The translations under genes were made by a program, and so were the position numbers. A stretch of DNA of 43,373 nucleotides, from IMG/VR virus record IMGVR_UViG_3300026302_000002, positions 1-43,373 of that record; one strand, 5' to 3'. Under the pieces are notes generated by a model. It was not told where the DNA came from, made no database searches, and saw only the letters and a program-made list of their open reading frames with translations. The DNA is from a virus. The stretch's first letter is position 1. Every line of letters starts with the position of its first letter. Shown piece after piece: positions 1 through 43,373 of the stretch.

Positions 1-127
1 CCCCTGCACCCGGTACTGCGCCGGGAACGTGCCGGCGGCCACCATCCGGTAGACCGTGGCCGCGCTCAACCCGACCCTGGCGCACACCTCGCGCAGGGGC
101 AGCAGGGAAAGATCAGCGCCCATCATC
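1..127. repeat. Terminal direct repeat copy 1 (identical to 43247..43373); circular-closure overlap
   Basis: Direct comparison: bases 1-127 equal bases 43247-43373. The repeat lies within the alpA-like ORF and the 3' end of ORF 113..778. Confidence 0.9.
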
Positions 128-778
128 ACCACCCTCCGCGATCTCCATGATCTTCTGCTCGACGGCGCAATTCTCGACGGCCATGTCGCGCGCACGAATC
201 TCATTGCAACCGAAGTCATCGTGCCCGGTTGCCTCCCGCCACTTCCCCGCCAACTCCCGCACCGCCCCCAGCGCATCGGCGGCGGGGTGGGTGTAGAGCT
301 TCGTGCCGACCAGCGCATCGGATGCGGCCCATCGCGCAACAAACTCCGGCGTGAACTGGATGCACGGGAACTCGTCATCTTCGCCCTTGACCACTTCCGC
401 CACCGCCTCGCCGCCCGCAGGCTGGGGGGTGTCGAACGGGTTGGCCAGAGTGCGGCATGGGAGTGTGCGCACGGGGCAGTTCGGAGCGTGCTTCTCCGGG
501 TCGCGCTTGTAGCCTCCCGGGCAGTTGCACGCATCACCCTTCGCCTCTGCCGGCGCGGGAGCCTTGGCGTCGAATCGTCCGGCCATGTAAGCCGTTGTCA
601 GGTCGTCGGCGCGCTCAGCCACCTCCCCACGCAGCCGCACGATTTCGGCGGCGGCTTCGTCGCCGATGCTCAGGTCGCTATGTTCGCAGCGCGACAGAGC
701 GCGCAGCCTCTCCACGATGTCATCGTTCGTCATATCGATCATGCTCCCGTGCGTACTCGTCTTGGCAGTCGCATCCAT
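113..778 (-). CDS. Hypothetical early protein (Cys-rich middle region)
   Basis: Long ORF on the early-left strand with GC-rich third codon positions. Its stop (113-115) overlaps the alpA start across the circular junction. The true start may be an internal Met (742 or 733, after a GGGAG). Confidence 0.6.
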   Translation of the reverse strand: MDATAKTSTHGSMIDMTNDDIVERLRALSRCEHSDLSIGDEAAAEIVRLRGEVAERADDLTTAYMAGRFDAKAPAPAEAKGDACNCPGGYKRDPEKHAPNCPVRTLPCRTLANPFDTPQPAGGEAVAEVVKGEDDEFPCIQFTPEFVARWAASDALVGTKLYTHPAADALGAVRELAGKWREATGHDDFGCNEIRARDMAVENCAVEQKIMEIAEGGDDGR

Positions 779-858
779 CGGCGACCGGCTCGTGGCATAC
801 GTCGCAGCAGCGCGGCGTCGTCAGCACGGTCAGTGCCGACAGGAATGTTTCGGTCATA

Positions 859-1233
859 TCAGCGGTCACTGTTGTGCTCCGATGGGGTGGTCAACTCCGC
901 AAGGCGTTCGCTCATTGCTTGGAATACTCCGTCAGACGACGCATAGACCGGCTCAGGCTCTCCGCAGCACGTGCCAAAGCCGCGACCGCAGCATTCAAGG
1001 CCGACAGGCTCCGCTGCCATGCGCAAGAACTCATCGAGCAGCTGGACGCCATAGGCGATCGCGTACTCGCGGAGCTTGGCGGCGTGATACAGAGGCTCGA
1101 CATGCAGGCCGACGCTTGCGTAATGCTCAGCAGCGTCAGCCCGCATCGTGAACTGCGTGTTGGCCTCGGGCTGATAGTCCGTCATGGCCCATGCAGCGGG
1201 AGCCGGCACCTCCGGCAGCTGGACGGGGGTCAT
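859..1233 (-). CDS. Hypothetical early protein
   Basis: Co-oriented ORF. Its start overlaps the stop of 1230..1562 by 4 nt. No recognisable family. Confidence 0.6.
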   Translation of the reverse strand: MTPVQLPEVPAPAAWAMTDYQPEANTQFTMRADAAEHYASVGLHVEPLYHAAKLREYAIAYGVQLLDEFLRMAAEPVGLECCGRGFGTCCGEPEPVYASSDGVFQAMSERLAELTTPSEHNSDR

Positions 1234-1562
1234 GGGGTGTCGTCCTGGCTCTGGCGCTTGCGAACGATTGGTTGGTCGAACACGCGACCTATAAATCGGA
1301 AGAACGATGCGAACACGTCAGGCGCAACGTCGAAGATCGCTGCGATCAGGTTTGCCACCGGAGTGACGCACAAAAACGCCCGGCCGATGATTGATCCGAC
1401 CGTGAGCGACGGCGAGTAGTACGGCTTCACCGACTGCTCCTTGTCTCGGCGGTAGTCCTGCCAGGTTTCGACCGTGTAGCCGTACAGGCACAGCACAGCC
1501 GGTGCGTAATACAGGCCGACAGACAGCCACAGGTTCGCGGTGATGTAGTTGATCCAGTTCAT
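1230..1562 (-). CDS. Small membrane protein (2 predicted TM segments)
   Basis: Hydrophobic stretches NLWLSVGLYYAPAVLCLYGY and IIGRAFLCVTPVANLIAAIF. 4-nt overlap with both neighbouring genes. Confidence 0.6.
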   Translation of the reverse strand: MNWINYITANLWLSVGLYYAPAVLCLYGYTVETWQDYRRDKEQSVKPYYSPSLTVGSIIGRAFLCVTPVANLIAAIFDVAPDVFASFFRFIGRVFDQPIVRKRQSQDDTP

Positions 1563-1762
1563 TTCTCATCCTCACTCATCGTCGGAAGGGGCTGGGTGGC
1601 GCGGGCTTTCAGCAAGCGCCGCCACCACGGCAGACGCGCCACTTCCAGTTCCGCCCGTAGGCGGATGTTCTCCGCGGTCAGGTCCTCGACCAGGTGCCGG
1701 AGCAGCTCCTTCTTCGGCTGCTGCATCTGGCGGGGCTTGCGGGGGAAGAGTTGGTCGGTCAT
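1559..1762 (-). CDS. Small hypothetical protein (67 aa, coiled-coil-like)
   Basis: Internal Met of track ORF 1559..2242. ATGA start/stop overlap with 1759..2421 at 1759-1762. The rest of the 227-aa track ORF is a shadow frame. Confidence 0.5.
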   Translation of the reverse strand: MTDQLFPRKPRQMQQPKKELLRHLVEDLTAENIRLRAELEVARLPWWRRLLKARATQPLPTMSEDEK

Positions 1763-2421
1763 GCGGCTTGGTCCATCGCCGGCGCTGCGGCTTCCAGTGC
1801 GTCGAACAGGCCCGGCATCGACTGGGCGCGCACGGCAGCTGCGCAGTAGGCGGAAGCGTCCAGGAAGTACGCCGGGTTGAGCTCGACGCCGTAGCCGCGG
1901 CGCCCCATCTTCAGCGCCATGTACGGCACGGTCCCAATCCCGCCAAACGGATCCAGCACCAGTTCGCCGGCCATGCAGTGCTGCTCGATGCAGCGCTCGA
2001 CAATGTCGAACTGCAGCGGGCACAGGTGCTGCTCCTTGCCCTTCGCCGCCTGCGTGCTGTTGAGCGTGCGCATGCGGGCGGTGTTCGGGCCAGCGGTTTC
2101 CTTGGCGGCTTTGATCTCGGCGACGTCCGAGGGGAGGAGCTTCGTCTGCACGCTGGATCGGTTCGCATCCGCCTGAAGTCCTGCCGCAAGGTGGTGCGGG
2201 TTGATGCACCCTTTCGACTCGCAGGTGCTGTAGACCACCCATCCCTTCGGCAGCGGGCCGAACAGTTGCTCCCAGAGCCAGCGGTGTGCAACCTCATCTC
2301 GGCCGCAGAAGGTCAGCTTTCCATGGCCGTCCTCGGTCGTTGGACCGAGCCAGGTCCAGCAGGCTTCCGGGGATCGGCCGAGCTTCACGCGGGGCTTGAT
2401 GGACTGTCCAGGGAGTGGCAT
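1759..2421 (-). CDS. Fusion of a degenerate HNH_3-like domain and the C-terminal SAM-binding half of a beta-class N6/N4 DNA methyltransferase; no catalytic DPPY-type motif
   Basis: N-terminus CWTWLGPTTEDGHGKL...STCESKGCINPHHL (HNH_3 pattern with the first His lost). C-terminus HLCPLQFDIVERCI...LVLDPFGGIGTVPYMALKMGRRGYGVELNPAYF (PF01555-style motif I region). Confidence 0.6.
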   Translation of the reverse strand: MPLPGQSIKPRVKLGRSPEACWTWLGPTTEDGHGKLTFCGRDEVAHRWLWEQLFGPLPKGWVVYSTCESKGCINPHHLAAGLQADANRSSVQTKLLPSDVAEIKAAKETAGPNTARMRTLNSTQAAKGKEQHLCPLQFDIVERCIEQHCMAGELVLDPFGGIGTVPYMALKMGRRGYGVELNPAYFLDASAYCAAAVRAQSMPGLFDALEAAAPAMDQAA

Positions 2422-2425
2422 GCGC

Positions 2426-2611
2426 TCAATCCCCCGTGTTGGTTGCTGGCAGGTTCAGGCCGGAGCCGGTGCCGCCGGCGCGCGCGTACTGCTTCGCCTC
2501 ATCGTGAAGCTGCCGCAGGTCGCTGATGACGTTGGACGGCTCGCCGGTGGCGGTGCAGGCCACGATGGCCCGTTCCAGTGCGTAGAGCGTGTCGGAAGGA
2601 TTGAGGCTCAT
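2426..2611 (-). CDS. Hypothetical small protein
   Basis: 61-aa ORF. Its start overlaps the stop of the exonuclease gene by 4 nt. Confidence 0.5.
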   Translation of the reverse strand: MSLNPSDTLYALERAIVACTATGEPSNVISDLRQLHDEAKQYARAGGTGSGLNLPATNTGD

Positions 2612-4278
2612 GCCGCAGCCGCCAGCGCCACGCGCTCCGGTGCCTGCTGGATGACCTGGGCCAGCGCCGCGCAGATCCGCGGGAAGTCCTCGCCGGCGTA
2701 CAGCTTCGCCGCGCGCTCGCTGCCGACCGGGCGGAAGCCGAGGTTGGCCAGGCCGTCCGCAGTGACGGACAGCGGGGCGATCGCGGCGTTGATGTCGCCG
2801 AGTTTGATGCGGGCGGCTTGCTTCGCGACCGGCGTGCTGACGGCTGCCGCCGGCGCGGCCGGAGTCACCGGCACGCCATCGCGCACGATGGTGACCGGAG
2901 GCGGCGGAGCGGGCGGAGGCGGGGGCTCAGCCTTGCGATCCGCCTCGGCCTTCCGCTCCGCTTCCTGCCGGTCGTGCTCGGCGATGCGCGCTGCGACCAG
3001 GTTCCGCAGGTCGTCCGGCTGCTTGGAGGCGCACAGCAGCACCCGGTCCGGGAAGATGGTCATGCGGTCGCCAGCGCATTCCGTGAGCACGGCGATGTTC
3101 TGGCGCACGCGCTCGGCCTGCTGGCTACCGGCGATCTTCGCCGCCGCCGCCGCCGCGTCCACGGCATCCTTCATGCTGGTCAGCGACTTCTTGCCCTTGA
3201 TGGCAGCGGAGATTTCCAGCTGCAGGGTCTGCGCCGGCTGGATCCGGTGCTCGCCCAGCGTGGCGTTGATCTCGTCGTAGTGCTCCCGCACCGCGCGCGC
3301 GCCGGCCTGGACAATCTCCAACTTCCGGGCTTCCTTCTCCTTCGTGACCAGCTTGTCCAGCTCCAGACGGATGCGGCGGGTCTCCGCGCTCACCTCGTCC
3401 ATCGTCCGGAACACCGCGTCGATGTCGGCGGTCTGGCCCAGCACCTGCTGCTTCGTGGCTTCCAGCCGGTCCTCGACGTCCTTGCACCACTTCACCGTCT
3501 TCTCGGCGTTGGCGAAGTCGTCGTCGGTCTTGAGGTCGCGGTTGATGCTGTTCAGCACCAGCAGCGCGTTCGCCTTGAAGTCGGCGAGGTTGCTGGCCTT
3601 GACCATGCCGGTGACCTGGATGCTCAGCGCCGGCAGCGCATCGGGCGCGCGGCCCACGGCTGCCGGCGCGGCGGCCGGTTCGGGGTTGTAGGCAGCGACG
3701 TCGGCGGCGAACTGCTCCCAGCCGGCCACGATCTCCTCGCGCAGGGCCAGGTCGGGCAGATACCAGGTGTGCCGCTCTTCCACCAGGGTGTCGTCGTTGT
3801 TCCACTTCGACGCCATGAAGAGCACGCGGTCGGCGCCGGAGACCAGCATCTGCTGCTCCATCTGGACCCGGTACTGCTTCGGGAGGTCGGCGCCGGTGCA
3901 GCCTTCGACCATGGCAGCGCGGAGCGTATCGTTCAGCGACTTGTGCTCGAAGGCCACGTCTTCCAGCAGAGTCAGGCCGTCAAAGCTGGCAGAGTGCGGG
4001 CTGTCGTCAGCGACGCCGACGCACGGATACAGGTCCTCGCCGATGATGGCCTCGGCCAGCGGCCTGGCCAGAGCCTCGGCGCGGTGGCCGGCGTCGAAAC
4101 GCTGCTGCGTCGCGCTGTCGATTTCGGCGCCGATGCCGGTGGCGGTCTCTCGCACAAGGTCGGCCCGCTTCTTGTACGGGCTGCAGCCGAGCATCGCCGG
4201 TGCGTCGCTGGCGTTGAAGTGGGTGGCGCGGTGCTGATGCCAGGCTTCCGAGCCCTGGACGACGGTGATGATCCTCAT
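2608..4278 (-). CDS. YqaJ-type (lambda Exo-like) recombination exonuclease with a roughly 350-aa C-terminal extension
   Basis: N-terminus VVQGSEAWHQHRATHFNASDAPAMLGCSPYKKR...FDGL...FEHKS...QMEQQM resembles PF09588. It sits beside recT. A coiled-coil region and a PPPPAPPPP linker follow. Confidence 0.75.
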   Translation of the reverse strand: MRIITVVQGSEAWHQHRATHFNASDAPAMLGCSPYKKRADLVRETATGIGAEIDSATQQRFDAGHRAEALARPLAEAIIGEDLYPCVGVADDSPHSASFDGLTLLEDVAFEHKSLNDTLRAAMVEGCTGADLPKQYRVQMEQQMLVSGADRVLFMASKWNNDDTLVEERHTWYLPDLALREEIVAGWEQFAADVAAYNPEPAAAPAAVGRAPDALPALSIQVTGMVKASNLADFKANALLVLNSINRDLKTDDDFANAEKTVKWCKDVEDRLEATKQQVLGQTADIDAVFRTMDEVSAETRRIRLELDKLVTKEKEARKLEIVQAGARAVREHYDEINATLGEHRIQPAQTLQLEISAAIKGKKSLTSMKDAVDAAAAAAKIAGSQQAERVRQNIAVLTECAGDRMTIFPDRVLLCASKQPDDLRNLVAARIAEHDRQEAERKAEADRKAEPPPPPAPPPPVTIVRDGVPVTPAAPAAAVSTPVAKQAARIKLGDINAAIAPLSVTADGLANLGFRPVGSERAAKLYAGEDFPRICAALAQVIQQAPERVALAAAA

Positions 4279-4766
4279 GATGCCCTCGCGAATTGTCCGT
4301 AGTGCGTGCGCGCGGCCTGCAAATAAGCCTGCTGCGCCTGCTCGGCGGTTTCGAACGTGCCGAGGTGGATGAGTTCGTGGTTGACGCGAATACGCGCCTG
4401 GAATCGTCCGCTGGGGAGCGCCTTCACCCCCTTCGGCGTGGCCTTTCCTCTGGTGCGCGACCTGTTCGCCTGGTTCTGCGGGTTGGTGGCCTGGCGGAGG
4501 TTCGCGATCCGGTTGTCGAGCGGCGAGCCGTTCGCATGGTCAAGATCGCCGGAAGGCCACTCCCCATGCACGTACAGCCACGCCAAGCGGTGCGCTTTGT
4601 ACTTGTGCCCGTCGACCTTGATCATCACGTAGCCGGTCGCGATGCCGCCGGCGACGTAATCGCGTAGCCGCGGGTGGTACTTGGTCGGAGCGACCAAGTA
4701 GAACAGGCCGCTCTCGGGCTCGTAGCGGAGCACCTCCTGCAGCCGGGACTGGGTCAGCTCGCTCAA
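4275..4766 (-). CDS. HNH endonuclease with C-terminal AP2 DNA-binding domain (homing-endonuclease-like)
   Basis: YKAHRLAWLYVHG...DLDHANGSPLDNRIANL (HNH_3) plus GVKALPSGRFQARIRVNHELIHLGTFETAEQAQQAY (AP2). 4-nt overlaps with exo and recT. Confidence 0.8.
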   Translation of the reverse strand: MSELTQSRLQEVLRYEPESGLFYLVAPTKYHPRLRDYVAGGIATGYVMIKVDGHKYKAHRLAWLYVHGEWPSGDLDHANGSPLDNRIANLRQATNPQNQANRSRTRGKATPKGVKALPSGRFQARIRVNHELIHLGTFETAEQAQQAYLQAARTHYGQFARAS

Positions 4767-5581
4767 GGCTGCGTTCCCTCCGTGGCCTGGCCGGCTTCGC
4801 CCTGATCCGTCGGGGACGTGCGGATCTCCTTCAGCTGCTCGTCAGTGAAGCGCGACTTCGTCTGCAGCACGGCGATCAGCTCGTCGGCGGTGCGCCTGCC
4901 GCTCTTGATGATGTCCCACCAGCTGGGCAGGTTCTTCGCGAAGTCGTCGTCGGCGTAGAGCGGAAGCTCGACCGGCGTGGCCGCGACCGTGGCGACCACG
5001 CGCTTCTGATCTTCTGCCGCTGCCGGCTGGATGTCCATGATCTCCTCGGCGATGGCCATGCCGCGCAGAACGTCGGTGAAGACGTCGCGGAGGGCGAACG
5101 CGCGGGCACGCATCTGGCGCATGCGCTTCGGGTACTGCGTCCAGGGGCCAGCCTTGCCGAGCAGCCCAGCGGTCTTCGCGTCGTCCATGGAGAACGTGCG
5201 AACTTCCTCCGCCTCGCCGCGCCGCTTGACCTTGCACGTCGCGACCGTGCCGTTGTCCGACTCGGTGACGTATTCGCAGAGCGGCGAGGCGCGCACGATG
5301 GCGAGGACCGCATCGCCCCACAGCGCGGGCCGCCCGTTGATGATGGCCAGGTTCTGCAGCGCCTGCAGCGGCTTCAGGCCGAGCTCGGCGCCCCACTGGA
5401 TGGCGATGAGGCAGTTCGCCGGCTTGCCCTTGAAGTCCTTCGGGACCAGGTCGCTATCGGCGAGGTAGTCGCAGAACGTCAGGGCCTGCTCGAACGTCTG
5501 CGGGCTCAGGTCGAACTGCTGGCGCGGCTGTGCGACCGCGGTGGCCGGCTGAGCCGGCAGGGTGGCGACTGCGGTATTCAT
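4763..5581 (-). CDS. recT: RecT-family single-strand annealing protein
   Basis: LVPKDFKGKPANCLIAIQWGAELGLKPLQALQNLAIINGRPALWGDA... is a typical RecT core. It is adjacent to a YqaJ exonuclease. Confidence 0.85.
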   Translation of the reverse strand: MNTAVATLPAQPATAVAQPRQQFDLSPQTFEQALTFCDYLADSDLVPKDFKGKPANCLIAIQWGAELGLKPLQALQNLAIINGRPALWGDAVLAIVRASPLCEYVTESDNGTVATCKVKRRGEAEEVRTFSMDDAKTAGLLGKAGPWTQYPKRMRQMRARAFALRDVFTDVLRGMAIAEEIMDIQPAAAEDQKRVVATVAATPVELPLYADDDFAKNLPSWWDIIKSGRRTADELIAVLQTKSRFTDEQLKEIRTSPTDQGEAGQATEGTQP

Positions 5582-5584
5582 GGT

Positions 5585-5866
5585 TTAGGCGGCCTTCGGC
5601 TGGTCGTCGGCTTCGACGATCTTCTGGTAGGGGTACTTGTCGGCGAACGGCTTGATGTGCTGGCCGAAGTGCTTGCCCTTCGACTCGCTGGCCAGGAAGG
5701 CGTCGTAGTCCTCCTGGGTCACGTTCGCGTAGTGGTAGAGCGAGCCCGGGCCGCGCTTGTCGCCGTAGCCGCGCGTGAAGCGGATCGCCAGCGTCTGGCT
5801 CTCCGGGTCGTAGCCGATGGAGTGGATCTGGGACGAATCGACGTCCTGCAGGCGCACGATGGTCAT
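5585..5866 (-). CDS. KTSC-domain protein
   Basis: SSQIHSIGYDPESQTLAIRF...LYHYANVTQEDYDAFLASESKGKHF matches the KTSC (PF13619) pattern. An AGGAA Shine-Dalgarno lies upstream. Confidence 0.7.
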   Translation of the reverse strand: MTIVRLQDVDSSQIHSIGYDPESQTLAIRFTRGYGDKRGPGSLYHYANVTQEDYDAFLASESKGKHFGQHIKPFADKYPYQKIVEADDQPKAA

Positions 5867-5955
5867 AGAGGGTTCCTGGTCAGGTGGGAATGGGGGCCGG
5901 CTGGGCCGGCAGAGTTGGCGGCCGCAGGTCGCTGGGAGCGACCTGCGGGGTGCGG

Positions 5956-6409
5956 TCAGTCCTCGCCGTCGCCGTAGCCGTCGCCGTAGCCGTCGCCGTC
6001 GCCGTCGCCGTAGCCGTCGCCGTAGCCGTAGCCGTAGCCGTCGCCGTCGCCGTCGCCGTAGCCGTAGCCGTAGCCGTAGCCGTAGCCGTCGCCGTCGCCG
6101 TAGCCGTCGCCGTAGCCGTAGCCGTAGCCGTAGCCGTCGCCGTCGCCGTAGCCGTAGCCGTAGCCGTCGCCGTCGCCGTAGCCGTAGCCGTAGCCGTAGC
6201 CGTCGCCGTCGCCGTCGCCGTCGGCATTGCTCGCCCTGGTGATCCAGGTGCGGCCGCTCGCCTCGGAGGTGCGGAGGAGCTTGGCGGTGTCACCGGCGAT
6301 CACGCCTCCGGTGTGCTCCTCGATGAAGTCCCGCACCCCACTGATGCAGGCGCCGGCGTCGAGCACATCGACGACGGTGACCGTCGGCCGATATGCCAGG
6401 GCGTTCACG
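5956..6409 (-). CDS. Early protein with a roughly 60-aa N-terminal domain and a 43x (Asp-Gly / Tyr-Gly) dipeptide-repeat tail
   Basis: Same strand as its neighbours. The GTG start at 6409 overlaps the upstream stop (GTGA), and a GGGAGG lies 4 nt upstream. The track ORF starts at 6420. The other three ORFs over the repeat are frame artefacts. Confidence 0.6.
5965..6222. repeat. 43 tandem hexanucleotides GCCGTM (GCCGTC / GCCGTA), 258 bp, no interruptions
   Basis: Counted directly: 20 GCCGTC (Asp-Gly on the minus strand) and 23 GCCGTA (Tyr-Gly) units in irregular order. Open in all six frames. Confidence 0.95.
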
Positions 6410-6680
6410 CAGCCTCCCACGCCTTCGCGGCTTCGGGGGCGACCTCGAACACCGCCGTGATCTTGCGGATCTCGAGGTCGGCACGGGCGGAGATCTTGCT
6501 GCTCTTGGTCGGGCCGGTCTCGGCCAGCTCGACCAGGCCGCGGGTGGTGCCGAAGCGGATCGCCATGCGCGAGCGCTTCAGGTGGATGGTCTGCCCGCTG
6601 GTGTCCTCGGCGTAGCCGAAGAAGACCCCGCGATGCTCGGTGGTGACGATGACCGGACGGCCGGTGGTGTTCTCGCTCAT
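6405..6680 (-). CDS. Hypothetical early protein
   Basis: 91-aa co-oriented ORF with high GC3. Family not recognised. Confidence 0.6.
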   Translation of the reverse strand: MSENTTGRPVIVTTEHRGVFFGYAEDTSGQTIHLKRSRMAIRFGTTRGLVELAETGPTKSSKISARADLEIRKITAVFEVAPEAAKAWEAA

Positions 6681-6774
6681 TGCTGGTGCCCTCCTGGGCG
6701 GTCGGTGAAGTAGGTTCCCGGCGTTGCTCGGCCGGGGCGGGTTGGGCTGCCCGAGGGGAGCGGGCAGCAGGGGG

Positions 6775-7296
6775 TTACGCGGCGTCCTTCTGTTCCTGGT
6801 CGCCGGCCTGTGCCTTGGGTGGCGTGAGGGACACGCGGACAGAGCCGCGATCCCAAGCCTCCAGCAGCGGGGCGTAGTCTTCGGAGTCGATGACGGTGTT
6901 GGCCTTCAGCACCAGCTCCACGCTGCCGCCCTCGATGAAGGTCACGCCGTGGATGACCAGCTCCGCGTCCGCGAAGAACAGCGGGTCGATGTGGTCCAGC
7001 AGGCCGGCGACCTGCAGCTCGTAGCCGCCGAACTTCAGGCCGATCTTCTGCTCCTTCAGGTACGGCAGCTTCAGCGCGGTCAGGTTGTTGCCGTCGATCG
7101 GCAGCGCCTGCTGCTCGCCCTTGCCGGGCTTCTCGAAGAACGCCGGGCGCAGCTTCTTGTCCACGCTGTCCAGGATCAGGGCCGAAGCGGTCAGCTTCAG
7201 GGTGAGCGTGGCGGCCGGCACCTTCTCGTCGCCGTGGTTCTCCTTGCGGAGGTTGAGGTGGCTGAAGTCCGCCTCGTGCTTGTCCAGTTGGAACAT
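6775..7296 (-). CDS. Hypothetical early protein (173 aa)
   Basis: Co-oriented ORF with high GC3. An 8-bp hairpin (6746..6768) follows the stop. Confidence 0.65.
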   Translation of the reverse strand: MFQLDKHEADFSHLNLRKENHGDEKVPAATLTLKLTASALILDSVDKKLRPAFFEKPGKGEQQALPIDGNNLTALKLPYLKEQKIGLKFGGYELQVAGLLDHIDPLFFADAELVIHGVTFIEGGSVELVLKANTVIDSEDYAPLLEAWDRGSVRVSLTPPKAQAGDQEQKDAA

Positions 7297-7335
7297 GGAT
7301 CGATCCTCGGAATGCCGGCCACTGCCGGAGGGTGG

Positions 7336-7542
7336 TCAGGCAGCGGACGGACCGTTGCCGTGGTAGACGTAGCGGCGGGGCAGCTTCGACTGGCCCAGCG
7401 CGATGCTCGCCGCGGCGCTGCTGCCGCCCCGGTAGGCGCGGAAGCCCTCGGCCACGGCGGCCTGCCGCTGCTGTTCGGTGGCGCCGGTGCTGCGGGCGCG
7501 CTGGTTGATCGCGTCGCGAATCGCTGCGTGGCGGTCGGTCAT
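7336..7542 (-). CDS. Hypothetical small protein (68 aa)
   Basis: Internal Met of track ORF 7336..7593. Upstream of 7542, third-position GC favours the frame of 7551..7874. Confidence 0.5.
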   Translation of the reverse strand: MTDRHAAIRDAINQRARSTGATEQQRQAAVAEGFRAYRGGSSAAASIALGQSKLPRRYVYHGNGPSAA

Positions 7543-7550
7543 CTGGCAGA

Positions 7551-7874
7551 TCACTGCGGACACGGCTCCCCCTTCGGCTGCAAATGCGGCCACGGAATGG
7601 CGTTGTGGATTTCGACCGGCAGGGTGTCGCGGAAGGCGCGGCGGCGATCCTCGTCGGTCGGGACGTGCGGCACGCCTTCACGGCCGCGGTAGCAGCGCTG
7701 CAGGCTCAATCCCTGCAACGGGGCCGGGTGAAGGTCGGCGTCATCCTCCAGCGCGACGATCCCCTCGACCGCTTCCGTGGCGGCAACCGGGTCCGGCTGG
7801 GCCAGGTCCGGCAGCACCCGGCCCAACAGGCGCTCGAAGTGCAGGCCCAGGTGGTCGTAGATGTCGCCGATCAT
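7551..7874 (-). CDS. Hypothetical early protein
   Basis: ATGA overlap at 7871-7874 with the upstream gene. High GC3. Confidence 0.55.
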   Translation of the reverse strand: MIGDIYDHLGLHFERLLGRVLPDLAQPDPVAATEAVEGIVALEDDADLHPAPLQGLSLQRCYRGREGVPHVPTDEDRRRAFRDTLPVEIHNAIPWPHLQPKGEPCPQ

Positions 7875-8272
7875 GCTGCGCACCCCAGCGACTGGTGCTC
7901 AGCCGGCACCAGGTCCACGTTCCGCTGCTGGATCGCGCCCTCGGGCTGGGCGAACGGATTGGGCAGGGCGCGGACCCGGGCGATCACCGCCGCCCGCTCC
8001 GCCATCCGCTTCTCGTGCCGGTGCTGGTCCCCGAAGGACGCCGCCGTCGCGGTGAACGACTCCGGCCCGATCGGCGGCAGCGCCACCAGCATTTCCTGCC
8101 GCGCCGCCTCGAACGCCATCTCCGGGTCCCGGCTCACGAACAGCGCCGCCCGATAGGCCACAAGGCACGTCGGCAGGGTCAGCCCGGCGTTGAACAGGTG
8201 CGTTCCCAGCGTGTTCTGCTGGTCGCGCAGCTTGGCCAGCCGGGATTCGTCGTGCGGGTAGAGGCTGGCCAT
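7871..8272 (-). CDS. Hypothetical early protein
   Basis: 133-aa ORF. Its start lies 3 nt after the stop of 8276..8476. Confidence 0.6.
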   Translation of the reverse strand: MASLYPHDESRLAKLRDQQNTLGTHLFNAGLTLPTCLVAYRAALFVSRDPEMAFEAARQEMLVALPPIGPESFTATAASFGDQHRHEKRMAERAAVIARVRALPNPFAQPEGAIQQRNVDLVPAEHQSLGCAA

Positions 8273-8275
8273 GGG

Positions 8276-8476
8276 TCAGGCCTCCACCGGCTGGGCGGCG
8301 GCGCTGGCGGCCACCTTGGCGGACAGGGCAAATGCCTCCGCCGACCGCTGGGCCGGGCGGTGCATGCCGTACCACGTACCCAGACGGGCGCTCGCCCGCA
8401 TGTCGATCTCGCACTCGGTGGCGAGGTACTGGACCCGGCTCAGTTCCCGGCGGGTCGGCTTGAACGTGCTGGCCAT
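8276..8476 (-). CDS. First gene of the early-left operon, small basic-N-terminus protein
   Basis: AAGGAGACGGAG precedes the ATG at 8476. It lies about 55 nt downstream of the predicted PL. Confidence 0.6.
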   Translation of the reverse strand: MASTFKPTRRELSRVQYLATECEIDMRASARLGTWYGMHRPAQRSAEAFALSAKVAASAAAQPVEA

Positions 8477-8533
8477 CTCCGTCTCCTTCGCCCTGGCCGC
8501 CGGTCTGGCGGGGTCGGTGGGGCGTTGGAGAGG

Positions 8534-8574
8534 AAGTTAGGCATTCCTACCGATGGATGCAATAGGTATTCCTA
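8534..8574 (-). promoter_or_regulatory. PL promoter with two operator sites (OL): TAGGCATTCCTA 8538-8549 and TAGGTATTCCTA 8563-8574
   Basis: On the minus strand: -35 TTGCAT (8557-8562), 17-nt spacer, -10 TAACTT (8534-8539). The segment is near-identical to the OR segment 9994-10033. Confidence 0.65.
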
Positions 8575-8630
8575 ACTTCCCGACGAACGGTCAGTGAATG
8601 CTCAGGGCCAGCTGTTTCGCCCCTCGGGGA

Positions 8631-9224
8631 TCAGGGTTGCTTCTTGCCCCAGCTGCGCCAGTTCGAACCAGACGCCGGCTCAGCCGCCGCCGGCGCAGGG
8701 GGAAGTGCCGGCGCAGCACCATTGGCGCGGCCGACCATGTCGCGCACGGCAGCGATGTCGACAGGGTCGAGCGAGCCTTCCTTCCCGCAGATTCGGTACT
8801 CGACCCGCTGGGCGTTGCCGATGGCGGCGAGCTGGTCGAGCGAGGCCTCCTGGGTCATGAACTCGACGAGCAGGCGATCGAACCGCTTCAGGTCGTGCAC
8901 GACCATCCCGAGCTTCAGCGGCTTGTCGTCGACCAGCCAGTCGATGGTCAGGCAGCCCACGAACTGCGCGCTCTGTATCGCGTAGCGGCCGGGCTCGGGG
9001 GAGATCATGAAGCGCACCGCGCTGATGGGTGTGTCGCCACCCTGGTGGATGAAGAAGCTGGGGATCGGCTTTCCGAAGGAGGCACCCTGGGCCTGGTGCG
9101 TGTACTCGATCTTGCGCTGGCCAGTGAACCTGTCCATCTGGTCGGTCACGTTCTGGGCGGAGGCGGACGCGCCAATCGCCATGCAAAAGCTGAATGCCAG
9201 AACCTTCATGGATTTCCCCTTCAA
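8631..9224 (-). CDS. Secreted/periplasmic protein of unknown function, last gene of the repressor operon
   Basis: Signal-peptide-like N-terminus MKGKSMKVLAFSFCMAIGASASAQ. 4-nt overlap with the upstream ORF. Confidence 0.7.
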   Translation of the reverse strand: MKGKSMKVLAFSFCMAIGASASAQNVTDQMDRFTGQRKIEYTHQAQGASFGKPIPSFFIHQGGDTPISAVRFMISPEPGRYAIQSAQFVGCLTIDWLVDDKPLKLGMVVHDLKRFDRLLVEFMTQEASLDQLAAIGNAQRVEYRICGKEGSLDPVDIAAVRDMVGRANGAAPALPPAPAAAEPASGSNWRSWGKKQP

Positions 9225-9532
9225 TGCGCCGGCAGGCAGTCCGGCAAGCTGGCCCCGATCTCGGCCGCGTCCACGTAGCCATGCATGCGATCAAGCAGGT
9301 CATCAAGCTGAGGCGCCGACAAGTCCGACATGTAGGACACGCCCTTCGCATCGAGGAAGTGCGTGATCGCCTCCTGCCACCCGTACATGTTCGCGATTCG
9401 CAGAATCGAGCGCATCTTCCGCGCCCTCGGCGACACATCGACCGGTGGGTGCATCAGGTCAGGGGAGACATCCGCCTGCAGGCCAGCCTCCGAAAGGATC
9501 GCCGCCAGTTCATCTCGAAGCATCGGGTTCAT
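9221..9532 (-). CDS. Hypothetical protein co-transcribed with the repressor
   Basis: 103-aa ORF overlapping the 3' end of the cI-like gene by 23 nt. High GC3. Confidence 0.6.
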   Translation of the reverse strand: MNPMLRDELAAILSEAGLQADVSPDLMHPPVDVSPRARKMRSILRIANMYGWQEAITHFLDAKGVSYMSDLSAPQLDDLLDRMHGYVDAAEIGASLPDCLPAH

Positions 9533-9968
9533 GCGTGGACTCCATCGTCGCCAGAATGCCGATCAGCGCCGACTCGACCGCCTGAGGGGTCGATGCCGCT
9601 GATGCCTCCTGGTCGGCATAGAGGGAAGCCACAAGTCGCGCCTTCACCCGTGGTGGAAGCCTGACCCGCGCCTTTTCGACGGCCGCCTCGAGCGTCCCCA
9701 GGAGCTCGTTCAGCTTGGCAACGTCCAGTCCCACGGGCTGCGACGCCTCCCGGCGGGGCCCTTTCCCGGTCATCAGGTACTCGGCGCTGGTGCCCAGCAG
9801 GATGGCGGATGCGACGAGGTTGTCGCCCGAGATCATCTTCGTCGGCTTGCCTTGGCCGAACCATCCGCTGACCGAACCGGGCTGGATGCCACAGGCACGG
9901 GCGATGTCGGCCTGGGTATGCCCAGTTTCCGCCATCCGGTCCTGCATTCGTTTTGCCCAAGGTTCCAT
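9510..9968 (-). CDS. cI: CI-like XRE-family repressor (HTH only, no S24 peptidase domain)
   Basis: HTQADIARACGIQPGSVSGWFGQGKPTKMISGDNLVASAILLGTSAEYL is an XRE helix-turn-helix. The gene is divergent from cro across a 71-bp operator region. Confidence 0.8.
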   Translation of the reverse strand: MEPWAKRMQDRMAETGHTQADIARACGIQPGSVSGWFGQGKPTKMISGDNLVASAILLGTSAEYLMTGKGPRREASQPVGLDVAKLNELLGTLEAAVEKARVRLPPRVKARLVASLYADQEASAASTPQAVESALIGILATMESTHEPDASR

Positions 9969-10033
9969 TAGGTCAGCCTAATCCGACGGACGGTAGGAAT
10001 GCCTATTGCAACGGCGGTAGGAATCCCTAACAT
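9969..10033. promoter_or_regulatory. OR region: three TAGG-N4-CCTA operators (9969-9980, 9994-10005, 10018-10029) with PR and a putative PRM
   Basis: PR: -35 TTGCAA (10006-10011), 16-nt spacer, -10 TAACAT (10028-10033), which places +1 at the cro ATG (10040). Minus strand: TAGGCT (9975-9980) lies 7 nt from the cI ATG (9968). Confidence 0.6.
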
Positions 10034-10039
10034 GGCCGT

Positions 10040-10231
10040 ATGGACGCCAACCAGATCATCGACGCTCTCGGGGGCACCTTCGCGGTTGCCCGTCTCTGCA
10101 ACGTTCGTCCGCCCTCGGTGAGCGAGTGGCGCCGGACCGGCATTCCGGACGCCAGGCTCCAGTTCCTTCGGCTGGCGCGCCCCGAGGTGTTCGAAGCGCA
10201 GCCCGGCGCCGACCAGGCCAAGGCTGCCTGA
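10040..10231 (+). CDS. cro: Cro/YdaS-like small HTH regulator
   Basis: 63 aa. GGTFAVARLCNVRPPSVSEWRRTGIP matches the Cro/YdaS-type HTH pattern. It is divergent from cI. Confidence 0.75.
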   Translation: MDANQIIDALGGTFAVARLCNVRPPSVSEWRRTGIPDARLQFLRLARPEVFEAQPGADQAKAA

Positions 10232-10235
10232 CATG

Positions 10236-10406
10236 TCACGGGCACCCCAGCTTCCGCACCACGACCCGGCCGCCGGCCATGCGCAACGCGTAGGCGTCGC
10301 CGTCGGTTCGCAGCAGGGTCACTACGTTCGGTGCGGTGCTGGCCAGCAGGCGGCGCAGGTGCGCCTGGGCCTGCCGATGGCTGGGTTTCGTTCGTCCTGA
10401 TTTCAC
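10236..10406 (-). CDS. Possible 56-aa ORF antisense to the early-right operon (GTG start)
   Basis: Not in the ORF track (under 60 aa). My translation is VKSGRTKPSHRQAQAHLRRLLASTAPNVVTLLRTDGDAYALRMAGGRVVVRKLGCP. About 43 of the last 49 codons end in G/C. A GGAGA lies 10 nt upstream. Confidence 0.3.
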   Translation of the reverse strand: MKSGRTKPSHRQAQAHLRRLLASTAPNVVTLLRTDGDAYALRMAGGRVVVRKLGCP

Positions 10407-10490
10407 GACGGCTGGGTCTCCGAAAGGGGCCCGGCCATCTTTTCGACCGACGGCGTGAAACGCCGTTAACGATCAAGCACAGAGGTTCAC

Positions 10491-10835
10491 GTGCACCAGC
10501 TCAAACTCACATTCGAGCCCGGCCTGGCCCAGCGCTACAGGGACCAGAAGGAATGCTTCGCTGCCTGCGTCTATGCGCGTGGGCTGGGCCGGGTGGCTGC
10601 CGCGTTGGACGTCACGCCGTCGGGATTGTCCCAGATGCTGTCGGGCGAGCGGAACCTCGATTCCAGCCTGATCGAGCGGTACATGACCGAGTTCGGCGAC
10701 ACGACGCCGGCGCTGTACTGGGCCGCCAAGCACCTGCAGGACGCCGGCACGCGCCAGCAGCAGGCGTTGGCCCAGCTCCCCGGGCTGGTCGATCAGCTGC
10801 AACGCATCATGGCCGAGGCTGGGAGGGCCGCATGA
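10491..10835 (+). CDS. CII-like HTH regulator (by position and motif)
   Basis: GTG start. GLGRVAAALDVTPSGLSQMLSGERNL is a helix-turn-helix. It sits after cro and before the replication genes. Confidence 0.5.
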   Translation: MHQLKLTFEPGLAQRYRDQKECFAACVYARGLGRVAAALDVTPSGLSQMLSGERNLDSSLIERYMTEFGDTTPALYWAAKHLQDAGTRQQQALAQLPGLVDQLQRIMAEAGRAA

Positions 10836-11005
10836 AACCCGACCCCGCCCAGAAGTTCGCCGAGTGCGCCGAGCTCTCCAGGCACAACCCCGGCCTGACC
10901 GATGTAGAGCGACGAGAGTTCTCCGCCAGCGTGGCCAGGCAGCGGGCAGAGGATGATCGGCGCCGGCAGCCGTCTCCGCAGCTCGAGCTGGGGGAGGCTG
11001 CGTAG
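10832..11005 (+). CDS. Small hypothetical protein (57 aa)
   Basis: ATGA overlap with the upstream stop at 10832-10835. It is an internal Met of the shadow track ORF 10331..11005. Confidence 0.5.
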   Translation: MKPDPAQKFAECAELSRHNPGLTDVERREFSASVARQRAEDDRRRQPSPQLELGEAA

Positions 11006-11826
11006 TGGCCAGAATCAGGACCATCAAGCCCGAGCTGGGCGCCCATGAAGGGCTCTTCGACCTGGAGCTGGAGACTGGTCTGCCGATCCGATTCGCCTGG
11101 TGCATGTTGTTCACCGTGGCGGACCGCGAGGGCCGCTTCCAGTGGCGCCCGCGCACCCTGAAGGCGCAGATTCTTCCCCATGACCTGGTTGAGTTCTCAC
11201 GCGTGCTCGACGCGTGGGTCACGCGTGGATTCGTCGTGAAGTATCGCGTCGGTGACGAGTGGTTCGGGTGGATTCCGACCTTCACCAAGCACCAGGTCAT
11301 CAACAACCGCGAGGCTGCATCCGACCTGCCATCGATTGAGCAGGCAGACGAGGTTTTCAGTAGCACAAACAACGACTTCGACGCGTCAGGCACGCGTCAG
11401 GCACGCGTCGATGACGCGTCATGCACGCGTGAAGTGCATGCACAAGTGGAAGGGAAGGGAAGGGAAGGGAAGGAAGGGAAGGAAAACACCTCTTCGGCTG
11501 CGCCGGCTTCGCCGACTCCGCCAGCCGACCTCGTCCCCACTGAGCCTCCGGTGCTGACCTTCCTGCTGAACGACGGTAGCGAGTTCGGGATCAGCCAGCA
11601 GCAGGCTCTGGAGTTCCGGGAGCTGTTCCCGGCCATCGACGTGATGCAGGAGCTGCGGTCGCTGAAGGCCTGGTGCATCGGCAACCGCCAGAACCGGAAA
11701 ACGCGCGCCGGGGCCATGAAGTTCGTGACCGGCTGGCTGTCCAGGGCACAGAACCGAGCGCCAACGGTGAACGGCGGGTCCGGCCCGCAGGCTGACCCGA
11801 ACCGGCTGCCGAGGCTGCGGGCATGA
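11005..11826 (+). CDS. Replication initiator (lambda O-like role) containing the origin repeats
   Basis: It lies immediately upstream of dnaB. Phased iterons and a polypurine tract sit in the middle of the gene. The two conserved-looking ends are joined by a low-complexity linker. Confidence 0.6.
   Translation: MARIRTIKPELGAHEGLFDLELETGLPIRFAWCMLFTVADREGRFQWRPRTLKAQILPHDLVEFSRVLDAWVTRGFVVKYRVGDEWFGWIPTFTKHQVINNREAASDLPSIEQADEVFSSTNNDFDASGTRQARVDDASCTREVHAQVEGKGREGKEGKENTSSAAPASPTPPADLVPTEPPVLTFLLNDGSEFGISQQQALEFRELFPAIDVMQELRSLKAWCIGNRQNRKTRAGAMKFVTGWLSRAQNRAPTVNGGSGPQADPNRLPRLRA
11381..11486. repeat. Putative origin: five ACGCGT-containing 11-bp iterons (11381-11435) followed by a 39-nt all-purine GGAAG-type tract (11448-11486)
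   Basis: ACGCGT occurs at 11381, 11392, 11403, 11414 and 11425, an exact 11-bp phase. The purine tract is ggaagggaagggaagggaagggaaggaagggaaggaaaa. Confidence 0.7.
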
Positions 11827-13133
11827 AGCGCGACGAGTCGGTCTACCACGTCGAGCGCCAGGTCCTGCACACGGCCATGCAGCGGCCGTCTTCACTGGCG
11901 GAGATGGCCCTGCACCCGAAGCACTTCGGGAACGAGATCCACGCCCAACTGTGGGAGCTGATCCAGGCGCAGACCCAGCAAAATCGCCCGATCGACCCGG
12001 TCGCGCTGCTGGACGCAGCCGCGAAGCAAGGGCGCCGGACGGTGTCGGAGGCTGCGTTGGCTATCGGCTCGGCCGCAGACCTGTACCCGCTGACCGACGT
12101 CGGCTACCACGCCCGCACCATTGCCGAGGCTTGGCGGTCGCGCGAGACCCTGCAGATCGGTCTGGACCTGGCGGCGGCGGCGAAATTGCGGGAGGACGGT
12201 GCAGCCGACGCGGCCATGCAGCGCCTGATGGACCTGCACACCGACGACCGCAACTTCGAGCACACCGCGCGAACGGCCGTCCGAGCCGCGCTGGACGAGG
12301 CGGCGCGAGCCCGCGCCAACGGCGGCCGGATCCTCGGCGTTCCTACCGGGCTATTCGACCTGGACGACACCCTCGGAGGCCTGCACGACGGCGACCTGAT
12401 CGTGGCGGGTGCGCCCCCGGGCACGGGCAAGACGGGGCTGCTGCTGGGTATGACCAGCGCCGGCGCAAAGGCCGGGCCGGTCGGGCTGATCAGCGGCGAG
12501 CAGCCCTCGGACCAGGTCGGGCTTCGGTGGCTGGCTGCCGGCACCAGCGTTACGGTCGGGCGGCTGCGCGCAGGCAAGTTCAACCACATCGACATGATGG
12601 CGATGGAGGGCGCGGCTGAGGACTTCGGCGATCTGCCGGTGCACATCTTCGACCGCGGTTCCCCGGACGTGACCGAGGTGATCCGCGTGGCCAGGCGATG
12701 GAAGGCCCAGTACGGCATCCGCGCGCTGTACGTGGACTACCTGCAGCGGCTGGAGATGGAGTCGCTGGCGAAGGCTCCGAAGCACGAGCGCGTCGGCGCG
12801 ATCGCGCGCTGCCTGAAGAACCTGGCGCGCGACCTGCGCATCCCGGTGGTGGCGCTGGCGCAGGTCCGTCGCCCGCAGGACGCAAAAGCCAACGACAACC
12901 CGCGGCTCAACATGCACCACCTGGCTGACTCCAGCGAAATCGAAAAAGAAGCCGACCAAATCCTGATGCTCTGGCGCGACAAGTCGAATCCGCAGGCAGA
13001 GCGCGCGTCGGCGGAGATTAACGTGGTCAAGAACCGCCACGGCAACCTCGGCACGGTCGAGTGCATCTGGCACGGCGGATCGACGTCGTTCCTCAACCGC
13101 AGCACCGAAGACGATTTCGCGGAGGCCGCATGA
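11823..13133 (+). CDS. dnaB: Replicative DNA helicase DnaB
   Basis: GVPTGLFDLDDTLGGLHDGDLIVAGAPPGTGKTGLLLGM (Walker A) and typical C-terminal DnaB motifs (DYLQ..., VVALAQVRR). Confidence 0.9.
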   Translation: MKRDESVYHVERQVLHTAMQRPSSLAEMALHPKHFGNEIHAQLWELIQAQTQQNRPIDPVALLDAAAKQGRRTVSEAALAIGSAADLYPLTDVGYHARTIAEAWRSRETLQIGLDLAAAAKLREDGAADAAMQRLMDLHTDDRNFEHTARTAVRAALDEAARARANGGRILGVPTGLFDLDDTLGGLHDGDLIVAGAPPGTGKTGLLLGMTSAGAKAGPVGLISGEQPSDQVGLRWLAAGTSVTVGRLRAGKFNHIDMMAMEGAAEDFGDLPVHIFDRGSPDVTEVIRVARRWKAQYGIRALYVDYLQRLEMESLAKAPKHERVGAIARCLKNLARDLRIPVVALAQVRRPQDAKANDNPRLNMHHLADSSEIEKEADQILMLWRDKSNPQAERASAEINVVKNRHGNLGTVECIWHGGSTSFLNRSTEDDFAEAA

Positions 13134-13669
13134 CCACCGCGGCCGAGAAGCGAGCAGCGAAGCGTGCGCGCCGGCCGGTGTACCTGGTCGTCCGTCGCCT
13201 GGTGGATCCGGCGACGGGCGAGGAGATCGGTGCGCTGGTGCCGGCTCATCCGATCGACCAGCGGTTGTTGAAGGAGCGCAGGTTCCACGTGGACCGAGAA
13301 GTCCGTGCCGAGTTGAAGCAGCCGCGGAACGTGGCCTTCCACCGCCTGGCGCATGCCGTCGGCCATCTGCTGGTCGACAACGTCGAGGAGTTCCGCGACG
13401 TGACCGCGCACGAGGCGCTGAAGCGGGTGCAGCGCGCCGCCGGCGTCTGCTGCGAACCCTTCGAAATCGACTTGGGGCCGGTGCTGGGCAAGGTCACCGC
13501 CATGCAGGCGCGCTCGCTGGCCTTCGACGAGATGGAGGAAGACGAGTTCCGGACCTTCTTCGACGGAGTCACCGCCTACATCGGCGAGCACTACGCCGGC
13601 GTGATGCTGGACGAGGTGCGCGGGGAGTTCTGGGAGATGGTCAACGGCGACAACAGGATGGCTGCATAG
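13130..13669 (+). CDS. DUF1367-like phage protein
   Basis: ATGA overlap with the dnaB stop. RNVAFHRLAHAVGHLL resembles the DUF1367 pattern (from memory, unverified). Confidence 0.5.
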   Translation: MTTAAEKRAAKRARRPVYLVVRRLVDPATGEEIGALVPAHPIDQRLLKERRFHVDREVRAELKQPRNVAFHRLAHAVGHLLVDNVEEFRDVTAHEALKRVQRAAGVCCEPFEIDLGPVLGKVTAMQARSLAFDEMEEDEFRTFFDGVTAYIGEHYAGVMLDEVRGEFWEMVNGDNRMAA

Positions 13670-14575
13670 ATGGATGCTATCGACATGTTCGCCGGCAGCG
13701 GTGGATTCAGTGAAGGCGCGCGACAGGCCGGCTGCAATGTGGTGTGGGCGGGCAATCACTGGCGCGAGGCCTGCGACGTGTACCAGCTCAATCACGGAAT
13801 CAAGCCCGCGTGCGATGACATGCACCTGACGAAGTGGGAGACCGTGCCGAAGCATGACCTGTTGCTGGCCAGTTGGGCCTGCCAAGGGTTCACGCCGGCC
13901 CAGGGCGGCAGGAAGCCGCAGACGGACACGCAACGCGCCACAGCCTGGGCCGTAGTTTCCGCGATCGAGTATCACCGCCCATACGCCTTCATCGGCGAGA
14001 ACGTGCCGGCTTTCGCCAAGTGGGAGCTTTATCAGGTCTGGTGCGAGGCAATGACCCGGCTTGGCTATGCGCTGAACATCATGGTGCTGGACTCTGCCGA
14101 CTTCGGGGTGCCGCAGAACCGAGTGCGCCTGATCATTGTCGGGACGCGCAGCAAGCACCCGGTAGAGCTGAAGCTGGAGAAGGACGCGCACGTGCCGGCT
14201 TCAAGCTTCATCGAATTCAACACCGGCCGGTGGTCGCCGATCCAGCGCAAGGGCAGGGCAGAAAACACGGTGAACCGGATCGCAAACGGGCGTCGGCAGC
14301 ACGGCGACCGGTTCCTGACTGCGTTCTACGGCGCGGAGAAGGGCGGCCGCAGCCTGCACCGCCCCATCGGAACAATCGTGACCCGCGACCGCTGGGCCGT
14401 CATCGATGGCGACCGGATGCGAATGATCAATGTGAACGAAGCCCGGAAGGCGATGGGCTATCCGGACAGCTACATCCTGCCGAACAACTCGCGCGATGCG
14501 ATGCACATGCTGGGCAACGCGGTCACGCCGCCAAAGGCCAAGCGCGTCATCGAAGCGCTGAGGGAGGCCGCCTGA
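13670..14575 (+). CDS. dcm: DNA (cytosine-5) methyltransferase
   Basis: Motif I DMFAGSGGFSEG, motif IV region SWACQGFT (Ala in place of the usual Pro), motif VI GENV, motif VIII QNRVRL, motif X GNAVTPP. Confidence 0.85.
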   Translation: MDAIDMFAGSGGFSEGARQAGCNVVWAGNHWREACDVYQLNHGIKPACDDMHLTKWETVPKHDLLLASWACQGFTPAQGGRKPQTDTQRATAWAVVSAIEYHRPYAFIGENVPAFAKWELYQVWCEAMTRLGYALNIMVLDSADFGVPQNRVRLIIVGTRSKHPVELKLEKDAHVPASSFIEFNTGRWSPIQRKGRAENTVNRIANGRRQHGDRFLTAFYGAEKGGRSLHRPIGTIVTRDRWAVIDGDRMRMINVNEARKAMGYPDSYILPNNSRDAMHMLGNAVTPPKAKRVIEALREAA

Positions 14576-14901
14576 TGCGCCCGGAACTGCGCGACGCCGC
14601 CATCCGCGACATCGGCTGCATCGTCTGCCGGGCGCGCGGCCTGGGCTTCGTCCCCTGCGAAAAACACCACCTACTGACCACCGGCCGGCACGGCACCGGG
14701 AAGCGCCGCGGCGAGCAGGCGACGGTCGGCCTCTGCACCTACCACCACCGCGGCATCGGCGCGCCCACGGCGCAGCTGGGGCCGTCCTACGCACGCGAGC
14801 CGCGCAAGTTCCGGGAGCTCTACTCGGACACCTGGCTGCTCGAAACCCAGAACGCGCACATCGCCGAATGGCAGCGCAACACCATCGGAGCCGCAGCATG
14901 A
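14575..14901 (+). CDS. Ref-like (P1 recombination enhancement) HNH-type nuclease
   Basis: TGATG coupling to dcm. CIVCRARG...CEKHHLLTTGRHGTGKRRGEQATVGLCTYHH matches the CxxC...HH...C..HH pattern. Confidence 0.5.
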   Translation: MRPELRDAAIRDIGCIVCRARGLGFVPCEKHHLLTTGRHGTGKRRGEQATVGLCTYHHRGIGAPTAQLGPSYAREPRKFRELYSDTWLLETQNAHIAEWQRNTIGAAA

Positions 14902-20957: not shown

Positions 20958-22642
20958 TGGGCTGGGACCTGTCGTGCCGGGACTGGTGGGATCGCCTCCA
21001 GTCCGGGCGATCGCTGGTCCCCGATCTGCCGCTGTGGGCGGCTGAGGGTGAGCGCGCGGTCCGGATCTTCAACAAGCTGCGCCTGGCCGACGTGCCGGGA
21101 ACGCCGACGATGGAGGAGGCCGGCGGCGAGTGGTTCAGGGACATCGTCCGGGCGATGTTCGGTTCGGTGAACCCGGAGACCCGGGAACGGATGATCCGGG
21201 AGCTGTTCGGCCTGGTCCCGAAGAAGAACAGCAAGACCACGGATGGGGCGCTGCTGATGGTCACGGCCCTGCTGATGAACCAGCGGCCGCGGGCCGGGTT
21301 CGTCATGACGGCGCCCGTGCAGGACGTGGCGCAGCTGGCGTTCGACGCTGCTGCAGGCGCGATCGACCTGGACCCGGTCCTGTCGAAAAAGTTCCACGTG
21401 CGGTACCACCTGAAGACGATCCTGCACCGGGAGACGAAGGCCGAGCTCGAGATCATGACCTTCGACCCGGCGGTACTCACGGGGCAGAAGATCAGCGGCG
21501 GGGCGCTCATCGACGAGCTGCACGTCTGCGCGAAGATGGCCAAGGCGCCCAAGGCGCTGCGGCAGATCCGCGGCGGCATGCTGCCGTTCCCCGAGTCGTT
21601 CCTCGCCTTCATCACGACGCAGTCGGACGAGCCGCCGGTGGGCGTGTTCGCCGAGGAGCTGGCCAAGGCGAGGGACATTCGCGACGGGAAGCGCGAGGGA
21701 GCGATGCTCCCGGTGCTGTTCGAGTTCCCCCGTGAGATCCAGGAGTCGACGGACCGGAAGTGGGAGAACCCGGCCCTGTGGCCGATGGTCACCCCGAACC
21801 TGGGCAAGTCGATCACGATCGAGCGACTGCAGGCCGACCACGCAGACGCGAAGGCGACCAGCGAGGCAGAGCTGCGGGTCTGGGCGTCGCAGCACCTGAA
21901 CATCCAGATCGGCCAGGCGCTGATGGCAGACGGGTGGGCCGGCGCAGACTTCTGGGCGGATGCCGGCGACGACACCCTGACGCTGGAAGCGCTGATCGAG
22001 CGCTCCGAGGTCGCGGTGGTCGGAATCGACGGCGGCGGGCTGGACGACCTGCTGGGCCTGGCGGTGCTGGGGCGCGAGCGTGCGACGCGGCGCTGGCTGC
22101 ACTGGTCCCACGCCTGGGCCCACGAGATCGTGCTGGAGCGCCGCAAGGCGATCGAGCCGAAGCTGCGCGAGCTGGAGTCGGCCGGCGACCTGTCGATCGT
22201 CGCTACCCCCGGTGAGGACGTCGCCGGCGTCGCCGAGGTGGTGCGCCGACTTGCGAAGGCTCGACTGCTGCCGGAGAAGCACGCGATCGGGGTCGATGCG
22301 GCCGGTATCGGTGCCGTCGTCGACGAGCTGACGCTACCCGGGCACGGCCTGACGATCGACCACATCGTGGCCGTCTCGCAGGGCTGGCGCCTCAACGGGG
22401 CGATCAAAACGACCGAGCGCGCGGTGGCCGGCGGCGACCTGGTGCACGGGTCGCAGCCGCTGATGGCCTGGGCAGTCGGCAACGCGAAGGTGGAGCCGAA
22501 GGGCAACGCCATCACGATCACGAAGCAGGCCAGCGGCACGGCGAAGATCGACCCGCTGATGGCCACGTTCAATGCGGTGTCGCTGATGGCCCTGAACCCG
22601 GCGGCGCAGAAGAAAAAGCTGGTCCTGGCAACCTTGGGGTGA
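20957..22642 (+). CDS. terL: Terminase large subunit (Terminase_1 / HK97-like)
   Basis: Walker A-like VPKKNSKT, Walker B ALIDELH, C-terminal nuclease region. 561 aa. Confidence 0.9.
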   Translation: MGWDLSCRDWWDRLQSGRSLVPDLPLWAAEGERAVRIFNKLRLADVPGTPTMEEAGGEWFRDIVRAMFGSVNPETRERMIRELFGLVPKKNSKTTDGALLMVTALLMNQRPRAGFVMTAPVQDVAQLAFDAAAGAIDLDPVLSKKFHVRYHLKTILHRETKAELEIMTFDPAVLTGQKISGGALIDELHVCAKMAKAPKALRQIRGGMLPFPESFLAFITTQSDEPPVGVFAEELAKARDIRDGKREGAMLPVLFEFPREIQESTDRKWENPALWPMVTPNLGKSITIERLQADHADAKATSEAELRVWASQHLNIQIGQALMADGWAGADFWADAGDDTLTLEALIERSEVAVVGIDGGGLDDLLGLAVLGRERATRRWLHWSHAWAHEIVLERRKAIEPKLRELESAGDLSIVATPGEDVAGVAEVVRRLAKARLLPEKHAIGVDAAGIGAVVDELTLPGHGLTIDHIVAVSQGWRLNGAIKTTERAVAGGDLVHGSQPLMAWAVGNAKVEPKGNAITITKQASGTAKIDPLMATFNAVSLMALNPAAQKKKLVLATLG

Positions 22643-22646
22643 CCGA

Positions 22647-23195
22647 ATGGAAATGAATCGCGCGTACAGCGTCCTGGACGTCAAGGGCGTCGACGAGGAG
22701 AAGCGGATCCTGACCGGGATCGCGTCCACGCCGAGCCCTGACCGGATGGACGACATCGTCGAGCCGAAGGGCGCGGTCTTCAAGCTGCCGCTGCCGTTCC
22801 TGTGGCAGCACCGGCACGACGCGCCGATCGGCCACGTGACCAAGGCGACCGTGAAGTCGTCCGGTATCGAGGTCGAGATCACCCTGGCCAAGATCGAAGA
22901 GCCCGGCATCCTCAAGGACCGCGTCGACGAGGCGTGGCAGTCGATCAAGCTCGGCCTGGTCCGCGGCCTGTCCATCGGCTTCGCCCCGATCGAGTCGGCC
23001 AACATCGACGGGTCGTGGGGTCGCCGGTTCCTGAAGTGGGACTGGCTGGAGCTGTCCGCGGTGACCGTGGCGGCGAACCAGGAAGCCACTATCCAGACCA
23101 TCAAGTCGATCGACGAAGAGTTCGTGCAGCGCGGCATCCGGCTGAAGTCGGCCCGCGACGAGCACATCAAGCGCGGCGCGGTGTCGCTGCGCTGA
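22647..23195 (+). CDS. HK97-family prohead protease
   Basis: The pattern ILTGIASTPSPDRMDDIV...LPFLWQHRHDAPIGH...LSIGF...ELSAVTVAANQEA is typical of S78/U35 proteases. Confidence 0.85.
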   Translation: MEMNRAYSVLDVKGVDEEKRILTGIASTPSPDRMDDIVEPKGAVFKLPLPFLWQHRHDAPIGHVTKATVKSSGIEVEITLAKIEEPGILKDRVDEAWQSIKLGLVRGLSIGFAPIESANIDGSWGRRFLKWDWLELSAVTVAANQEATIQTIKSIDEEFVQRGIRLKSARDEHIKRGAVSLR

Positions 23196-23289
23196 CCCAT
23201 TCCGGGGAGACCCGGCATCCATGCACGCAGGCAGTGCCCCCCGTGGAACGGGGGCCGTAGGGCTGCGCACACCCAAAGGAAAACGGAAC

Positions 23290-24690
23290 ATGAAGACCTA
23301 CGCCCAGCAGATCGCGGATCTCAACGCGACCCGCAAGAGCAAGGCCGATCGCATGAAGGAGATCCAGCAGAAGGCGGCCGACCAGTCGCGCACCCTGGAC
23401 ACCGGCGAGCAGGAAGAGTTCGACGCGCTGAAGGTCGAGATCGCCACGATCGACAAGAACATCGGCAATCTGCGCGACCTGGAGAAGATGGAGAAGGACG
23501 AGGCGGCCAACGCCGCGCCGGCCGATCCGTCCACCAGCGCCAACAAGCCCGTCACCGTCCAGCGCAGCACCGGCGGTGTCGAGGTCAAGGACACCACCTC
23601 GCTCAAGGACGGCATGGGCTTCGCCCGCGTCGCCCGCGTCAAGGCGGTGGCCTTCGTCAATCGCGTCGACCCGGTCGCTGTCGCCAAGGAACTCTACCCC
23701 GGCGATGAGCAGACCCTGAAGGCGATCGAGAAGGCGGCGGTTCCGGCGGCGACCACGCTGTCCACCACCTGGGCGAGCAATCTAATCAACGAAGGTGGCG
23801 CGCCGTTCGCCGACTTCGTCGAGTACAGTCGTGCCCGCTCGATCCTCGGCCAGATCGGCGACCGGCTGCGTCGTCTCCCGTTCGACACCGCGGTGCTGGT
23901 CCAGGGTTCGGCTGGCAGTGCGTCGTGGGTGAAGGAAGGAGAGGCCAAGCCGCTGACCCAGTGGACCTACACGCGCGCCAAGCTGGCTCCGCTGAAGGTT
24001 GCGGCCATCGCCGCGGCCACCAAGGAACTGCTGAAGCGGGCATCCGTTGCCGGCGACACCCTGATCCGCGACGAGCTGACCCGTGCGGTGAACAGCGCGA
24101 TCGACGGCACCTTCGTCAGTGACGCGGCCGCGGTGACCGACGAGGCGCCCGCGGGCATCCGCAACGGCGTGACGCCGGTCACCCTGACGGGCGACGGTAC
24201 GGTCGCGGGTATCCGCTGCGACATCGCCGCGATGTTGAAGGAGCTGGTGGGCGACAACCTTTCCGTGGCCGGTGCGTTATGGATCATGGCCGAGACCACC
24301 GCGATCGACCTGTCCCTGGCCACCAACGAAGTCGGAGCGCCGGCCTTCCCGGGCATCACCCCGACAGGCGGCACGCTGGCCGGTCTGCCGGTGTTCACCT
24401 CGCAGTACGTGGCGGACGAGACCGAAGGCCCGGTGGTGATGCTGATGAAGGGCGACGAGATCTTCCTCGGCGACGAGGATGGCATCGAGCTCTCCATGAG
24501 CGACCAGGCGTCGCTGCAGATGGACAACGCCCCGACCCAGAACAGCGTCACGCCGACTGGGACGTCGGTGGTTTCGATGTTCCAGACCAACAGCGTCGCG
24601 TTCCTGGTGGAGCGCTTCCTGAACTGGCAGAAGCGCCGTGCTTCGGCCGTGGTCTGGGCGCACGTCAACTGGAACCCGTGCGTGACCTGA
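23290..24690 (+). CDS. HK97-family major capsid protein with N-terminal coiled-coil (delta/scaffold) domain
   Basis: AAAGGAAAACGGAAC precedes the ATG at 23290. N-terminus KTYAQQIADLNATRKSKADRMKEIQ is followed by a capsid fold region. It sits after the protease. Confidence 0.9.
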   Translation: MKTYAQQIADLNATRKSKADRMKEIQQKAADQSRTLDTGEQEEFDALKVEIATIDKNIGNLRDLEKMEKDEAANAAPADPSTSANKPVTVQRSTGGVEVKDTTSLKDGMGFARVARVKAVAFVNRVDPVAVAKELYPGDEQTLKAIEKAAVPAATTLSTTWASNLINEGGAPFADFVEYSRARSILGQIGDRLRRLPFDTAVLVQGSAGSASWVKEGEAKPLTQWTYTRAKLAPLKVAAIAAATKELLKRASVAGDTLIRDELTRAVNSAIDGTFVSDAAAVTDEAPAGIRNGVTPVTLTGDGTVAGIRCDIAAMLKELVGDNLSVAGALWIMAETTAIDLSLATNEVGAPAFPGITPTGGTLAGLPVFTSQYVADETEGPVVMLMKGDEIFLGDEDGIELSMSDQASLQMDNAPTQNSVTPTGTSVVSMFQTNSVAFLVERFLNWQKRRASAVVWAHVNWNPCVT

Positions 24691-24708
24691 TCCATAGCCG
24701 CGTGAACC

Positions 24709-24734
24709 GAGGCGGGGGATTCGTCCCCCGCCTC
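24709..24734 (+). other. 11-bp perfect hairpin with a UUCG tetraloop just after the capsid gene
   Basis: GAGGCGGGGGA-TTCG-TCCCCCGCCTC. No U-tract follows, so it is more likely an RNA-stability or partial-termination element. Confidence 0.6.
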
Positions 24735-24750
24735 CTCTGAGGGGATCCCG

Positions 24751-24951
24751 ATGCTGATCCAGTACAAGACCACCGGCCACAAGCGCGAGGTGAAGCCCGA
24801 ATGCGGACGTCGCCTGGTGAAGGCGGGCATCGCCATGAAGGTGACGAAGCCGCGCGCGCTGAAGGCCAAGCCGATCCAGTCGGCCGGCGAGCCTTCCGAA
24901 CCCGCTGGTGCCGCGCAGTACGAGCGCCGCGACCTGAACACCGAGGGCTGA
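24751..24951 (+). CDS. Small hypothetical head-module protein
   Basis: 66 aa. GAGGGGA lies upstream. It sits between the capsid and portal genes. Confidence 0.55.
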   Translation: MLIQYKTTGHKREVKPECGRRLVKAGIAMKVTKPRALKAKPIQSAGEPSEPAGAAQYERRDLNTEG

Positions 24952-24952
24952 G

Positions 24953-26347
24953 ATGACCTTTACCGCCTCCGAACTCGCCGCCGAAGCCGGCGTGCGGAAG
25001 CATGGCGCGAGCTTCCTGCATACGGCCGCGAAGGCGCTGACGCCGGTAGCTAACTGGCGCCATGGCTGGCGGGTCATCTCCGAGGCCTTTGCCGGCGCGT
25101 GGCAGCGCAACATCGAGGAGAAGCGCGGCGACCTGACGTGCTACCCGACGCTGTACGCCTGCCTCAACCGAATTTCCCAGGACATCGGCAAGCTGCCGTT
25201 CCTGCTGAAGGAGAAGGACGCCAACGGCATCTGGAAGGTCAACACGACTAACACGGCCTTCTGGCCGGTGCTTCGCAAGCCGAACGGCTTCCAGACCCAG
25301 CAGCAGTTCCGCGAGGCGTGGATCCTGTCGAAGCTGTTGGAAGGCAACACCTACGTCCTGAAGGAGCGCGACAACCGCGGCGTGGTGGTCCGCCTGTATG
25401 TGCTCGACCCGTGCCGCGTGACGCCGCTGATCGCGGATTCCGGCGCCGTCTACTACCAGATCAACTACCCGACGGCGCAGAACCTGCTGCCGACGAATTA
25501 TCCGGCCGAGCAGCTGACCGTGCCGGCGCGCGACATCATCCACGACCGCCTGAACTGCTTCCACCACCAGCTGCTGGGCGTGCCGCCGCTTTGCGCCGCC
25601 GCACTGGCGGCCGGCAAGAACCTGAAAATCCTGCGCAACGCCTCAGCCTACTTCGCCAACGGTGCGAACCCGGGTGGCCTGCTGACCGCGCCGGCCGGCA
25701 TGAGTGAGGATGACTCCGACGCGGTCAAGAAGTACTGGCAGGAGGAGTTCCAGGGCGCCAACTCGGGCAAGGTCGCGCTGATCGGCGCGGACATGAAGTT
25801 CACCCCGTTTGCGTTCAAGTCCTCCGACTCCCAGCTGGTCGAACAGCTCCGCTACAGCGACGAGCAGATCTGCCAGCCGTTCGGCATCCCGCCATTCAAG
25901 ATCGGTATCGGGACGATCCCGGCAGGCATGAAGGTCGACGACCTGAACCAGCTGTACTACTCCGACGCGCTTCAGGGTCACATCGAGGCCATGGAGACGC
26001 TGCTGGACGAAGGCCTTGGCGTCACCACCAACACGGATGGGAACCTGCTTGGAATCGAGTGCGACCTGTGGCCGCTGCTACGCATGGACGCCGGCAAGCA
26101 GGCCGAGATCGAGACGAAGCTGACCGGAGGCGGCGTCAAGACGCCGAACGAGGCGCGGCTGGCCTTCGAGCTTGATCCCCTGGATGGCGGCGACACCGTC
26201 TACATGCAGCAGCAGGACTTCCCGCTCGACCAGGTCCGAAAGAACCGGATCGAACCGGCAGCAGAGCCGACCCCGCCAGAGGACGACGAGCCTCTGAGCG
26301 ATGACGAGATGGACGACGAGATGGAAGCCGAGGGCCAGCAGGCATGA
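24953..26347 (+). CDS. Portal protein (HK97 family)
   Basis: 464 aa. Typical portal segments (NGIWKV..., GNTYVLKERD..., LYVLDP, ...GANPGGLLT...), with an acidic C-terminus. Confidence 0.85.
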   Translation: MTFTASELAAEAGVRKHGASFLHTAAKALTPVANWRHGWRVISEAFAGAWQRNIEEKRGDLTCYPTLYACLNRISQDIGKLPFLLKEKDANGIWKVNTTNTAFWPVLRKPNGFQTQQQFREAWILSKLLEGNTYVLKERDNRGVVVRLYVLDPCRVTPLIADSGAVYYQINYPTAQNLLPTNYPAEQLTVPARDIIHDRLNCFHHQLLGVPPLCAAALAAGKNLKILRNASAYFANGANPGGLLTAPAGMSEDDSDAVKKYWQEEFQGANSGKVALIGADMKFTPFAFKSSDSQLVEQLRYSDEQICQPFGIPPFKIGIGTIPAGMKVDDLNQLYYSDALQGHIEAMETLLDEGLGVTTNTDGNLLGIECDLWPLLRMDAGKQAEIETKLTGGGVKTPNEARLAFELDPLDGGDTVYMQQQDFPLDQVRKNRIEPAAEPTPPEDDEPLSDDEMDDEMEAEGQQA

Positions 26348-27198
26348 CCAAGGACACCCAGCGGGCGATCCTCCGCGCCTGCGCCAGGTACATCCAGCGT
26401 GGCCTGGCGCCGATCCTCAAGCGCCTGGACGCCGTCGAGAAGGCGGCCGGCGACATTGCCACGAAGGGCGACGTCGAGACGGTGAAGCGTTCGCTGGAGC
26501 AGCGCGTCGAAGGCGTGACCTTGCTGCCAGGCCCCCCCGGTCCGGCGGGCAAGGACGCCGAGCCGGTCATGGTCGCCGACGTCGTCAAGGAACTGCTGGC
26601 CACCGACGCTCTGGCGCCGCTGCTGGACCTGATGGTGGCCGAAGCAGTGGCCAAGCACCTCGAGGCCAATCCGATCCCCGCCGGCCGCGACGGCGCCGAC
26701 GGTGCGCCGGGTCCGCAAGGCCAGCCCGGGGAGAAGGGCGCCGACGGCAAGGACGGTGCCGACGGCGTCGGCCTGGCCAGCGCACTGATCGACCGCGGCG
26801 GCGAGCTGGTCGTGACGCTCACCAACGGCACACAGAAGGCGCTGGGGGTGGTCGTCGGCAAAGACGGACGGGACGGCGCCGACGGCCTGAGCTTCGAGGA
26901 CTTCACCGGCGAGTACGTCGCGGAGCGCGGGTTCGTCCTGCGCGCCACCCGCGGCGCGGTGGCCCGGGAGTTCGTGCTGCCGTACATGAAGCACCTGGGC
27001 TTCTGGTCGGAGGGCAAGGCAGCCAAGGCCGGCGAATCGGCCACCCATGACGGAGCGCTGTGGATCGCCAAGCGCGACACCAGCGCCAAGCCCTGCCTGG
27101 AGAACGGGGAGGACTGGATCCTCGCCGCCCGCAAGGGACGTGATGGCAAGGACGGGCGGAACGGGGTCGACAAGACCGCTCCGGTGAGGGTCGGCTGA
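26344..27198 (+). CDS. Collagen-like (Gly-X-Y) repeat protein, probable head or neck fibre
   Basis: Four G-X-Y runs, including a 10-triplet run GRDGADGAPGPQGQPGEKGADGKDGADGVG. ATGA coupling to the portal gene. Confidence 0.7.
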   Translation: MTKDTQRAILRACARYIQRGLAPILKRLDAVEKAAGDIATKGDVETVKRSLEQRVEGVTLLPGPPGPAGKDAEPVMVADVVKELLATDALAPLLDLMVAEAVAKHLEANPIPAGRDGADGAPGPQGQPGEKGADGKDGADGVGLASALIDRGGELVVTLTNGTQKALGVVVGKDGRDGADGLSFEDFTGEYVAERGFVLRATRGAVAREFVLPYMKHLGFWSEGKAAKAGESATHDGALWIAKRDTSAKPCLENGEDWILAARKGRDGKDGRNGVDKTAPVRVG

Positions 27199-27596
27199 TG
27201 GTCGCGCTGGTCACCGCCGAGCAGGCTCGCTTCCAGCTGCGCGTCGACGCCGGCACCCCGGACGACGACTGGATCGCTCTGTGGATCCCGATCGTCTCTG
27301 CCGCCGTGGCGAGCTGGCTGAAGGATGCCTGGCGCCTGTACGAGCCGGAGGTCGATTCGGGTGGTGTCGTCGTCACGGACAGCAACGGCGACCCGGTGGC
27401 GGCGCTGGACAGCAGCCTGGAGCCGATCGTGCGCGCCGAGGTGCAGGGCGCGGTGCTGGTCGAGCTGGCCTCGCAGTACCGCTTCCGGGAGGGCGAGGGC
27501 GACAACGTCGTTCCGGGCGACGCCGGGCACGGGTACGTGCTTTCGAAGGGCGCCACGGCGCTGCTGGTGCCGCTGCGGCGGTCGACGGTGCGCTGA
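27198..27596 (+). CDS. Head-tail connector (gp6-like)
   Basis: Position, size, and an N-terminus LVTAEQARFQLRVD... typical of Phage_connect_1 proteins. Confidence 0.65.
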   Translation: MVALVTAEQARFQLRVDAGTPDDDWIALWIPIVSAAVASWLKDAWRLYEPEVDSGGVVVTDSNGDPVAALDSSLEPIVRAEVQGAVLVELASQYRFREGEGDNVVPGDAGHGYVLSKGATALLVPLRRSTVR

Positions 27597-27937
27597 TGAG
27601 CGGGGTCGCCGCGGGCAAGCTCCGGCATTGGGTCCAGCTGCAGCGCCAGCAGAGCGCGCAGGATCCGAACACGGGGGAGATGGTCAACACATGGGTGCGC
27701 CTGGCCGACGTATGGGCTGACGTGGCGCCGGCATCGGGCCGGGAGTTCATCGCCGCGGCCGCCGAGCAGTCGGAGGTGCGCGGGCGGATCACCATCCGCT
27801 ACCGCGACGACGTCGACGCGACCATGCGCGTGGTCCACCGCGGCAAGACATACGCCATCCTGGCGGCCCTGGAGGATGCGGAGTCCGGTCTGGAGCACCT
27901 GACGCTGATGGTCGCGGAGGGAGTGCGGATCACCTGA
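27596..27937 (+). CDS. Head-closure / head-tail adaptor (SPP1 gp16-like)
   Basis: KLRHWVQLQRQQSAQDPNTGEMVNTWVRLADVWADVAPASGREF...ITIRYR is a typical PF05521 pattern. Confidence 0.75.
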   Translation: MSGVAAGKLRHWVQLQRQQSAQDPNTGEMVNTWVRLADVWADVAPASGREFIAAAAEQSEVRGRITIRYRDDVDATMRVVHRGKTYAILAALEDAESGLEHLTLMVAEGVRIT

Positions 27938-28521
27938 TGGGCACGTGGGCACTGCTGGCGCCGGGACCGAGCGCGTCCGCGGCGCTGGCCAGGCGCGTTT
28001 CGCATCTGCCGCTGGGCGCCGTTGGCTGTGCCTGGGAGCTGGCGCCGGCCGCGACCTTCATCGCCGCCGGCGACGCGGCGTGGTGGAGGGCGTACCCGGC
28101 TGCGCGGGCGGCGACGGTTCCGAAGTACTGCATGGGGACGCCACCCCGCGGGATCGAGCAGGTGCGGATTCCGGACCTGGGCTGGTACGTCGTCAACAGC
28201 GGCGTGCTCGCGCTGGAATGCGCCAAGCGTGCCGGCGCCACGCGGATCCTGCTGCTCGGCTTCGACATGCACGGCTCGCACTTCTTCGGCGAGTACACGA
28301 ACGGCCTGAGCAACACCGCGGAATCGAAGCGGCGCATGCACAAGACGCAGTACGCGCGCTGGGCACGCGCCAACAAGGCGATCGAGGTCATCAACTGCAC
28401 GCCCGGTTCGGCGCTGCACTGCTTTCCCAAGGCGAGGTTGGAAGATGTTGCAGACGTTTTCCGGGCGGAAGCCCAGCCAGAACGAGCAGGAGCTGCGGGG
28501 GTTCATTGCGCTGCTGCGTGA
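27937..28521 (+). CDS. DUF115/MptE-like (Maf-type) putative glycosyl/nonulosonate transferase
   Basis: N-terminal ALLAPGPSA (GPS motif) and VVNSGVLALECAKRAGATRILLLGFDMHGSH. The last 77 nt overlap the next gene, where GC3 favours the downstream frame. Confidence 0.5.
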   Translation: MGTWALLAPGPSASAALARRVSHLPLGAVGCAWELAPAATFIAAGDAAWWRAYPAARAATVPKYCMGTPPRGIEQVRIPDLGWYVVNSGVLALECAKRAGATRILLLGFDMHGSHFFGEYTNGLSNTAESKRRMHKTQYARWARANKAIEVINCTPGSALHCFPKARLEDVADVFRAEAQPERAGAAGVHCAAA

Positions 28522-29020
28522 GCGCGGCGTCACCCGCTACCTGGAGATCGGCGCAAGGCACGGCGATACCTTCCACGAGGTGATGCTGTCGCTTCCGGAG
28601 GGAAGCACTGGCGTGGCCGTTGACCTCCCCGGTGGACTCTGGGGAACCGGCAAGTCGCGCCAGCACCTCCTGAAGGCGGTGGCCGACCTCAACCGGCGCG
28701 GCTACAAGTGCAGCGCCCTGTTCGGGGACTCGCAGACGGACGCGACCAAGCGGCTGATCGTGGGCCGCGGGCCGTTCGACGCGATCCTGATCGATGGCGA
28801 CCACACTCTGGCCGGCGTGTCGCGGGACTGGGCGCACTACGGCCGGATGGCGCCGTTGGTTGCCTTCCACGACATCGTCGGCGCGGGCCAGCGGGAGAAG
28901 GTGCACGGCCGGGAGGTCGAGGTGCCGATCCTCTGGGAGCGGCTGAAGGGTCAGCACCAGGTGGCGGAGTTCGTGGCCGAAGGCTCGGCCATGGGCATCG
29001 GCGTAGTGCTGGCGAGCTGA
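28445..29020 (+). CDS. Class I SAM-dependent methyltransferase (CmcI / Methyltransf_24-like)
   Basis: Motif I YLEIGARHGDT, acidic VAVDLPGG, and ILIDGDHTLAGVSRDW. Confidence 0.7.
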   Translation: MLQTFSGRKPSQNEQELRGFIALLRERGVTRYLEIGARHGDTFHEVMLSLPEGSTGVAVDLPGGLWGTGKSRQHLLKAVADLNRRGYKCSALFGDSQTDATKRLIVGRGPFDAILIDGDHTLAGVSRDWAHYGRMAPLVAFHDIVGAGQREKVHGREVEVPILWERLKGQHQVAEFVAEGSAMGIGVVLAS

Positions 29021-29023
29021 CCG

Positions 29024-29935
29024 GTGCACTTCGACCTGAGTCAGCGGGCGCCGCACCAGATTGCGCACTGGCAGGCGGTTACGGAAGGGCTGCGCCGACA
29101 TGGCGTTCTGGACCAGTACCCGGGCGTGGTCGTGTGCTGGGGATGGCGCACGGGTGCCGTGCATCGCAAGCGCGGGCGCGATGTGCTGGTGCTCGAGCGC
29201 GGCTATCTCGGTGAACGGTTCAACTGGTCGAGCATCGGCTGGAACGGGCTCAATGGCCTGGCGACGTTTCCGGACTACCCCACGGACTTCGGGGCTCGGT
29301 TCCGCCGCCTGGGTGTTCAGCTGGAACCGTGGCGTCCTGCCGGCGAATACGTGCTGCTGGTCGGACAGGTGCACGGCGACGCCGCGCTGCAGGGCCGGAA
29401 CCTGGGTCCGTGGTATGCGCAGACGGCGAAGGCCGCGGCGGCCCAGTACGGGCTGCCAGTGAGGTTCAGGCCGCATCCGCTGGAGGTGCGCCGCACCGGA
29501 GTGGTCCGGCGCGTGCCAGGGACGGAGCATGATGCCGGGCCGCTGGTCGATGCCCTGGCGCGTGCAGCGGTCGTGGTGACCTGGAACAGCAACACCGGCG
29601 TCGACGCGCTCCTGGCCGGCAAGCCTGTCGTGGCGCTGGGCGATGGCGCCATGGCGTCGCCGTTGGCGGCGCGGGAGCTGGGCGGCCAGTGCAACCCGGA
29701 CCGCGAGGCCTGGGCGCATGCGCTGGCGTGGAAGCAGTGGACGCTGGAGGAGATCCGGTCCGGCGAGGCGTTGGTCGGAGTCGTGGAGGACCTGAAGGAT
29801 GGACGTTACGGTCAAGGTGGAGGGTCTGGCGGAAGCGGAGCGGAAGCTGAAGCTACTGCCCGATCGCGTCGGCCGCCGGGCCCTGCGGCGCGCGCTGAGG
29901 CGTGGCGCCAACGTCATTCGCAACGGGGCGCGTGA
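29024..29935 (+). CDS. KpsC/KpsS-like (Capsule_synth family) putative glycosyltransferase
   Basis: YVLLVGQVHGDAAL ... VRFRPHPLE ... AAVVVTWNSNTGVDALLAGKPVVALGDGA. GTG start. The last 137 nt overlap the gp10-like gene. Confidence 0.55.
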   Translation: MHFDLSQRAPHQIAHWQAVTEGLRRHGVLDQYPGVVVCWGWRTGAVHRKRGRDVLVLERGYLGERFNWSSIGWNGLNGLATFPDYPTDFGARFRRLGVQLEPWRPAGEYVLLVGQVHGDAALQGRNLGPWYAQTAKAAAAQYGLPVRFRPHPLEVRRTGVVRRVPGTEHDAGPLVDALARAAVVVTWNSNTGVDALLAGKPVVALGDGAMASPLAARELGGQCNPDREAWAHALAWKQWTLEEIRSGEALVGVVEDLKDGRYGQGGGSGGSGAEAEATARSRRPPGPAARAEAWRQRHSQRGA

Positions 29936-30275
29936 GAACTTCAAGCGGCTGGACGATCCCGGGACGGGGGAGAACATCGCGAGGAACGTCGTGGTCCAGG
30001 GCATGAGCGCCAAGCGCGAGCGCTCTGTGGGAGGCGTAGGCATGCGTGTCGGCGTGCTCGGAGGCTCCAAGTCCAAGACAGGGAGCGCGGCCACAGGCGG
30101 AAAAGGGAATCCGGGTGGCGACACCTGGTACTGGCGCCTGCTGGAGTTCGGAACCTCGACCATCGCGGCCAGGGCGCCAATGCGGAAAGCCATGGCAGCC
30201 CAGGCCATGGGTGCCTACGACGCCTTCGCCAATGCGGCCGAAGGCGAAATCGACAAGGAACTGGGGAAGCTCTGA
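29799..30275 (+). CDS. HK97 gp10-family tail-completion / neck protein
   Basis: VKVEGLAEAERKLKLLPDRVGRRALRRALRRGANVIRNGAREN is typical of PF04883. Confidence 0.75.
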   Translation: MDVTVKVEGLAEAERKLKLLPDRVGRRALRRALRRGANVIRNGARENFKRLDDPGTGENIARNVVVQGMSAKRERSVGGVGMRVGVLGGSKSKTGSAATGGKGNPGGDTWYWRLLEFGTSTIAARAPMRKAMAAQAMGAYDAFANAAEGEIDKELGKL

Positions 30276-30276
30276 C

Positions 30277-30666
30277 GTGTACCCACCGGTGTTTGAAATC
30301 GCCAAGCAGAGCGCGGCGGTGCTGGCGGCGCTCGGGTCGAATCCGACGCGGTTGTGGCCCTTCGCGATCTCGCCGCAGAAGGGCACCGCCAACTATGGCG
30401 TGCCGTATGCGGTGCACCAGCTGATCTATGGCGCCCCGGTCCTGTCGCTGAGCTGCGTGCCGAACACCGACAACTTCGGCATCCAGATCGACGTGTATGC
30501 CGACAACGCCACCGACGCGCGTGAGGTGGCCGCGGCCCTTCGCGACGCCTACGAGGCATCGAACAACCCGGTCGTCGCGTGGAATGGCGAGGACTGGGAG
30601 CCGTCCACCGGCCTGTACCGCGTGAGCTTCACGGTCGAGTTCTGGCCCGACCGAGCGACCACCTGA
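30277..30666 (+). CDS. Tail terminator-like protein (DUF3168-like)
   Basis: GTG start 2 nt after the upstream stop. Position and size fit. It ends ...YRVSFTVEFW. Confidence 0.55.
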   Translation: MYPPVFEIAKQSAAVLAALGSNPTRLWPFAISPQKGTANYGVPYAVHQLIYGAPVLSLSCVPNTDNFGIQIDVYADNATDAREVAAALRDAYEASNNPVVAWNGEDWEPSTGLYRVSFTVEFWPDRATT

Positions 30667-30715
30667 CAACCCGAGCACTGCATCCCGCCAGGCCACGGCG
30701 GGGGACAGACCACCA

Positions 30716-30739
30716 CCCCGCGCTGCGGGGTTTTTTGTT
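30716..30739 (+). terminator. Intrinsic terminator inside the late operon, just upstream of the tail tube gene
   Basis: CCCCGC-GCT-GCGGGG followed by TTTTTTGTT. A second hairpin CCCGCC-N7-GGCGGG lies at 30685-30703. Confidence 0.7.
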
Positions 30740-30768
30740 GGCCGAAAACCCCAGCGAGAGGAAACGCA

Positions 30769-31245
30769 ATGAAGACCCAAGGCACCAACCTGTACGGCAT
30801 CGACCCCGATACCGGCGAACTTCTCGAAGTCGATTGCCCGACGAGCATCGACGGCATCGATTCGAGCATCTCCCAGCTCGAAACGACCTGCCTCAACTCC
30901 CCGGCGCGCACGTACGAAGCCGGCCTCGAAGAGCCGGGCACCGCAACCTTCGGGATCAACATCGATCCGAAGAATCCCAACCATCGGCGCCTGCACCAGC
31001 TGAAGCGCGCCGGGAAGACGATGAAGTGGGCGGTCGGCTGGGCGGAGGCGCCCGACGTGGACCCGACCATCGAAACCGACAGCGACGGCGACTACGTGTT
31101 CGTTCCGAATCCGGCGCGCAGCTGGCTGTTCTTCGAAGGCTTCATGAACTCCTTCCCCTTCAGCTTCGCGCTGAACTCGCAGGTCAGCTCGACCATCGGC
31201 ATCCAGGTCTCTGGCGAGATCGAGATGGTCTCGGCCGGCACCTAA
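30769..31245 (+). CDS. Major tail tube protein
   Basis: 158 aa. GAGAGGAAACGCA precedes the ATG. It lies before the chaperone and tape-measure genes. Confidence 0.75.
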   Translation: MKTQGTNLYGIDPDTGELLEVDCPTSIDGIDSSISQLETTCLNSPARTYEAGLEEPGTATFGINIDPKNPNHRRLHQLKRAGKTMKWAVGWAEAPDVDPTIETDSDGDYVFVPNPARSWLFFEGFMNSFPFSFALNSQVSSTIGIQVSGEIEMVSAGT

Positions 31246-31326
31246 GGCGAACCCCTCTTCTACGCCGGGGTCTGTGGGCGTGCCTCGCCTCACGTTCCCG
31301 CCCGGCACCTTTCAAGGCGAGCACCC

Positions 31327-31680
31327 ATGACCACTCTCAACGACCTGAAGAAGGCTGGCGGTTTCGTTCCCGACAAGCCGGTTCCGAAACACATCACGTT
31401 CAAGGACGACAGCGGCAACGACTTCGAGGCCGACATCTTCGTCGTCAAGCTCGGCGTGGCCGACTACGAAGCCCTGTTCACCGGCGACGCCCTCGTGCGC
31501 TCGCACACGGCGCAGGCGATCCACGTCGGCATCCGGCTTGGCGACGGCAAGGAGGTCATCCCGTATGACCTGGCCGCGCGCCTGGACAAGGGACTCGGCG
31601 CCGCGCTGATGAAGGCCTTCAATGAGGTCAACGGCCCAAAAAAGCCCTCACCCAGCGCGAGCGATTCCTCTGCGACCTAG
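31327..31680 (+). CDS. Tail assembly chaperone (gpG-like)
   Basis: It lies before the tape measure and has an A_AAA_AAG slippery site near its 3' end. Confidence 0.75.
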   Translation: MTTLNDLKKAGGFVPDKPVPKHITFKDDSGNDFEADIFVVKLGVADYEALFTGDALVRSHTAQAIHVGIRLGDGKEVIPYDLAARLDKGLGAALMKAFNEVNGPKKPSPSASDSSAT

Positions 31681-32096
31681 CGCTGGGCCTTGGCCGAACG
31701 GTCGGCGAGATTCGCCATGACATGACCCAGGAGGAGCTGAGCCTCTGGGTCGCCTACGTGGACGAGAACGGTCCACTCAATCCATCGCTCCGAATCGAAA
31801 GCGCGATTGCTCACGCGGTCGCCCTGTTCTTCAAGGGCGTCAAGCCACGCGACCTGATGCCGTGGCCTCGGCAGCCCGAGCCAGAAGCAACGCTAGAAGA
31901 CGCATTCGCCCTGTTCAAGGGCCTCGCCAAGAAGTCGAACAAGGGAAAGAAGCCACATGGCAACGCGAAGCCTCGGCCAGCTGACGATCGACCTGATCGC
32001 CAAGACCTTCGGGTTCGAGCAGGGCATGGACAAGGCCGCGCGCAAGGCCAAGTCCGGCGGCAAGGAAATCGAAAGCGCGCTGACGGGGGCGTTTAA
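31327..32096 (+). CDS. gpG-T-like fusion chaperone made by a -1 frameshift at 31638-31644
   Basis: I translated the -1 frame by hand from 31644 (ALTQRERFLCDLALGLGRTVGEIRHDMTQEELSLW...) and found no stop before 32096. Confidence 0.65.
31638..31644 (+). promoter_or_regulatory. Programmed -1 frameshift slippery heptamer A AAA AAG
   Basis: In the gpG frame the codons are CCA AAA AAG. The -1 frame is open from here to 32096 and contains track ORF 31722..32096. Confidence 0.75.
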
Positions 32097-34143
32097 GACC
32101 ATCGGCGGAGCCATCGCCGGCTTCGTCGCCGGCCTGGCCACGGTCGACACGGCACTGCGTGGGTTCCAGCAGTCGGTGGACTTCGCCGACCGGATGGACG
32201 AGCTGTCGGCCCGATTCAAGATCAGCACCGAGACGCTCTCGGAATGGGCCTACGCGGCGAAGCTGACGGGCTCCGACATCGAGGGCCTGGCCGGGATCAT
32301 CCCGAAGTTCAGCAAGACCGTCGCCGACGCGGCGGACGCCGGCAGCGAGGCCGGCAAGACCTTCGCCGCGCTCGGAATCTCGGTCAAGGACCAGGCCGGC
32401 CAGCTCCGCAGCTTCCAAGACCTCCTGCCGGAGATCATGGATCGCTTCAAGGGGCTGAACAACGAGACGACCGAGACGGCGCTGGCAATGCAGCTGTTCG
32501 GGCGGTCCGGTGCGGAGTTCCTGGAGTTCCTGAACCTCGGGTCCGATGGCTTGACCAAGATGGGCGAGCGCGCCCGCGAACTCGGGATCGTCATCGACAC
32601 CGAGACGGCCTCCAAGGCGGCCGAGTTCAAGGACCGTGTCGACGACCTGAGGGCAGCGACCCAGGGCTGGTTCACCCAGATCAGCTCCGCGCTGCTGCCC
32701 ACGCTCACCGACCTCACCAACGAGATGACGGACTTCGTCAAGGAGGGAGGGGACGCGGCAACGATCGCGGACAGCGTGGCATCTTCCATCCGCGACATCG
32801 CGGAAGCCATCCGGTTCCTAGGTCAGATCGGTGATGTGTTCGACCGCATCCGCGGCGGCCTGGTCGGCCTGGAGAAGCAGGGGAACGCGGCGTTCAAGGC
32901 GCTATCCGGCCAAGCCTTCTTCACCGGAGACGGGTTCGACTCGATCAAGGCACAGTACGAGGAAGGGGCCGCCTACATCGAGAACGGCTACAAGGCCATG
33001 CAGAGGGCGCAGCAGGAAGGCGTCAAGAAGCTGCAGGTCCAGCTGATCGATCCTTCGGAGGGGTTTGGCGGGTACAAGACCCAGAAGCGGCTGGAGGAAC
33101 AGGCCAAGAAGTACCAGGAGGCTCTGGACAAGCTGCTGGCCGGGGGCGACAAGCCGGCCAAGAGTGGCGGCAAGTCAGCGGCAGAGCAGGAGGCCGAGCG
33201 CCTGTTCCAGGCCTACGACTCCATGGCGGCCTCGCTCGATCAGCAGATCGCTCTGTTTGGCAAGACCAGCGAGGCGGCGAAGGTCCGGTATGACGTCGAG
33301 TTCGGCTCGCTGGTGAACCTGGAGCCGAAGCTCAAGAACTACTTGATCTACAAGGCTGAGGAGCTGGATGCGATCAAGGAGACGGCCGCCGCGCAGGAGG
33401 AGCGCCGCCGGCAAGCCAAGCGCGAGGCCGACGAGTTCGCCATGCGCGAAGAGCACGCCCAGCAGCTCGTCGAAGACCTGCGTTTCGAGATCGAGCTCAT
33501 TCGCCTCGGCAACAAGGAGCGTACGACCGCAATTCAGCTGCGCGGCATGGAGGCGGAGCAGGTCCAGCGCTACGGCGAGGAGATCATCGAACTGAATCGC
33601 CAGATCGAGGAGCAGATGCAGCGCACGGAGCTGATGGACGGCTTCCGCGACAGCTTCGCCACGTTCTTCGAGGACGTGATCGGCGGGACGAAGTCGGTCA
33701 AGGATGCCTTCACCGACATGCTCGACGACATCAACTCCATGATCCTTCGACGGATCACTGAGAACTGGGTGGAGCAGCTGTTCGGCGGCTTCGGATCTTC
33801 GAGCGGCGGTTCCGCAGGCGGGAACTGGTTCAGCATGATCGCCGGCCTCTTCAGCGGGGGGCGCGAGAGTGGTGGCTGGATCGGAGCGGGCCGCGTTGCC
33901 GAGGTGAACGAGAGCGGGATCGAGATGGCGACCGTTCGCGGCAGGCAGTACCTCTTGGCCGGAAGCGGTCCCGTCGAAGTCACACCGCATCGGGAACTGG
34001 TCACGGCTGGCGGCGGCGGGGTGACGGTCAACTTCAACGGGTACGGACGCCCCGATCGACGGACTGCCCAGCAGGCTGCGGCCGATGTGGGCGTCGCGGC
34101 ACAGAGGTCCCTGGCCCGCAATGGTCGAGGAGGCAGGTCGTGA
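31957..34143 (+). CDS. Tape measure protein
   Basis: 728 aa, helical and coiled-coil rich, Gly-rich near the C-terminus. Canonical position. Confidence 0.9.
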   Translation: MATRSLGQLTIDLIAKTFGFEQGMDKAARKAKSGGKEIESALTGAFKTIGGAIAGFVAGLATVDTALRGFQQSVDFADRMDELSARFKISTETLSEWAYAAKLTGSDIEGLAGIIPKFSKTVADAADAGSEAGKTFAALGISVKDQAGQLRSFQDLLPEIMDRFKGLNNETTETALAMQLFGRSGAEFLEFLNLGSDGLTKMGERARELGIVIDTETASKAAEFKDRVDDLRAATQGWFTQISSALLPTLTDLTNEMTDFVKEGGDAATIADSVASSIRDIAEAIRFLGQIGDVFDRIRGGLVGLEKQGNAAFKALSGQAFFTGDGFDSIKAQYEEGAAYIENGYKAMQRAQQEGVKKLQVQLIDPSEGFGGYKTQKRLEEQAKKYQEALDKLLAGGDKPAKSGGKSAAEQEAERLFQAYDSMAASLDQQIALFGKTSEAAKVRYDVEFGSLVNLEPKLKNYLIYKAEELDAIKETAAAQEERRRQAKREADEFAMREEHAQQLVEDLRFEIELIRLGNKERTTAIQLRGMEAEQVQRYGEEIIELNRQIEEQMQRTELMDGFRDSFATFFEDVIGGTKSVKDAFTDMLDDINSMILRRITENWVEQLFGGFGSSSGGSAGGNWFSMIAGLFSGGRESGGWIGAGRVAEVNESGIEMATVRGRQYLLAGSGPVEVTPHRELVTAGGGGVTVNFNGYGRPDRRTAQQAAADVGVAAQRSLARNGRGGRS

Positions 34144-34808
34144 GCGACGACAGCTACCTGCGGCGCTACATCCCGGCTTGCGAGACGTATGGCTGGAATG
34201 GTGGTCCAGGCTTCAGCACGCGGATCGTGATGAAGCAGAACGGCCGCGAGCGCCGGAATGCCGACTGGTCGCAGCCGCAGTTCGGGTTCTCCCTGCCGTT
34301 CCAGAACCTGCGGCATCAGTCCGAGTACGCGCCGATCCTGCAGCTTTTCCTGAACCGCCGAGGCGCCTGGGGCTGCTTCCTGTACTCCAACCCGCTGTCC
34401 GATACCGCCGAGGACGAGCTGTTCGCCGTCGCCGCCGCTGGGCAGACAGAGTTCCAGTTGCGCATGGACGCCACGCTGGATGGCGTGGTGTTCCAGCGGG
34501 ACGTGCACGCCCTGTACGAGCCGGATCCGGACGAACCAGGGGCGGCACTGGAGTCGGACATCGAGATCACTGCGGACGGCGTCGCAAGCCCGGGCTGGGC
34601 TATTGACTACGACCGGGGCAAGGTCCTGGCGCCGGCGCCGATGACCGGTGGTGAGGAGCTTCGCTGGTCCGGCCGGTTCTCGCACTGGGTCCGGTTCGTT
34701 TCGGACCGCATGCCGATGTCCATCAACAACCGAAGTGCGGAAGGCTTTCGCGTCGACGGGTCGATCGACCTGCTCGAGATGCCGCCGCCGATCGAGATCA
34801 CGACCTGA
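34140..34808 (+). CDS. Distal tail protein, DUF2460 (RcGTA gp12-like)
   Basis: It follows the tape measure. The pattern ...GWNGGPGFSTRIV...NGRERRNADWSQP...F is as recalled for DUF2460/TIGR02217. Confidence 0.65.
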   Translation: MSDDSYLRRYIPACETYGWNGGPGFSTRIVMKQNGRERRNADWSQPQFGFSLPFQNLRHQSEYAPILQLFLNRRGAWGCFLYSNPLSDTAEDELFAVAAAGQTEFQLRMDATLDGVVFQRDVHALYEPDPDEPGAALESDIEITADGVASPGWAIDYDRGKVLAPAPMTGGEELRWSGRFSHWVRFVSDRMPMSINNRSAEGFRVDGSIDLLEMPPPIEITT

Positions 34809-34809
34809 C

Positions 34810-35787
34810 ATGCCACGCAATGTGCCCTACGACATGCTGCAGGACCTGCAGCGTGGTGTGACCACCTTTTGCCTGCTGATCCGGTTCGATCCCGTTCTGG
34901 ACGGGTTCGCCTCCTATGGAATGGCGTTGCTCGACAGGCAGGTGATCTACGACGACGAGATCAGCGAGCTGGCCTATTCGCCCATCGTGGCCATGCAGCC
35001 GTCGACAATCCTGTCCAGCTCCGACCTTTCGGTCGACGGCGGCGACGGCTTCGGCCTGGTGCCGGAGTTCGACACGCCGATCAGCGAAGCCGACCTGGTC
35101 GCTGGCGCCTACGACTTCTGCCGGTTTCGGGCCTACATCGTGGACTACCGAAAGCTGACGCCGGGGCGCCACATCCTGCTGCAGGAAGGCACCACCGGGC
35201 AGATGCGGCTGACGGATGTCGGGCTAGCCTTCACGCAGGAGCTGCGCGGCAAGGCCCAGGCCCTGATGCAGTCGATCACCGAGAAGTGGTCCCTGCTGTG
35301 CCGCGCCATCCCCGGCAGCATGCCCATCGGCACCGGCGGCGGGGCGATTGAGCAGCGGTTCCCGTGCAACTGGGCGCTGACGTGGGAGCCGGGCACGGTT
35401 GAGGCGGTCGGGCTGGAATCGTCCAACAGCTTCAGCACGTCCGGCCTCGCGCCGGCCTTCGGCGGCAATCCCGGCAAGGTCCGGTGGCTGACCGGCCGAA
35501 ACGCTGGCCGGGAGGATGAGGTCGATTCGTTCGAGGATGCCGGCGGCGTCCAGACCATCGGCCTGACCTTCGGGACCATGTTCCCGATCCAGGCCGGTGA
35601 CACGTTCGAGTTCGCAGACCTGTGCCCGGGCACGAAGGCGGCCTGCAAAGCCCGTGGCAACTGGGCCAACTTCCGCGGCGAGCCGAACATCCCTGTCGGC
35701 GACGCCGGCCAGGCTTCGGTGCCGGGGGCATCGGCCGGCATCGGGACCGGCGGGCGGTTGCAGATCGGAAACTCGGAGGAGCAATGA
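34810..35787 (+). CDS. DUF2163 / BR0599-type tail protein (RcGTA gp13-like)
   Basis: TTFCLLIRFDP... at the N-terminus and a C-terminal C..TK.AC...GN..NFRGEP motif. Confidence 0.65.
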   Translation: MPRNVPYDMLQDLQRGVTTFCLLIRFDPVLDGFASYGMALLDRQVIYDDEISELAYSPIVAMQPSTILSSSDLSVDGGDGFGLVPEFDTPISEADLVAGAYDFCRFRAYIVDYRKLTPGRHILLQEGTTGQMRLTDVGLAFTQELRGKAQALMQSITEKWSLLCRAIPGSMPIGTGGGAIEQRFPCNWALTWEPGTVEAVGLESSNSFSTSGLAPAFGGNPGKVRWLTGRNAGREDEVDSFEDAGGVQTIGLTFGTMFPIQAGDTFEFADLCPGTKAACKARGNWANFRGEPNIPVGDAGQASVPGASAGIGTGGRLQIGNSEEQ

Positions 35788-36218
35788 GCGCCGTCATGGA
35801 GGCTGCACGCGGGTTCATCGGCGTGCCGTGGCGGCACCGTGGGCGCAACCGTCTGGGAATCGACTGTGCCGGACTGTGCTGGGCTGCCTATCACGCTGCG
35901 GGCGTGACGCTTCCGGACTACCGCCTATACGGGAGCGAGCCGCACAGGGACGGCTTGGTGACGCACACGGCGGCGGCGCTTGGCGAGCCGGTGATGGTCG
36001 CCCCGGTGGACGCGGGCGCGATGATGCCAGGCGACGTGCTGGTGATGCGCTTCACCCGCGAGCCTCACCACATGGGCGTGGTCGGCGTGCGCGACTACGG
36101 AGGCACCCCGGCGCTGACCCTGATCCACGCGGATGGCGACATGGGCCGGGTGCATGAGCAGCGGATGACGCCGGACATGGTGGCGCGGATTACCCACGTT
36201 TTCAGGAGGCCCGTCTAG
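35784..36218 (+). CDS. NlpC/P60-family peptidase (RcGTA gp14-like)
   Basis: GVPWRHRGRNRLGIDCAGLCWAAY (catalytic Cys) ... HHMGVV (His). Confidence 0.75.
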   Translation: MSAVMEAARGFIGVPWRHRGRNRLGIDCAGLCWAAYHAAGVTLPDYRLYGSEPHRDGLVTHTAAALGEPVMVAPVDAGAMMPGDVLVMRFTREPHHMGVVGVRDYGGTPALTLIHADGDMGRVHEQRMTPDMVARITHVFRRPV

Positions 36219-39200
36219 TGGCGCGTCAGGTACTTCCATGGGTCGGTGCAGCCGTCGGGTTCGTCGCCTCGGGCGGCAACCCGATGGGCGCACAGGCGGG
36301 CTTCGCCATCGGCTCGCTGATCGGCAACGCCATCGACCCGGTGGAGATGCAGGGCCGCAAGCTCGGCGACTCCCCGACCCAGACCGCGGCCGAGGGCGGC
36401 GCACGGGCCATCGTGTTCGGCAAGGGCTGCATCCGCGCCACGGTGATCCTGGAGCGCGGCGGCCGGCGAGTGGTGAAGCAGCGCGACAAGTCCGGCGGAA
36501 AGGGCAGTGGCCCGACCACGGTCAACGAGCGCGCCTTCTGGACCTACGCCATCGGCATCTGCGAGGCGACCCCGGACGGCGGGCTTCTTCGCATATGGGA
36601 GAACGAAAAGCTGGTGTACGACGTGACGCCGACGTCGCAGATCGTGGAGGACTCGACCGAGTTCGCCAAGCTGTTCCGGTTCTACGATGGCGCGGAAGAT
36701 CAGCTGCCCGACCCGGCAATCGAGGCGATCTACACCGACCCGACCGACGCGCCGTACTACCGGGGCACCGCCTACATGGTGTTCCCGCAGCGCGACCTGA
36801 CAGACTTCGGCGAGGCCGTTCCGACGTATCGGGTGGAGGTGGTGTCTGAAGTAGACGTGAGTATCGGCGATGAAGTGCTAGCCGATTATGTGATCCCCGG
36901 AACCTACAGCTCCGCGTACATATTCCCAAGGGCTGATGGCGATCTAGGATTCCTGTCAGCAACCACGCCACTTGAGAGTGGCGACGATTACACGGTCGGT
37001 CGGCTTGATAACGCATTGAATGTGGTGTCCAGCTCGCTGATCGAGACTGACTCAACGGGAGCGCCCGGCGCTAGAGATCTGTGGCCGCGTGGCATAAACG
37101 AGTCTGGAGCACTCGTAAGTGCAGACGACATCTTCGGCTATTGCAAGCTGTTTAGTTCCGGCAATTTTGCCGGTACCTATCTGCCCTCAGATGCCGGAAC
37201 GCTGAGCTGGTGGTACGCCGAGAACTTCTACGCGCCGGAGTATGGTGGCCTTGTCTGGTTCGGTGACGACGCTGGTGGTGCAGGCTCCTGGTATCTGGGG
37301 GTGCGCCGTACTTCTGGCAGCGGCGGCTACACAAACCGCCTCATCAAGTTTCCAATATCCTCTGGAGAAGACACGCCAGAGCAGGTTCTGCTGACGGGTG
37401 TCGGAACCACGACCAATCCTAGATTCTGGATGAGTCGGGGCAGGGATGGATTCATCCACATCATCGAACAAGACGGCACATACAGAAAGTTCAACAGCGG
37501 ATTGGCCGAAGTAGATTCCCGTGATCTTGGGATCACCGTTTCCGACCTTCGCGGCTTCGGTGTAGACGGTGCGGTTATCGCAATGGTTTACGGCAGACCG
37601 GCAAATGGCCGTGTCGTCTTCCATGACATCTCCAGCGGTTCAGTCCTCAGAACAATTGAGGATGCAAACCTCGATGGCGACGAGGCTACGAGGGTCGTCT
37701 TCACCGGGGACAGATGCTATATCCAGTGCAGGGCATGGGTAGGAGCCATTTCCTACTCGCCAGGCTTCTATCGCGGCACTATCCCGCTGTCTTCAATCAT
37801 CGCGGAAATTCATCAGCGCTCTGGACATGGCCCGGCAGACTATGACGTGGCAGAGCTGACTGAGGAAGTGGCAGGGGTTGTGATCGAGTCCACCGTAACG
37901 GGGGCTGAGGCGATCAATTCCATCATCGGCTGCCACTTCGCCGACCCTTCCGACTATGACGGCAAAATCCACTACGTCAAGCGCGGGAAGCCGGTTGTCA
38001 AGACCTTGACCGCCGACGACCTGATCGACGAACCGGAGACGTGGCAGAGAAACAACGCTATCGAGTACCCGGCGAAGGTGCACTTCTTCGGGCAGATCGC
38101 AGAGTTGGCCTATGCGTCGGTCAAGGCGACCAGTGCCCGCTACTCTGCCGACGCGAAGGTGGTTGGCGAGGCCAGCGTATCGTCGCCGGAGACGTTCAAC
38201 ACCTCGCAGCGCCCCTACGAAATTGCGGCCATCCTCCACAAGATCATGTGGACGGAAGCCGGTGGTGAGGTGACGTGGCGGGTGACCGACCAGCACCTTG
38301 ACCTGGTGCCGACCGATTGCGTCGGGCTGTCGTGGGCCGGCCAACTGTGGCGGGCGCGGATCACGCAGATCGAGGCCGATCCGGGCGAGCTGAAGCTGAA
38401 GATGATGCTGGATCGCCAGAGCGCCTACACGGCCAACCTGACCGCGATCCCGATTCCGCCTGCCCCGACCCCTCCGCAGACCGGCATCATGTCCGACACT
38501 GTTCTGGCGGTAATGGATATTCCGGCGCTGGTGGACGCTGCGGACGATCTGCACCTGGTCACGGCCATGTCCGGCGAAACCGATGCATGGGCGGGTGCGC
38601 AGTTGCAGCGGTCGCTGGACGCTGGCGCCAGCTTCGGCACGGTCAGCAGCAGCAGCAGCTCGCTAAACGCGATCATGGGCCGGTTGCAGTCGCCCGTGAC
38701 GGCGGCCTCGCCACACTACACCGACACGACCAACGCGGTCGAAGTCGTCCTGTTCACCGACGACGACATCGAGTCGATCAGCGAGCAAGCGTTCCTGAGC
38801 GAGGGCGGGGCCTTCGCCCTGAGCTGGGACGATGGCGGCACCCAGCGGTGGGAGCTGTTGCAGTACCGCGACGCGGAGCTGATCGCGCCCAAGACCTACC
38901 GCCTGACCACGCTGCACCGGGGCCAGCTCAACACCGAAGTGGCTGCGCATCCGACTGGCGCTACGTTCGTCCTGCTCGACGGCGCGGTGCAGCGCCATCC
39001 GACGCAATCGGCATGGATCGGCACCGACCTGGCCCACCGGGCGGTGAGCATCGGGCAGACGCCGGACGGGGCTGATGAGCAGACGCTGACCTATGCCGGC
39101 AACAGCCAGCGGGAATGGGCGCCGGCGCATGTGTTCATGGAGCGGCCATCACCGGACGCGGTGACGGCGCGCGTTGTCCCGCGCCACCGGTTCGGAACAG

Positions 39201-40099
39201 ACGACGCTCCGATTCGTTCAACGCATTGGAGTGGGTATCGCTGGATCGTGACGGATGGAACGAACACGATAACGCGCGACGGACTTTCGGAAACAGAGAT
39301 TTTTGCAACAATCGGATGGGCACCCGACGTTGACGTGAGCGTGGCGCAAGTAAATGCCATCACTGGTGCGGGTCCATATATCTCCACGTTCGCAACCCAA
39401 GCCGTCCCGCCGTCGGTTGGCGGCTCTGTGATCGTTGCTAAAACCTCCAACTCTGGAATGCAGGGCGGCCCGACGCTAGGGTCAACTGATTTCGTCCCGT
39501 GGCCGGCCCCGATGGGGATTGAGAGTGGTGACGCGCTGTTGGCATACGTGTACGCCGGTAGCGCCATTACCGCACCTTCAGGATGGACGCTGATCGAGTC
39601 GGCCACCGCATCTACCGCGACGATCGCGGTGTATCGAAAAGACACGGTTACAACCGCCAATGCTGGCGAGGTGTTTCCGTGGTCCGTGGCAGACGGATTC
39701 TCGCTCAGACTCTTGCGCTACGCGCTCATTCGATCAAGCACTGGCATTGTGTCCATTGCTGCAAGTAACTCGGCTGTAACATCAAAAGTTGGCGCGACAT
39801 ACCCGCACACGGTGAGCATGGCCCCCGCGACGGCGGTCAATAACAACTCGGTGGCGATTGCCTTTGCAGGGACTCCGAGCATGACCCCTGTGTGGTGGGG
39901 CACAGGCCCAATGGTTTTGAGCGGTGAGGGCCCTGAACGGGGCACAGGTGAGAATTGCGCCTTCGGGATCGAGCGAGTTAACGCGAATCAGACCAGCGAT
40001 GCGTCGATCATTGCGCGTGCAATCGTCATCCCGCCACCTCCGCCCGTATCTGGCACGGCGTATTACGGCGCCGTAAACGTCATCCTGGAAGCAGGTTAA
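36218..40099 (+). CDS. Host-specificity / central tail fibre protein (RcGTA gp15 / lambda J-like), mosaic
   Basis: 1293 aa, GTG start, last large tail gene. Two internal segments have visibly lower GC. Confidence 0.8.
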   Translation: MARQVLPWVGAAVGFVASGGNPMGAQAGFAIGSLIGNAIDPVEMQGRKLGDSPTQTAAEGGARAIVFGKGCIRATVILERGGRRVVKQRDKSGGKGSGPTTVNERAFWTYAIGICEATPDGGLLRIWENEKLVYDVTPTSQIVEDSTEFAKLFRFYDGAEDQLPDPAIEAIYTDPTDAPYYRGTAYMVFPQRDLTDFGEAVPTYRVEVVSEVDVSIGDEVLADYVIPGTYSSAYIFPRADGDLGFLSATTPLESGDDYTVGRLDNALNVVSSSLIETDSTGAPGARDLWPRGINESGALVSADDIFGYCKLFSSGNFAGTYLPSDAGTLSWWYAENFYAPEYGGLVWFGDDAGGAGSWYLGVRRTSGSGGYTNRLIKFPISSGEDTPEQVLLTGVGTTTNPRFWMSRGRDGFIHIIEQDGTYRKFNSGLAEVDSRDLGITVSDLRGFGVDGAVIAMVYGRPANGRVVFHDISSGSVLRTIEDANLDGDEATRVVFTGDRCYIQCRAWVGAISYSPGFYRGTIPLSSIIAEIHQRSGHGPADYDVAELTEEVAGVVIESTVTGAEAINSIIGCHFADPSDYDGKIHYVKRGKPVVKTLTADDLIDEPETWQRNNAIEYPAKVHFFGQIAELAYASVKATSARYSADAKVVGEASVSSPETFNTSQRPYEIAAILHKIMWTEAGGEVTWRVTDQHLDLVPTDCVGLSWAGQLWRARITQIEADPGELKLKMMLDRQSAYTANLTAIPIPPAPTPPQTGIMSDTVLAVMDIPALVDAADDLHLVTAMSGETDAWAGAQLQRSLDAGASFGTVSSSSSSLNAIMGRLQSPVTAASPHYTDTTNAVEVVLFTDDDIESISEQAFLSEGGAFALSWDDGGTQRWELLQYRDAELIAPKTYRLTTLHRGQLNTEVAAHPTGATFVLLDGAVQRHPTQSAWIGTDLAHRAVSIGQTPDGADEQTLTYAGNSQREWAPAHVFMERPSPDAVTARVVPRHRFGTDDAPIRSTHWSGYRWIVTDGTNTITRDGLSETEIFATIGWAPDVDVSVAQVNAITGAGPYISTFATQAVPPSVGGSVIVAKTSNSGMQGGPTLGSTDFVPWPAPMGIESGDALLAYVYAGSAITAPSGWTLIESATASTATIAVYRKDTVTTANAGEVFPWSVADGFSLRLLRYALIRSSTGIVSIAASNSAVTSKVGATYPHTVSMAPATAVNNNSVAIAFAGTPSMTPVWWGTGPMVLSGEGPERGTGENCAFGIERVNANQTSDASIIARAIVIPPPPPVSGTAYYGAVNVILEAG

Positions 40100-40114
40100 T
40101 TCAAAGGACATTAC

Positions 40115-40876
40115 ATGAGTACACCCATCCTCCCGTTCGCCGTGTGGCAGTCGGGCACGAACCAGAACAGCATCCCGGCCAACGACAACTCGCTGCGCAA
40201 CCAGATATTGAACGGGATGGTTATCGGCGTGGAAGATGATGCGCCCGGCGGCGATGCAGACGGTGACATCTACATCGTCGGCGACACCCCGGCGGGGGCG
40301 TTTGCGGCCTTCGATGAGTTCGACATGGCGATCTACATGGGCGGGACGTGGTACGCCTTCGCGCCGGTTGCCGGAGTCGTGGTCAACGTGGCCGGCGCGC
40401 TTAAGGCGTGGGACGGCGCGGACTACGTGGACGTCGTAGGTGCAGGCGCTGTTGCAGCCGAGGATGTGACGTACAACAACGGCGCGTCAGGACTTTCCGC
40501 CACGGACGTGCAGGCAGCCATCGACGAGCTTGCGGCTTCTGCGCCCGCTGATCGATCCACCGTCTCCGGCCTGGCAACAAGCGGCTCCGTAGCAATCGAC
40601 TGCGCGCTGGGCGACTACTTCACGCTGGCGCTGGCCGGCAACGTGTCTGGGTTCACGTTCTCCAACCTCCCGCCAGCTGGCCACGGGGCCACGCTGATGA
40701 TACGCATCACGCAGGACAGCACGCCACGCACGGTGGCGTGGCCGGCGTCGTTCAAGTGGGCGGGAGGCTCGGCTGGCGCTGTGTCCACAGGCTCTGGCGC
40801 GGTGGACGTACTCGCCATGACAACCTTCGACAACGGCACCACTTGGGACGCCACGCTGGCGAAGGCGTTCGTATGA
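40115..40876 (+). CDS. DUF2793-like tail fibre-associated protein
   Basis: N-terminus LPFAVWQSGTNQNSIPANDNSLRNQIL...GDIYIVGD is as recalled for DUF2793 proteins next to GTA-like gp15. Confidence 0.6.
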   Translation: MSTPILPFAVWQSGTNQNSIPANDNSLRNQILNGMVIGVEDDAPGGDADGDIYIVGDTPAGAFAAFDEFDMAIYMGGTWYAFAPVAGVVVNVAGALKAWDGADYVDVVGAGAVAAEDVTYNNGASGLSATDVQAAIDELAASAPADRSTVSGLATSGSVAIDCALGDYFTLALAGNVSGFTFSNLPPAGHGATLMIRITQDSTPRTVAWPASFKWAGGSAGAVSTGSGAVDVLAMTTFDNGTTWDATLAKAFV

Positions 40877-41697
40877 GCACGCGCGGGCATCACGGACTGT
40901 TGTTGGGGACGGCAGGCGGCGGGAGTGCCGGAGCCCCGCCGAACACCTACGCAGGGCTGACATTCTGGTATGACGGCGACAACTCGGCACATTTCAGCGG
41001 GATCGATTCTTCAAGCGGATCGCCTGGAGCTAGTGACGACTTCCAGAGGTTCGACTCGGCGGCAGCTATCAGCCGAGTCCTGGTGGTCGGTGCCGGGACT
41101 GCACGTCTGAAAAGGCTTTCTCCTGTAGTTGGGTCGAGCGCGGGCTTCAGGACAGGTTCGGCAAGCGGTGGCAGTTTCTACGCCAAACCATCTGCTGGCG
41201 CTGGTCCTTCGGTTCCGGCGACGTTAGGAAACCTTTTCTCCGCGTCCAATAAGGCCGTTGTTTGTGCGATAAAGGTCAGATCCGCACCATCAGCCGCAGG
41301 GGCAGATTACAACAACCCGCTGATCATCGGTGACGCCTCCGTCTATACTGGCCTGCACGTCTATTCCAGCGGCGGGAAGGCAGTGTTCGTCGGCCTGAAC
41401 TATGACGGGAATTATGACAAGGTAACGAAGATCGGGCCTGAACTTGGAGGCTGGGCGGTCGTGACCATGAGGCACAGCGCTGGCCAGTTGAGGATCAGAG
41501 TTAATGGCGGAGCGTGGACATCGGTAGCAAGTGGTAACACCGCATCGACAGCAGATCCGATGACGATGTTTTATTACAGCACTTCATTTCTTGATGCAGA
41601 AATAGCGCAGTTCTGCACATACAATGCGTCGCGGTCAGACGCAGAGTTGCTGGAGGTGGAGAGGTACTTAGGCGCGAAGGTGGGCATCACTATTTAG
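40873..41697 (+). CDS. LamG/concanavalin-like lectin-fold protein, low GC
   Basis: ATGA coupling. GWAVVTMRHSAGQLRIRVNGGAWTSVASG is typical of Laminin_G_3-type jelly rolls. 60-nt lines here count about 45-48% GC. Confidence 0.55.
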   Translation: MSTRGHHGLLLGTAGGGSAGAPPNTYAGLTFWYDGDNSAHFSGIDSSSGSPGASDDFQRFDSAAAISRVLVVGAGTARLKRLSPVVGSSAGFRTGSASGGSFYAKPSAGAGPSVPATLGNLFSASNKAVVCAIKVRSAPSAAGADYNNPLIIGDASVYTGLHVYSSGGKAVFVGLNYDGNYDKVTKIGPELGGWAVVTMRHSAGQLRIRVNGGAWTSVASGNTASTADPMTMFYYSTSFLDAEIAQFCTYNASRSDAELLEVERYLGAKVGITI

Positions 41698-41812
41698 GGC
41701 TTTTCCTACACCCCTCCGCGCCATTCCCCGATACCGCCGGCCCGCCCACTGCGCGATCCTGCCCATACCCACCCGGCACCGGCCGATGGCCCAGGTAGTG
41801 CACCCGGGTGGG

Positions 41813-42964
41813 CTACAGCCGGCCGGCCAGGTAGCCAGCCCAGTCGCCCATGAGCGCCCGGCGCTTGTCCAGTAGGTCACCTCGCCGGTAGGCCGCCTCG
41901 GCCCGGTTGCGGATCGCGTGGGCCAGGGCCATCTCCACCACCTCCCCGGCATGGTCCGTTGTTTCTGCGGCCCAGTCGCGGAAGCTGCTGCGGAACCCGT
42001 GGACGGTGTAGGGGTGGCCAAGCCCCTTTGGCGGCTGGCGTTGCAGCAGGTAGAGCATCGCGTTCTCCGTGAGCCGGAAGGGCGGCTGATCCCGCGGCAG
42101 TGGCCGCAGGATCGCCACGGCGGCCTCTGACAGCGGCACGACATGGGGACGCCCGCCCTTCATCCGCCCGGCAGGGATCGACCACAGCGCGGCTTCAAGA
42201 TCGAACTCGGCCCACTGCGCCCCGGTGACCTCGGCCGTCCGTGCGGCGGTCAGGATGGCGAACCGCAGCGCCCGGCGGGTGCGTCCGTCCCGATCGGCCA
42301 GGCGGGCCATGAGCGCGGGGACGGCGGCGTAGGGCATGGCCGCGTGGTGGTCGGGCCTGGACACCTTCGACGGCTTGGGCAGCAGGTGATCCAGGTGGCC
42401 GCGCCAGCGTGCCGGGTTGTCGCCGGCCCGTAGCCCGTGGACCCGCGCCCAGTCCAGCACCCGCTCGATTCGCGCCCGAACCCGGCTGGCCGTCTCCGTC
42501 TTGGTGGCCCAGATCGGCCGCAGGCAGGCCATTACCGCGATGGTGTCCACGCCGGCCACCGGCATCGCCCTGTCCGGGCCGTAGTCCCGCAGCGACTGCG
42601 CCCATTGGTCGGCCTGTGCGCCGTTCTTCCAGCCCGGCCGCAGGCTTTCGATCAGCGCGTCTGCGCACTCCCCGAACGTGGCCCCTGCCGCCTGTGCGGC
42701 CCTGCGCGCCGCGATGGGATCATCCCCGCCCGCCAGTACCCGCCGCTGGGCGAGCGCCGCGCCTCGGGCATCCTGGAGCGTCACGACGGCCGCCGACCCA
42801 AGCCCCATTTCCCGGCGCGTCCCGCGAAGCTGGTAGCGCAGTACCCATGACTTCGAACCGGTAGGTCCGACCAGCAGGTACAGGCCGCCGCCGTCTGCGT
42901 GATAGCCTGCTGCCGTCGCCGCTTGGACTGCCCGCGCCGATAGCCGATTGATCGGCCGTGCCAT
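41813..42964 (-). CDS. int: Tyrosine integrase, P4-type (DUF4102 arm-binding domain plus catalytic domain)
   Basis: MARPINRLSARAV...GGGLYLLVGPTGSKSWVLRY, then catalytic R (LTAARTAEV), HGFRSSFRDW, and AYRRGD. The track ORF extends to 43156, but that N-terminal extension looks non-coding. Confidence 0.9.
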   Translation of the reverse strand: MARPINRLSARAVQAATAAGYHADGGGLYLLVGPTGSKSWVLRYQLRGTRREMGLGSAAVVTLQDARGAALAQRRVLAGGDDPIAARRAAQAAGATFGECADALIESLRPGWKNGAQADQWAQSLRDYGPDRAMPVAGVDTIAVMACLRPIWATKTETASRVRARIERVLDWARVHGLRAGDNPARWRGHLDHLLPKPSKVSRPDHHAAMPYAAVPALMARLADRDGRTRRALRFAILTAARTAEVTGAQWAEFDLEAALWSIPAGRMKGGRPHVVPLSEAAVAILRPLPRDQPPFRLTENAMLYLLQRQPPKGLGHPYTVHGFRSSFRDWAAETTDHAGEVVEMALAHAIRNRAEAAYRRGDLLDKRRALMGDWAGYLAGRL

Positions 42965-43054
42965 GCCCCACCATCCGCCCCATGCTTGGGGATGCGATTC
43001 AGAGACCGGGAATGATACGGGTGTGGAGTCGCACCCGCTGATCCTGCTGGATTT

Positions 43055-43083
43055 TGCGACGGCGTGCGACGGCGTGCGACGGG
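43055..43083. repeat. Tandem decamer TGCGACGGCG x2.9 in the xis-int intergenic region
   Basis: tgcgacggcg tgcgacggcg tgcgacggg, read directly. Confidence 0.8.
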
Positions 43084-43180
43084 AGAAACGGCCTCTCACT
43101 CCGCCAGATTGGCGGCGAAACGTAGGCGGGGCAAGGGTTTCAGGCCGATCAACCAACCCGCCCCATGCTTCGCCCCATGT

Positions 43181-43372
43181 TCAGGCCGCCCGCCGGGTTT
43201 GCGCCTCGATCCACGCCCCCACCTCATCGGACCGCCACAGGGACCGCCCCTGCACCCGGTACTGCGCCGGGAACGTGCCGGCGGCCACCATCCGGTAGAC
43301 CGTGGCCGCGCTCAACCCGACCCTGGCGCACACCTCGCGCAGGGGCAGCAGGGAAAGATCAGCGCCCATCAT
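43181..43372 (-). CDS. alpA: AlpA-family excisionase / transcriptional regulator
   Basis: LLPLREVCARVGLSAATVYRMVAAGTFPAQYRVQGRSLWRSDEVGAWI is typical of PF05930. It lies just upstream of int. Confidence 0.85.
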   Translation of the reverse strand: MMGADLSLLPLREVCARVGLSAATVYRMVAAGTFPAQYRVQGRSLWRSDEVGAWIEAQTRRAA

Positions 43373-43373
43373 C
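43247..43373. repeat. Terminal direct repeat copy 2 (identical to 1..127)
   Basis: Direct comparison of both ends of the window. Confidence 0.9.

Follow-up and report, generated by a model that had tools for sequence, protein, structure and literature searches.

A recurrent gene island of predicted glycan-modifying enzymes among the neck genes of a temperate HK97-like siphophage

The viral sequence analysed here (43,373 nucleotides of IMG/VR record IMGVR_UViG_3300026302_000002, the whole of which is called the window) is that of a temperate HK97-like siphophage, and three of its genes, G1, G2 and G3, are one version of a widespread, variable gene island. The best reading of this island, to which we give a probability of about 0.45, is that it decorates the particle with a small acidic sugar chain that is methylated.

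Results

Layout and borders of the island

The genes concerned, all on the + strand, are as follows.

26344..27198, +: collagen-like protein X, directly after the portal gene (PF01391 Collagen, E 5e-4)
27596..27937, +: Hc1, head completion / head closure, upstream border of the island (PF05521 Phage_HCP, E 3.8e-28)
27937..28521, +: G1, putative CMP-sugar glycosyltransferase, 194 aa (phrog_4603, E 1.6e-30)
28445..29020, +: G2, predicted class I SAM-dependent methyltransferase, 191 aa, Methyltransf_24 (CmcI / O-methyltransferase) type
29024..29935, +: G3, single-module retaining beta-Kdo-transferase-like glycosyltransferase, 303 aa (PF05159)
29799..30275, +: HK97 gp10-like neck/tail component, downstream border of the island (PF04883, E 2.1e-7)

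A preliminary description of this DNA had placed three co-oriented genes between Hc1 and the HK97 gp10-like gene. The open reading frames and the Pfam matches of both borders agree with this, and all the motifs that it quoted were found in the G1, G2 and G3 translations. The start codon of G1 overlaps the stop codon of Hc1 (TGATG). The three are real genes and not chance ORFs, since homologs of every one number in the hundreds, falling into no fewer than 639 clusters (G1), 905 clusters (G2) and 127 clusters (G3). Two antisense ORFs, 27930-28430 and 28391-30208, were rejected as genes and are shadow ORFs.

The overlaps of 77 nt between G1 and G2 and of 137 nt between G3 and the gp10-like gene were confirmed, and third-position GC (GC3) within them favours the downstream frame, as had been described (0.38 for the G1 tail versus 0.88, and 0.48 for the G3 tail versus 0.82). 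These overlaps are non-conserved read-through tails. G1 has a core of about 175 aa, and its last 12–25 residues, which overlap G2, are not conserved; the conserved body of G3 covers 29024-29797, and its residues 259-303 are a lineage-specific read-through tail running over gp10. The overlaps had been taken as a sign of a recent insertion, but they do not indicate one, because the conserved bodies end at about 28485 (G1) and 29797 (G3, the end of the family HMM match) and the rest is tail. The GC3 of the gene bodies (0.85–0.90 for G1 to G3) equals that of the neighbouring genes, and the cassette is old and widespread, which also speaks against recent arrival.

No sigma-70-like promoter or terminator-like site was found within 27937-29935. 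The sequence thus agrees with the earlier proposal that they are expressed with the virion genes. Among the 20 largest non-structural ORFs of the window we found neither a transporter nor a gene for sugar-nucleotide synthesis, the latter in line with the preliminary description. The island is accompanied by no flippase, no transporter and no enzyme for priming a lipid carrier. A moron or lysogenic-conversion cassette was considered and rejected: the genes possess no promoter- or terminator-like site of their own, their starts and stops overlap, and their GC3 is that of their neighbours.

G3 resembles retaining beta-Kdo transferases

Sequence comparison and an AF2 model strongly support the prediction that G3 folds like a retaining beta-Kdo transferase and carries the invariant catalytic motifs of these enzymes, and the earlier assignment of G3 to the KpsC/KpsS type was borne out. 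G3 matched PF05159 with 26.4 bits (cutoff 20; E 5.8e-6) over 37 residues only (aa 171-207), and 28 of 59 members of its family matched the same profile. Its model (pLDDT 92; 58-72 in the tail) retrieved from the PDB with Foldseek only WbbB, KpsC or KrkA at ranks 1 to 27 (E 1.6e-8 to 1.5e-5, probability 1.0), with TM-scores of 0.43–0.53. By phmmer, G3 was aligned to KpsC 6mgc (E 0.01) with D119 opposite the catalytic D160; this column holds D in 6mgc and N in the D160N variant 8fuw. Eight residues are invariant in the 59 sequences, namely E58, Y61, Q115, D119, R149, H151, P152 and S189. Q115 and D119 form a QxxxD motif (Q115-V-H-G-D119), and R149-P-H151-P152, which is aligned to the HP motif of KpsC, forms a (K/R)xHP motif. 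These are, respectively, the nucleophile motif and the CMP-binding motif of retaining beta-Kdo transferases (PMC12887879). Retaining beta-Kdo transferases use CMP-beta-Kdo.

G3 thus shares a double-Rossmann fold, as modelled, and both motifs with KpsC/KpsS (GT107), the N-terminal module of WbbB (GT99) and KrkA (GT140). It differs from KpsC, WbbB and KrkA in being a single module of about 255 aa that is encoded by a phage among neck genes; genes for the export of capsule or O-antigen and a pathway to a lipid acceptor are absent from its surroundings. Its sequence identity to characterised beta-Kdo transferases is only 15–20%, and its activity is predicted from the sequence and the model.

G2 is a predicted O-methyltransferase

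G2 is strongly supported by its sequence as a probable SAM-dependent methyltransferase of the O-methyltransferase clan. Its assignment to Methyltransf_24 in the preliminary description is supported at the family level: the window protein scored 23.2 bits against PF13578 (E 1.3e-4, profile positions 1-104 of 105), where the cutoff is 26.3, and many homologs with 65–83% identity carry a precomputed PF13578 match, some of them under the name 'predicted O-methyltransferase YrrM'. The residues E34-x-G36-x-R38-x-G40-D41, D60, D117-x-D119-H120 and H142-D143 are invariant in 44 sequences. They include SAM motif I, ExGxxxG (E34-I-G36-A-R-H-G40), and the acidic residue at the end of strand 2 (D60). Against the PDB, the family profile gave weak matches to cation-dependent O-methyltransferases (E 0.014). 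Since homologs cover 98–100% of the protein, the ATG at 28445 is the conserved start of G2.

G1 has a predicted enzyme-like Rossmann core

G1 had been described as similar to DUF115/MptE proteins and Maf transferases. This likeness was recovered in its PHROG, phrog_4603, annotated 'alpha-2,3-sialyltransferase', and in its best TM-scores, but not in Pfam or at a firm E-value. The window protein had no Pfam match, the gathering score of PF01973 (34.6 bits) not being reached, and no sequence-level match for G1 was found in the PDB. PF01973 matches below threshold (E 1e-3 or worse) were seen in 4 of 54 family members, and they recur in divergent members in the same region of the profile (17 bits for PAJU2 ORF010, 19.3 bits for phiNP and 15 bits for P0071). 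When the AF2 model of G1 (pLDDT 87) was searched with Foldseek, the best TM-score was to Maf 5mu5 (TMq 0.60, E 4.3e-3, probability 1.0), and the sialyltransferase Cst-II 2x61 was also matched (TMq 0.54, E 0.02, probability about 1). No match reached E 1e-3, and thiamin pyrophosphokinase came first by E-value with a similar score.

The invariant residues of G1 are A-P-G-P-S at 8-12, D46, WW49-50, S88-G89, G108-x-D110, H115 and H135, and the P-G-P-S loop comes directly after the first strand (2-7). In Cst-II, a G-x-G-P-S loop near the N-terminus follows strand 1 and binds the nucleotide, and a His is catalytic. Taken together, the model weakly suggests that G1 is an enzyme-like Rossmann protein of the Maf/Cst-II/MptE-like superfold; its possible likeness to Maf, Cst-I/II (GT42) and PF01973 lies in the best TM-scores, the G-P-S loop, the recurrent PF01973 matches below threshold and the sialyltransferase-annotated PHROG. 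Compared with Maf, G1 is reduced to a core of about 175 aa and lacks the flanking acceptor-binding domains. Characterised members of the superfold use CMP-activated nonulosonic acids.

The cassette recurs inside virion modules

Relatives of G3 are encoded on 292 IMG/VR contigs and close relatives of G1 on 132. The order G1-G2-G3 was found in 56 of 91 loci, and G1 occurs with G3 in most of the remaining ones. At the Hc1/gp10 junction the same cassette is present in relatives that share only 57–89% identity in Hc1, and it also occurs in many other phage lineages. A prophage of Bosea minatitlanensis LMG 26207 likewise has G1-G2-G3. Three proteins (P0068, P0070 and P0071) are fusions that contain both a G3 domain and a G1-like one.

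Over 62 non-redundant loci, the cassette was preceded by Phage_HCP in 24 and followed by the HK97 gp10-like gene in 25, and all Pfam-identified flanking genes were head, neck or tail genes or a further methyltransferase. The junction between Hc1 and gp10 is the commonest site (24-25 loci). Other sites of the cassette lie upstream of the gp6-like connector gene or of the tape measure gene, downstream of the tail tube or capsid gene, and between the portal and Mu-F genes. In two phages, the podovirus MW202713 and Citrobacter phiNP, relatives adjoin terminase genes instead of lying among structural genes. A synteny survey of the kind proposed in the preliminary description showed that the Hc1/gp10 junction is occupied in some relatives and empty in others, and in many of the latter the gp10-like gene follows Hc1 after only 14–26 nt. 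These observations strongly support the view that G1, G2 and G3 travel together as a unit inside virion modules.

Host assignments are mostly to the Alpha- and Gammaproteobacteria. Bacteria of these two classes make CMP-Kdo.

Sister islands share G1 and exchange its partners

The composition of sister islands was counted over 52 distinct G1-seeded loci. G1 was accompanied by GT2 and MT11 in 15 of these, by a D3-orf12-like gene and MT23 in 15, by G2 and G3 in seven, and by a GT-A-like gene and an unknown gene in four; G1 stood alone in four. G1 is the constant member, and sister islands pair it with other glycosyltransferases and methyltransferases.

Two such islands are those of the Pseudomonas phages D3 (orf7, orf12 and orf13) and PAJU2 (ORF010-012). 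Their G1 homologs are D3 orf7 (36% identity, E 2e-20) and PAJU2 ORF010 (hhalign 99.5%). Like the window, both phages carry the island at the Hc1/gp10 junction with the architecture of G1, a second enzyme and a SAM methyltransferase, and in PAJU2 the order of the head and neck genes is also that of the window. However, the partner genes are not homologous to G2 and G3: D3 orf12 is unrelated to G3 (hhalign probability 0.3%), and D3 orf13 is a Methyltransf_23 protein while G2 is of Methyltransf_24. In D3, moreover, Ad1 lies downstream of the G1 homolog, and the junction also holds a KilA-N gene. No characterisation of the D3 or PAJU2 island genes was found in the literature searched.

PAJU2 ORF010 bears one of only four unqualified 'structural protein' labels in its record, the others being capsid, tail tube and tail protein. 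This label would place the G1 family physically at the particle, so the earlier statement that none of the three is a normal virion-assembly gene is not strictly correct.

In the podovirus MW202713, a G3 relative, a methyltransferase and a TibC-like glycosyltransferase lie close together within a single block of late genes next to the terminase. TibC and Aah, the autotransporter heptosyltransferases, are cytoplasmic protein O-glycosyltransferases. The window has no TibC-like gene, and the link is by co-location only.

Candidate acceptors

The collagen-like protein X, which also matches C-terminal parts of the portal PHROGs 1289 and 2271, was found with G1 in 82 of 92 island-bearing loci versus 4 of 64 island-less loci. 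It was absent from all 32 loci with the cassette at other sites. X is accordingly a candidate acceptor and not a required partner. No feature of the tail tube protein was found to track the presence of the island.

Discussion

In the best reading, the three genes are a late-expressed island that builds a glycan and is linked translationally to the neck genes. Late in infection the enzymes would use SAM and host CMP-Kdo, or CMP-nonulosonic acids where the host makes them, and would act in the cytoplasm, where virions are assembled. G1 may place the first sugar on a virion protein, G3 may add beta-Kdo to that sugar, and G2 may O-methylate and so cap the glycan. Because sister islands swap G3 and G2 for other enzymes, the glycan would vary between phages, as would be expected for a surface-exposed decoration. 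The same logic is known from Maf enzymes, which glycosylate a self-assembling structural protein in the cytoplasm. We know of no report of Kdo as a protein-linked sugar, which speaks against this reading. So do the loss of X wherever the cassette occupies another site, the lack of a tail tube feature that follows the island, and the terminase-adjacent relatives in MW202713 and phiNP.

Virion glycosylation has a precedent among mycobacteriophages. According to Freeman et al. (2023), as cited in PMC12363180 and PMC12619734, Che8, Corndog and Myrna use glycosyltransferases of their own to glycosylate subunits of the capsid and the tail tube. In those phages the glycosyltransferases are likewise expressed with the virion genes, but the glycan has been demonstrated there and is proposed here, and the hosts are Actinobacteria there and Proteobacteria here. 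The enzyme families differ as well: CMP-ulosonic-acid chemistry is not known from those phages, and the window encodes Kdo-transferase-like and Maf-like enzymes whose function we infer.

All characterised structural relatives of G3 (KpsC, KpsS, WbbB and KrkA) act at the cytoplasmic face of the membrane, and their acceptors are lipid-anchored or are polysaccharides, not proteins. This counts against a virion target and favours the idea that the island modifies a lipid or glycan of the host envelope late in infection, for example by attaching first beta-Kdo and then methyl to the LPS core, to lipid A precursors or to phosphatidylglycerol. Such a change could hide receptors on cell debris and on cells undergoing lysis, or modify the envelope ahead of lysis; in a variant of the idea, the enzymes do no more than deplete CMP-Kdo. 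The modification of LPS by D3 and other serotype-converting phages lends it a precedent. The sequestration of LPS sugars has also been raised as a possible phage strategy (Pyle et al.). Yet the island has no membrane segment, flippase, transporter or lipid-carrier enzyme, and lysogenic-conversion genes are usually separate and have their own promoters, whereas this island is start/stop-coupled to neck genes. Its repeated embedding between structural genes, at several positions, is moreover hard to explain by late timing alone, and we consider an envelope target rather unlikely.

The PAJU2 label bears on another explanation: if it reflects an abundant virion protein, G1 might be structural and not catalytic. 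G1 would then be primarily a structural or decoration protein, such as a Rossmann-like neck or head accessory, with G2 and G3 as independent passengers at a permissive junction. G1 lies among neck genes, often occurs alone, and is weakly similar to enzymes by E-value, all of which fit this explanation. Its invariant residues nevertheless form an enzyme-like pattern, with the P-G-P-S loop following strand 1, S-G where a helix begins, and G-x-D...H, and this pattern is similar to that of CMP-sugar enzymes with this fold. G1 is moreover nearly always found with a methyltransferase and a second glycosyltransferase, and G1-like domains are fused to G3. A primarily structural G1 with passenger enzymes seems improbable to us. 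Still less probable, to the point of being very doubtful, is that the island glycosylates phage DNA, for instance with Kdo on a hydroxymethylated base, as an anti-restriction hypermodification. Phage glycosyltransferases that add Kdo-like sugars to 5hmC have been described (bioRxiv 10.1101/2023.12.21.572611) and give a precedent, and the window encodes a C5 cytosine methyltransferase at 13670-14575. But that gene is about 13 kb from the island, which is embedded in structural modules; the 20 largest non-structural ORFs yielded no TET/JBP-like dioxygenase; and G3 matches envelope-glycan Kdo transferases, not T4 beta-GT-like DNA glycosyltransferases.

Extending virion glycosylation beyond the window, we tentatively suggest, with more doubt than confidence, that many temperate siphophages of Proteobacteria, including D3 and PAJU2, bear short methyl-capped acidic glycans made by a hypervariable, G1-anchored island at the neck junction. 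In the G1-G2-G3 version the sugar would be Kdo from the host LPS precursor pool, the first protein-linked Kdo, and G1 may stay on the virion.

Virion glycosylation has been shown for a few mycobacteriophages, in which it shields particles from antibodies. If Kdo-type sugars are indeed placed on Gram-negative phages, this would be a new class of protein glycosylation and a new use for the essential CMP-Kdo pool, and it would point to a variable surface trait with possible effects on the stability, adsorption, immune recognition and therapeutic use of phages. The idea is directly testable in culturable phages, as D3 and PAJU2, which infect Pseudomonas aeruginosa, have a sister island. The result for G1 supports the PHROG label 'alpha-2,3-sialyltransferase' weakly and at the fold level only. 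Even if the target is the host envelope, the analysis gives a function class to a recurrent 'hypothetical' gene block in phage structural modules.

Genome and late gene order

With a G+C content of about 67%, the window represents a temperate, HK97-like siphophage or prophage. It has an integrase gene and, upstream, a recombination and replication region, and the terminase, head and tail genes are all on the plus strand.

Gene order around the island in the window
20957-22642, plus: large terminase
22647-23195, plus: prohead protease
23221-24690, plus: major capsid protein
24953-26347, plus: portal
26344-27198, plus: collagen-like protein (X)
27198-27596, plus: head-tail adaptor (Ad1)
27596-27937, plus: head completion protein (Hc1; PF05521, E 3.8e-28)
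27937-28521, 28445-29020 and 29024-29935, plus: G1, G2 and G3, the three-gene cassette between Hc1 and the HK97 gp10-like gene
29799-30275, plus: HK97 gp10-like (PF04883)
after gp10-like, plus: tail terminator, tail tube (30769-31245), chaperone and tape measure, in this order
41813-43156, minus: integrase

At 20957-26347 the head genes follow an unusual order in which the portal comes later than the capsid: terminase, protease, capsid, a 66-aa ORF and portal. The protease and the capsid are separate genes, and their counterpart in PAJU2 ORF003 and phrog_617 is a single fused protease-capsid. The gene of X, which contains a G-X-Y run, lies directly 3′ of the portal gene, and two "portal protein" PHROGs, 1289 and 2271, match X in their C-terminal parts. 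Within the late operon, a strong hairpin resembling a terminator (stem of 7 bp, six of them G-C pairs, followed by a T-run) lies at 30715-30731 on the plus strand, between the tail terminator and the major tail gene.

Outside the late genes, ARAGORN identified a tRNA-Val with the anticodon AAC within the phage (17469-17542). This anticodon is uncommon in bacterial tRNA-Val. Also present are a C5 cytosine DNA methyltransferase (13670-14575; PF00145, E 8.6e-49) and, at 1759-2421 on the minus strand, an N6/N4 DNA methylase that has an HNH_3 domain. The window has at least three HNH_3 endonuclease domains (1759-2421, 4275-4766 and 15963-16556). In a close relative (L004), a homing-endonuclease gene of the GIY-YIG/NUMOD3 kind (10933-11565) separates the tail chaperone genes from the tape measure gene; the window has no counterpart at that place.

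The three genes and their overlaps

The three ORFs agree exactly with the preliminary description, in motifs and overlaps as well. A crude GC3-based gene caller favoured antisense ORFs at 27930-28430 and 28391-30208, which we judged to be shadow ORFs because the plus-strand proteins G1, G2 and G3 each have hundreds of homologs in a collection of 5.8 billion proteins.

The matches of the family HMMs end at about 28485 in G1 and at 29797 in G3, the latter two bases ahead of the ATG of the gp10-like gene. G3 homologs are mostly 255–270 aa long and terminate at the end of the conserved body, and the 46-residue C-terminal tail of G3 is modelled by AlphaFold with low confidence. As noted before, GC3 in the two overlaps favours the downstream frames (0.88 and 0.82) over the upstream ones (0.38 and 0.48). 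The overlaps are therefore read-through tails from late stop codons and not scars of a recent insertion. The proposal that the cassette was inserted recently was not borne out: the gene-body GC3 of the island (0.85–0.90) equals that of the capsid, portal and tape measure genes (0.88–0.89), the overlaps are non-conserved tails, and the cassette is common to diverged relatives. Base composition, as GC3, gives no pointer to a foreign origin of the island.

G3 resembles retaining beta-Kdo transferases

G3 scored above the curated cutoff for Capsule_synth (PF05159) in a match spanning only 37 residues, and a phmmer search against the PDB led to E. coli KpsC. Its AlphaFold model has high confidence (pLDDT 92), and the best 27 PDB matches of this model in Foldseek were the retaining beta-Kdo transferases WbbB/GT99, KpsC/GT107 and KrkA/GT140. 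Two motifs are conserved across these three families, QxxxD, whose Asp is the covalent nucleophile, and (K/R)xHP, which binds CMP (PMC12887879). Their counterparts in G3 are Q115-V-H-G-D119 and R149-P-H151-P152. The phmmer alignment pairs D119 with a position that is Asp in KpsC but Asn in its D160N variant (8fuw), and Q115, D119, R149, H151 and P152 are invariant among 59 diverse members of the G3 family. The KpsC/KpsS-type identity first suggested for G3 is thus upheld by profile, structure and motifs. Taken together, the predicted fold and the invariant motifs strongly support that G3 has the fold and catalytic apparatus of a CMP-Kdo-dependent retaining transferase, with putative activity.

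G3 matched no PHROG family, and a tblastn search against 50,697 phage records returned one distant match only, so G3 is almost absent from cultured phages. Structural relatives in BFVD are few and uncharacterised; they include proteins of Caulobacter phage CcrColossus and Tetraselmis virus 1. Nucleotide similarity of the window to isolated phages was limited to two short, irrelevant matches.

Identities of G2 and G1

G2 is a predicted class I SAM methyltransferase. Its assignment to Methyltransf_24 held for the family rather than for the window protein itself, which scored 23.2 bits, slightly below the cutoff of 26.3. Many homologs with 65–83% identity carry PF13578, some of them named "predicted O-methyltransferase YrrM". 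Motif I is invariant, as are the DxDH and HD motifs.

The DUF115/Maf-like relationship proposed for G1 received weak support. G1 matched phrog_4603, "alpha-2,3-sialyltransferase", over its full length (E 1.6e-30), and the structures closest to its model (pLDDT 87) were, with TM-scores of 0.60 and 0.54, the flagellin glycosyltransferase Maf and the sialyltransferase Cst-II. Divergent members of the family gave recurrent sub-threshold matches to one same region of PF01973 (MptE-like), and the A-P-G-P-S loop, directly after the first strand, is invariant. However, no Pfam match was obtained for G1, all Foldseek E values exceeded 1e-3, and sequence-level searches of the PDB with the single sequence or the family profile gave no matches. 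G1 is thus a likely, rather than an established, Maf/Cst-II-like CMP-sugar transferase, with putative function.

Distribution and insertion sites of the cassette

Relatives of G3 were found in 292 IMG/VR viral contigs and in 25 GTDB species genomes, mostly Alphaproteobacteria (Bosea, Mesorhizobium, Bauldia, Roseomonas, Filomicrobium and others) and also Halopseudomonas. G3-bearing contigs were also binned into Mycobacterium (L098), Opitutales, Phycisphaeraceae, Acidobacteriota and Planctomycetota MAGs (L098, L099, L101, L109 and L113). Misbinning may lie behind the Mycobacterium assignment in particular; an ORF with a run of 68 G-X-Y repeats is also present on L098. With our own family HMMs, the order G1-G2-G3 was found in 56 of 91 loci, and G1 accompanied G3 in most of the others.

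Genes bordering the cassette in 62 non-redundant loci, by Pfam
Upstream: head completion, 24 loci; other SAM methyltransferases, 11; tail tube, 6; capsid, 3; connector, 2; portal, 1
Downstream: HK97 gp10-like, 25 loci; gp6-like connector, 7; gp17 tail completion, 6; head completion, 3; tape measure, 2; tail tube, 2

The junction between Hc1 and gp10 is the favourite site of the cassette. Elsewhere, the cassette lies immediately upstream of the tape measure gene in a Bosea prophage, G1-G3 precedes the connector gene in another phage, and the portal/Mu-F interval of a phage with a Mu-like head holds three methyltransferases, G3 and a weak G1-like match (G1 HMM, E 7e-4). Bosea minatitlanensis LMG 26207 carries a G1-G2-G3 prophage on contig JAOAOS010000002.1, at about 263–280 kb. 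This range of flanks indicates that the cassette is mobile, yet always inside virion modules. A survey of the exact junction found it occupied in some relatives and empty in others; in many phages with a related Hc1 (45–58% identity), gp10 begins 14–26 nt after Hc1.

A family of islands anchored by G1

Loci retrieved with G1 (132 IMG/VR contigs) mostly have the arrangement Hc1-G1-[1.2–1.9 kb]-gp10.

Island content in 52 distinct G1-seeded loci
G1 + GT2 glycosyltransferase + Methyltransf_11/23 enzyme: 15 loci
G1 + D3-orf12-like protein + Methyltransf_23 enzyme: 15 loci
G1 + G2 + G3: 7 loci
G1 + GT-A-like protein + an unknown: 4 loci
G1 alone: 4 loci
Other mixtures: 7 loci

These islands repeatedly combine one constant small transferase with a second transferase of varying family and a methyltransferase. 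Judged from the sequences, such a combination follows the logic of a glycan that is short, variable and methyl-capped. The Pseudomonas phages D3 and PAJU2 have islands of the orf12/orf13 type. The head and neck gene order of PAJU2 is that of the window, and its G1 homolog, ORF010, directly follows Hc1 (hhalign 99.5%). Homology of D3 orf12 and orf13 to G3 and G2 was rejected (BLASTP E >1, hhalign probability 0.3%); they are partners by analogy. In D3, orf11 (L001, 6111-6611), a KilA-N/ORF11CD3 domain gene annotated as "transcriptional regulator", lies at the Hc1/gp10 junction before orf12 and orf13.

Two further arrangements were observed in isolated phages. In podovirus MW202713 (L002, 2165-6581), a late-gene block beside the terminase encodes a TibC-like glycosyltransferase, a methyltransferase and a PLP-dependent enzyme, along with a G3 relative that lacks annotation (4987-5592). 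The block is another variant of phage glycan islands. Citrobacter phage phiNP (L003, 5001-6055) has two tandem G1-family genes, one of them unannotated, between its lysis genes and terS, outside the structural module.

Proposed function and acceptor

The enzyme classes, with that of G1 a likely one, are shown or strongly supported. The same holds for the cassette travelling as one unit and for its place among the virion genes, to which it is coupled. In line with the earlier view that the island lacks a separate promoter, promoter-like and terminator-like sites are absent inside it, and the stop codon of Hc1 overlaps the start codon of G1 (TGATG). Likewise, the 20 largest non-structural ORFs of the window included no gene for sugar-nucleotide synthesis, and the substrates would be host CMP-Kdo and SAM. 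In the proposed pathway, initiation of the glycan would fall to G1, addition of beta-Kdo to G3 and methylation to G2. The absence of flippases, transporters and lipid-carrier enzymes would place the acceptor in the cytoplasm. By analogy with Maf acting on flagellin and with virion glycosylation in mycobacteriophages, a virion protein would be the most economical acceptor.

As to which protein this might be, the C-termini of the tail tube proteins are alike across island classes, with no C-terminal extension tracking the island. In this phage lineage X is encoded in 82 of 92 loci with a G1 island and in 4 of 64 island-less loci, a strong co-occurrence. We rejected it as the acceptor and regard the co-occurrence as a lineage effect, since all 32 loci that have the cassette elsewhere lack X.

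Modification of a host lipid or LPS acceptor by these enzymes is unlikely. Still less probable is that G1 has a structural role and that G2 and G3 are unrelated passengers. Both a caveat and a lead is PAJU2 ORF010 (AP009624, 7780-8349; L273, 4719-5288), which is annotated as "structural protein". In the first 30 kb of the PAJU2 record, which hold the virion genes, this unqualified label is shared with three others only (capsid, tail tube and ORF023), and the portal and tape measure are labelled "putative"; the rarity of the label suggests that ORF010 was detected in virions. In P0068, P0070 and P0071 (429–462 aa), a G3 domain is naturally fused to a divergent G1-like domain at the C terminus, which argues that both enzymes act in one pathway. 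DNA hypermodification was judged very unlikely, and the remaining probability belongs to functions outside those considered here.

Phage-encoded virion glycosylation is already known as a type of system. Our search of the literature for phage Kps, Kdo or Maf systems, for a sialyltransferase among head-tail genes and for glycosylated virions of Gram-negative phages found nothing relevant. An island of Kdo-transferase-like and Maf-like enzymes in phages of Gram-negative hosts, whose function is putative, would be a new form of virion glycosylation, and so would the family of variable islands anchored by G1 at the neck junction.
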